Below are positions 1 through 64,000 of a DNA stretch of 64,000 nucleotides, one piece after another. The number at the start of each line of letters is the position of its first letter. The first letter of the stretch is position 1. Position numbers and translations under genes: made by a program. The stretch is from assembly GCF_000143415.4 (NCBI RefSeq), contig NW_003314261.1, positions 2,863,266-2,927,265 on the forward strand, given 5' to 3'. The notes under the pieces were generated by a model that had not been told where the DNA came from, did not search any database, and saw only the letters and a list, made by a program, of their open reading frames with translations. Source of the stretch: Selaginella moellendorffii. Lineage: Eukaryota; Plantae; Lycopodiophyta.

Positions 1-588
1 CAGATTGCCATTCCGGGCAAATGCCGCAAGGAGTGAAATCCACGAGACATCGGTCCACTGTCGCATGGAATCAAAGACGCGCTTGGCGCTGGCTGGATCA
101 GCGGCTTGAGCGAAAGCCACGAGCATCACATTGCAAGAAACCGCGTCGTGCTGGGGCATCCTCTCAAAGACGTTCCTGGCCTGGGCTAGAAGCCCTGATC
201 TGGCGGCGTACACCTGGAGGAAGATCGTCCAGGAGATCAAGCTGCGCTCCTGCATTGAATCGAAGACAGCCACCGCCGAATCGATCTGGCCCTCGTTCGT
301 GAAGGCCTTGAGCATGATTGTCCAGGAGACGACATTCCACTCGGGCATGGCGCCGAGGAGAGATTCCATCCGGCGGAGCTGCTGCCCCTTCCTAGCATAA
401 GCATCCAGGAGCGCATTCCACGACACGATCGTCCACCCCGGCATCGCATCGAAGGCGTTCTTTGCGCCCGAGGCATTGCCTATCGAAGCGAAACTTGAGA
501 TGAGCGAATTCCAAGCCACAAAATCCTTGCCCTTGTTCTTGGCTTCATCGCTATGCCGCTCAAACCCAATGGCGGGAAATCTGAGCAT
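1..588 (-). CDS. PLS-class pentatricopeptide repeat (PPR) protein, 5' part (runs off window start)
   Basis: Manual minus-strand translation from ATG 588 is open to position 1, with repeats such as DFVAWNSLISSFASIGNASGAKNAFDAMP / WNVVSWTIMLKAFTNEGQIDSAVAVFDSMQ / DAVSCNVMLVAFAQAADPASAKRVFDSMR. Confidence 0.88.
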   Translation of the reverse strand, partial: MLRFPAIGFERHSDEAKNKGKDFVAWNSLISSFASIGNASGAKNAFDAMPGWTIVSWNALLDAYARKGQQLRRMESLLGAMPEWNVVSWTIMLKAFTNEGQIDSAVAVFDSMQERSLISWTIFLQVYAARSGLLAQARNVFERMPQHDAVSCNVMLVAFAQAADPASAKRVFDSMRQWTDVSWISLLAAFARNGNL

Positions 589-2465
589 ATGCGCATATGC
601 ATATATTCTGCTAGAGCGTAAGTCTTTTCCCTAGCAATTCACAATTGACATTTGCAACTACCAAAAGTAAAAAGGAAATACCAAGCACGATTAGCCTAAG
701 AACCATAAAGTTTTTGTCTTTCATCCAATGCAGCAAATTAGGGATGGATATGGATTTATGGAATGAAATGCTCTGCGATTTGTGGCAAATCCTCTCTGTA
801 CGATCATCAGCTCTATCCCAATTTCTCATAAACACTGTCCTAGAAAGCTTATTTCCTGGAGCTGACGGGGATAAGGCGTGATTGCTTTGGCTCACCATCA
901 TTGCGTGAGAGAAGACCCAGTGGTTACACAACCACTGGAAACCTTCTATTGCTAACTGGGGAAAAAGCAGCGAAAAAAGAAATGCTCACCATAGTGTTGG
1001 CATTCACAACCTCGGCAGTATGCTTTGTGTGTGGAGGTCGATCCCTGGTGATGGCAGCGATGTTGTGCATGTAATCAAAATTGCAACACTTGAGAGAGAG
1101 GAGGGAGCTAGACCACGTGTTGTGATTTGGCCCTCATCCACAGCAAACAATAAACTTCTTCTATCCCAGCCATCCTCTCATTGGCCATGCAAACATTCAC
1201 AAAAGTTTTCCCAAGAGCCTCCACTCCTTCTCGTTCTACAGATAGAAAAAGCTTTCCAAATCTAAAATCTAAATTTTACTTGAAATTTACTTGCCTTATT
1301 GGAATTCAGATTTACCACTGGGAAAGAAACATTGATAAATCTTTCCAAGCTACAGACCGGATTCACATTGAAGTTAGGAATCTTGGACGCTACTTTGTGA
1401 CAGTATCACATTTTAGTTTCAAGTATAAGCTGCTTTAGGATGAACCACACTTAGACTTTATTATGTTGACAACCTGGAAGTTTTTGGAGCAGTAGCGTCA
1501 ACTCCAGTTTAGAGAATTTCTACTGATGGCCATGCAATCTACATCAAACAAAATGTTTGCAGTAGATCTTTTCTACATCATGCTAGGGTTTTGTAAGCAG
1601 GTGGCATAGAGTCACGAGCGGCCAGCAGCATGGTCGATGAGTGAGCTACTTAGGTGGTGCACAGGGCGATAGAGCTTAAAATATAGAAATATTTTAGGTA
1701 ACAATCCAAGAAAAGGTATAAAGATTGTATTGTTAGATAAAAAAATTGCACAACTAAATATAATATTTAATTTAATCTAGTGATTAAATTTAGTTATGAG
1801 AGACATTTAATTTGTGCCTATATTATGCATATGCTGTGATTATAATAGATGCTGATAAGATTTGCAGACAAATAGCCACAACAATTGTCATTGCAGCATA
1901 TTTAAAGCCATGGGTCTTATGCTTCTTGGGGAGTGTTGCAAGAATTTGTAAAAAGTATATGAACTAGAAATTGCCCAACAAAAGTTGGCAGGTTGGCAAG
2001 GTGAAGCTTTTATCTCCTCAATTGCCTTTTAATATTGCCCAGAAAATGTTGGAAGAGTACAAAAATCAATAATTTTATACAATATTTTCTTTTGATATTT
2101 TTATATGTGTATATAATAGTATAGAGTATAGGGATTGTGCTTTTGAGTTCTCGTATTATATGGCATTATGATTTTTCTCACTTATAACTCCATCCACAGT
2201 CTTGGTGATTGTCTTCAGGTAACTTAAGACCTATGCACTATTTCAAACACTAAAGGGAAAAATAAGAATTACTAAGTAAATATTATTGATAAAGATAATA
2301 CTAATATTTTAAGAAATTACTCAACCCAGAAAAATTAAAACAGAAACTGCTAAGATTAATTTTTTATAGTTATAAGAATAAATATATTTAGTACACTTCC
2401 AAAAAAAACAATAAAAGAAGAATTACTAAAAATAAATTTTATTAATTATAAGTTATATATAAAGT

Positions 2466-3131
2466 TGTGAATGCTTGGGATATAGGAATAAATATATTAA
2501 TTGAGGTTTAAACCACTGCTTATATATAAAAATAGATGGACTAAATTCAGTCCTAAATAAACAAGTACTATAGGGTAATACATGTATATACATACATATA
2601 TTCACAGATCTTACATTATCGTCCCCTTTGGAAAATGAAAAAGTGACGATAATAAATTAGGTGGAACATTTAAAGCTTTTGCTAGGTGATTACAGACTAC
2701 CATAAGAATCTAAAGCTTAAGTGATATACTCCTTAATTGATGACAGCATGGTATAGTAAAAGAAGAGAATGCAATGAAAATTAGAAGAAAAAGTAGATAT
2801 AAGCACAATGATAGCTAAAACTCTAGATCTTGCAAAAGGCTAATACAAATCTAGATTTAAAAGAGAATGAAGAAATAAAACCAAAAAGTGCAATGCTAAA
2901 CACTAAAGCAAAGCACTGTCTAAAAGCTTTGCTCTTTAATGACAAATTACAATACCTCTCACCTCCACCAATGTGGTTGCTTAGGATAAAGCAATAAATA
3001 TATTAATTAGGGTTTAAACTTGTATTTTAGATTTAGTCCCAATAGATGGTCCATATGCTATAATACTATAATTAGTGTATTACCTAGCCAAGGTAATAAA
3101 TATATATGCATGCATATTTATAAACCCTACA
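2466..3131 (-). mobile_element. TRIM-like non-autonomous LTR mini-retroelement (tRNA-Ala PBS)
   Basis: Two degenerate direct repeats with TG..CA ends (2466-2615, 2972-3131). Minus-strand PBS TGGTGGAGGTGAGAGGT (2954-2970), PPT-like AAAGGGGACGATAA next to the 3' LTR, and flanking 4-bp duplication AAGT (2462-2465 / 3132-3135). Confidence 0.75.
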
Positions 3132-5459
3132 AAGTATGTTTTTATTTGGAATATAGATAAATTTAGAATCCTAAAATATTAAGAAAACTTACCCAGACTC
3201 ATAGAAATGTAAAGACGAACTAAGAAGATTAATTATCATTAATTTGGGGAAGCATTATTTAATTATTATGTGTTTACTTGGAATATGAATAAATATATAA
3301 CCAAGATTTAAGAACATTAATATATTACTCAGACCCAAATATAACCTAAAATTAAAAAAATTGTATGTACCCTTAAACTCAAAATTAATTTAATTTTAAG
3401 TAATATAGATTTAGTAAATAATTACTTTTCCATGTGCTTTTCTTAGAATATAGAACAATAAAATGTTAATCTACTACCCAGACCTAAGTAAAACTAAGAA
3501 AAGAAATATAAAAAATGATTGTTATTAATATATAAACTATAAATTCAAAACCTGATATTCTATGTATATAAGATTTATGAAGGTGTTTAATTTTGTTTAT
3601 TAAGACTAAGCTAACCCACACCTTAAGCATCATATGGAATTGCTGTAATTGCCCAATCATTAGTATAGCTTATCAATTGGTGACAGGTGACTTTATCTAT
3701 CAACTAAACATATACATAAAGAAGAAAATTATAAAACAGAGTAAATGTCATCTTAATTATATTAACTGATTGAGGCAAGTTTAAGTCAAAATGAATTTTA
3801 ATCATAGTATCCAAGCTAGGAAACGATATTTGTGGCCCAATGGTTTTGCCACCTAAGCAACATCTCCATGGGAACCCCAAAAGCTATTGTTCTTCTGCGC
3901 ACACAATCCCTCACAAGAGTTTTCTAAGAGCCAAAAAAAATTGACAAGCAATGCAAAAGGGCCATAGACCCAGGCAACATTTTTTGTTGCCTATTGTCCA
4001 TGGCTTATGCCCCAGCAATTCTCTACCCCAGCACCTAGTCTCCACTCACACCTAGAGGAAGTTGGAATAGCAAAATAATTTGTGCTTACCCTAACTTTGA
4101 TCAACCATGGTGGACTTGATGCTCTTGGCCTTTTGCTGCTGGAACTCTTGTGCAAGTAAATAGCACTTGCAGAAGCAGTGGGAGATAAAATCTTGGCTCT
4201 GTGATCTAGGCAGCTTGTACTTCTCCTAGAGCTTGGTTTTGTAGTGCGCCGAGAGGTAGCAACACAGCCCAATACAAGAGCCCATTAAACAGGCACATTG
4301 AAAAAATGAAACTCACATAAGAAAGCAAGAAGCAAGGAAGAAAACTTAAGAGCTTACATTCATTGTCCACAACCTCGGCTAAGCATTCAAAGGTTATGCA
4401 AGGAGTGCTTTTAATTACACAACTTGCTCCATGACAAGGCCAAGGAAATCACATACATGTCAACAGAAAACAAACACTTAGACTATCAGTCTCTAAATAT
4501 GGCTAAAGCACTCTCAAGCTTCTCTACAAAAAGGAGAAAGAATTGGGTTATAACTTTCCAAGTCACACTGTGTTGGTTGTTCTTCTCCCAGTTCTTCACA
4601 AACCCTAGAGCTCTAGAAGAGAGAATAATTACTGAAAGACATTACTTAATTATGTGTTTTACTTAGAATATAAAACAATAAGCTATTAGGAACATTAATA
4701 TATTATTTCCCAGATCTAGTCAAGAAAATAATTATTTGTAAATATATATGTTATTGAAACTGTAAATTCAAATCTTATATTGCATAGTATTATGTATTAA
4801 TAAACTATATTTGCAGTTAGGAAAAGTATTTTAAAATATTACTAATTCATCAAATACTACATACATTATTTTAGTTTTTTTTTGTTATGAGTTAGATTAT
4901 AAATAGCTAAGGCTACATATAAAAATATAATATATACTCCTATTGTTAAAGTTATTTAAGTTTTTTATATTAACATTTGAAATTTTGATCATGGTCCTAC
5001 ACATTCATAAAACTAAATCAACCCACTATCACTTGGTGTTAGGTTCTATATGTTTTAATGATATTTAGATAGGCCATCTGTATAGAATATAGTTTTCTTA
5101 TTATATTTGTAGATACTGTTAAATTAAATTATAAAAGTTATTTTTGACCTGAAATATTTAAGATTATAATACTTCATAAAAGAGAATAAGAATGGGTAAA
5201 TTGATTATTTTTTATAGAGCATTAAAAATAAAGTTATTCATTTAAAAATAAATATTCACTCGCTTGGGTAACTTGTTAAACAGAATTCTCTACCAATTTT
5301 GGATTTTGATCTAGTGATTCCACCAAAGGCATACATAATCTATCATCTTATAGATACAACTTGTTACTGGTTAGATTAGCAAAAACATTGTATATTAGCA
5401 CTTGGATAACCCAAAATTTTTTGATACCACACTTCCATCACTATGATAGCGCAATTAGC

Positions 5460-7254
5460 AAGAGATAGAACCTACTGTTAGAGTCTAGCTAGCACTCACC
5501 ACCCAATGTCCTAATCTTTGCACCCATGAATTCATCTAGTAAAGAAAGTAAAATATTTACACTATGCAAATTTGCCACAATGAGAAGCATGTGAGCGATG
5601 AATGCCCCTCCCCTGGTGCCAGTGGCTAGGAAACTACATGCTAAGCAATTCTTCAATGTGATGCCCAATATAGTTCTCCCGACACTAGGCACAACAATAA
5701 GCTCAAGGAAGATCATAAAGAACGTTACCATCTAAGCATAGAATCAAGCCAAGACCAATTGTCACAACTACTGTTACAAGTTCTAACTCCTTCACTTTTG
5801 CCTTCTCTAAAGCTTGTGCCACCACCTAAAGAATATAAAAGAACTCCAAAACTTCCATTGAAAGGAGAATAGCTTACTTTGTAGATTGCTTGCTAGTGGT
5901 TTAGACATGCTGCTAGAGACATCACACCACCATACTGTTGAAGCAACTTTGCCTTTGAATCTAAAGAAACAAAAGAAAACAAAATAAAAATGAAGAGAGA
6001 AAAAAAAGTACCTACAAACTTAATGACTCTCCCAAAATCTTTCCATCGCTAGTACAAAGTTTGAGAAAATGCAATCTCATTGCAAGAAAATCCACTTACA
6101 ACAGTGGCTCCGGTGTCATCGCCATGGTTGGTCCTGATTGCATTCGGCCAAAATCCCGACCGCCGCCAAACGCAGTCAGCCGAATGCAGTTGGACAGCTC
6201 TATTTGGTGATTCCGTTAGACAAAAAAAATGGTGATCACACTTGCAAGGGCTAGATTTTTTATGTTGTTGCAACTATCACCATTGCCACTGCATCTCCAC
6301 TACTTTGCTGTTCTCCTACTGTTATGGAGCAATCCATCCATCCATGAATGTGCAGCCTAGCAAGCCTACATAGAATCCGACGAAGAGGGCTATAGCCTAT
6401 AGGAGCTACGTGCGTACCGAGCTCTATAGGGCAACACTCTCCAGTCGGTCTGCCTTTGTTTTCAATTGAGCGTGGAGCAGCTCGCTAAGGCCTCATAAAT
6501 CGCCCAGTCCGCGATGCTTGAAATTTTTGCCCTAAAATGGAAATTACAATTCCATGATTCTAGCGATTCAAGCGATTCTGGCACAATTGAGCAATGGTGC
6601 CTGATTGAGCATGGTCCTATGTTACCAAGCTCACTCCTTATGCTTTTGGCAAAGGAGTTGGGTGTTGGAAATGTAATTATTGTGGAAAAATGTATGGTGG
6701 TCTGCCAAAACGAATTAAGGTGTATCTTGTTAAAATTTCTGGGTATGATATTGAAGCATGTAGTGCTTTAAATGTTTCTCTTCATATTCAGAACCAAACT
6801 CACCAAATGTTGGTGGAGCAAATCACTAATACCCCTTTGTCTTTACCTTCTATAGCAAATCTACAAAGTAGACATTTTGATGGGGCATTTGCTTCTGGAG
6901 CTGGTATACAAAGTGTTAGTCAATCTCAACCTATGAGTGCTTCTATAGGCCATGAGGGATCATCTGCTTTGGTTTTCCTACTTTTATTAATGTGGTTTTA
7001 CTAAAAATGTTTTTTTTTTATCAAAAAAATTTTATGAACCGTTCAGCCGTTCGGCATTTTCACAGCCGGTTGGCCAGTGGGCATTCAGAACAATCAGGAC
7101 CAACCATGGTCGTTGCAACTTGTCTCAATTCCCAAAACAGGTAGTAGACTAGCAACTGCAGCAAAAAAAAAAGGCACTATGCAGGAATTTGCACATTTGG
7201 GATGAATGTGAAGCACCATTGCAAGGGATTGGCAAGAGCATGCCCATAGCCCAT
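5460..7254 (-). pseudogene. TsaD/Qri7/GCP1-family (organellar t6A tRNA threonylcarbamoyltransferase) pseudogene interrupted by a hAT element
   Basis: Minus-strand exon remnants: VLGIETSC(N)D (7109-7140) continues as DTGATVV after the insertion, then DGKILGESL, LLQQYGGV..H and VVAQALEKAKV..VTIGLGLILCL (5729-5825). These match the family N-terminus and contain stops. Possible C-terminal remnants near 3990-4420. Confidence 0.75.
6123..7108 (+). mobile_element. Non-autonomous hAT-type DNA transposon with BED zinc-finger remnant
   Basis: Perfect 18-bp TIRs CATGGTTGGTCCTGATTG (6123-6140 / 7091-7108) and 8-bp TSD GTCATCGC / GTCGTTGC. Internal frame WKCNYCGKMYGGLPKRIKVYLVKISGYDIEAC (~6650-6765) is BED-finger-like. 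Confidence 0.88.
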
Positions 7255-8079
7255 AAAACCCTAAATCAAAGGAAAGAGATCTAAATATAAGCTTGAATCA
7301 TAATTTGAAGGTGTATTGTCATTATAAATGCTTTCCACTAAATCCTGGAATTTACCCTCTTAATTTCAACAATCTCCATTGCAAAAGGTTTAGTGTCAAT
7401 GCCAATTAACACTTTGCATGTGACATGTGTGGTAGCGCCTTCTTCTCTCACCCCAGGCAATTAACTACTTCCTATTGGCTTGATAGCAAACATCAATAGA
7501 ATTATTTGTTAAGATATGGTTAAGGAAATAACCCTTTTACAGCTACCCCTATCGGACGGCTGCCATTGGCTAAATCTGGCAGCCCAGAAAGGTCAACACT
7601 CCCTCCTTATTATTATATCAAATAACTTCATACATTAATTTAATGTGGTTTGCATCTAGACCACCTGCAAGATCGGATTCCATAGGCTTAGGTGGGACAT
7701 GTATGTAATAACCCTTGTAATAATTGCTCCAAATAAAAACATTATTTTGAAGTTGACATGATTTTAAAGTTATTTCAGTGGTTAAATATTTTGTAATATA
7801 TTTTCTCTGGATACGCCAGATTTAACCACCCTAGCATATGCTTCAGGTTATCCTCGCTTAACTATCTTTTAACCCCTTAAAACCCTTATGGGAAACGTCA
7901 TGGGGCGAAGGGAGAGCGCATTGCAATGCGCGCCATGGATTGTTAGGGTGTGAATTGCGCTAGGGCAAATGTTTGCGGTGGGGCATTGGCGCATCGGCTG
8001 CCGGAGGCATTGGATCTCTCGCGGCTGCCCTGGATTTTGATCGATCTTTCGCTCGCAGCGATTGATCGGCGCCAGCGCC

Positions 8080-11000
8080 ATGGCGGGCATCACGCCAATG
8101 CTGTCGTCGACATCGCTCCAGTACAAGAACGCGCTGGATCGAATCGCCGGGCCGCCCCAGTTTCGGTGGTTCTCGTGGACGCAGCCCGGGTGTGGGAGCC
8201 CGTGCTCGCCCGATCAATGCAGTGCCAGTGCCAGTGCCAGCGCCAGTGCTAGGGCGTCGTCTCGATCCAGGAGAGTCCAGGTTCTAAATATTTTTGTGAG
8301 AGCCGCTTGGTGTAGTGGGAAGTTTAGAACGAGGTCTCACGAGGAGACGAGGTCCGTAGAGAGCAGCACAGCCATCGAGAAGCGTGTCCTCACGCACTAC
8401 TCGTCCGCCAGGAAGGATTTTGACATACTGGAGAGGCTCACAATCTCTGAGACGTCGTCGGTGGGGTTCATCTCGCGGGATGATGTTGTGTCCACGGATC
8501 AAAGAGACTTGGAGGAAGAGATATGGACGATCAATGACAGCGCGGAGCTGTATAAGATCGATGGGTGGGGCGCGCCATACTTTTTCATCAATTCTAAAGG
8601 TCACGTTAGCGTCCATCTCCAGGGGCATCTGGATGGTAAATTCATCTTTGAAGTTGTCCGAAGGCAAGAATTTTAATATTTTCTGTTTTGTTTGTTAATG
8701 GCAGGCGCGGACGAACTGGACTTGGTGGATCTGATAGAGAGCCTCAGACGAAGAAACCTTCAGCTACCAATGGTTCTTCGTTTCCCCGAAATAGTGCAGC
8801 ACAGGATTCGCCAGCTGAATGACTGTTTCAACAATGCCATTGCGAAGTTCAGCTATCAGGCAAGTTTCTCTTTTCTTTTGATCTTTTTTTCAACAGTTCG
8901 CTCTCCTGACGTGTAGCGGCATTTTCAAGGAGTTTTTCCTATCAAGTGTAACCACGACCGCTATCTCCTCGAAGACATTGTGAAGTTTGGGGATCAGTGT
9001 AAGTTTGGGCTAGAAGCAGGCTCTAAACCCGAACTTCTGATAGCTATTGCAAAGCTAAGGGGCAGTAAGGACGCGCTTCTCATCTGCAACGGATACAAGG
9101 CATTTATTTGTGACCCTGTTCCAGTGTCGAGGCTTGATGAGTTGTGTGCTGTTGACTTGTGAGTAATTGACTCTAGCGTCGATGGACTCTTGACAACAAA
9201 TTGTTTCTCTTACTTTCTAATTTTTGTTTCTAACTGGTGGTGCTGATGTGCAGGATCGGGTATATATTGAGAGTGTGTTACTGGCGAGGCAGCTTGGCGT
9301 GAATGCCATCATTGTTCTTGAACAGGTTTGTATTTCTTTTTATTTCAAGTAGTTTATCAATGAACCTATGACAGATGGAGGAGCTAGAAATGGTAATCCA
9401 AGCGTGCAGAATTTTGAAAGTTCGACCCATGGTCGGTGTGAGGGCAAAACTAAGCACCAGACACACCGGGCATTGGGGTGGTTCTTCAGGCGACAAAGGG
9501 AAGTTCGGTCTCACGGTGACTGAGATCGTTCGTGTTGTGTATACGTTGAGAAAGGTTTGTTACGCATTTTTATGCTGGATTTAATACTAACACTTGGAAC
9601 ATGCAGGAAGGCATGTTGGATTGCCTTCAACTCCTGCATTTTCATATCGGTTCGCAAATTCCTTCGATCTCTATTATCAAAGAAGCCATGCGCGAAGGAA
9701 GCCACATCTTCTGCGAGTTAGCTTTGATGGGCGCACCCATGGTATGTACTCCTTTACTTTCGGTATAGTGGCCATCTGAAGCTTTCTCCAGCAATATATT
9801 GACGTCGGAGGCGGGCTTGGTATTGACTACGACGGAAGTAAAACTCAATCGAGTGCTTCAACAAATTACAGCATGCAGGTGGGCCTTTTTTTTTACGTTT
9901 TCGAAGCTTACCATGGTTTTCTCTTTTCTATCCCAGAATTATGCAAACGATGTGGTGGCAGCTCTGGTCGATGCTTGCATTTTAAAAGGGGTTGCTCAAC
10001 CCGTGATCATATCTGAGAGCGGGCGGGCCCTGGCATCCCATCATTCCGTTCTTGTCTTCGACGTTCTCAGCACGTTTGAGCGGTCCGAGAACACTTCCCT
10101 CGCAAATCTGGAAGTTCTGACGAATAACTCGCCTTATAGCCAGCTGAAAGACAATGGTCGAGGCTGCTGTGCCAACTCAAACCGTCCGCCTTGTTCAACA
10201 AGCCCGGCCGCCGATCAAGATCCAGGGGAGTACCTCCTTCACACGTTTGAGAAGGTCTACAATACCATGGACGAGTCCAACTTCAGAGAGTCATACAGCG
10301 ATGCCAAGCAGTTCAAATCCGAGATATCCAGCCTCTTCAAGCTCGGATGCCTGAGCCTGGAGCAGCGAGCTCAAGCCGACGCGCTGTACGAAGCACTCTG
10401 CCATCGTGTCGTAGCACTGTGCAAAGGAGAAGATCTTCCGGACGAGCTCCAGGAGCTGAGGGACTCACTGGCCGCAGTCTACCACATCAACTTATCCGTC
10501 TTTCGCTCGGCTCCCGACGCCTGGGCCATCGACCAGATCTTCCCGATCATTCCACTGCAAAGGCTGACCGAGAAGCCGACTGTTCAAGCTACTCTGGCAG
10601 ACCTTACCTGTGACAGCGATGGGAAGTTTGATCGGTTCATCGGCGAGAATGGCGAAGTAGCAGCCGCCCTCCCTGTTCACGAGCTGCGCAAGGGAGAGCC
10701 TTACTTGATGGGACTCTTCCTCGGTGGTGTCTACCAGGTAAAGTTTCCTTCTCTCTTTTGTTTCCGGTACTAAAACTTCAAGCTCTGTCAGGAGGTGATG
10801 GGAAGCGCTCACAATCTCTTCGGTGGAACAAACATAATTCACGTCAAGATCAAGCCACAGACGAGCAGCGACATCCTTACCTCCGCCGCGGCATTGCTCA
10901 AGAACGGCAGCTCTAGCGGCCGGGGAGGCTACACGATCGAGAGAGTGATCCGGGGCCAAACCATGGAAGAAGTGATGCGAGCCGTCCAGCACGTAGGCGA

Positions 11001-11133
11001 CGAGATGACCGAAGAGCTGCGAAGGGAGGCCGAGGACGCCGTCGCAAAGGGCCATCTCTCGGTGGAAGAAGCGCAAGCACTGCTAGTGAATTATAAGAGA
11101 AGCTTGGGATCCTACACTTACTTGAGCCGATGA
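8080..11133 (+). CDS. ADC: Arginine decarboxylase (multi-exon)
   Basis: Spliced motifs: [23 protein letters not shown] (PLP lysine), [58 protein letters not shown]. Ser/Ala-rich transit-peptide-like N-terminus. Confidence 0.95.
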
Positions 11134-11186
11134 TATGCTCCCGCCAATTATTTTAAAGCAGGAAAAAGATTCTCTTGATAAAAGTT

Positions 11187-11225
11187 TTAGGGTTTTGCTT
11201 CGTATCTATAGAACCCTAGGGTTTC
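11187..11225. promoter_or_regulatory. Telo-box-like motifs upstream of SAM50
   Basis: TTAGGGTTT (11187-11195) and near-palindromic AACCCTAGGGTTT (11212-11224) in the 105-bp ADC-SAM50 gap. Confidence 0.5.
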
Positions 11226-11238
11226 TCGGGCTCTGGCG

Positions 11239-12967
11239 ATGGCGAGCGAAGACGACGACGCTCGCAGTGGAGGCGAGCAGAATCGCGCGGCGGAGGAGGA
11301 TGTGGCGGAGGATGGGGCGGAGGAGGAGGAGGAGGAGGAGGCGGCGGATGGATCCAATGCGGTAAGGAAGCGGCGAGTGCTCGAGCGGCTGGCTCACAAG
11401 ATGGAGAAGGAGGATGTGAATGTGCGCGTCCACGACATCCAGATCAAGGGGAACAAGCGCACCAAGGACTGGGTGATCGAGTCGGTCCTGGGCAAGATGA
11501 AGGAGGCGACGACGCTCCAGGATATTTTGCTGGAGGCCGCCAAGGCCAGCGTCCAGATGGAGCGCATGGATGTGTTTGAGAGGTGGGTCATCAATTTCGA
11601 TGTCGGGCCGCCGGAGCTGCCAGGAACGACGAATGTGATCGTCGAGGTCGTGGAGCCCGAGAGGCCTTACTCGTGCAATGTGGGGATGTTTTCCAGGCCA
11701 GAAGTAAGTTCTCTGGGTCTCTCGAGCTTTTATTTTCTAGTTTTCATGTTTCTCATGGAAACTGTACTGCAGTCTCGAAAATGGTCGCTGGAGGGAACCT
11801 TGAAGTGGAAGAACTTGCTGGGTTATGGAGAAACTTGGGATGGAACTGGCTGCTACGGCTGGGACTCCACAGCTGAGAACAGTGTGGGAGTGAATTTCCC
11901 CAGGTTTAGAACTTGGCCTGCTGGTTTCTTCACTCGGGTCTCGTTACTCTCCCAGGACTGGCACAAGTACTCGTCTTACAAAGAAAGGCTGCTAGGGGTC
12001 TCGACTGGCTTGATCCACGACAACAATCACGAGCTCAGCTACAACTTGACGTGGAGAAACCTTGCCGATCCGTCTCATAGAGCGTCCAAGACTGTTCGCG
12101 GCCAACTTGGTCACTCTTTGCTCTCGGCTGTGAAGTATAGCTACAGGTTGGACACCCGGGATTCGTCTGTGAGACCAACTGAAGGATTCGCATTTTCCAC
12201 TTCCTCCCAGATCGCTGGCTTGGGACCCGACGCCAGGCTCTCGCGGTTCTTCAGGCAGGTACTTGAAAGTCACGATGTTTTCTCTGCCTTTTATCTTTAC
12301 TGATGTCTTCTTTTCTTGCATTACAGGAGCTAGATTTCCGTTTCGCTGTTCCTCTAGGCGTGTTCAACGCAGCCTTGAATCTCGGTGCCTCGGCTGGGCT
12401 GATCGTTCCCTGGGGGAAGGATTTCCTGAGCAAGTCGACGCCTCTGAGCGACCGGTTTTACATGGGAGGACCGAGCTGTCTCGTGAGCGAGCTCCGGGGC
12501 CCGTTCAGCCTGGTCGGCTTTCGAACGCGTGGAGTCGGTCCCAGGGAACTCAGGCGGCTTGTCAAGTCCGGCAACGAAGAGGAGATCGGGAAGAGGGACA
12601 CCTTGGGTGGAGACTTCGCCATCAACGGCTTCGCGGACCTCTCCTTCGATCTGCCGCTCAAGTTTCTCAAAGAGCACGACATCCACGCTCACGTCTTTGC
12701 GTGCTCGGGCAACATCTTGAGCCTAGCGGACAGGAAGAACATGACGGCGCAGAAGTTCTTCTCGGGGTTCCGGTCCTCGGTGGGCGCGGGCTTGGTCATC
12801 CCGACGAGAATGTTTCGTCTAGAGGTCTGTTTGATCTTTGGTTTCTCTTTGTTTCTCCTAAAGTTTGTGTTTTGCTGGTTTGGAAGATAAACTACTGCCG
12901 AGTTCTCAAGTACCAGGAAAACGATCGCGTCAGGAAAGGATTCCAGTTGTGCTTCTCGCCTCCGTGA
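11239..12967 (+). CDS. SAM50: Sam50/Omp85-family mitochondrial outer-membrane beta-barrel assembly protein (3 introns)
   Basis: POTRA-like IQIKGNKRTKDWVI, barrel motifs KWKNLLGYGE, DRFYMGG..GFRTRGVGP, LGGD, RSSVGAGL, and C-terminal GFQLCFSPP. Confidence 0.92.
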
Positions 12968-13279
12968 AAGAGACGGGACGTTTTTGACTCGATTCTATGA
13001 AGAAATTTGTCCGAATAAATGGATTTTTGAGTAGTCTAATGTTAGAATTTAGTATATTCTTAGCTTGTGCCTTGACCGGCCCGGTCCACCCGCTAGTCAA
13101 CTACGAGCCTTCGTGGCGCTGACGTGGGTTAACAGCGGCCTCCAACTTGAGGTTGTGGTGGCTGCCTCGTGGAAAAATGAGGGCGTAGGGTTTTATTTCC
13201 AGCATTTCGACTGGGTATGGTGTCTCGCAGGGATTGAGCGATCGATCGACGACGGTGCAATCGATACGATTGCGGGGCG

Positions 13280-16200
13280 ATGCTGCTCCAGTCCGGAGGC
13301 GCCATTCCCAGGCGGCTGTCGTCCGGCTTCTGCGATGATGATTCTAATCGGCAGCGATCTCGTCGCTGCCTCTGTGTTAGAGCGGTAGCTACCTCGGATC
13401 CTCCGGCTTCCGAGGCGAAATCTTCTCGTAGGAATGTCAATGGGAGCGCAAGGATTAATGGCAGTGCTGGCCGAAGCATGGTACGTTTTGTTTTGATTTT
13501 TGTCGCTAGATTGGTTTTCTCATGGCGCGCATGGCAGCGAGTGGGAGATATGGCGGAGGAAGTGAAGAAGATGAGAGCTCAGCTCGAAGAAGACGAGCAA
13601 GTCGCTTCATTCATGCGTGGGCTTCGAGGACAGAATCTCTCGGACGAGCTCTTCGCGTCATCGACCGTAAAGCTTCGCCTTGTCGAGGTAAGAAATATGT
13701 TTCGTCGAGCCAAAATGAAGAGCCATATTTTGCAATGTTTCCAGGTTGACAGAGAAGGAGACAAGGAAGCACTGCCCCTGGTTTATAGCCCCCAAGCGAT
13801 ATCTGCGTACTGGGGAAAGCGCCCTGCCGCTGTTTTCACTCGCATTTTCCAGTTGCTTGGTGTTGCTGGCGGATTTCTTTCTCACCTCGCTGGAGACATC
13901 GTTTCGAAGAAGCTGAAAGAGGTAACGATACTTATTTTGTTGTTTCCCTGAGTGAAGGCACTTTACTTGCAGAATGAAGTCGCGCGAGCTATCGAGCTGA
14001 GGGAAATTGTAACATCGCTTGGACCTGCCTATATCAAGCTTGGACAAGCTCTCAGCATTCGTCCTGATATATTGTCTCCTGCCGCCATGACTGAGCTACA
14101 GAAGCTTTGTGACAAAGTACGTTGGATTGAACTTGGAACTGATTTGCACTTCATTGTGACTATAGCCTTCTTAAATGTTTTCTAGGTGCCGTCATTTCCG
14201 AACGATATTGCAATGGATCTTATTGAGAAAGAATTGGGCCAGCCATGGACCGAACTGTATTCGGAGCTTTCTCCATCTCCTATTGCTGCCGGTATGAAGA
14301 ACTAGAAATTTGCTTCTATACTTCTCTTTAAGTTGATCTTTGCAGCATCTCTGGGGCAAGTTTATAAGGGTCGGCTTAAGGAGACGGGAGAACCTGTGGC
14401 TGTAAAAGTTCAAAGGCCTTACGTACTTGAGACTGTAACTATTGACTTGTACATCATCAGAAAACTTGGGCTCGCTCTTCGAAAATTTCCACAGGCAAGT
14501 TTTACCTTCGATGTAATTTTCTTGCCATAATTGTGTTGCGCTTGTAGTACAGATAGCTACAGATGTTGTTGGTCTTGTGGATGAATGGGCTGCACGGTTT
14601 TTCGAAGAGCTTGATTATGTCAATGAAGGTCGGAATGGAACTAGGTTTGCAGAAATGATGCGGCAAGACCTTCCTCAGGTTTGAGCTTTTGAATGATTCA
14701 ATTGATCACCATCTTTGCTGCAGGTAGTTGTCCCAAAAACTTACGCCAAGTATACATCAAGAAGAGTATTAACAACCGGATGGATTGATGGAGAGAAACT
14801 TTCTCAAAGTACAGCTGATGATGTCGGAGAACTTGTAAATGTAGGTGTAATTTGCTATCTAAAACAGGTACGTGCTTATATATTCCATTGTTTCGGCTTC
14901 CGATTGTTTTCTCATTGAATATTTGACTGTGAAGTTGCTAGATACAGGTTTATTCCACGCTGACCCACATCCTGGGAATCTAATACGCACTCTTGATGGG
15001 AAGTTGGCCATACTTGATTTTGGTAGGTTCCTTGTATGCGTTAGGATTGAAAATGTTAGTAACTGTTTCGCATGCAGGTCTGATGACACAAATAACAGAT
15101 GACCAAAAATACGGAATGATTGAAGCGATATCGCATCTTATTCATCGTGACTACGAGGCTATTGTCAAGGATTTTGTGAAGCTAGATTTCATTCCCGAAG
15201 GAGTGAATCTAAATCCGATTATGCCTGTTTTGGCGAAAGTGTTTGATCAAGCTCTAGAAGGCGGTGGTGCCAAGAACATCAACTTTCAGGAACTTGCCTC
15301 CGATCTGGCTCAAATCACATTTGATTATCCTTTCCGGATTCCTCCATATTTTGCTCTTATAATTCGAGCTATTGGAGTTCTGGAAGGCATTGCATTAGTA
15401 GGCAACCCGGACTTCGCAATAGTAGACGAAGCGTATCCTTACATCGCACAGGTATGTATGTTTTATTTTCTAAACCATTGCCACTCAATTTTCTTTTCTG
15501 TTACGCAGAGGCTTCTTACAGATGATTCTCCAAGATTAAGAGAAGCTCTTCGGTATACCCTCTACGGGAAAACCGGTGTTTTCGACGTGGACAGATTCAT
15601 CGATGTTATGGAAGCGTTTGAGTCATTTACTGTGGCTGCTAAAAGTGGAGGCGGTGAAGCACTCGGTGGGGATATGGCATCCCTTGGTTCGTTACCGAGT
15701 ACTTCAAGAGACATTATCTTGCGAACGACTAGTAAGGATCTTCCGTCCGGACAAATGCACGCTAGGGTGGCGCTGGGATTTATGGTCTCCGAGCGTGGAG
15801 AATTCTTTCGCGAATTTATACTAGACGAGGTATGAATTTACTCAGTATCATCTCTAGTTCCGCAATCCAAAACTTCTGGCTGCAGGTTGTGAAAGGACTG
15901 GATGCACTGTCTAGGGAGCAAGTTGCTCGTGCGTTGCCATTACTGGGCCTGAACAGAATCGATACCATTTTAAGGTCTATGCCTGTCGTTGGCGTTTTTG
16001 CCAGTGCTTTGCCTTTCATGCCTCATCGGCTACTCCCCACCATTACAGCCATCACAGAAGAAGACGAGCTTGTATTGAACAACGTATATAAAATCATCTC
16101 CTTTTTTGTAGAAGGAACTCCATCGTTCAGAACAATCGATCGGGTATGTTGTGACTTGTTTCTGTGATAATGACCCCATTTGTTTCCATCAAACGCAGGA

Positions 16201-16339
16201 AAATGGATTGGAAGTGCTCAGATTACTAAGAGAACTCCAACCCATTCTTCCAAACATTTCATCGAAGCTGGTTCCAGAGATAGTGAGCCGTTTCGCATCG
16301 CGTGTTGTTGCCAGAGTCCTGCGGGAAGTTTTCTTGTGA
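13280..16339 (+). CDS. Plastid ABC1/UbiB atypical kinase, ABC1K6-like (multi-exon)
   Basis: [73 protein letters not shown] motifs and a transit-peptide-like N-terminus. Confidence 0.93.
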
Positions 16340-16794
16340 AGCACGTCAAATAGTTTGGATGACTGGCGAAAGACAAAGTCACGGCAAAGGTACAATCTCT
16401 CAAGTTGTAAGTTGCAAGTCAATTGAAATCAAAACTCTGTTTGACACGGGGCTCTGAATTTGTGCGTCTGTTCTTCTCACTTCCGTGTGCTTTGTCTCCT
16501 CTAGATGCACAGAGCATGCCAGAGCGATGCAATGAAGAATCTCGCTCTATGTTAATTGTACGCAATCTCAGGCCAGTTCTAGCAATCTGCTTTATACTTT
16601 TTTAATTTTTCCTTCTTTGATTGTAGCAGTGGGAACCCCTGGAAAAGGGCTTCACAGGCCTGACGTGTTATATTTCGACTGTCACAGGGCCCTGTACAAA
16701 TAAATGTAGCTGCCAAAACTTTGGTCTTATGGGGAGCGAAATGTGGATAACTACTTGAAAACTGTTGGTACTTTCTGTCATTTACTCCGCTTTG

Positions 16795-18761
16795 TCAAGA
16801 GACTAACTTGGTGGTTTCCTGCTCGTAGGTAACTGCAAATGGGTTCTCTGGGAAACTTGCAGCTCTGGAAACTCAAAATTAAACTTGCATCAATAAGATT
16901 AGAGCAATACCTCGAGTAAGTATTGCGACTGCTATGGCTAGTTTTTCTGTGTGTGTCGTCATCTCCTAAGATGTATCCTAAGTTGATGTTCGTTTCCTTT
17001 AGTAACACGTCGGTGGCACCTGAAAGACTCCACAGTAAGTCGGATTTCCGTGAAAGAATATCTCACGCTTACCATCTTGTGGTTTATCTACAGCTTGGAG
17101 TCGAAACTCTACTAGTTTCTGTTGGAGGTAATTCTCTCGCTGCTGCTGCTGCTGCATGCTTTCTTCGGGCAGTTTAGAAGCTGGGAAAATCACACCGCGT
17201 GTAAACACGGGAACGTAGCAAAATACCATGCAAAGTTACCAAGGTCGGTGTTGTTTCTCGCATTCCTGGATTGTTGATCAGCATTTTTCCTAGACAGACA
17301 AACATATTGTGCCAAACATACAAAAAGTCTCCATGTGATCCGAGCTTACTTGTCGGTGTATTTTACTTTGTCACGGTAAGGCTTGACCAGAACACGAGCT
17401 CCGCAAACATAGTGGGGATTGCCTTCGGCCAGAATGGTCTTGACAGTTTCTCCATGGATGAAGGTTACGAATCCAAACATACGCTTCTGCTGATAAGGGA
17501 TTCGTACGTCCTGAACAGGACCATAAGCGCTGGCAAGCAAGCAACAAGGCAGCTACATGAGAGGTATTATCTTTTGATATGTTTTTAACTTCTTTACCTG
17601 AAGTGCGCGTTCACATCCTCTTCAGTGAAAGCGCTCTCAGCAGGGAACGTCAAATATATCTGACGAGAGCTGGGACTTACGATGCCATTATGATCATAAT
17701 TATCTCCACGATGAGCCGCAACCGCAAGCCTGGAACTTTCTTCAACCAGGACGACTGCCTGCTGTCCATTGGGCCTGAGAAGCGAACTACTTGTCAGACG
17801 CATGCAAGACGGACTCGAACGAAGATCGATCGGCTTACTGATCGATGACGAGAGTGTTCTTCATATGGCAAAGCAGGCTGGTTAAACCGGATCCTTGTAC
17901 GGCCTCGGGAGTCGCCAGGAACCCGTCAACGTGGAGAGCGCTCCCGAATTCCTCGAAGTACATCTGCGGAAGCAACGAGATTGGCACCGGTGACTTTCTG
18001 GCACGGAGCAGCTCTTGAATCTCCAATTCCAGCCTCTCCAGAGCCGACTCTGTCCCGTGCTCCTCGATTCCCAGCGAGTTCGGAGTGTGGAGAAATCTAC
18101 ACCCGCTGCCGTGCTTGCAGTGGCCCCGGGAGTAGTAGACGCAAGGCTTCCACGCGTGGCTACTGTTATTGCTACTGCTGCTGCTGCTGTTTGGAGATTC
18201 GTGCTCCGAGAGACTCAGCATCAGATCGTGTTCGTCTGACTTTTGCTGCTGCTGCTTCTGCTGCTTCAATCTGTTCCTGTTGAGGAACGCGAAAGTTTCC
18301 GGGTAGAAATGATCGTTTGGGAAAACTCCGGCACCAAAGAGAGGCTGGTGCTGGTATATATCTTGCATTGAAGGCCGATTCATTAACTCCGCTTGTTGTT
18401 GCAGTTGCTTCTGGAACGGGACATGGGAATTGACGAGGGGAGGATGGTACACGTCTCTGAGATGGTAAGTGGATTGAAGCTGGTGATCGAATGCGGTACT
18501 AAAGTGGAAAGGTGGATGCTCAGGCCTGGAGAATGGAGCAGGATGATCGAAATGAGCATTAGGACTGGGAGAGAGGCCAAGTTCCTGCTTTGCTTTGTCC
18601 ACCACGGAGAAGAGGAGGGCATCCGAGCCGAGGGCCATCCGGAGCATATCTTGCTCTGCCTCGTCTTGCAGAAGCAGATATCCAATGATCTTTGAGACGT
18701 ACCTGGGATCCAGAGCCTGCACTCTTGCGTACAGCATTCTCGTGAGCTCGTAAGGATCCAT
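16795..18761 (-). CDS. CCCH zinc-finger / OST-HTH / RRM RNA-binding protein (C3H46-like family)
   Basis: N-terminal [23 protein letters not shown] finger [22 protein letters not shown] ([30 protein letters not shown]) and terminal FPENPFA motif. Stop at 16795-16797. Confidence 0.9.
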
Positions 18762-19410
18762 ATGATTTTTTCTACAGAATGAATGGAGCCGAGGTGAGCA
18801 CCGAGGAGAGGAGCAGCAGCAGTAGCAGCAGCAGCTGCACAGAATGCTACTGGTAACATACCTCGTGTGTGGTTTTTTTTTCTTCGGATGTACTAATCCT
18901 GCGATAAGTGATTCGTGCAGTTCATCGGCTCCCTCAAGCTGCTGCTTCAAAAATGGGGAAGGGGGAGGGGACCCTCGTTCTCCACTGTTCAACCAATCAC
19001 TCTCCCGAGACCTGCTGACAAATTCGAATTATTGGACTATAGCTCGGATGGGCTCTTCAGCAGATCCCTTGCAAAGAAAAGGCAAAAAACAAGGCTGCAG
19101 TTCAATACTACACGGATTCTACTGTTTTAGTGAGCGAGACTTTTGAAGCATCAGCAAGGAAAGCTTTTTCCTCTAGCCAGAGAAAGCAGGTCGCGCAAGC
19201 CGAGAAAGGGATCCTTCAGACAGGGCGTCAGTTTTATATTCATATCGGTCACAAGGAGGAGAAAAGGAAGCAAGCGCTGCTCTGCAAAGATTGAGAGGAA
19301 CCGAGGACAAAGTTTTCCTGGTAAGGTTTAAAGCCCAGAAAAGAAAAAAAGAAGATACTAAAGCTTCGTTTTCTTCGCAGATTAATGCGAAGAAGAAAGG
19401 CCGAGGAGAA

Positions 19411-19570
19411 TAATGATATGTTACAATCTCAGTGACTAAAGGCTTTGGTTTGTTACGCAGGATGAAATCTCGCTGCACAGTAAAGTACGCAAAAGGGTAA
19501 TGATATGTTACAGCTCGGTGACTCAAGCTTGGGTCGATGAAATCTCGCTGCAAAGTACACTACGCAAAAG
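19411..19570. repeat. Imperfect tandem duplication (~87/73 bp) in a divergent promoter region
   Basis: TAATGATATGTTACA..GTGACT..GATGAAATCTCGCTGCA..TACGCAAAAG occurs at 19411 and again at 19498. Confidence 0.85.
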
Positions 19571-20453
19571 TTTTTCAAAGGGTGGCAAAGATCTTCCAGC
19601 GTCTTGTATATCCATACCACTCTTCGCTCGTTGCTCGTAGCACCTACTCATTCACTCTCTGCAGGCGGTAAGTAGCTCTGCTCCTGTTGCTGTGTGCTGC
19701 TGCTTCAGCTCGCTTTTGATTTTTCCAGAGATTTTTCATTGTCAACCAATCTCTCGCTTGGTTTTTCTTTTGTTTTGCTTTCTCTGCTGCCTGCTGTTTC
19801 CTCTTTTTTGTTACAAACTTACGTCGCTCGCTTGGCTTGCAGGCAGTGATTGATGGTGTTGCATCAGCACCACCCGCTGTACGTAAGCTTCCGCTCTCGA
19901 TTTCTTTTTCCTGCTACTGCTCCTGCCTTTGGACCGTGCAATGCATCGGACTTACGACGCTGGCCCCAGAAACAAAACCGTCTCCTTTTCTTCCTGTTTT
20001 TTTTTTCTCTCTTCTTCCTCTTCCTGGTCCCAGTGAACGTGCTGTAGGCAGGCGGGATTTTGTTTTTGTCGCAGTGGCCAGGCTCTGGTGATTGAGGGAG
20101 AGTTTACTTCCATATCCTCGGTAAGAAATCTCTAGTTTTCTTTTGTTTTTCTTTAGTTTTTTTGGCTCTTTGTTTGTTCTGTAGCATAGGAGTATGCGTT
20201 ATAAATTCCGAGAGCAGTCTTGCTCTGTGAGACACTGACGGTGACGTTGCTTGGATCTGCAGGAACAGCGCTGCGAAAAAATTAGCTTTGCAAAAACGAA
20301 ACCATTGACTCCCAACAGTGATCGTGGTATGGTTTTTCTATTGTCTTCATGTTCTCTCAATGCTAATGTTTTCTATTGTCTTCACGTAGAAAAATCTATA
20401 CACGTGGGGCAAAGCTCGCCTTCCACTTGGCATTTCTTATCACAGCGCGTTTC

Positions 20454-21134
20454 ATGGCGGCGAAGAACGAGCAGGAAAAAGCCCGGCCTTCTTCCACCCC
20501 GATCAGGTCCGTGTTACTCTACGCTTGCTACCTCGCCGCCATCTTCTACGCCAGCGATGGATTCATCCCCATCCCAGAGCTCCAGTTCGCGGCATTCGCG
20601 TCCTTCTACCTCTTCGCCCTCGCCAAGCTCGCGTTCCCTCCAGTCACAGCGACCCGGCCGCCGCAAGCTTACACCGGATTCAAGCTCAAGATCCTCAGGT
20701 ACTACGTCTCGGTGGCAGCCGTCATTGGCCTTGTTCTTCCTCTCGCCCTCCTGCTAGTCGGACTCTACCGCGGTGACCGGCAGCTCTTTCGATCGGTAGT
20801 GCCTCACACCGCGCTGCTCGTCTTCCAGATCATGTCCGAGAGGGTTGCCGGGAGCTCCGACGCGGTCTCCTTCCCCATTCGAGCGTTCGTTCCCATCGCG
20901 TATAACGCGAGGAGGTTGTTTACCATCTGGAGCTGGATGGACGTCGAGTTTGCGAGGCCCGGTGGCGGCGGCGGCTGGGAGCGCTTTGCAAAGTTTGTAG
21001 CGGTTGCCAACATGGTGTTCTGGAGCTTCAACCTCTTTTGTTTCCTGCTTCCCTTGTTCCTGCCCCTGGCAATGCGGAGTTACTACGAGCACGCGATACG
21101 GAAAGAAAAACTAGAGACGCAGAGAATCGACTAA
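20454..21134 (+). CDS. Conserved plant multi-pass membrane protein of unknown function (At1g27990/At5g52420-like)
   Basis: Uninterrupted 226-aa GC-rich ORF with about 6 hydrophobic helices. Motifs YVSVAAVIGLVLPL, PH..LL.FQI, S.PIRAFVP..YN.RR and WSFNLF.FL.P.FLP recalled from this family. Confidence 0.82.
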   Translation: MAAKNEQEKARPSSTPIRSVLLYACYLAAIFYASDGFIPIPELQFAAFASFYLFALAKLAFPPVTATRPPQAYTGFKLKILRYYVSVAAVIGLVLPLALLLVGLYRGDRQLFRSVVPHTALLVFQIMSERVAGSSDAVSFPIRAFVPIAYNARRLFTIWSWMDVEFARPGGGGGWERFAKFVAVANMVFWSFNLFCFLLPLFLPLAMRSYYEHAIRKEKLETQRID

Positions 21135-21271
21135 AACTAGATTGAACAAATTTACAGCAAACCCTCCGGGATTTATTCTCAACTGGCAGGGAAGAATAAA
21201 GAAAAAATTCTCCGTGAGACGAGATCGAGAGAATAAAAGCTTGAGTGTACCTCGTATGAAAGTTGTTTCAA

Positions 21272-21697
21272 TCAAGAGAGGTCGTGGAGGTCTCGAGGAT
21301 TGGCCGTGGTCTCTCTTTCTTGCTTTCTCGTTGCCGCTATGTCGGCCATCTCCTTCGCAATCTTCTCCAAGCGTGCTCTGTCCTTGGCAGCGGCCTCACA
21401 TTCGTCTTTGTCCCTCCAAACGGGAGCGGCAGGAGACGAAGCTCTCCTGGGGGACGGCACCGAGCCCGACGCTATCCCGGCGATGGTCTCTCCTGCTTTG
21501 GCTCGAGCCGCAGCGACGCCCCTCTCCTCCTCTGCCTTGTCTGCTCGTCTCATCCTCTCTACGTGGTTCCGCTCCACTGCAGCTGCGGCCTCGGCTCCGG
21601 CAGCCTCGACTTGGACTCCGCTCACTTCTCCGCTGTCCGACTCCAACGACGTTGTCCAGTCCGCATGCTCGCCGCTTGTGGCCTTTTCATCCGCCAT
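21272..21697 (-). CDS. Small hydrophilic Ala/Glu/Arg-rich protein (LEA-like?)
   Basis: 141-aa single-exon ORF in good Kozak context (GACCTATGG), charged low-complexity composition, convergent with the membrane-protein gene. Confidence 0.55.
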   Translation of the reverse strand: MADEKATSGEHADWTTSLESDSGEVSGVQVEAAGAEAAAAVERNHVERMRRADKAEEERGVAAARAKAGETIAGIASGSVPSPRRASSPAAPVWRDKDECEAAAKDRARLEKIAKEMADIAATRKQERETTANPRDLHDLS

Positions 21698-21782
21698 AGG
21701 TCGTTAGGGCTTGAATGTCAGCTGAATGTGGCTGTCCACGTCGGCGCCTAGCCAGGGAAGACCAAGCTGTGCAGGTCTTTCG

Positions 21783-24700
21783 CTATCTCCTTGGCGGGGG
21801 CGGTGTAGCCTTCAAAGTCGCAAAATTCACACTGCAAGCTTTCTCAGTCGAAAAATGATCTGAAAGGAAGCAACTTACATCTTCCCCGCTTTTCAGCTCA
21901 ATGACCACGCCGCTGGGTCTCAAGCCTCGTCTGCTGGCATGGATTTTGGAGATGCTGGTATGGTCCATTTGTATTACCTGCGCGCGCCATGAGAGAGCTA
22001 TTAGACCTCACAGACTGAAGCTCTTACCTTCTGCTTGTCATCTTGCGTAAACAAGATATAAGCCGTTGTTACTAGCAAGGTTCCACTGTATTTGTGAAGC
22101 ATTCCTTGCCGCCAGCATTTAAAGACTGCTCACGTTCAAATTAATTTAGCAGCTGTTCATGAAAACCTTGCACTCACGCACCTTTGACAGCACTGTTACT
22201 AGACTTGAGTGGAGCGTGTCTCCCCTTCTCGGACCAAATGGGCGACATGCACTTCTCCAAATGTGACCCTGTGCCAACGACCTGTGTATGATTCAGCTTA
22301 GTTCGAGTAACTTGTACTCAAGTCGAAAGCTCACCTGATCAAAGATTGTTTTGCAAACTGCATCGCGATCGGACAGCTTGCTGAACTCTAGAGGGCGTTG
22401 ATGGAAAGGTATTAGCACGATTGATCGTTTGCCTGAGAGCTCAATGCGCATCATGCGATCAATTGGGACCACGTACAGGTTTCGGCTATCGGCAAGAGTC
22501 ATCTTCGTATCGGCAAAGCAAATGTGTTTTGGTGTAACGTATAGTGTGCCACGCACTTTTTGAGGATTTCTGCAAACGGAGGGAAGTTATTAAAAACAAT
22601 ATTCCAAAAATCATAAGCGCCTTTACCTGCAAGAATACGACGCCACCAGCTCTTCTTCTTTTGGAAGACCGAACATGAACTGAGAAAAGGCCAAACCGTG
22701 AGGAACGACACCAGCGAAAAGCAAATTTACCTGCATCATTCGTTTGTTTGCAATGAAGTTCTGTTGCTCGACTATCTCATGGGCTTCATCATCAGTCCTC
22801 TGCTTCAACAGCCATAAATAGTCGAGAATGTGGAGCGTGCCACTGTTCCCGTCAACTTCAGGTTGTTGATTTCCTTCCTGAGTATTAAACTGGTCCCAAG
22901 CTCTCCAGTAAAGAGAACACAAGTCACGAGTGTCAAGATCCCAGCAAGCCAGGATCTGACGTAGACGGGCAGTTATAGTATCCATTTGTCCACTGTCCAG
23001 ACCTTGACCATCACCATAAAAGTAGTCATAAAAAAACGAAAGGCTCTCTTCAAGGAGCCTCCTTTGCTTCGGGGTCATCGGATTCGGATCCTCGTCCCTA
23101 TTCAGCGCAAACTCCTCCAGACAGAAAACTAAAGCTTTACATATCTCCTGCATAGAAGAAGATTCAGGTACAACAACCCTCTTCTTTACAATACGTACCG
23201 TGATTAGTTTTTGGAAAACGACTGGATGCGAAGAGTCATTCATGACCATGAGGTGCTGATCTAGATGCCCGGTTAACGGTTGCAGGTTCTGATCAAGTGT
23301 TTCACCATCACTAATTGCTGCCTCATCGAAGATGAGATGCAAATCGCGTCCAATTCTAACCTGCAGCTGAGTGTTCAGAAATTGAAAGCATTGTAAGAAA
23401 AGAAAAACCTGTAGAAGTTCGACAACGGAGCCGACGACGTTGTCAATTGTTTGCTCAGTGAACCGCTGTATTTCCTCAAACTTGGGATTGAGACCATCTT
23501 TCACACTTCCGTGCCTTTCCAAAATCTTGAACAAGCTCAGATTGTTCGCATCTGCATCTCTGTCCAGTTCAGATGATAGCAATGATTAGTATAAAAATAA
23601 AAACGCAAGACGCGTCCTTGCATTACGTTTCCAAGGGTTCGCGTCCATTACTATTTCGCTGTGTTTCCATCAGCCTCCGTTCCAAGTCCTGGTGTTGTTC
23701 CATGACAGCATTCATGTTGTTCAACTGGTCCATTACCATCGTATTCAGTTTTCAGTTATACAAAATAAAAATTATTACCTCACGCAAAGTGCCTTCGAAA
23801 TACTTAGCTCGGAAGATGATATGCCCTCTGCGGTGGTTTCTTCAGGAAGATCCCGCAAGCACAACTTCTCTAAAAGCTCAACGTATGTTCTGACGGCTGT
23901 ACAGATCGCGTCTTCAACATTTTTAAAGTAAAAATTGCCAAACGGAAGTGTTGCAAGCCTTGTCATCATTTCGTCCATAACTTCACCAAGCATAAAATAT
24001 AAATCTAAAAAAGAAAAAGAAAGTTATTTTCTGTAAGAGAAGTTCTGTTATACTTCTTACCTACAACGGAGAAAGAAAATAAGGCACCCGACTGAGCTGA
24101 AAGAGGCTCCCACTTTTCTGCAGTGATACTGGAGCTCACCCAGCTAAAAAGAAAAGCATGACTTAAAAATCTTCTGTATACATAGTACTTACTCAACCAT
24201 TCTTGTTCTCGCGGTGCTAATTAGTTGATTGATGTAGTCTCCAAATATCCCATGGAGATCCAGAAGCTCGCATTTTTCACCGGCCAATTCAATGTCCTTA
24301 TGAAAAGACAGCATTTCCATTATCAAACTCTGTAAGAAAGAAAGTTAGATCTAGAAACAATTTTGCAAGCTATACCTCACAATCTTTAGTAAACATCTTC
24401 ACTTGTGCCACCCGGATACAGTTTATTACGTACGCGGACACCTGCAGAGCAAAATTAAATACAACGTTTGAATAGCCATGCCGCTTTACCAATTTGTAAT
24501 AGACAGGAACAGCTACAGCAGTCAAAGATACTGCCTCAGGAAATGTATCTTTGAAAGAAGTTCTTAACTCCGTTACGTCCCCATGCACCAGTTTTATGAC
24601 ATTTGACAAATGCTGAAGAGAAATCTCTGTAGGTTGTTGAGTGGAAGAAATGCCGCCAAAGAGGTGGTGATAAAATCTTTTCTCGCATGAGTTCTAATAG

Positions 24701-26960
24701 ATAAAGTGAGGATAAGAGAGAGATTTTATGGTCACTGTGGACAAGGACACCGCAACCGTAAGAGAGGCATTACCTTTATCCAGCTTTTCAGTGGAATGAG
24801 AATCTCTTTAGGATCCGGATCCCAGCGGAGAACAAGGCCCAACAACTTGAGAAGGCATGATAGTCCTCCAGATGGTTGATTTTGCGCAAAAACAGTCTGA
24901 AAGTTCTCAATCGCATCAATAGCCGGTTTTACGAGCACTGCACCCAGTTTAAACAACAAAATCACGGAAAAGGAAAGAGAAATGAGTAACATTTGGACAT
25001 ACTCGAGACCACTGCTGTGTGTAATCCAAGCTCGTCTTTCGTCAGCTGTCCTTCTCGTGCTGAGTCACAAACAGGAAGCCACTCTTCCACAATGGAGGAC
25101 AGGATATGGACGTTAATATGGAAATTCCGTGCCAAAACCATCACAATACCCAGGCTGCATCTTTGCTTACGTATTCGATAGTGAAAACCAAAGCCAGCGA
25201 CAATACCATGCCACTGTGCAGCAACGTCAACGTTGCCTATACAGAATTGTTAAACAGGAAAATAATACTTAACGTGGTTCGAAACATACCTTCCTTTCGT
25301 GGCTTGTAGGCCATGGATACTAGAGCATCAAATGCTTTCTCGACATCTGGAACCGGTGGTCTCAAGAGTAATTTGTTGGAAGGAGCATCTCTGAAGGCGC
25401 AGCTCAAAATTAGATCTAATATCATAAGCTAGCAAACCTGTAAAATCTTTCGCACGAACAAGAAAATCGCAGTTGTATTCCACTGGTCTTCTGTCGTCCC
25501 TTCTCATCCGCTAGCATGTATGACATCAATGGAGTCTTTCCTTGCATAACACCCTGGCTGAGTGCTTGAGACTCGATGTTACTGAAAGAGACAATCACTT
25601 GTCCGAGGAACGGATCTTGATTCCAAGGCGCCACCTGTAAGCAAAAACACTCACTTGAAAATTCACTCTGAAAGTGATGTGAACTTGCCTTCAGGCTCCT
25701 ACTGGAGCTCCTACTCCGAAACACCTTTTTGAGCTTGGATTTTCCAGACGCTCTGAAAGATGACCCCCCTATTTGTCTGTCCCAGACTTCTATAAGCACT
25801 TTGTCCTGCACACTACAGCAATTCAGAGCCCACTTAAACACGAAAATTTTAAAAAATCGCAGGCCACGTCGGTGCCAATGAACAAGAGCAAACTATACAG
25901 AAAAGCATAAAGTACCAACCTGCTTACGGGAATCCACGGCGATGCTGCTTGCCATTCAGCATTCCCGGTACTGGGAACAACGTCAGTTAAAAAAGCAGGA
26001 GTCGGCTCTTTCCCAAGATCACCCGTGCCGAATTTTTCTGATCCAGATCGCATCGGCAAGACAGTGACCGACGAATAAACATGGAGCTGCTTTAAAGCTT
26101 CCCTGCTGCAACTTAAAGGCGACACGCAGCCCACCTCCAATGGCTTAAGATTGTCCACCGAAACCACGTCCACTTGGACAAAGCCAGAGAAAGATGGACG
26201 CTCACCGAGCTTCGCAATCAGCGTGGAAACCTCTTGCATTTGTTGCTGCTTCCAGCGCTCATAAATTTGAGGGTCCTCGAATTGGTCCAGGTTGACGGAC
26301 TGGAGTTGATTGTTTTGCAGCGCGTCCAGCCAAAGCGAGAGCTCTAAAAGCCAAAAACGAATGAGTCTTTGAAAACCATGGATCTGTCTTTCAAGACCTG
26401 CTCGACGATACTGTGCCGCTTTCTGGGCTCGGAGCTTCACGCTGTGGAGCATGGCGCGATCGATCGTCGAAAAGGCGCCAGTCACAGTCTCTGCATCGGC
26501 CAGTCTATCGTCCAGGCTCCTTGCGGGCGACGAGACAGCGAACACGGACCTTAGAACAGCCTCGCAAAGATAAGCGTCCTCGCTGAAATCGTTCACTTCT
26601 TCCTCCTCCTCGTCTCCGCTGAATTGTGATATCTCTTCATCTACACTCACCTACAATCGCAAAGGTTTCTCTGGTCGATTTGAGGAAATCTAGATTCTAG
26701 CTTACCTCCTTCGTCGTAACGATCCCATTCTTCACCGACACCTCCCATTTCCTTCGCGGTGGAGTATACGGCAGCCGCAATGCCGAGGAAGAATCATCCC
26801 CCGGGACCGATATTTCGCAGTCCTCATCGCTGGAAGAGCTCGGGGATTCGAAGCTCCCGTCGAGAATGCAGGAAGACGGAGCAACGAGCCGCTCTGGATC
26901 GCAATCTTTGAGCGATAATCCCCGGACTGGAGTCGTGCGCCTGGAGAGAACAGCCGACAT
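21783..26960 (-). CDS. C2-domain + Munc13-homology (MUN/MHD)-like + GRAM/PH-like protein (about 20 introns)
   Basis: C2-like segments (GFVQVDVVSVDNLKP..DKVLIEVWD..DPFLGQVIV), long helical region with MHD-like SSITAEKWEPLS..LFSFSVV and FFYDYFYGDGQGL, and C-terminal GRAM-like segments (FGLPKEEELVASYSCR..GTLYVTPKHICF; GTLLVTTAYILF). Confidence 0.75.
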
Positions 26961-27694
26961 TCTATCGCGACGACCGCAAGCAGCAAATTCCCTAGGGCAA
27001 AGAGCGATCCTGAGGAGAACAGCCACGAAATCTAGCTAGAACAGCTCCTCGCATCGATCGAGAGCTCATCGAAATCTCGCAAGCACAGGGAATGGCGAGC
27101 AAGATATCCCCAAGAGAAGGAAGAACGCTTCTATCAATCAAAGAAAATGCCAGCAGCGAAACCTACATATCAAGCCTTGAAATCAATCGCACGTTGCCAG
27201 TTAGCCGACGTGGCGCCATCCACCGCGTCCACGCGGGAAAAAGCATTCTCGCATCGGGGCCAATCGACGGGCAGCGATTTTCTCGCATTATCGCCCACTG
27301 TCGGTAGCTTGACGAACGGCTGCGATGATCCGTTCATCTTCCACCAAACTCTCGCTTTCTGGGCTCGCAATTCTCCGATGAAAATTGAGTCCCTGGAACT
27401 ATAAATTCCAAGTCCCCACCGTGAGAAAACTTCGAAAGCTTTGACTGTAAGATCGATTGAGAGGCCTGTTCACACAGAACCATTATGAAATTCTTTGAGC
27501 ACTATTGAAAGCTTACTTTGAAGGAATAGTGCTCAAGAGGCCTTCTGCAAACACCATCAAATCAAAAGAATTATAAAGCTAGAACTTAAGAAAGTACCTG
27601 ACTTTAGCGTGCAAGATCTCCTGAGAAACTTAATCTCTCTCTCCAAATGGAACCAGAATCCTCATCTGTTCTGTTCTAGCGTTGTTGATCCATT

Positions 27695-29043
27695 CTAACT
27701 GCCACCGCCACCTTTAGTTTCATCGTTGTCAGCCTTCTTGGTGTTCTTTCCTTCCGGAGGCCAAGGATGACCACAGACTGGAGCTTTGAGAACAAAGCCT
27801 TCTGGTAGAATGGGACTCACGGGGGCCGGGAGTCGACCGATGGCATCAACCAGTGGCGCGATCTTTGGTTTGGGCCTTGCAGCTCGGGGAAGCAAGCGAC
27901 CTTTCTTCTTAAACCAGAGTGGATCGAGCAGCGCCTTCATTCCAAGCTTGTTGTAGTGAACTTTGCGGACAGTCCCTCCAGCTTGCTCGATCGCGATCTT
28001 AGCAGCCGTAGTGCATCTGCTAACCTGTTTTAAAGACAAACCTTTGTTAGAATGTACCAAGCGAATGAAGTGCGTAATATAGACCTCAATGTGAATAGGA
28101 ATGTCAAAATTCTTGAGACCGCGTCCCAGTAGCAAAACTCCATCCTGAATGTACTTCCCAGAGCAGCGCGTATCCTACAGATCAGAAAGTTTCAGTCGGG
28201 AAGAACAGAAAGTTAAAAAGTAAAATATGTTCGTACGTGAAGTGTCTTCATGGTAATCAGCTTGCCGGGATCGATCTTTCCTTTCAATATATGCTCTTTC
28301 AGCCTCTCCAGCGTCACCTCCTGAACAACAGAACAAAGAAAAATCCATCAAAATCGCGTTTTCTGAGAAAAAGAGTAGAATACGGCAAGTACCTTGAATT
28401 GGAGCTCGAATGGAGACTTGCTCTCGTACTTCTTCGGCAAACGCACGCGTAGAGGAGTCTGTCCACCCTCGAAACCCAACCTCGGTTTGTGCCCTCGTCG
28501 CGCCTTCTGTCCCTTTTGTCCCCTCCCACAAGTCTTCCCCTTCCCCGATCCTATACCCCGTCCAACTCTCTTGACATTCTTCCTCGCGTATGGATTGTCC
28601 GGCAAGTTCCACAGCGGGAGGAATCCGCCCTCTGGAATTTCTATGGGAGCAACTCGTACTTCCTCTTCTTCGCCCTGTGCTTCAATCTCCTCTTCCACTT
28701 CTTCTACTTCTTCTTCCACTATTGTTGCTTCTTCTACCTCTTGCTCACCTCCTTCGATCTGGAGCGCAGCCGCTCCTGCGCGGAGCTTCTTCAGCAATCG
28801 AGGATCCTCCTTGTAAAGATGCCCGAGCGGCTTGTCGCGCTGCCAATGCGGGCGAGGGAAGGAGACGCCGTTGTGCACATCCTCGGGCGCCGCCAGGAAG
28901 AACTGCTCCACGGGCGGCTCAGGCACTGGCGGGCGGCGGCGGGGGCCGATGAGCTTGGGCGGCATGAAGAATGCGGGCAGAGGGACGCCAAACGTGAACC
29001 TCCTCTTCTTCGCCATGCCCGCGATGAGCATCTTGTTCGCCAT
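27695..29043 (-). CDS. RPL15: Mitochondrial-type ribosomal protein uL15 with long N-terminal extension
   Basis: [60 protein letters not shown] and [10 protein letters not shown] motifs. Three short introns. Confidence 0.92.
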
Positions 29044-29054
29044 GGAGGATGCAG

Positions 29055-29070
29055 AACCCTAAACCCTAAA
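29055..29070. promoter_or_regulatory. Telo-box (AAACCCTA) next to the uL15 start codon
   Basis: AACCCTAAACCCTAAA 12 bp upstream of the ATG. Telo-boxes are typical of plant ribosomal-protein genes. The same motif precedes the pseudogene copy (~36695). Confidence 0.7.
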
Positions 29071-29198
29071 ACACAATTTACACAACGCATTGTCCTTTAT
29101 AAAAAACTTACCAAAACATAATGTTCTTTAAAAAAACAATTGTCCTTTAAACAATACCAAACCACCAAACGTATTGTTCGAAAACATATTGTCCTCCT

Positions 29199-32100
29199 CT
29201 AGACGAGCGAAGCCACCGTGGGATGGAGACTCTTCGCGAGCGCCTCAAAGCTCCTGCCTAGCTGCAATTCATCCAAGCTCACCTGGAACACACCCCCGCC
29301 CTCGCAAGCCATCTCCTCCAACACTTCCCTTGACGAAGTGTCACTCCCAAAGATGATTGTGTGAACAACCACCCTCGGCTCCACGCTCTTGATCCTCCTC
29401 ACGAACGCCACCGGATCACTCCCACCATTGTTCTCACCATCGCTCAAGAAGATAATCGCCGGAGGCCTCCTATCCTCCAAAGATCTGTCAAGTATCTCCT
29501 CCGCGAGCTCCAGTCCCAAGGAGTAGACTGTCCCAGCCGACCAGTGGTGCCCGAGCAGCGCATGAACCTCCAACTCCGCCATCGCCACCTTCTCCACAGA
29601 GATCACCGCCGACCCCCCAAACAGCACCACCGACATGGTGTCGCGGATACCAGCCGCCAGCCTCGTCCGGATGAACCTCACCATGGCCTCGTACACGCAT
29701 CCCAGCCGGCAGGGAGGAAAGTTGGCCATGCTCGGCTGCACGTCCCAGGAACTCACAAACACGACGTGGTTCTCTCAGGTGTCCTCGCTCACGTATCCCG
29801 CCACCCCCGAGGTGGAACTCACGGGCGCGTGCCACAGCTTCTCGGTGCAGTAGGATCTCGCCGCCGACTGACCGTCATCGCCAAGGTGCTCAGACGAGGC
29901 ACACGAGTAGGCGCACAGCGCAAACGAGCGCTGGTCCTCGTCCGAGCACGGGTCCTTGAAGCGCATGCTCTTCCAGTAGGCCGCGTGAGTGAGCTCGTCC
30001 TTGGCAACGTCAAAGTTCGGCCCATACTTCTTGCCTGGCACCGTCCGGGATGGAGATCGCCTTGCACACTCCAAAGACGGTGTCGCACACCGCCAAGTGA
30101 ACGTGTCCCCGGCCCCGGGCCTTACAGTGCATCATGCACATCTCCGCAGCACCTGACTCCCCCCAAGAGTATTTCCGGACCTCCTCGGTCTCGGACGCGA
30201 AAAACTTGTCCATCATGTTGCCGTGCGTGGTGTCGTGGAGCCCGCGGTGTCCCCTGGCCAGGTTGCAAAAGTAGCCGCAGCCTTGGCAACGAACCGGGCA
30301 GAAGTGGATGGCACTCGTCGTGTGTACGTGCAGCTAAGCATGGGTATTGTTGAAAGCTCGCAGCATCCTTTTCTCACGCCGTTTTGCTCCAAAACGTGCT
30401 CGTACTCAAACTGCGACCGCTTCCCCACGAACGTCTTCGTCTTCGTCACCACCTCCTCGCAGATCCCCGGCGACTGGCACAGCTCCTGGCACGGGTGCTC
30501 GATCTCGCAAAAGTGCTGAATACCGCTCCTCGTCGAGTGTAAGTGGTCGGCGGTGGCACACTTTCGGTGGCACCCCGGCATGCAGCACGGCATCGGGCAC
30601 ATCTTCTCGTGGGGAGTCTGTGATCGCTCGGTGAGACGCAGATGTTGTCGCAGCCCGGGAGCTGGCAATTTTCCTTGCACATATGCTGCCTTGAGTTGCA
30701 CTTGTGCTCGCCCGGGTGGCCAACTTTCCTGGAGCACACCTTGTTGCAGTTGCTCGACGCGCCGAGGAGCTCGCACTCGTGGTCGCAAGTGTGCATCTTG
30801 AGCTTGCAGTCGTGAGAGCCTTCGTGACCGGCAACGTCCGCGCAGTGGCTCGCGGAGCTCGTCCTTTCCTCCGTGCAGTACGTGCAAAACTCCGAGCACC
30901 GGTGGTTCCCGTTGCAGCTGTGCGATCTCTCGTGAGACTTTTCCAACGAGCACCGGAGGAATCAGCGGGCGCACTTGCAGCTGCACAGCGCCAGGCCCTC
31001 CTTGAGGCCAGAGATCATCGCTGCCGCCTCGAGCACCAGCTTCTGGACGTCGCCTTCAGTGGCAAACGCAGCGGTGTTGGAGCTGATCCACTTTGTGACA
31101 CAGTCCTTGCGTCTCTCGACAAGCTCCGCCAGGAAAAACTCTGCTTTCCTGTGCCACTCATCATCGCTTCTACCGGTCCGCGGCACCACCCTCTCAAACT
31201 CGCCCAGCAGCTGCTCCAGCACAGCTCCAGATAAATCCAAGTCACCATGGCAGGCGAGTCGGAGACCGGCATCGTCAACTCCGAAAGCGAGACCCTCGAT
31301 ACTGAGAACGGCATCTTCGATCGGTTCCTCAGTGTCGAAGTTGACGCGAGGCTTGCACGATCTTGCGACTTTCGTTGGCTGTCTTTATAAATGCGACCAT
31401 GTTGACCTCTTCAATTCTGTCTGCTGAGCGCAAGTTCTTGGCAAGCATGGTCAGCTTGAACGCGATCCGCTTGGAATCAATCGGCGACCAGTCCTTCGAG
31501 CTGATTTGAGCGATTATGAGCTTGAGGTCCAGCAGAAAACTCTTCCCATTCGTGTGAACCGGCCCCAATTCCTCCACGCAGTGAGCAATCTGGGAGATGC
31601 TTTCGTAGAACTCGCAACAGTTGAAAGGTGGCATAGCGCATATCTCCACTTCGCCACCATACATTCTCGTCAGGAAATTCTCCTCCGACTTGCTGCAAAT
31701 CTGCGCTATCTTGGAGTAAAACTCGTGCCTCAGGTCCTCGACGTCTGCTGCGTCCACGTCCTTGATAGCCATGTAGAACAGACCCTTGAAGAGCTTCTCG
31801 TCTTGCTTAACCAAGCTCACTCCTGCCTGGAACCGATCGAACAGAGCCTCGGTTTCCTTATCAAGGTGGAAGTCCTGCACGTCAGCATATCAGAAAGCTC
31901 GAAACAATGAGTCTCACTACAAAACTCACCTTTTTGTTGAAACCTGCTGCATTAAGAATCGAGAATAGCATGTCCTCTTGCTCGCTCCTTTCAAAACTTC
32001 CGAGTCCCTCGAAGTCGAGAATGACATATAAGCAGCCCTCCACCGTGCAAGTGGTCATCCACACACCGTCTGTGCATCGCCCTCCAGCTACGTCCAGCAA

Positions 32101-35100
32101 AGAACCGCTGAGATGATTCAGAAGATACGACTTCCCGCTGCTTTGTTTCCCCATGGAGGAGATAACTTTGACAGGCCCGTTCCAGCTCTGGATGACAGCG
32201 TCGTAGAGTCCAAAGCGAACGATCTCCGCGAGAGAGATAGAGTCCGCGTAGTTGACATCGGTTGCCATTCTCATGCCGTTGATCAGAGGCCGCAAGCTGT
32301 TGTTCTCTGTTCGAGCAATCTGGACGGGAACCAGGCACGAAAGCCTAGAATATCATGATCATTGTAAGCCGTCGCAAGAAATCTCCCAGGCAGCGCCGGC
32401 TCGTCCGGACCTCAAGCTTGCGATCAAAGTGCTCAGCCTCGAACGAGATGTCCACGTTTAGAACCTCCTTCCTTTCTCTCGACGAAGCTTGTCCAGCGCC
32501 ATCTTAGCATGCTTCACGACTTCGGCGTCGATACCGTTGTGGGATCCATTGAGCACTCTGACGAGCATGCGAAATGTAATGCACCTCGGCGACGCTCTGA
32601 GCAGAGGCGGGCTCACTGCGTACTTGTCGAAGATGTGGTAGAGGTAATCGAGCTCGTAGCAAGAGCTCGACGGCTTGGCTGTTTCTTCCGCGGAGCCAAG
32701 CTTGTCGCGGAGGCGAATCTGGCAAGTCTGAGACGCCAAAGTTACGTCCAGCACGACCGACTGGAGGACGTTGTTCTCGTCAAGTATCAGGAGATGCGTT
32801 TGACTTCCAAACAAGACGACCTGTGCTTCGAGCTGATGAGCGCTACTGACACGGATATCCAAAAGCGTCACAGTCTTGATGAGCTCGCAAGTGTCGTCAA
32901 GCCTGTATACTTGAGCTACAAGCGTCTGGAAGTTCGCGGCTTCTGGAATCTCCTCACCTTTGCAAATAGCCACCAGGCAGAGACCATTCGGCGTGACGCA
33001 GGCCTTGAGAAAAGAATCCGGCAACTGGATCGTCCGAGGCTTCATCATTGCTGGTTGAGCGACCTCAAACACCCTCACGCAGCGTGTTGCATCGAACAGC
33101 AGAAGCTCCCTCTGGATGGAACAAAGCGAAGGCCAGTGATGGTGGTGCTGCCGTGATACTTGTCCAACTGTATGTCGACCCCAGACCAGAAGAGCTCACG
33201 GAAGCCATCGGTAAACCGAAAAATCTTTATAGCTGTAACGGACTGTTCGTAGAAAGCAATTGGACGCCTCATCGGAAGCAGCCAAGTCAAACCTCACCTT
33301 TTGAGTAACTTCATGGGCTCCCTCTCAGGAATGCGGATCCTGCTACCAAAACTTTGGCAGAGATAGATCGCCATGCACGACTCCACCACTCCCTTCACGA
33401 AAAGTAGCGCCTGGCCGGACCTGAGAAGGATCACGTTGCTCTACTCTTGGGAGTCGATATCAGCAATCGCCTGGAGCCCCAAACTACTTGGAACGATGAT
33501 ATGGTCGTTCTTGACCGCTTGCGACTCCAGCTCCTTCTTCTGGGGTAGAAACTCCACCACCTTCCAGATTATCCGCTCGCTGTGAATCTGCTGCCTCAGG
33601 AAACTAATGGCGATCTTTGGCGAGTCACTCTTCAGATAGTTGATGATCCCCCAAGAAGAGCCACCTCTTGTTGGCTTGCAGATCTTTGGAAGCGCCTCTT
33701 CGTCCCTCTGTGACAGCTTCGCCTTGTAGATCGAAGCCACGTCCGACTTCTCCTGCTTCAGAGATTCCACCCGAGCTCTATGCAGCGTTTCAAGTTCCAG
33801 CTTCACCTTAGACTTGAGGATATGGAAGAAGCTGCTCTCCACGAAGTCCAGAAATATTCTCATGAACTGCTGCATGCAGCTAGCGCGGATTGAATGCGAC
33901 AACTCGGGTTCCTCCAGTTCCTGGCTTTGGAGTTCCGTAAGCTTCTTGTTGAACTTCACGCTATCGAATTCGTCCAGGCAGTCCGCAAGAATGCATTGCA
34001 GAAGACAATCGTCTGTGACAGCCACCTTGTCCTTCAGAGATGCTGCAAGCTGGACTTTCTTCTTGAGCGCGACTCCCAGTTGTTCCGCACAGAAATCAAG
34101 CCACTGCCTGAAATGGTCTCCTGCCGGATGATTTTTGACACGGTTTTCTTTTCGACAAGGAGATCAAAGTTGTCGGATGAAACAACCTCACGAGCACCGC
34201 CGGAGTTTGTTATGATCTGAGCGTCCACTCGAGAGTGATCCCTCGAGATTACAGTGAAAGTCTCCCCAGAAGTAATAGTCCCGGAAAACCTCTTGCTTTC
34301 TCGAGCAATGACGAAGGATCTGTCATAGCCTTCCACCGCGACTTTCGATCCAATGAACACTTTCTTCTTCTTGTCCGCTGCTAGAACTTCCAGCAGCTTC
34401 GCCTCCATCTCCGAAAGCGCCTTCCCGTCAGCTTCTATGGACTGGCCGTTCCACCCTTCATGATACTTGCTGAAGTCTAGCGAGCTTGTGCAGGCCCGGT
34501 TTTCGCCATCTGCCCGAAGCTTTTCCTCCCACGGACAGACGAGCCTCAGGTAGGCACTCAGACCTCAACCTCCTCCTTTTTGATGTTCGAGAGCTCTTCA
34601 ATGCTAGAAAACTCGCTAGCTGAGGCGCCAATCTTTTCATCCAGAGTTGCCAATGCCTTACACAGCTCCTGACCAACATCCGGCATGGCGCTATCGCAGA
34701 AAAGGATAAAGTCCTCGTCCTTCATCTCCGTGTAGTCGATCTGGACGTCCCCCCAGCTCTTCACGACTTCACCGAGCTTCTCCGGTGCCACGGTCGCGTG
34801 ATCGTGCGAGAAAGACTCCTTCGGGGTGTACTTCTCGGTCTCAAGCAGCCCAGTGCGATAGAAGCCTTCGCTAAGCTTGCGAGGATCGACGCTCCACCTC
34901 CGGCGGGCAATCGAAAGCCTCACCTGACGTTGAAATCGTTGTCGCTCGACTTCACCATGGAAACTTGGAGCCGCTGAGTCCGCTTTCTCTTGCTGCTCGA
35001 CGTGCCAATCGAGGCCATGGACGCGCCACCATTCCCCAGCTCAATGCAGCTATACACCACGTCGCACAGCTCCACCAAGTAGCGTATGAAGTTGCAAGAG

Positions 35101-35620
35101 ATGTCGCTCCTCCTCGCATCCGTGAACTTCTTGCTCGGCTGCCAGTAGAAGATCAAGAACTTGCGGCCGTGCAAGGCACCGTAGAGACCCGCCGGAAGCT
35201 GGTCGGACCTCAGCTTGGCGATGTCCTCCTCAGAGAAGGCGTTCTCTCTCGCAAAAATGTCCACTAGCAAGCCTTTGCTCCCGTAAAAACCCACCGTCTC
35301 CAGCGACACAGCCTCCAAAAGGCTCGTGTCGAGAAACCATCGCTGATCCTCCACCCGAATGGATCCAGGAGCAAGCTTGTTGAAGAGCTGGAAGATCTGG
35401 GACTCCGACAGCAGCACCTTCTCCACAAAGCTCAGGTCTTGCTTGTCTCAATGACATTGAAGAGAGCGCCAGCTTCTTTCGAGGTTGCCGCGGCGCTAGC
35501 AGCAGTAGGAGAAACCACCACCAGATCACGCTCCATGTCGTCTCTTGCGGGTGCATCACGGCCTTGGAGTTCCCCTTCTTCTATGAACTCGAAACCATCG
35601 TCATCGCAGCCTCCATCCAT
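29199..35620 (-). pseudogene. Disabled paralog of the giant GTPase-ZnF-VWA gene
   Basis: Colinear with and highly similar to 46754-53335, including the intron, but broken into more than 10 ORF pieces by frameshifts and indels. The VWA DKSGS motif is deleted. Confidence 0.92.
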
Positions 35621-36066
35621 GGTTCACCTTTCGAGAAGCGATGAGGTCACGCAAGAATAAACGAGATATCAACGCACCTCGGCTCAATGCGGCTTGGAAG
35701 AACGATCAAAAACTGGAAATGCCTCACCAGTTCTTCGATCTTTAACGGGCGATGGCGTCGGGAGTGCGATCGACTTCACTGCGGAGAAACAAAAGCTCAC
35801 CGCCGAAGAGCTGGAGATTTTTAGAAAGAGCAAGACACTAGCTACTAGCGCCGCCTTGGTAAAGACCCTGCATGCAAATTTATGATGGCTGGCAGCGTAG
35901 AGAAAGTTAAAACGCTAGGTAACTAGGCCAGTAGAGTTTACCTCTCGTTCTCAATGGAAAAGACTCCACATTCCACACAGAAAGAGCGAAAAGAACGCAA
36001 AAGTTCAAATCAAACATGAACCACATCAAATGAAAAGAATTATAGAGCTAGAAACTGAATCTCCCC

Positions 36067-36710
36067 TTAAGTCTGATCTCTCCAAATGGAACCACCTTTT
36101 TTAACTGTCACCGCCACCTTTATGTCAGTCTTGTTGGTGTTCTTTCCTTCCGGAGGCCAAGGATGACCACAGACTGGAGCTTTGAGAACAAAGCCTTCTG
36201 GTAGAATGGGACTCACGGGGCGATCAACCAGTGGCGCAATCTTTGGTTTGGGCCTTGCAGCTCGGGGAAGTAAGCTTGAACCAGTGACCGGTGTCGTGAA
36301 CTTTACGAACGGTTGCTCGATTGCGATCTCAGCATCTGCTAACCTATTTCCAAACAAACCAAATCCTTCGTTAGAATGTGCCAAGCGAGTGACTAAGTGC
36401 ATAGGATCCAATATATACTATTTCAGCCTCTCGAGAAGCATAGACAAATCATAAAACTAGAAAAATAGAAAACCTTGGAGCTCGAACGGAGGTACTTCTT
36501 CGGGAAACGAACGCGTAGAGGAGTCTGTCCATCCTCGAAACCCAGCCTCGGTTCGTCGCGCCCTTTGTCCTCGTGCTCACCGCTCCAGCGCGGAGTTTCT
36601 TGCGCAATCGGGGATAGTTGTATTGATGGCTTGTTGGCGGCCATCTCGTTGTGGCGTCGCCCATCTGGCGGGCGCCGGGCAGAGGGATCCTTAGAACCCT
36701 AAACCCCAAA
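36067..36710 (-). pseudogene. Deleted uL15 (RPL15) duplicate
   Basis: Patches near-identical to 27695-29070 ([46 protein letters not shown]) with large deletions. Retains intron and 3' flank sequence. Confidence 0.9.
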
Positions 36711-36938
36711 ACATTGGAGCCCGAACTGTTAGTTCTTTGACTACGTCTGGATGCAAGAAGCAAAGCCGAACATGCACAGGATTGGGGCTATCCTTGCTCA
36801 AGCTCTAGGATATTCTATCACAGGCTGATAGACAATCTCCAGAAGATCATCGCTCAGGGAATATTGGGGTACACTGTTCACTATTGAAAGGTTTGAGATA
36901 ATTGTTTCTTTGCTTGAGAGAGCCGAAGTCAACGGGCG

Positions 36939-38241
36939 ATGGAGAACGAGAAGAAGGTGTGTGTCACCGGCGCTGCTGGCTTCCTGGCATCTTTGAAGCG
37001 GCTCTTGGAGGAGAGATATCACGTTGTCGGGACTGTACGCGAGTCAGGTACGTAGAAATGAGAAGGAAGACAAGAATGCGAATTGATTGTAACTGGAAAT
37101 TGCTTCTCTTGTTGTGATAGAGGAGACTTCCCACCTGTGAAAGCTTCCAGGGGCTAGTGAGAGGCTGGAGCTCAAGAACGCCGACCTTGTCACTGAAGGC
37201 GCCTTTGACGATATTGTCCAAGGCTGCCATGGAGTTTTCCATGTCGCGGCTGCCGTGTCTGTGATCTACAAGAAGGATCCCCAGGTAACTTTGCTTGACC
37301 CCTTCGATTCAGCTCTCTGCAGCTTTGGTCTACAGCTTCTACCTGTTCTTTGGTTCTTCCAGACCGAGATTGTGGATCCATGCCTGCTTGGAACTCTTAA
37401 CGTGCTCAATGCTTGCAAAAGATCCACGACAGTCAAGCGAGTGGTGTGCACGTCATCCGTAGGTGCTGTTCGTGTAAGGGACGGCTTCAAGCCCGATGAC
37501 GTCTTGGATGAATCGGTGTGGAGCTCCCTAGACTACTGCCGTGAGCTTGAGGCAAGTTTCTTATTTCCATAAGCTCATTCTTACAAGATTTTCAAGTCTA
37601 GATGTGGTATCCTCTGGGAAAGACTCTAGCCGAGCAAGCAGCACTCGAGTTTGGGAAAGACAACGGCCTAGATGTGATCACAATCTCTCCCAGCTTAATC
37701 GTTGGAGAACTTCTCTCGTCCAGCGCCACCACAAGTACTGCCGACATTGTCCGAATGCTCAAAGGTAAAGCCTTTCAATCTCGAGAAAAAAAAAGTTCTT
37801 GAGATTCCAAACACCTTGTAGGAGACAAGCGGTGGTTCGATCATGGTGGATACGTCCATCTCGACGACGTTGCTCAAGCTCACCTCCTTGCCTATACAAA
37901 TCCCAACGCTAGTGGAAGATACGTTTGTTCTGCGATCAACATGAGTGCTATCGAGCTCGCCAGCTTCATGTCCAAGCGTTATCCCAAGCTCCCAATCGCC
38001 TCCACCGACGAGTAAGATCACGCAAACAAAAGACTAGTTTTATTTCGTAGCTTTATACTCATGCCTTCGCTTGCCTTCTTGCAGGATCGAGGTTGTCTTT
38101 CCGGCAAATTTCAAGGGATTCAGCTCCAGAAAGCTTCGAGACGATCTTGGGCTCCAATTCAAGTCACTGGAGCAAATGTTTGACGATTGCATTGCGAGCT
38201 TGGATCGCAAAGGCAACACGAACACACTTTCTCCTCCTTGA
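36939..38241 (+). pseudogene. DFR/CCR/TKPR-like NAD(P)H-dependent reductase with premature stop
   Basis: VCVTGAAGFLAS, GCHGVFHVA, GTLNVLNAC..VKRVVCTSS, WYPLGKTLAE and YVHLDDVA..GRYVCS motifs. In-frame TGA at 37138-37140 (HL*KLPGA; normally Trp) and an apparent 2-codon deletion after GFLAS. Confidence 0.85.
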
Positions 38242-38569
38242 ATCAAATCTCTCTGATTCAATAGAAGATAAATGTCGAAGAGTAATATCTTTCTCTGTCT
38301 CCGCAAGTTCATGAGCTCATGTATGGCAACTGTTTAACTTTGTATTGCTGACATTGCTCCAGATTAGAGGTGTGGTGTCATTGTCGAACCAACAAGTTGG
38401 CAAGTCTAGGTTTGTGTTTTTTATTACACTGGCTCGACCAGGTACTAGGAATCGAGATCGTCCGGGGCCGGGCGGACTTATAGCTGATGGTCCTTGACTC
38501 CGCCCCCGCCGGCTATTAAAACCTGGAGAAATTGGCAAACCTTGGAGGAAACCATTGGAGCGTAGCAGA

Positions 38570-39106
38570 AAGCTTTCCACGTCAATAGCTTCAGCAATCT
38601 AAGGTCTCCATTTTGTTAGCCATGAGGAATGCTGCTAAGCTTCCACATATTTCCGGAGTAACTATCACATTGTCGTGTTGGACCACCTTGTTGTCCTTAA
38701 GCATCTTCGGACGCCTTCATCAGCCTACTAAGGAACAGTGACGGCCGAAGGGGGGAGCACCCAGGCCCAGCCGCTGGAAAGCATCGTGGTGAAGATCTCC
38801 AACGTGGAGTCCACGTTCACGGGGTGGTGGTGGGCAGGATCAAGGATGGGTTTCCACACCTCTTGCAGGTCGGGGAGTTTAGCATTGAGACTGGAGGGAT
38901 CGGTCATCCTGTGTAAACAGGTCGATCAGCCAGGGATAATTGGGAAAGCTGGCGGTCTGCTCAGCGTGAACGTGAGCTTCATGAGCGTGGGGATGACATC
39001 GCCCAGGAAGCAGGCAGTGAGGGCAATAGGCGTGGATGAGGAAGGAAGTGCTGCACAGGATCCGGGCCATCCCAACGGTAGGAAGCTTCCTTCTATCACA
39101 GGTTGA
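38570..39106. pseudogene. D-3-phosphoglycerate dehydrogenase fragments
   Basis: Plus strand 38738-39106 encodes ACT-domain LEGSVILCKQVDQPGIIGK..VNVSFMSVG..PRKQAV.AIGVDEE. Minus strand ~38580-38700 encodes KDNKVVQHDNVIVTP and IAEAI. Confidence 0.75.
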
Positions 39107-39271
39107 GAGGCAATCTCTGGAAGATCATTGCTCAAGAGAAGGGAATGACAGCATTGACAAGGTTTGAAAGTAGTTACTGATCATTCTTGTGTGAGAGACC
39201 CGAGGTCTTATGGTCAGAGTGTCACTAGTCGTTTTTGGAGGAGGCGTCGTTGGGACTGTGGGCGAACCAGG
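39091..39271 (+). pseudogene. Second remnant (promoter + exon 1) of the reductase gene
   Basis: TCTATCACAGG.TGA..CAATCTC..GAAGATCAT.GCTCA repeats 36814-36860 and is followed by VVGTVGEP plus a GT donor, as in exon 1 of the 36939 gene. Confidence 0.6.
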
Positions 39272-40478
39272 TATATACTTTTGTGATGGTCACACGACCT
39301 TTTACGATATTTTTTATTTGTGTGATATTCAAGGTCAATATCCCATTCCAATTAGAGCTTGATGTCTTTTTTTCTTGAGTTGAGTTTGTTTTGTATTTCT
39401 CTTTTGTTGAATCTTTTCTGTGATCTTGATGGATGCCATTCGTATAGAAGCAATTTTTTTTTAAATTCAAAAAGAAAAGCTCTTGCCTAACTAAAGAAGA
39501 ATAAGTTTTTTAAATTTTTTACAAAGGATCTCTCTTGAAAAATAAAGTTGTTAATAAAAAATTTGTCAATGAGTTTACTAGTAATGAGAAAATAGTATTT
39601 CTTCTGAATCTAAATAACTTCAAAACTATAAATGGATAGAATTTATTTCAATCGCAAGAAGTTAATATTTAAAGCTTATATTTATTAATTTTATATTTTA
39701 AATTTAAACTAAATTAATTTTATAATAATAAAAACATAAAATGTAAATAGTTGTTAGTTTTTTAGTTGGCTAGCATGAATATAATTTTACAACTTATGTT
39801 TCTAGCTCTTTGTTATCTAGTCAATCTTCTTATTTGAATTAGTATTATTTTAAGGTTTTGTATGTAGTATATATTTAATTAAATTTATAGTTTATTATAT
39901 TAAAAAATAATAATTTTATCTATCTAAAAAATACAATATAAATAAAGCTGAGGACAAAAATTAGATAGTTACATCTATGAGAAAATAATATGATCTTTTA
40001 AAGTAATTTTGATTTATATGTAGTAAAATTTAGTTACAAATTATAAAATTAACACTTCATAAAAGTTGTAAGGAGGACAAACTATTTAACTTTCATAATT
40101 TCACCAAATAATTATTAAGGATATTATCATATAAAATACTAAATAAAATCAAAAGAAACTTCATTGAAAGAAATGAAAAATACCTATCCTAATAAACAAG
40201 TCAGTATAAATTTAAAATGTTTTATTTTGTATTATTTACATGAAAGTACCTCAATTAGTCATTAAGCACTATAAATATTATAAATTAAAAAATTTATATA
40301 TTTTTATAACTATTTATACTTATATTATCAAGAAGATTTCTTATCTAAGAATTTAAATATTTAGTTTGGTCAAAAATATAATAAAATAAAATTTCTCTGA
40401 AAAAAAAAGAATCTTATCAGTTCCTTAAAATTTGTATTATGTATTTTGTGGCTTTTAAATATTAAATTTATTTAAATT

Positions 40479-43400
40479 TGTGAGGGCCAAATGTACAATT
40501 ACGATGCCGTATACTAATATTAGGGCCAAGTGTATGGCCACGATGCCGTATACTAATATTAGCATAATGGGATTTTAATAGCCGTCAGATTAGTTTCAAT
40601 CCAGACCACTCGCTCTTGTATATAAGCTAGGGTTTTTGGGCTAATTGATATGCACATTTTTGTATTCCCTTTCCATATTCCAAGCACTCATATTGGTGGA
40701 GGTGAGGGGCACCTTTGATTGTCCCTGAGGAGTGCTTGAATTTAGGATTTTGGTTTAGATCTAGCTTTTGCATCATTTAGATCTAGCTTTTTTTATTTCC
40801 TTTCTTTTGTTCTTCCCTTTCAGGATTTTGGTTTAGATCTAGCTTTTTGCATTGTCTAGATCTCCCATTTCCTTCTCGTTTTTTGTCGTTTATCTTCTTT
40901 TGCTCTTTCTTCGTCCGTCTTCATGGTAGATCAGCAATCTCCTCCTTTGACTCTAGAGCAGCAGTTGGTCTAATTGCTTGATGCTATGTGCTTGCAATTG
41001 AACAACCAAACTCAATTGATAGCGACATTCACGGCACGTGGTCCAACTCGTCCTGCTCTTGGTGCCAATCCTCGCATTCGGCCGGAGTTCTTTCGTGGGA
41101 ATCCTGGGGATGATGTGTACCATTGGTTCGATCATTTCACGGTGATTGCCACATATCATTCTTGGGATGATGCTCGACATTTGCATGAGTTTCCCACGTG
41201 TCTCCAAGAGACGGTATTGCAGTGGTACAATGGATTGAGTGCGGCCACTCGTGAGGATTAGAGTGTTCTTCCGAACGTCTTCAAACGCGCCTTCGGAGAT
41301 GCCAACGATTGTGATGATGCCTTCCAACAATTGCATCGTCTTCGCCAAGGGCCATCTGAGTCGGTGATGCAATTTGGCATTCGTTTCCGAAGTCTTTTGC
41401 TTCGTGTGGAGCCCAATCTGTCGGAGCAGATCAAGCTAGGAATGTTGTGGCCAGCACTTCGTCAAGATCTTGTCGGCCTTATGCATGCACTTGCTCCTAC
41501 CACCCTTGACAATGCTCTTCGCTTGGCACAACTTTATGAGACGTCACCTCTTCCACTTCTTACTGCATGTCCTTCCGCTCCACTTCCTATGAGTGATGGT
41601 CCTGTTCCAATGAAGGTTGATGCTGCTGCTACTCGAGTCCAAGGACAAGGGCAAGAACGTGGTCGTGGCCGTGATGTTTGTTGCTGGGCATGTGATGAAG
41701 TTGGTCATACTTATCGGCGTTGTCGGTGCTTTCCGGATTGGTGACCTCCATTTCCTGGGTGGAGACCTTGGCGTCAGCAACGTCCCATTGGTGCTGTTGC
41801 GGTGGAAGGTTTGGACACCGAGGTGCATCCGGGAAATGAGGAGTCGCACAAGTAACGGAAGGACCTTGCGCGAATAAGTCAGTGACCCCTCCATCTTTCT
41901 TTCAAGAGTATCATCAAGGGGTTCACTTAGCATCGGTTCATCCAGTGTTTACTTTCAAAGCTCATTTTTATAACAAGAGGTCTCTTATTATTCTCTCCGT
42001 GTTGGTTGATATAGGTTCGAGTTTATCTTCTATTGCTCGACCTATTGCCACACGTTGCCGTTTACACTTGCGTCATGCGGCGGAACCAGTTTTCATTTTT
42101 TATGGCAACGGCCGTACGGATGCCTGTGCATGGGATGAGGTGGACCTGATTGTGCGTATAGGCGATCTCAAGCTTGAGTTGCAGTCATTGCGGGTGGTGC
42201 CGAGTCAAGCTTTTGACCTCATTCTTGGTATGGATTGGTTGCAGTGCAATCATGCCAAGTGTGATTTTGAAGCTTCTCCCCCTTGTCTCATACTTCCTTA
42301 TGTTTCATCCATTCCTCTCACTTCTGTACCTCTTTGTTCATCTACTTCTACCTCTGCTTCCATTACTTTTGTTTCCCCACTATTTCCTCCTATGTTTCCA
42401 TCTTGTTCTGCTCTTCCCTTTTCCGATCCCTCCGACGATCTTTGTGTTGCAGCAGTGGACCGGCTCATGAAAGCGTATTCTGATCTCTTTGAATTTGACC
42501 TATCGTGTGGGGCCAAGATTGCCACATGTCATCCAATTCCAACCGGGGATGCTTGTCCAATCAAGGTTCCTGTTCGTCGTCGGTCACCCAAGGAGATCAA
42601 GATTTTACGTGCAAATGTCAAGGAGATGTTGGAGAAGGGTGTTATTCGGAAGTTGCAGAGTCCTTGGGCATGTGAACCTCATCTTGTGACGAAGCCTAAT
42701 GGGAGTATTCGTTTCTACATCGACTATCGTCCGTTAAACGAAGTGACGATCCCAGATGTGTATCCTCTTCTGCACATGCTGATCTCTTGGATCGTCTGGG
42801 GCAAAGTTGTTGGTTCACCAAGCTAGATCTTGCTTCTGGGTATTGGCAAGTACCGATGGCCGAAGAAGATATTCCTAAGATTGCTTTTTGTACACCATTT
42901 GGTTTGTGGTACTAGCAAGTACCGATAGCCGAAGAAGATATTCCTAAGACTGTTTTTCGTACACCATTTGGTTTGTACGAATTCTTAGTGATGCCGTTTG
43001 GTTTGAACAATGCTCCAGCAACTTTCCAGCGGATGATGGACGAGGTTCTTTGTGATATGCCAGAGGTGACAGCTGACTTCATTGATGATGTCTTGATCCA
43101 CTCGTAGGGGACGTGGGAGGAACACGTTCATGATGTTTGTAAAGTGTTGGATCGGCTACGCGATGTTGATTTAAAGCTGAAGCGGTCGAAGTGCGTGTTT
43201 GGATCCAAGGACACAACTTATCTTGGGTACTGTATTTCTCGTGAGAGTTTGCAAGTTGGTCCTGACAAACTTGTGGCTGTTCTAAAGTTCCCTACTCTAA
43301 AGTGTGTGAATGATGTGCAATGCTTCTTGGGCAAGGTGCAGTATCTCGGGTGTTTTGTGGATCATCTTTCTGATCGCACTACACCATTGTGAGCGTTGCT

Positions 43401-45593
43401 AAAGTCATCAACGTCATCTTTCATCTGGTCTCTGGATTGCGAGCGGGCGTTCGGGGATCTCAAAGAGTTATTGACAACTCCTCCGGTTTTGGCATATCCT
43501 GACTACACTCGACCTTTTATTTTGCGTGTGGATGCTTCTGACATTGGTCTTGGAGGTGTGTTAATGCAAGAGAGCTCAAGTGTGCCTGGTTAGCGCCATC
43601 CCATTGCATATATAAGCCGTACATTACAACCAGTGGAGATGAACTACTCCACGACAGAAAATGAGTGTTTAGCAGCAGTTTGGGGTTTCGAGAAACTTTA
43701 TGCATATCTACATGGTTCTCGGACGTTACTTGAAGGTGACCATGCTGCTGTTACTTTGTTATTAAAGCGGAAGAACCTGGTTGGTCGTACTGCTCAGTGG
43801 CCTTTGAAGCTTCAGATATATGATTTTGATGTTGTTCACCGCCCAGGGAGTTCTATGGCTGATGCTGATGCCCTTTCTCGAGCTCCTCTTCCTTCTTCAC
43901 TCTCTTCTCATATTTCTGATGAGCCTGTCGTTCCAGCATCTGTGGATTTTTTAAACAAGGATTTTGTGTTGTCAGCAGTTGCTATACTTGACGTTCAGTG
44001 TCCACAAGGTGCAGAGCAAGATCTAGCTTCGCTTGATGAGGTTCGCGAGGCTCAAAAGATTGAGCCATGGATTCGAAAGCTTCGAGATGGGTTTGAGAAT
44101 CTTGCATCACTTGTTGATGACTTGTCTTTCTAGCATTTACATTCTCAATATTGGCTTGAAGATGCCCTTCTTTATTTTGTGGGGACAGATCCTGATGATC
44201 ATTTACGGCTGGTGGTGCCTTCTATCTTTATTTTGCGGTTTCTCCATGCCTACCATGATTCTCCTGTTCTAGATGGGCATATGGGACATCGTCGTGTAAT
44301 CGAGAAGCTATGCAGGTTTTTCTATTGGCCAGAGATGCGACGTGATATTATCTGGTATGTGCGTAGCTGCGTTTGGTGCCAAGCTCGTAATACTCCCCCT
44401 CGGGCTGCGGAAGGACGGTTGGAATCAATTGCAGTTTCCTGTCCGTTTGAGTTGGTGGTGTTTGATCTTATGGGACCTTTTCCATGGTCGACTGTTGGTA
44501 ATGAGTATGTTATTATTGCTTCTGACTATTTGATTCGTTGGGTGGAAGTTGGTGCTCTTGCTAGCACCTCTGCAACTGCTGTTGGATACTTCTTCCTCAA
44601 TCGAGTGGTGTTCCAGCATTCTTGTCCTGAGCGGATTCTTTCAGATAATGGTCCCGCATTTATGGCTGAGGCATTTCATGTTTTGACGTCTCGGTTGGGG
44701 ATTCGCCACACTTTCACGAGTGCTTATCATCCACAATCAGATGGTCTGGTGGAACGGCTTGTTTGGACATTCAAGGGGATGATTGCGAAGTATGTGAACT
44801 TTCAGCATTCAGATTGGATAGTTATTTGCTATCTCATCGATATGCATATGTTACAGGGGTGCAGAGTTCTGTTGGTGCTTCACCATATAAACTCCTATAT
44901 GATCATGATCCAATATTACCAACGAAGCTGGGTTTACCTTCGCGATTGCCACGAGCTGCAAATGCTAGGTCACGGGATCAATATTTGACAAGCATTCTTC
45001 CACTTATCCGAGCGGAGTCTGCCGAACACTTAGGCCGCGTACAAGTGGGACAACAACGGCGCTACAACTCCTATCATCGTCCACATGCAGAGTACAATGT
45101 TGATGATTTGATGTTAGTCTGTTTTCCGCATCTTACGGTACATGGTTTATCTAAGGAGCTCCTTGCACAGTGGAAAGGACTATATAAGATGTTATGGCAA
45201 GTTGGACCACAAGTTTATGAGGTTTGGCATGACGTCCAGCAGGCCAATCCTCCAGAGATTGTGCATGTGCAGCGGTTGAAACGCTTCATACACAAGGATC
45301 AGGAGCGGATAATACCATCTACAGATCCGCCGATGCCTCCTCTTGATATTCCTCTAGATCCCAGCCCGTCTACAAGAGAACCCTGATGGTCTTCCATTAT
45401 TCCGAGAGGAGGGGATGATATGAGGGCCAAGTGTACGGCCACGATGCCGTATACTAGTATTAGCATAATAAGATTTTGGTAGCCGTCGGATTGGTTTCAA
45501 TCCGGACCACTCGCTCCTGTATATAAGCTAGGGTTTTTGGGCTAATTGATATGCATATTTTTGTATTCCCTTTCCATATTCCAAGCACTCACA
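40479..45593 (+). mobile_element. Full-length (decayed) Ty3/gypsy LTR retrotransposon
   Basis: LTRs 40479-40692 and 45419-45593, TSD AATT, PBS 40694-40709, PPT GAGAGGAGGGGA (~45404-45415). Domain order gag (CCHC: CWACDEVGHTYRRC), PR (LVDIG), RT (FIDD), RH (DAS, NYSTTE), INT (HHCC, SDNG). No chromodomain seen. Several stops and frameshifts. Confidence 0.96.
40694..40709 (+). other. Primer-binding site complementary to the tRNA-Ala 3' end
   Basis: TGGTGGAGGTGAGGGG directly after the 5' LTR. The sister copy has TGGTGGAGATGAGGGGTA. Plant tRNA-Ala ends ..CCCCGCATCTCCA(CCA). Confidence 0.8.
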
Positions 45594-46753
45594 AATTTAA
45601 ATTACTAAATTTTAAATAAAATTCTCTTACAAAGCAATGCAATAGTTTGAAAGGTAAAGTACAATTTTTAATATAAATTTATTATATATATAATAGAGAT
45701 TTGATTCTTCTCTAAAATATATTATTTTGAAAGATTTGATGTTTACAATTTATGGATCTTAACTCTCACTTTCATTTGAAGAGAGAGAAATACATAAATA
45801 TTTATAATTTTTAGTATTGATAATTTCAACTTTTGTGATATTTTTTATTGAGGTAAGAGTCAAGAGCTATAATCACTATCTCCTTACGTAACACAATTAA
45901 ACCACATAAGAGAAAAAAAAGGATAATAAAGATAATGATAATAAATTGAAGATAAATGTGTAACAAATTGTATTTTTGTAGGAATAATGTTAATTATATC
46001 ACTCATATTTTCAACTCTCCTCCTTTCAAAATTGAAACTAAAATTTTCAAAGTTTTGAGTCTTATCTGAGATGAGTGTAGCAACTTACTATTCTTTAGGT
46101 ACTATATTAAATTTTGTCACTAGTATAGTATCTTTAAGCCTCTTCATATGGTTAGCATTGGTGTTGGAAAAATATAATTAATACCATCTTGAAAGTCTTA
46201 TTTGCTTTAGTGCAAATCAGCAATATATGGTCAATGCATACAGTACAGCATCTTAGAGCATGATCCTGGGACTTAGAGATATCACCCACAGTTCACACCT
46301 TGTGCAGGTTTCTAGTATACAGTATAGAGTACTTAATGCATACACTATAGAGTCTTAGAGCATGTTTCTAGGATTGGCATGTGGTTTTAGTGATGCACAG
46401 CTCTAAATATCACCCATGGTTCGCCCCTGCAGGATTCTAGCATAATGTATACAATACAGTAGGGCATGGTGGTTTTAGTAAGACATCACCTCGCCTGAGT
46501 GAGGATATTGTAGCGGGGCAAATGTTGCCCCTCATGTGCACATTTCTAGGATACCAAGATAAAAGATATCTTAAATCTGCCTGGTCAATATCACAAATCT
46601 CCAGGATTGCAAATATAAGAATAATCAAGCATAGGAAGGAGACCGTCCAGTTTGTGGTCTAAAAGTTTGAAAACACTTGAAACCATAGTCTTCAAACAAA
46701 ACCAATTGTCCTTTAGCAAAACGTATAAGACAAAGAGAATCCTTCGTTAAGCT

Positions 46754-49700
46754 CTAGACGAGCGAAGCCACCGTGGGATGGAGACTTTTCGCGAGTGCCT
46801 CGAAGCTCCTGCCCAGCTGCAATTCATCCAAGCTCACCTGGAACACACCCCCGCCCTCGCGAGCCATGTCCACCAACACCTTCCTCGGCAACAAGTCACT
46901 CCCGAACACAATCGTGTGCACAACCAGCCTCGGCTCCACGCTCTTGATCTTCCTCACGAACGCCACCGGATCACTCCCACCAGCATTCCCACCATCGCTC
47001 AAGAAGATAATCGCCGGAGCCTTCGCATCCCCCGCAGACCTCCCAAGTATCTCCTCCGCGAGCTGGAGCCCCGCCGAGTAGACCGTCCCACCCGAGCTGT
47101 CATGTCCGAGCAGCGCGTAAACCTGCGACTCCGCCATCGCCACCTTCTCCATAGCTATCACCGCCGAGCTCTCAAACAGCACCACCGACATGAAATCGCG
47201 GATCCCCGCTGCCTGCCTCGTCCGGATGAACCTCACCATGGCCTCGTACACGCATCCCAGCCGGCTGGGAGGAAAGCTCGCCATCCTCGGCTTCGCATCC
47301 GGGGAGCCCATGGATCCCGACTTGTCGATCACGAACACGACGTGGTTGGCCGCGTCTCTCAGGTGCTTGCACACGAAGACATGCCCGTCCTCGCTCACGT
47401 AGCCCGCTACTCCGGACATGGAGCTCACTGGCGCGTGCCACAGCTTCTCCGTGCAGTAAGATCTCTGCTCGTTTGCTCCATCGCCGCGGTGCTCGGACGA
47501 CGCACAAGAGTGCGCACACAGCGCAAACAAGCGCTGATCCTCGTCCGAGCACGGGTCCTTGAAGCGCATGTTCTTCCAGTAGGCCGCGTGAGTGAGCTCG
47601 TCTTTCGCGACGTTAAAGTCGGGCCCATACTTCTTCGTCTCGTGCCTGGCACCGTCCGGGATGGAGATCGCCTTGCACACTCCAAAGACGGACTTGTTCC
47701 TCTCGCACACCGCCAGATGAACGTGTCCCCGGCCCCGGGCCTTGCAGTGCATCATGCACATCTCTGCGGCGCCCGACTCCCCCCACGAGTACTTCCGGTC
47801 CAGGATGTCCACCTCCTCGGTCTCGGACGCGAAGAACTTGTCCGTCATGTTCCCGTGCGTGGTGTCGTGCAGCCCGCGGTGTCCGATGGCCAGGTTGCAA
47901 AAGTAGCCGCAGCCTTGGCAGCGAACCGGGCAGAAGTGGATGGCGCTCGGGTTCGTCGTGTGGACGTGAGGCCCAGAATGGGTATTGTTGAAAGCTGGAA
48001 CCGGCACGCAGCATCCTTTTCTCACGCCGTTTTGCTCCGAGACGTGCTCGTACTCAAACTGCGACCGCTTCCCCACGAACGTCTTCGTCTTCTTCACCAC
48101 CTCCGTCACCACGTCGCAAATCCCCGGGGACTGGCACGCCTCCTGGCACGGGTGCTCGCTCTCGCAGAAGTGCTGGATACCGCTCTTCATCGAGTGGAAG
48201 TGGTCGGCGGTGGCACACTTGCGGTGACACGCCGGCATGCAGCACGGTGTCGGGCACATCTTCTCGTGGCATGCGTGGAGCTTGTGATCGAGCTCGCTCG
48301 GTGAGACGCAGATGTTGTCGCAGCCCGGGAGCTGGCACTTCTCCTTGCACATATGCTGCCTCGAGTTGCACTTGTGCTCGCCCGGGTGGCCGACTTTCCT
48401 GGAGCACACCTTGTTGCAGTTGCTCGACGCGCCGAGGAGCTCGCACTCGTGGCCGCAGGTGTGGCTCTTGAGCTTGCAGTCGTGGGAGCCTTCGTGACCT
48501 GCAACGTCCGCACAGTGGCTCGCGGAGCTCGTTCCCTCCTCCACGCAGTACGTGCAAAACTCCGAGCAGCGGTGGTTCCCGTTGCAGCTGTGCGAGCTCT
48601 TGTGAGACTTTTCCAACGAGCACCGGAGGAAGCAGCGGGTACACTTGCAGCTGCACAGAGCCAAGCTCTCCTTCATGCCAGAGATCATCGCTGCCGCCTC
48701 GAGCACCAGCTTCTGGACGTCGCCTTCGGTGGCAAACGCAGCAGTGTTGGAGCCGATCCACTTTGTGACACGGTCCTTGCGCCTCTCGACGAGCTCCACG
48801 AGGAAAATCTCTGCTTTCCTGTGCCATTCTTCATCACCTCTACCAGTCCGCGGCATCACTTTCTCAAACTCGCCCAGCAGCTGCTCCAGCACCGCTCTGG
48901 ATAAATCCAAGTCACCATAGCAGCCGAGACGAAGGCCGGCATCCTCAACACTGAAAGCGAGACCCTCAATACCGAGAGCTGCATCGTCGATCTGTTCTTC
49001 GGTGTCGAAGTTGACGAGAGGCTTGCCATCTTCCATACACCCCTGGACGACGGCTGAGCGCAAGTTCTTGGCAAGCATGGTGAGCTTGAAGGCGATCCTC
49101 TTGGAATCAATCGGCGACCAGTCCTTTGAGCTGATTTGAGCGATTATGAGCTTGAGGTCCCGCAGAAAACTCTTCCCATTCGTGTGAACCGGCTCCAACT
49201 CCTCCACGCAGTGAGCAATCTGGGAGATGCTTTCGTAGAACTCGCAACGGTTGAAAGGTGGCATAGCGCATATCTCCACTTCCCCACCATACATTCTCGT
49301 CAGGAAATTCTCCTCCGACTTGCTGCAAATATGCGCTATCTTGGAGTAAAACTCGTGCCTCAGGTCCTCGACGTCTGCTGCGTCCACGTCCTTGATAGCC
49401 ATGTAGAACAGACCCTTGAAGAGCTTCTCGTCTTGCTTAACCAAGCTCACTCCTGCCTGGAACCGATCGAACAGAGCCTCGGTTTCCTTATCAAGGTGGA
49501 AGTCCTGCACGTCAGCATATCAGAAAGCTCGAAACAATGAAAGTCTCACTACAAAACTCACTTTTTTGTTGAAAACCGTGATGTTGCTGACTGCAGCATT
49601 AAGAATCGAGAGTAGCATGTCCTCTTGCTCGCTCCTCTCAAAACTTCCAAGTCCCTCGAAGTCGAGAATGACATATAAGCAATCCTCCGCCGTGCAAGTA

Positions 49701-52700
49701 GTCATCCACACACCGTCTGTGCATCGTCCCCCTGCTACATCCAGTAGAGAGCCACTGAGATGATTCAGGAGGTAGGACTTCCCGCTGCTTTGTTTCCCCA
49801 TGGAGGATATAACTTTGACAGGCCCGTTCCAGCTCTGGATGACAGCGTCGTAAAGTCCAAAGCGGACGATCTCCGCAAGTGAGATGGAGTCTGCGTAGTT
49901 GACATCGGCTGCCATTCTCATGCCGTTGATCAGAGGCCGCAAGCTGTTGTTCTCTGCTCTAGCAATCTGGACGGGAACCAGGCACGAAAGCCGTCGCAAG
50001 AAATCTCCCAGGCAGCGCCGGCTTGTCCGGACCTCAAGCTTGCGATCAAAGTGCTCAGCCTCGAACGAGATGTCCACGTTTAGAACCTCCTTTCCTTTCT
50101 CTCGACGAAGCTTGTCCAGCGCCATCTTAGCATGCTTCACGACTTCGGCGTCGTTACCGTCGTGGGATCCATTGAGCACTCTGACGACCATCCGAAATGT
50201 AATGCACCTCGGCGACGCTCTCAGCAGAGAAGGGCTCACTGCGTACTTGTCGAAGATGTGGTAGAGGTAATCCAGCTCGTGGCAGGAGCTCGTCGACTTG
50301 GGTGTTTCTTCCGTGGAGTCACGATTGTCGCGCAGGCGAATCTGGCAAGTCTGGGACGCCAAAGTTACGTCCAGCACGGCCGACTGGAGGACGTTCTTCT
50401 CGTCGTCAAGTACCAGGAGATGCGTTTGGCTTCCGAACAAGACGACCTGTGCTTCGAGTAGATGCACGCTACTGGCACAGATATCCGGCACCGTCACTGT
50501 CTTGATGAGCTCGCAAGTGTCGTCAAGCCTGTATACTTGAGCTACAAGCGTCTGGAAGTTCTCGGCTTCTGGAATCTCCTCACCTTTGCAAATAGCCACC
50601 AGGCAGAGACCATCCGGCGTGACGCAGGCCTTGAGAAAAGAATCCGGCAACTGGATCGTCCGAGGCTTCATCATCGCTGGTTGAGCGACCTCAAACACCC
50701 TCACGCAGCCTGTTGCATCGAACAGCAGAAGCTCCGCTCTGGATGGAACAAGGTGGAGCCCAGTGATAGTGGTACTGCCGTGGTACTTGTCGAGCTCTAT
50801 GTCCACGCCAGTCCAGAAGAGCTCACGGAAGCCATCGGTAAAGCGGAAAATCTTGATCGCTGCAAGGGACTGCTCGTAGAAGGCAATGAAGTTGGACGCC
50901 TCATCGAAAGCAGCCAAGTCGAAGCCCCTCTTGAGCACCTTCATAGGCTCCCTCTCAGGAATGCGAATCCTGCTACCAAGACTTTGGCAGAGATAGATTG
51001 CCATGCACGACTCCACCACGCCCTTAACGAAAAGTAGAACCTGGCCAGACTTGAGAAGAATCACGTTGCTCAGAGTATACTCTTGGGAGTCGATATCAGC
51101 AATGGTCTGGAGCCCGGAACTACTTGGAACGATGATATGCTCGCTCTTGGCCACTTGCAACTCCAGCTCTTTCTTCTGGGGTAGAAACTCCACCACCTTC
51201 CAGATAATCCGCTCACTGTGCGTCTGCTGCCTCAGGAAGCTAATAGAGATCTTTGGCACATCACCCTTCAGAAGGTTGAAAACTCGCCACGAAGAGCCAC
51301 CACTTGTTGGTCTGCAGCGTTTGATCTTGATCTTTGGAAGCGCCTCTGCATCGCTCTGCGAAAGCTTCATCTTGTAACCCGAGGCCACGTCCGACTTCTT
51401 CTGCTTCAGAGACTCCACCCGTGCCTTATGCTGCGCTTCCAGTTCCAGCTTCACCTTGGACTTGAGGATATGGAAGAGACTGTCCTCCACCAAGTCCAGA
51501 AATATCCCCATGAACTGCTGCCGTCTCATTACGTAGGCTCCCATGCAGAGAGACCGGACTGAATCCGACAGACAGGGATCCTCCACTTCACGGCCTTGCA
51601 GTTCCTTCAGCTTCTTGGCGAAGTCCACGTTACCGAATTCGTCTAGGCAGTCCGCAAGAATGCACTGCAAAAGGTAATCTTCGGTTGCATCCACCTGGTC
51701 CTTCAGAGAAGCTGCAAGCTGGATTTTCTTCTTGAGCATGAGTCCCACTTCTTCCGCACAGAAACCAAGCCACTGCCTGAAATGATCTCCTGCTGGATAA
51801 TCCACGGAGAGGAACCTGGTGTTCCTCGCTACCGGTTTGTCTCCGGCAAATAGATCAAAGTTGTCGGATGAAACCACCTCAGGACCACCATTTCTTGTTA
51901 AGAGACGCGCCTCAACCCGAGAGTGATCCTTGATTGCGGTGAAAGTCTCCCCATAAGTCATAGGCCCGGACAACCGCTTCCCCTCTCGAGCAATGACGAA
52001 GAACCCCGGAAAGCCTTGCACTGAGACTTTCGATCCAATGAATACTTTCTTCTTCTTGTCCGCTCCCAAAACTTCGAGCAGCTTCGCCTCCATCTCCGAG
52101 AGCGCCTTCTCGTCAGCTTCTATGGACTGCTCGTTCCACCCCTCGTGATACTTGATGAAGTCCACCGAGCCTGTGCAGGCCCGCTGCTCGCCACCTCCCA
52201 GAAGAAGCTTTTCTTCCCATGGACAGGCAAGCCTCAAGTAAGCATTCAGACCTCTTGCAAACACCGAGAGAACCTCCTCCTTTTCCTTGTTGAAGAGCTC
52301 TTCAGTGCTGGAAAACTCGCTACCCGCGGCGCTGATCTTGTCATCCAGAGTTGCCAATGCCTCACGCAGCTCCTGACCAACATCCGGCATGGCGCTCTCG
52401 CAGAAAAGGATAAAGTCCTCGTCCTTCATCCCCGTGTAGTCGATCTGGACGTCCCCCCAGCTCTTCACGACTTCACCGAGCTTCTCCGGTGGCACGGTCG
52501 CGTGATCGTGCGAGAAAGACTCCTTGGGGGTGTACTTCTCGGTCTCAAGCAGCCCAGTGCGATAGAAGCCTTCACTAAGCTTGCGAGGAGAGAGCCTCGA
52601 CGCTCCACCTCCGGCAGGCAACCGAAAGCCTCTCCTGACGTTGAAATCGTTGTCGCTCGACTTCACCATGGAAACTTGGAGCCGCTGAGTCCGCTTTCTC

Positions 52701-53335
52701 TTGCTGCTCGACGTGCCAATGGAGGCCATGGACGCGCCACCATTCTCCAGCTCAATGCAGCTATACACCACATCGCACAGCTCCACCAAGTAGCGTATGA
52801 AGTTGCAAGAGATGTCGCTCCTCCTCGCATCCGTGAACTTCTTGCTCGGCTGCCAGTAGAAGATCAAGAGCTTGCGGCCGTGCAAGGCACCGTAGAGACC
52901 CGCCGGAAGCTGGTCGGACCTCAGCTTGGCGATGTCCTCCTCCACGAAAGCCTTCTCTCTCGCAAAGATGTCCACCATCAACCCCTTGCTCCCGTAAAAA
53001 CCCACCGTCTCCAGCGACACAGCCTCCAAAAGTCCCGTGTCGAGAAACCATCGCTGATCCTCCACCCGGACGGATCCAGGAGCAAGCTTGTTGAAGAGCT
53101 CAAAGATCTGGGACTCGGACAGCAGCACCTTCTCCACAAAGCTCAGGTCTTGCTTGTCCGACTTCACCTCGATGAGGCTGAAGAGAGCGCAAGCTTCCCT
53201 CGAGGGGGCCGCGGCGCTAGCAGCAGTGGGAGAAACCACGACCAGATCAAGCTCTATGTCCTCTCTTGCCGGTTGTTCGTCACGCTCCACTTCTTCCACG
53301 AACTCGAAACCATCGTCATCCCATCCTCCACCCAT
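46754..53335 (-). CDS. Giant (~2174 aa) protein: N-terminal unknown/beta-propeller-like region, VLIG/GBP-type GTPase, Cys/His-rich NFX1-like repeats, C-terminal VWA
   Basis: Two open exons (53335-49562, 49504-46754) joined by a 57-nt GT-AG intron. G1 GKQSSGKS (49775-49798), G2 GRCT, G3 DFEG, G4-like IKD. About 400 aa Cys/His-rich. VWA MIDAS DKSGS..T..SDG. Confidence 0.9.
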
Positions 53336-54035
53336 GGCTCACCTTTCGAAGAAAGCGATGAGGCTCGCAAGGAAAAACGAGAGATCGACTCACCTGGAGC
53401 GCAAAGCTCGCGGCTTTGTTGGATGGCAAAGACTGGAAAGACGGGAAAACGAGCAATCTCTTCAAGAGTTCTGCTACGACCACGATCAAGAACGCGAGAC
53501 AAGAAGAAACTCACCGACGCCGCGGTCGATAACGAAGAAGCTCGTCGCCGCCTAAGAACTCGACTCCTCTCGAATCGATGAAAAGACCTTACTACCGCCG
53601 CCTTGTTGAAAGACCTACATGCAGATTTATAAAGGCTAGCGTAAAAAAAGTTAAAACGCTAGGTAAGTAATTTACCTCTTATTGTCGCCCTCGATCGAAA
53701 ACAATCGGACAATGTGGGGGAAAGCGAGAGATTTTTCGCGTTCTTTTGCAGCGATCGCGTGCCGATCGAGCTCTTTCTTTTGCGGAATGGATCATCGCTG
53801 AGAAATCCCCACTGTGAGTCGAGACAACGAAGATATTTCTCACCCACATTCCAGGAAGACCGATCCAGGCGATCGATGGAGGCGTGGAAGATCGATCGAT
53901 CGCTGTAAATGAGCACGCCGCGAGCTCCTCAATCGATCGCAAAAGATCTCTCTAGGACCGTTAAGAGTTTAGGGTTCATTAGAAAACTAAAGGTTGGAAT
54001 TGCCATTTTCTTTTTCCCCTGCGAAGGGGACGGCT

Positions 54036-55675
54036 ATGGCGCTGTGCATCCCAGCCGCAGCGTCATCGTCGCAATCCAGCTATGGCGTGGCGTCCTCCCA
54101 GCATCAGCAGCAGCAGCAGCGCCTGGTAATCTTCTCTCAGAGGCAACGCGTCGATCTCCGGCATGCGCGATCCAAAACCCCCAAGCTCGTCTTCGCCGCG
54201 GCGGCATCGTCAGGTCTGTTCGCCGCCAGGATGGCTGGGCCGCGGTCGAGATTCGTGCCCCGCCAGGCATCCGCGTCCATGGAGCTAGACGATGGAAGCA
54301 GCGGCGGCGGCGGCAATGGTTCCACAGGGGGCTATGGCGGCGGCTCTGGCGGCGGAGACGATGGTTCCAGCAGCGATAAGAACAGGACAGAGGCATTGCT
54401 CGCGCTGGCCAGCCTTGGGAGATCGCTGGACAACATCCCGCGAGACCTGGCTTACGCGATCCAGGATGGAAGGGTGACAGCGGCCATTGTGGAGAGATTT
54501 GTGCTGCTGGAGAAGACCCCGCTGCGAGGATGGCTGCTCCAGTTCAGTGGGTTCATGGAGAGACTCCTGGCCGACGATTTGTTCCTCACCAAGGTGTTCA
54601 TCGAATGCGGTGTGGGGATTTTCACCAAGGTATGCGTGGGCAAGTGAGCTCTTCTTCTCTTCTTTTCTACTTGCATTCTCGTGAGTGATTCGCAAATGTA
54701 CTTAGACTGCGGCAGAACTGGAGCGACGCAAGGAGAACTTCTCCAAGGAGTTGGATTTCGTGTTTGCAGACATTGTAAGTTCTCTAATATACTTTTTTGT
54801 GTTTCGTTACCTTCTCTCTTGAACCGGTGTTTCTTTGTGACAGGTGATGGCACTGATTGCCGACTTTATGCTTGTTTGGCTTCCTGCTCCGACAGTGTCC
54901 TTGCGCGCGGCGCCTGCAATGGAGGCTGGCAAGCTCGCAAAGTTTTTCTATGGGTGTCCAGACAATGCTTTTCAGGTATAGTATTGCTCAAAGCGTTGCC
55001 AAAACGCAACTCTTGTGTTCTTTCCAGGTTGCCATTAGAGGGACTTCTTACTCTCTACTGCAGCGGATGGGAGCTATTGGGGTAAGTAAAACCTGTGTTT
55101 CTGCAACCGCTCACGTCCACGGCTTTCAGAGAAATGGAGCAAAGCTTTTAGGTGTTGGAGTTACTGCATCTCTGGTAAGCCGCCATTTTTGTCACTATTT
55201 TTCTCAGATTTTTGCTTTTTCCATTCCTGCGACCTTTTCTTTTTTCTTTCAGGTTGGCACAGCGGTAACGAATGGTCTCATCAGTGTGAGAAAGTCACTG
55301 GACAAGAACTTCGCCGGTGAGGCTGAAGATGTGCCGATTTTCTCTACAAGTCTGGCATATGGCGTTTACATGGCAGTGTCGAGTAACTTGCGGTATGAGA
55401 AACTGGTGTTCGGCTTTTCATGCTAACGATTGTGTGCAGGTACCAAATTTTGGCTGGGGTGGTGGAGCAACGGATTTTGGAGCCAATGCTTCACAACAAA
55501 AAGCTTGCCCTGAGTGTACTCTGCTTTGCGGTCCGAACAGGCAACACGTTTCTGGGCTCCCTTATGTGAGTATAAAGAAGTAAAAATGGTTTCTCTTCTT
55601 CCTCTTATGCTGCTGCTTGTAAACAGGTGGGTAGATTATGCTCGATGGGTTGGTGTTCAGAAAATACGTGAATGA
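54036..55675 (+). CDS. RETICULATA-related (DUF3411) plastid envelope protein, RER4/RER1-like
   Basis: Transit peptide, Gly-rich tract, then GFMERLLADDLFLTKVFIECGVGIFTK, ADFMLVWLPAP, YGVYMAVSSNLRYQILAG and WVDYARWVGVQK. Confidence 0.92.
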
Positions 55676-55776
55676 TCTTGTTGAACAAGACGTGGTCTGA
55701 AGAAGCAAATTGAAATTGAAATTGCACAATCAATGCTCTAGGATATTCTTAAAATTATTAATATATTATTAAGATA

Positions 55777-58345
55777 TGTGAAATGAAAATGTATGGTTAC
55801 AATGTTGTATATTATTATTAGTATAATGGGATTTTGATAACCATTATCAAATTAATTTCAATCTGGATCATTTGGTCTTGAAGGTTATTGGGATAATTGA
55901 TATGTATATTTTTGTATTCCATTTTTATATTCTATACACTCATATTGGTGGAGATGAGGGGTAGTTTTGATTGTCCTGATGAGCGTTTAGATTTGGGATT
56001 TTGGTTTAAATTTAGTTTTTGCATTGTTTAGATCTCTATTTCTTTATAGTTATTTTTATTTCATTTCTTTTGTTTTTTCATTTTTTTTGTTCATCTTCAT
56101 GGCAAAGTAGTAGCTTCTTTCTCCTTTAACTCTAGAGTAGTAGTTAATGCAATTGCTTGATGCTATATGATTCCAATTAAATAATCAGACTTAATTGATA
56201 GCAGTATACACAATGTGTGGTATAGCTTGTTGCCAATCTTGGCGTCTAGCTGGAGTTCTTCTATAGGAGTCCTAGGGATGATGTGTATTATTGATTTAAT
56301 CATTTGGTCTTGGTTTTAATCTTGATTTTGGACTTGGTCTTGGTTCCCATATTGGACTTGATCTTAGACTCTATTTCGGATTCGATTTCTGACTCCTTCT
56401 CTAACTCTTTCTCAAACTCCATCTCGGACTCCATCTCAGGTCCATCTCAGACTCCATCTCATGTTCATCTCGAACTCCATCTCGGGTCCATCTCGGACTC
56501 CTTCTCAAACTCCATCTAAAGTCCATCTCAAACTCCATCTCGAACTTCATCTTAGACTTGTTCTCAGACTCCATCTCAAGTCCATCTCAGGTCTATCCCA
56601 AATTCCATTTCAGATCCAACTCAAACTCTATCTCGAACTTGGTCTCAACACTTCCACATATTATATGTTGGTCCTTTTGTGTCCCTTTTCTAAAGGCTCA
56701 CTTATTGATTGCTTTATCCTCTTTCCTCGAGCACTTCTTTAAGAGTTCCATTCCTGCTCTTGACTTTTCAAGTTAAAACTTTTAGTTCAAACTTATTATG
56801 CTTATTTGGCTTCTACTTTAGCCATTACCATGTGGCACCCTCTCAGCTCCACTTTGGGGCTTAGGGATTTGTGTCTCACAGTTAAATCTTGCTTTTGAGT
56901 ACTAACAAGTGCTAATGGCTAAGAAAGATATTCCCAAGACTGTTTTTTGTACACCATTTAGTTTGTATAAGTTTTTAATGATATCGTTTGGTTTAAACAA
57001 TGCTCCAATGACTTTCTAGTGGATGATGGATGAAGTTCTTTTGTAATATGCCAAAAATGACTATTGATTTTATTAATGATGTTTCAATCCATTTGGAGGG
57101 GATATAAGAGGAACACGTCTGTGATGTTCGTAAGGTATTTAATCGGCTGCAAGAAGTTGGTTTAAAGCTGAAGTAATCAAAGTGCATGTTTGGTCCAAAA
57201 ACACCACTTATCTTGGGTACCATATTTTTTATGAAGATTTGTAAGTTAATCATGACAAATTTATGGCTACTCTCAAGTTTTTTACTCCAAAGTGTGTGAA
57301 TGATGTGTAGCACTTCTTAGGCAAGGTGCAATATCTCGGGCATTTAGTTGATCGTCTTTCTGATCGTATTGCACCATTGTAAGTATTGTTGAAGTTGTCA
57401 ACATCATCTTTCATTTAGTCTGTGTATTGTGAGGGGGCATTTACAAATCTAAAAAAGCTATTGACAACTCCTTTAATTTTGGCATATTCTAACTACACTC
57501 GATTTTTCATTTTGCTCATGGATGCTTCTTATATCAGTCTTAGAGATGTGTTGATGCAAAAGAGCTCAAATGTGCCTAGTCAACACCATCCCATTGCATA
57601 CATTAATTGTACATTACAACTGGTAGAGGTGAACTACTCCACAATAAAAGAGTGTTTAGCAATAATTTAGGGTTTCAAAAAACTTCATGCTTATCTACAT
57701 AATTCTCGGACATTACTAAAAGGTGATCATGCTATAGTTACTTTGTTATTAAAGTGAAAGAACCTTCTTGGTTATACTACTCAGTGGGCTTTGAAGCTTC
57801 AAATATATGATTTTGATATTATTCATTATTTGGGGAATGGCTAATGCTGATATCCTTTCTATAGTTCCTCTTCCTTTTTCGCTTTTTTCTCATGCTTTTA
57901 GCAAGCCTATTGTTTCAGTATATATAAATTTTTTGAATGAGGATTTTGTGCTATTGGTAGTTGTTATACTTGATGTTTAATGTACACAAAGTGTGGAGTA
58001 AGATTTACTTTCTTTTGATAAGGTTTATTAAGCTTAAAAGGTTGAGCCATGAATCTGAAGGCTTTGCAATAGGTTTCAAAATCTTATATCATTTGCTGAT
58101 GACTTGGTATTTCAGCATTTACATTCTTAATATTACCCTTAAAACAACCTTCTTAGATGGATCCTAATAATCATTTATGATTGGTAGTGCCTTTGATTTT
58201 TATTCCACGTTTTCTCCACACCTATCATGATTCTCTTATTCTATGTGGGCATATGGAACATCGTCATGTGGCTGAAAAACTATATAAATTTTTTTATTGG
58301 CCAAAAATGTGATGTGATATTATTCGGTATATGTGTAGTTGCATT
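55777..58345 (+). mobile_element. Heavily mutated, truncated copy of the same Ty3/gypsy family
   Basis: 5' LTR (~55777-55944), PBS 55946-55963, gag start, then RT-RH-INT start (~56905-58345) aligning to 42910-44370 with dense C>T/G>A changes. gag-PR-RT segment deleted and no 3' LTR. Confidence 0.9.
56305..56880 (-). mobile_element. LTR-like fragment of a second family with ~12-bp tandem repeats, nested in the decayed Ty3
   Basis: Reverse complement begins TGTGAGACACAAATCC and matches 63201-63519 and 61065-61350. Array of (G)GACTCCATCTC-type units. Confidence 0.75.
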
Positions 58346-58768
58346 AATAGCCTCTTTTATACAAATTAATAAATTTAAGATTAGATTGCAAGAAGTTAAA
58401 AGCATTAGAACAGAAAAGAAGTAAAAGTAAGGTTTGTTTTTCTTATTATTATTATACTTAATACTATACTAAATATGGTTAAACATGGCAATATTTAGTT
58501 CTGAGATAAAAATAATTTACCATGAGATCACTATCTATAGTAAATTGGGTCAAATAGTATAAGCATCATTACATCTAGATCACCATAGAAAGGTTTAGTA
58601 TTTTAGCTAAAGAGTTAGTAGGGTTTATATAAAAATAAGAATATAACACCAAAGCAGCCAAGTGATGCTACTAATCCCATTAAATGCTGTCCATGCAATG
58701 CTAATATGATAAATAATAATTAAAATATTGTATATGCTGTTGAATTATCAAAATAGCTTATAAAAACA

Positions 58769-59626
58769 TTATAGTGAACATAGAATATGCTTTTCAGTAT
58801 TTGAATCCCACATTATATAGTTTGGAAATTTTGTTGTATAAATTACTATATTACAATCATTCTGAACAACAAGAAATACAGGAAAAATGCAATTTTTACA
58901 ATACCTATTTGTAGACCATTGAGGTTCTTTGTTATAATATATGACAAAGTTACCATCATTTTGAAGTTTTAACTTACAATTAAAAATATTTTCTGTTTTA
59001 GTTTTAGATTCCCATACCTTATTTTTTAATGAGAACAAAACAAGCTTACAATTTGATTGAAATAATAATACATTTTTACCATTTGAAGAAGTTAAAAACA
59101 TTTCAGTATGTAAAATTGCAGGATTATATAAAATAGAAGCTTCAATATGACATTTTAAATTATATTTTTTAAAAGTAGTACTTACAATTGAGTTTGGAAA
59201 CTCAAACTCCCAATCATTTGTAATTTTATATGTTATTAAATAATGGTTGCTTTCTCTAAGAAAATTGTCTGTACAATATTCTGATAATTCAGAAAAAATT
59301 TGATTATATATATTTCTGAAACCTCTTCTTAAAGCTATTCCTGTAATTCCATCTGGACTTTCAATATAACATTGATCTTTAGTTTTAATCATTAAATGTA
59401 CAAGTCCTTCAGAAGTAGGTATTAAATCTCCATCTGCATAATTAGATGGATATGGATCTTGAGAACCATCAGTCAAAATTTTCACTAATAAAGATTCTAA
59501 ACTACTTATTATTAATCTAACATCAGCTGAATCTAATATTCCAATTTTTCCAATTCTAGATTTATAGCTATTTACTGTTATTAAGAAAATGAAAATTAAA
59601 AATAATAAAATATTTCTTTTATGCAT
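58769..59626 (-). CDS. Secreted protein with unknown N-terminal domain and C-terminal bulb-type (GNA-like) mannose-binding lectin domain
   Basis: Intronless 285-aa ORF with signal-peptide-like MHKRNILLFLIFIFLITVNS. Two intact QxDxNxVxY sites (QNDGNFVIY, QNDCNIVIY), one degenerate (QSNCKLVLF), and W-x-S/T motifs after each. Confidence 0.85.
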   Translation of the reverse strand: MHKRNILLFLIFIFLITVNSYKSRIGKIGILDSADVRLIISSLESLLVKILTDGSQDPYPSNYADGDLIPTSEGLVHLMIKTKDQCYIESPDGITGIALRRGFRNIYNQIFSELSEYCTDNFLRESNHYLITYKITNDWEFEFPNSIVSTTFKKYNLKCHIEASILYNPAILHTEMFLTSSNGKNVLLFQSNCKLVLFSLKNKVWESKTKTENIFNCKLKLQNDGNFVIYYNKEPQWSTNRYCKNCIFPVFLVVQNDCNIVIYTTKFPNYIMWDSNTEKHILCSL

Positions 59627-61064
59627 TTCAGTATATTTTATTAAATATTTTTATTAAATATTATTTATAATTCTAATTAATGAGTTATTTCTTTTATATG
59701 GGGATATTAAATTAGATTTAATAAATTGGAAAATAATATATCTATTCCTTCTCTATTAACTATGAATACTCATATTTGTAATAGCTTAAAACCTTTTCTA
59801 ATATAAAAGAATGAGTGGTTTGGATTGAATTCAATATAACAACTGTCAAAATCCTGCTATATTAGTAATAGTATAGTTGTACATCTGGACTTTTTTTTGT
59901 TTCTAATAAAATAAAATAGTTATAAATCTAGAATGGAGTATTAAATTTATCAGATATAATATTAATAACAGTGAGCTTCCAATTGTAGAACTTGTAACAA
60001 ATGTAAATATTTATTTATTTATTAAAAATAAAGTTTAATAATATATAAATAATCTAAAAGATTTTACAGGATTTGTTTTAGAAAAAGTTTCAAAAGTATA
60101 TATAATTAAAGTTTAAATAATTATTTCTCTAGCAAGGACTATATAATAAAAATTGTATTTACTTTCTTATATTTAATGTTAAAAATAAATATTATTACAC
60201 CATAAAAATAAAAATAGTTTGAAAATATCATTTTGCCAGTTCTCTATATTATTTATTATAACCATTAAAACCAATTTCAAAATATCAGGAAAAAGTAAAA
60301 TACTACTTAATTTAATGTTATACATACATACTGTTCATGAAGTATATACAGAATAATATTAACCTTGTTATTTGTACACAATGAGCTTATATCTATTTAA
60401 ATGATTTAATATAATAGTTTGAGGATTATTCTAGAGTGTACTTAAATATTCTAAGAATCTCCGGTAAGGGAAATTGTATGATTGCAATTTCAATTTCTGT
60501 ATTGGTGGTATTTTCTTTAGGAAGATTTCCTGACATTCCCAAGCAGCATCAATGAACTAGTGCATGAGCTGAGATCCACAACTGAAGAAAAACCATGGCA
60601 AGTTGCTCTAATGTGAAACTTAATAATGTATATATATAAAAACAACCAACCTCTTGCAGCCTCAAAACTATAGTTCTCAAAAATAGAAGGCCATCCCAGT
60701 CTAGGCCAAGGTCAATAGCCATCATTTTTAGGAATATTAGCTCAATGTTATGGTGGCTAATGGGTGGCATGCACATATGGCTGGGAAGGGAAGAGGGTGT
60801 GGTGATAAGTGTTACACCATGCAATTCTAGAGTTCCATGGCTGCTCTGCTTGTGGTGCATCAGCAGCATCATAGGTAGGGCTAGTGAGGGAGTGCACCAA
60901 TGATGCAATTCAGCTTTTGTGGCCCAAGTGTCTTCTCACCCTCTTTGAATCTCAGTTTGATTGCTGAAAGAGGTAACAATATTACATTTTTTACATACAT
61001 GTGAAATTGTGGTAAAGTGTTGGGAAATAATGAGCAACTCAAAGACTTTTCTAGAGCTTCATTA

Positions 61065-61350
61065 TGTGAAACATAAATCCTAGAGCCCCAAAAGTGGAGC
61101 TAAAAGGGTGCCATGTGGTAGTGGCCAGAGCAGAAGCCAAACAACAATAACATGTTTGGATTAAAATTTTTAATTTGAAAAGTCAAGAGTGGGAGTGAAA
61201 CTCCCAATGAAGTGCTCGAGGAACGAGCACGAAGCGAGCAATAAGTGAGTTTTTAAAAAAGGGACACAAGAGGACCAATACATGACACATGGAAGTGTCA
61301 AGATGGACCCAAAATAAAATCCAAGATGGGGTCCGAGTTGGAATCTAAGG
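61065..61350 (+). mobile_element. LTR-like fragment (TGTGAGACAC family)
   Basis: Starts TGTGAAACATAAATCC. Similar to 63201-63500 and to the reverse complement of 56640-56880. Confidence 0.7.
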
Positions 61351-63200
61351 TTGTGAGTAAGACTCCCCCAAGTGGTTGAAGTTGTGGTTAAGTGATTAAA
61401 GTAGAATGAAAAAATTAATCACTTACAATTTAGTATTGAAGCTATTCCTTAGTCCAACTCTTATTGGTGGTCAAATATATCACCATTTAATATTGGAATT
61501 GAAAGGTCCCAAGAGAAGTAGCATGTCAAAAGAGTATGACTCTCCACCTTAGTCCATAAGTGAATATCTTGGCAATGTAGTGGATATAAAGGGGTCAATT
61601 AGGAACGACTTTAGGATTTTGGGAACAATATAAAGTTTTCCTTAGAGAGTTGAGGACATGATCTAGATGAGCATTTGACTTAGCAAACTGGTTAATGTAG
61701 TTTTGGTAAACAATTATATGTGGGATCATAGGAAAAATAGAGACTCCAAAAAAATAAAGGAGTCACAAAATTATCCTTATATAATTGAGGTTGATGCCCA
61801 TGAATTTAAAACTAGAATTAATAACTGTGAGAGGTCAAATATAGATGAGGACATAAGTCCTTGAAATGGTAGCTGGGGCTAACTTTTATAAATGGTGGGA
61901 TAAACCCAAAGAGTTAAGGTTGTACTTAGAAGATGAATCGGTATTCTCATCATATGGACAGATAATCCTAAAGGGTAAAGATAGCCCACAAGGAATGAAA
62001 ACTAATCAAGTCTTGGAGTAACACTTGCAAAGATAGTTCTTGTGAGTAGGACATGAATACAAAAAGATATATTCTAGTGAACTAACACCTCAAAATTAGC
62101 CAGGAGGATAAGACCTTACGAGTCATTGAATTATCAAAGTCCAAAAAGCTAGATAATTTGAGTGGAATCAAAAAATGGTCCTAAAGGACTAATGAAAGCA
62201 TTTGGACTAAGGTGTGTTATATCTTACAAAGGACAAGGAGGATTATAAAATCTAAGTATGAGAATAGTGGGTATCTCTTTGATGACAGAATGTGCCATAC
62301 TAAAGTTATGGTAAAGGTATATGAACACTAAAGTGTAGTGGTAACTGATAATTGGCATGACAAATGGCTACTTTGGTCTTGGCAAATACCTAAACACTAG
62401 TGGGAAGTATCATAAGGGTAAACTTGTAAAGCTGATGGTGTGGAAACACCAAATATGCCAAGGTGTGATGCCTTGAGATTAAGTTAGTGGGTTTATGAGA
62501 ACCCCTTACCAAAGAAATTCCAATAGAAATGAAAATGGTATAGCTTAAGTTGGAAGGCATGCAATTAGAGTGTGGTGACCCAAATAATGATTGAGGTGTA
62601 GAAGCACTAGCAATGAGTTGTAAGACTTTGACAACTATAAATAAACTAAGCAAAATGTGCAAAATAATTGATTGGATTGGTAAAAGCTAACTACCCAAGA
62701 CTTTTTATTGAGGTAAGGAGGTTAAATGTACCCTTCAGGGGGATAAATTGCTTATGTTAAGATATAGTAAGTCAATGTCATAAAGAAAAATGTTCATTGT
62801 CAAAAAAAGTCATCATTGAGATACCAAAACACTCTAAAATACAAATGAGTGGTATTTGGAATTATAAAGGAATTAGATAAGGCCCAAAGGACTAAGTCCC
62901 TAACAAATAATGGATAAAAGGTGTTATCTGACGGAAGAAGTCTGTCTATCTGAATTGGATAAAACCAAAAAGGGATTTTGGCATGGTTAGCAATAGGTAT
63001 AAAGAGGCCCATGCATAGTGACGTTAATCCCAATATATGGGATTACACAGTGAGCATATCCAGATTTAAGAACCACTCCTTAAGTTATTGAGTAGATTCA
63101 TCCCTAATAATACTTACTAAGGCAAGGGAAGGTGTAAGGCCAAAAAGTGAGTAGTAAAGGGATAAAATTGAATTATAAGAATTGAGGGGCATAACCAAAT

Positions 63201-63519
63201 TGTGAGACACAAATCCTAAAGCCTCAAAAGTAGAGCTGAAAGTGTGCCATATGGTAGTGGCTAAAGCGAAAGCTAAACAAGAGTAACACGTTTGGACTAA
63301 AAGCTTTGATTTGAAAAATTGAAAGCGGGAGTGGAACTCCTAATGAAGTGCTCGAGGAACGAGCATAAAGTAAGCAATAAGTGAGTTTCTAGAAAAGGGA
63401 CATAAGAGGACCAACACATGACATGTGGAAATGTCAAGATGGACCCAAGACGGAGTCCGAGATAGACCTGAGATGGAATTCGAGATGGAGCCGAGATGGA
63501 GTCTGAGATGGAGTCCAAG
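63201..63519 (+). mobile_element. LTR-like fragment (TGTGAGACAC family) interrupted within its tandem array
   Basis: TG start and GAGATGGAGTCC-type repeats that end abruptly at the next element. Confidence 0.7.
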
Positions 63520-64000
63520 TGTAAGCAACCAAAGGGAATGACTCGAAATACGATCCATAGGGTTTAAATATAAAGGGAAAGGGCCCATTTACAAGAGTGC
63601 ACCCCCTTTTCCAATTGATTAAGGGTTTTGGGATATTTAGGGTTAAGCGTCTTTGGGTTTGAATAGTATTGGGTTGGGTGACCTCTGGGAAGTCCAAACT
63701 TAGGAGCTTACATTTGGTATCGGAGCGGTCTTGGATCCGACTCTATTGGTTGGCTAAAAGAATGGCACCACATATGTTGATTGACATCTAACAGGTCCAA
63801 TTTGCTCCCGCTGGGCTCAACCTGAGGGGTAGGGTGAAGAGAGCAAAAACTCTAAGTGGATATATGCAATGTAAGAAAATTGATTTGAAAAATAAATATT
63901 ATAATTCTAAAGTATGATAATTATGTTGATGGAGGCTAAGATTACTCCAGAATAAATAGTAAGATTGAGATAAAGAAGGTGTCTTTAATGGGTTTAGTGA
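63520..64000 (+). mobile_element. 5' end of a third LTR retrotransposon (tRNA-iMet primed)
   Basis: 193-bp LTR with 7-bp inverted ends TGTAAGC..GCTTACA (63520-63712), followed by PBS TGGTATCGGAGC (63715-63726; canonical TGGTATCAGAGC). Confidence 0.8.

What the first reader, a model, noticed from the sequence alone, without database searches (positions are those of the whole stretch)
46754..53335. Giant VLIG/GBP-type GTPase - zinc-finger array - VWA protein: candidate innate-immunity system in a non-seed plant
Seen: a ~2174-aa, nearly intronless (one 57-nt intron), GC-rich gene among neighbours that mostly carry 3-20 introns. In order it has an unknown N-terminal domain (VGFYGSK..GLY..IFYWQP..FIRYL), a beta-propeller-like stretch (AFDEASNFIAFY, LLLFDATGCVRVF, CVTPDGLCLV), a GTPase with MGKQSSGKS/GRCT/DFEG/IKD, ~400 aa of Cys/His repeats and a VWA with complete MIDAS. 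Established: the GxQSSGKS..GRCT..G signature resembles very large interferon-inducible GTPases (GVIN/URGCP) of the GBP/atlastin clan, which includes animal cell-autonomous immunity GTPases. I know of no characterised angiosperm protein with this architecture. Inference: a sensor (propeller/ZnF) - oligomerising GTPase - VWA effector defence protein, possibly shared with fungi or lost in seed plants. Local duplication and decay fit birth-and-death evolution typical of immune genes.
Basis: partly seen in the sequence, partly recalled or inferred. Interest (0 to 1): 0.88.

Follow-up and report, generated by a model that had tools for sequence, protein, structure and literature searches.

The report
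Giant double-GTPase gene, spikemoss
This intact, transcribed spikemoss gene encodes a 2,174-residue protein with one complete GTPase and a predicted dead copy of it, from an unstudied family found in mosses, ferns, conifers, algae, fungi and sponges but not found in flowering plants; its build and evolution suggest cell defence, which nobody has tested.

Summary
In detail: 2,174 aa, one 57-nt coding intron (spliced in RNA), all motifs present. It is Selaginella moellendorffii SELMODRAFT_402429. The scan noted this family before on other DNA (the broken allele s1-355617; a paralogue s1-402675).

New here: the 'unknown' N-domain folds like a truncated GBP/atlastin GTPase with no Walker A (pseudo-GTPase; Z 7.4, modest, but the top seven hits are one clan). 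The propeller is real, six-bladed, NHL-like and split by a helical insert. The whole architecture recurs across eukaryotes, including conifers, so 'lost in seed plants' is wrong. No angiosperm, prokaryote or virus hit was found. Relatives gained RING/B-box modules at either end.

Defence-like signs: a conifer array, pseudogenes, a null allele, and allelic amino-acid change concentrated in the propeller (22 non-synonymous/8 synonymous versus 1/12 in the GTPase). Against: no domain shows dN/dS above 1, that cluster looks like paralogue exchange, and some lineages appear low-copy and conserved.

Best reading (about 0.45): a GVIN1-like GTP-driven coat that marks intruders for ubiquitylation. No paper on the family was found.

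The parts
46754..53335 (-). Intact gene, 2,174 aa (SELMODRAFT_402429)
49505..49561 (-). 57-nt coding intron inside the G domain; same position and phase in Sphagnum-like metagenome and Cryptomeria genes
53343..53393 (-). 51-nt 5'UTR intron
   Evidence: (one run)
52721..53203 (-). aa 45-205: degenerate, truncated GBP/atlastin-type G domain (pseudo-GTPase), no Walker A
52490..52678 (-). aa ~220-282: first part of the split beta-propeller
51131..52489 (-). aa ~283-735: mostly helical/coiled-coil insert with small beta parts; least conserved region
50336..51118 (-). aa ~740-1000: rest of the six-bladed NHL-like propeller; hotspot of allelic amino-acid change at aa 897-1036
50036..50284 (-). aa ~1018-1100: helix-strand-helix-strand unit, possibly the missing C-half of the pseudo-GTPase (inferred, not shown)
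   Evidence: secondary structure; inconclusive
49079..50020 (-). aa ~1106-1400: complete GB1/RHD3-clan GTPase with G1 (aa 1180-1187), G2, G3, G4
48659..49078 (-). aa ~1401-1540: presumed helical stalk (not modelled)
   Evidence: inference from sequence
47354..48658 (-). aa ~1541-1975: Cys/His array, presumed zinc-binding; no Pfam, PDB or Atlas match
46757..47353 (-). aa ~1976-2174: VWA domain with complete MIDAS
29197..35719 (-). Decayed tandem copy (86% nt identity, many frameshifts)

Best explanation
A soluble giant GTPase of the GBP/atlastin/VLIG clan that works like GVIN1 or GBP1 in cell-autonomous defence. Shown: the parts, the complete G motifs, transcription and family range. Predicted by models: the pseudo-G domain and the propeller. 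Inferred steps: (1) the propeller and adjacent insert, the variable part, bind a foreign or damaged surface or nucleic acid; (2) the nucleotide-free pseudo-G domain packs against the active G domain and holds it off until binding, as SMG8 pairs with SMG9; (3) GTP drives G-G dimerisation and assembly of a coat; (4) the zinc array carries the VWA, whose MIDAS recruits an acidic partner (an E3 or AAA+ ATPase), so the target is ubiquitylated and cleared. Several lineages fused the RING E3 to the protein; Selaginella would recruit it in trans.
For: G1-G4 near-invariant in 62 aligned sequences; closest solved relatives GBP5/2/1 and Sey1; URGCP the best Pfam model. N-domain's top seven fold hits are GBP1, GBP2, ATL1, RNF112, Sey1, ATL3, SMG9 (Z 6.0-7.4); Atlas features agree; 0 of 47 have a Walker A. 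The GVIN1 model also has two large-GTPase domains and GVIN1 coats bacteria (bioRxiv 10.1101/2025.03.24.645074). RING and/or B-box at the N-terminus in some relatives, C-terminal RING in oomycetes, SAM, C2 and triple-AAA in others. Patchy range, at least 13 Cryptomeria gene ids, 19 mostly partial Taxus ids; species-level duplications on the tree; a pseudogene beside it and a frameshifted allele. Allelic change: propeller 22 non-synonymous/8 synonymous versus G domain 1/12, Fisher p 1e-4. Transcript held by 7 of 20 indexed runs, very low in two raw-read runs.
Against: No function tested in any member. No domain has dN/dS above 1 (allele 0.27 overall, propeller 0.81; Cryptomeria pair 0.17-0.52). 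The propeller cluster is a mosaic shared with the tandem copy, so paralogue exchange can explain it, and one allele is a pseudogene. Galdieria and Phytophthora members look low-copy and conserved. The Selaginella protein has no RING or B-box. Pseudo-G Z scores are under 8 and Foldseek and hhalign did not reach significance. No tree with GVIN, GBP or RHD3 outgroups could be built. Sample conditions of the RNA runs are not known.
Confidence: 0.45

Rival explanations
1. A housekeeping or stress quality-control scaffold: the same GTP switch and ubiquitin link, but aimed at self targets (damaged organelles, aggregates, RNP particles), dispensable enough to be lost often.
For: Ancient, rigidly kept architecture; purifying selection in all domains; retained in the reduced genome of Galdieria with the G domain 93% identical among its copies; vertical descent with a shared intron in land plants.
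Against: No hit in flowering plants or named model organisms in three searches; arrays, pseudogenes and a null allele; transcript absent from many runs.
Confidence: 0.3
2. An RNA-sensing restriction factor built like TRIM-NHL proteins: the NHL-like propeller binds RNA (virus or transposon) and the RING/B-box relatives ubiquitylate bound proteins. A narrower form of the defence reading.
For: Best propeller matches are Brat, Mei-P26 and NHL-2 NHL domains (Z 16.2-16.9) and Thin; relatives have the order RING/B-box, helical region, propeller; the pseudo-G/G pair recalls SMG8-SMG9 of RNA surveillance.
Against: Other six-bladed propellers score within about 1-2 Z; no Pfam NHL hit; RNA-binding residues not examined.
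Confidence: 0.15
3. A divergent RHD3/Sey1/atlastin membrane-fusion GTPase.
For: Same clan; P-loop without the GBP/atlastin arginine, as in Sey1/RHD3 (own knowledge); Sey1 gives the longest PDB match.
Against: No transmembrane hairpin (highest 19-residue hydropathy 1.62, inside the propeller region); no Sey1_3HB hit; RHD3 score below cut-off.
Confidence: 0.04

Closest known systems
GVIN1 / VLIG / URGCP giant GTPases
   Same: Best Pfam model (PF25683) in all 22 G domains tested; giant, intron-poor, soluble; two large-GTPase folds in tandem order (for GVIN1; here).
   Different: Below the Pfam cut-off (best 50.3 against 55 bits); adds a split propeller, zinc array and VWA that the GVIN1 model does not list; whether GVIN1's first LG domain is dead was not checked.
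GBP1-5 and plant GBPL1-3
   Same: G-domain profile matches GBP structures best (E 7e-13); N-domain fold closest to GBP1.
   Different: No P-loop arginine, no GBP_C hit, no CaaX end; about four times the length of GBP1.
RHD3/Sey1/atlastin/RNF112
   Same: Same clan and G motifs; RNF112 also couples a RING to this GTPase fold (own knowledge).
   Different: No membrane anchor; patchy and multi-copy.
SMG8-SMG9
   Same: A pseudo-G plus an active G domain of related fold (SMG9 Z 6.0; SMG8 as pseudo-GTPase from own knowledge).
   Different: One chain here; no link to SMG1 or NMD shown; pairing of the two domains not shown.
TRIM-NHL proteins (Brat, Mei-P26, TRIM71)
   Same: Six-bladed NHL-like propeller; RING/B-box in relatives.
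   Different: No RING/B-box in this protein; propeller split and nested among GTPase domains; no NHL sequence signature.
ZNFX1 / RNF213 (NTPase plus zinc array plus E3 defence giants)
   Same: Design logic only (own knowledge).
   Different: GTPase, not helicase or AAA; Cys/His array matches no NF-X1 model or solved structure.

Membership tests
GB1/RHD3 (GBP-atlastin-Sey1) GTPase clan | G1-G4 motifs and profile match to clan members | tested here: met
VLIG/GVIN/URGCP | PF25683 above curated cut-off | tested here: inconclusive
   best-scoring family but 50.3 bits at most against a cut-off of 55; 31.5 for the half domain here
VLIG/GVIN/URGCP | Two large-GTPase domains in one chain | tested here: inconclusive
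   N-domain matches only the first ~two thirds of the fold, Z 6-7.4; completion by aa 1018-1100 not shown
VLIG/GVIN/URGCP | G domain groups with GVIN in a tree with GBP and RHD3 outgroups | not testable with these tools
   no outgroup sequences were returned
VLIG/GVIN/URGCP | Induction by infection and coating of pathogens | not testable with these tools
   run conditions coded
RHD3/Sey1/atlastin | C-terminal transmembrane hairpin and three-helix-bundle stalk | tested here: not met
GBP/GBPL | P-loop arginine, GBP_C helical domain, often CaaX | tested here: not met
TRIM-NHL | N-terminal RING and B-box | tested here: not met
   absent here; present in relatives
TRIM-NHL | Six-bladed NHL propeller | tested here: inconclusive
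   fold Z 16.9 to NHL, other propellers close behind, no Pfam NHL hit
NF-X1/ZNFX1 zinc-finger proteins | zf-NF-X1 repeats | tested here: not met
   no hit in 34 members or to any PDB chain
VWA with MIDAS | DxSxS..T..D | tested here: met

The most novel reading that the evidence does not exclude
An ancient, pan-eukaryotic, undescribed class of cell-autonomous immune GTPase: a split pseudo-GTPase carrying an inserted sensor propeller gates an adjacent active GBP-like GTPase, which drives coat assembly and ubiquitin tagging through a new zinc array and a VWA. It would be a non-NLR immune system of mosses, lycophytes, ferns, conifers, mushrooms and early animals that flowering plants lost, and a possible ancestral form of the double-GTPase design of GVIN1.
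Probability: 0.3. Interest if true: 0.85.

Novelty: new variant of a known kind. Interest (0 to 1): 0.62.

Why it matters
Large GBP-clan GTPases are core animal cell-autonomous defence proteins, and their deep history is poorly mapped. A large family (796 clusters at 50% identity share the N-domain) with a fixed pseudo-GTPase/GTPase design was not found in flowering plants or named model organisms, which would explain why it is unstudied. It is present in tractable species such as Ceratodon and Ceratopteris, so the defence idea can be tested directly. Even if it is housekeeping, the nested pseudo-G/propeller build and the unmatched zinc domain are new structural targets.

Tried and rejected
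Ten literature searches and two reviews found no description of the family; the library lacks most subscription papers.

No prokaryotic or viral relatives were found by pattern scans (limited sensitivity). Recent transfer from fungi is rejected: land-plant members form one clade (SH-aLRT 100) apart from fungi and share an intron.

The N-domain has no Pfam match in 47 members. Foldseek gave nothing significant for it. hhalign of the N-domain or the aa 1018-1100 unit against the protein's own G domain fell in the expected register but scored no better than controls; covariation was noise.

The nSTAND3 hit in Mesostigma fusions is a by-product of a triple AAA. The 609-aa metagenome 'short forms' are exons of multi-intron moss genes. 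dN/dS values for the N-half of P0103 are biased by mapping and were discarded. One search was a frame slip and a term slip.

Full report
Observation. The gene is real. The minus-strand CDS runs 53335-49562 and 49504-46754, with a 57-nt phase-0 GT..AG intron; it encodes 2,174 aa with no internal stop and all quoted motifs. It is identical to Selaginella moellendorffii SELMODRAFT_402429 (EFJ38477.1, D8QQL6). RNA data show the intron spliced in three runs, reads from the expected strand, and a 51-nt 5'UTR intron in one run. Expression is low in two 2026 raw-read runs (11 of 9.2 million reads each). Seven of 20 indexed runs hold the transcript, and one run of the same study as the best holders does not; conditions are coded and contigs cannot prove absence.

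Surroundings. A decayed tandem copy lies at 29197-35719 (86% nt, many frameshifts), separated from the gene by gene fragments and a Gypsy element. The same locus on another scaffold (L001, 98% nt, same RETICULATA-like neighbour; taken to be the other haplotype) has an 8-nt deletion at window-equivalent ~49212 that breaks the frame. So this plant appears to carry one intact allele, one null allele and a pseudogene. Earlier scan notes cover that null allele (s1-355617, checked here) and a 2,190-aa paralogue (s1-402675, s1-332916, not checked).

Family. Searches return relatives in mosses, liverworts, ferns, Ginkgo, Taxus, Cryptomeria, Klebsormidium, Mesostigma, Botryococcus, Cyanophora, Galdieria, dinoflagellates, oomycetes, amoebae, Reticulomyxa, sponges, an acoel and Agaricomycetes. 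None of the named hits is an angiosperm, over length windows of about 240-3,900 aa, although conifer hits are 50-77% identical in the G domain. None is prokaryotic or viral. The order N-domain, about 750-1,250 aa, G domain, Cys/His array, VWA is kept in almost all full-length members. The N-domain profile finds 796 clusters at 50% identity. Land-plant members form one clade (SH-aLRT 100), apart from fungi, with species-level duplications (quick tree, deep nodes open, streptophyte algae fall elsewhere). They share the intron position. This is vertical descent in land plants with apparent loss in angiosperms, not in seed plants.

Active GTPase. G1, G2, G3 and G4 are near-invariant. The profile matches GBP5/2/1 and Sey1 (E 7e-13 to 1e-8). 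Pfam URGCP scores best in the family but stays under its cut-off. There is no membrane anchor, GBP_C domain or CaaX end. It is best treated as a separate branch of the GB1/RHD3 clan nearest VLIG; a tree with outgroups could not be built.

N-domain. Atlas features point to RHD3, GBP and Smg8/9 clusters. The AlphaFold model (pLDDT 80; core mostly above 90) has GBP1, GBP2, ATL1, RNF112, Sey1, ATL3 and SMG9 as its top seven VIA matches (Z 7.4-6.0, rmsd 3-5 A, 112-127 residues; repeated). Z under 8 is modest and Foldseek and hhalign were not significant, but the clan-wide agreement of two methods makes a degenerate G domain likely (my estimate about 0.8). The match covers only the first part of the fold. 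A helix-strand-helix-strand unit at aa 1018-1100 could complete it directly before the active domain, but profile and covariation tests were inconclusive.

Propeller and C-terminus. The model of aa 40-1112 (pLDDT 84) matches six-bladed propellers, best NHL domains (Z 16.9). The aligned range spans aa ~230-996, so the propeller is split by a ~450-aa mostly helical insert. The Cys/His array has 54 invariant columns and no match in Pfam, PDB or Atlas; it is not NF-X1 by these tests. The VWA MIDAS is conserved. Relatives add RING and/or B-box at the N-terminus, a RING at the C-terminus (oomycetes), or SAM, C2, ankyrin and triple-AAA modules. RINGs at both ends point to ubiquitin transfer as the output (inference).

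Selection. Between the two alleles the G domain has 1 non-synonymous to 12 synonymous differences and the propeller 22 to 8 (p 1e-4). About 21 of 55 amino-acid changes fall in aa 897-1036. That stretch is a mosaic shared with the tandem copy, so sequence exchange or old polymorphism explains it as well as selection does, and one allele is broken. The valid Cryptomeria pair gives dN/dS 0.17-0.52. In several lineages the helical insert is the least conserved part and the G domain the most. This resembles a resistance-gene pattern but does not show positive selection.

Mechanism. Most likely (0.45): variable propeller region as sensor, pseudo-G as a brake, GTP-driven G-G assembly into a coat, zinc arm and VWA recruiting ubiquitin or AAA+ machinery. 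The model is GVIN1, which has two predicted large-GTPase domains and coats bacteria (bioRxiv 10.1101/2025.03.24.645074). Only the parts are shown or predicted; all four steps are inferred. Rivals: self-directed quality control (0.30), RNA-sensing TRIM-NHL-like restriction (0.15), membrane fusion (0.04).

Verdict. A real, apparently undescribed family (ten paper searches blank; library incomplete) within a known GTPase clan, with a new nested architecture. New variant of a known kind; interest 0.62.

Noticed in passing
window 53324-53335 (-), aa 1-14: The protein starts MGGG, as do Klebsormidium, Ceratodon, Calypogeia, Ginkgo and some Cryptomeria members, though the rest of the tail does not align. 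An acidic-aromatic stretch at aa 6-13 resembles an ATG8-interacting motif. Unexplained; possible N-terminal modification or autophagy link.
   Followed up: partly
window 49562: Spliced RNA contigs and the other haplotype have G at the last base of exon 1 where the window has A (both Lys): a SNP or an assembly error.
   Followed up: partly
window 40500-45600 (+): Degenerate Gypsy-type LTR retroelement between the gene and its decayed copy; L001 has two related elements at the matching place.
   Followed up: partly
window 36099-36570 versus 27693-28512: Decayed partial copy of the neighbouring gene at 27695-29043 (ribosomal protein uL15-like by eye), so the duplication included flanking DNA.
   Followed up: no
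window 37190-39106: Fragments resembling a cinnamoyl-CoA reductase/DFR-like gene and a phosphoglycerate-dehydrogenase-like tail (by eye; no Pfam hit for the latter).
   Followed up: no
window 58769-59626 (-): AT-rich intact ORF with a weak B-lectin hit (E 6e-5) inside a repeat island; also noted as s1-408448.
   Followed up: no
L001 10001-16833: Public model SELMODRAFT_408444 uses false introns to skip the 8-nt frameshift, so P0001 is an annotation artefact.
   Followed up: yes
L002 10001-54678: Two tandem Cryptomeria copies; the public model P0103 appears to join halves of the two genes.
   Followed up: partly
P0123, P0126 (Mesostigma): Family members fused C-terminally to a triple AAA module right after the VWA, recalling VWA-AAA partnerships.
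   Followed up: partly
Atlas hits: Three Ascomycota-rich clusters of 337-401 aa resemble the pseudo-G domain (score 0.93-0.94): fragments or stand-alone pseudo-GTPases.
   Followed up: no
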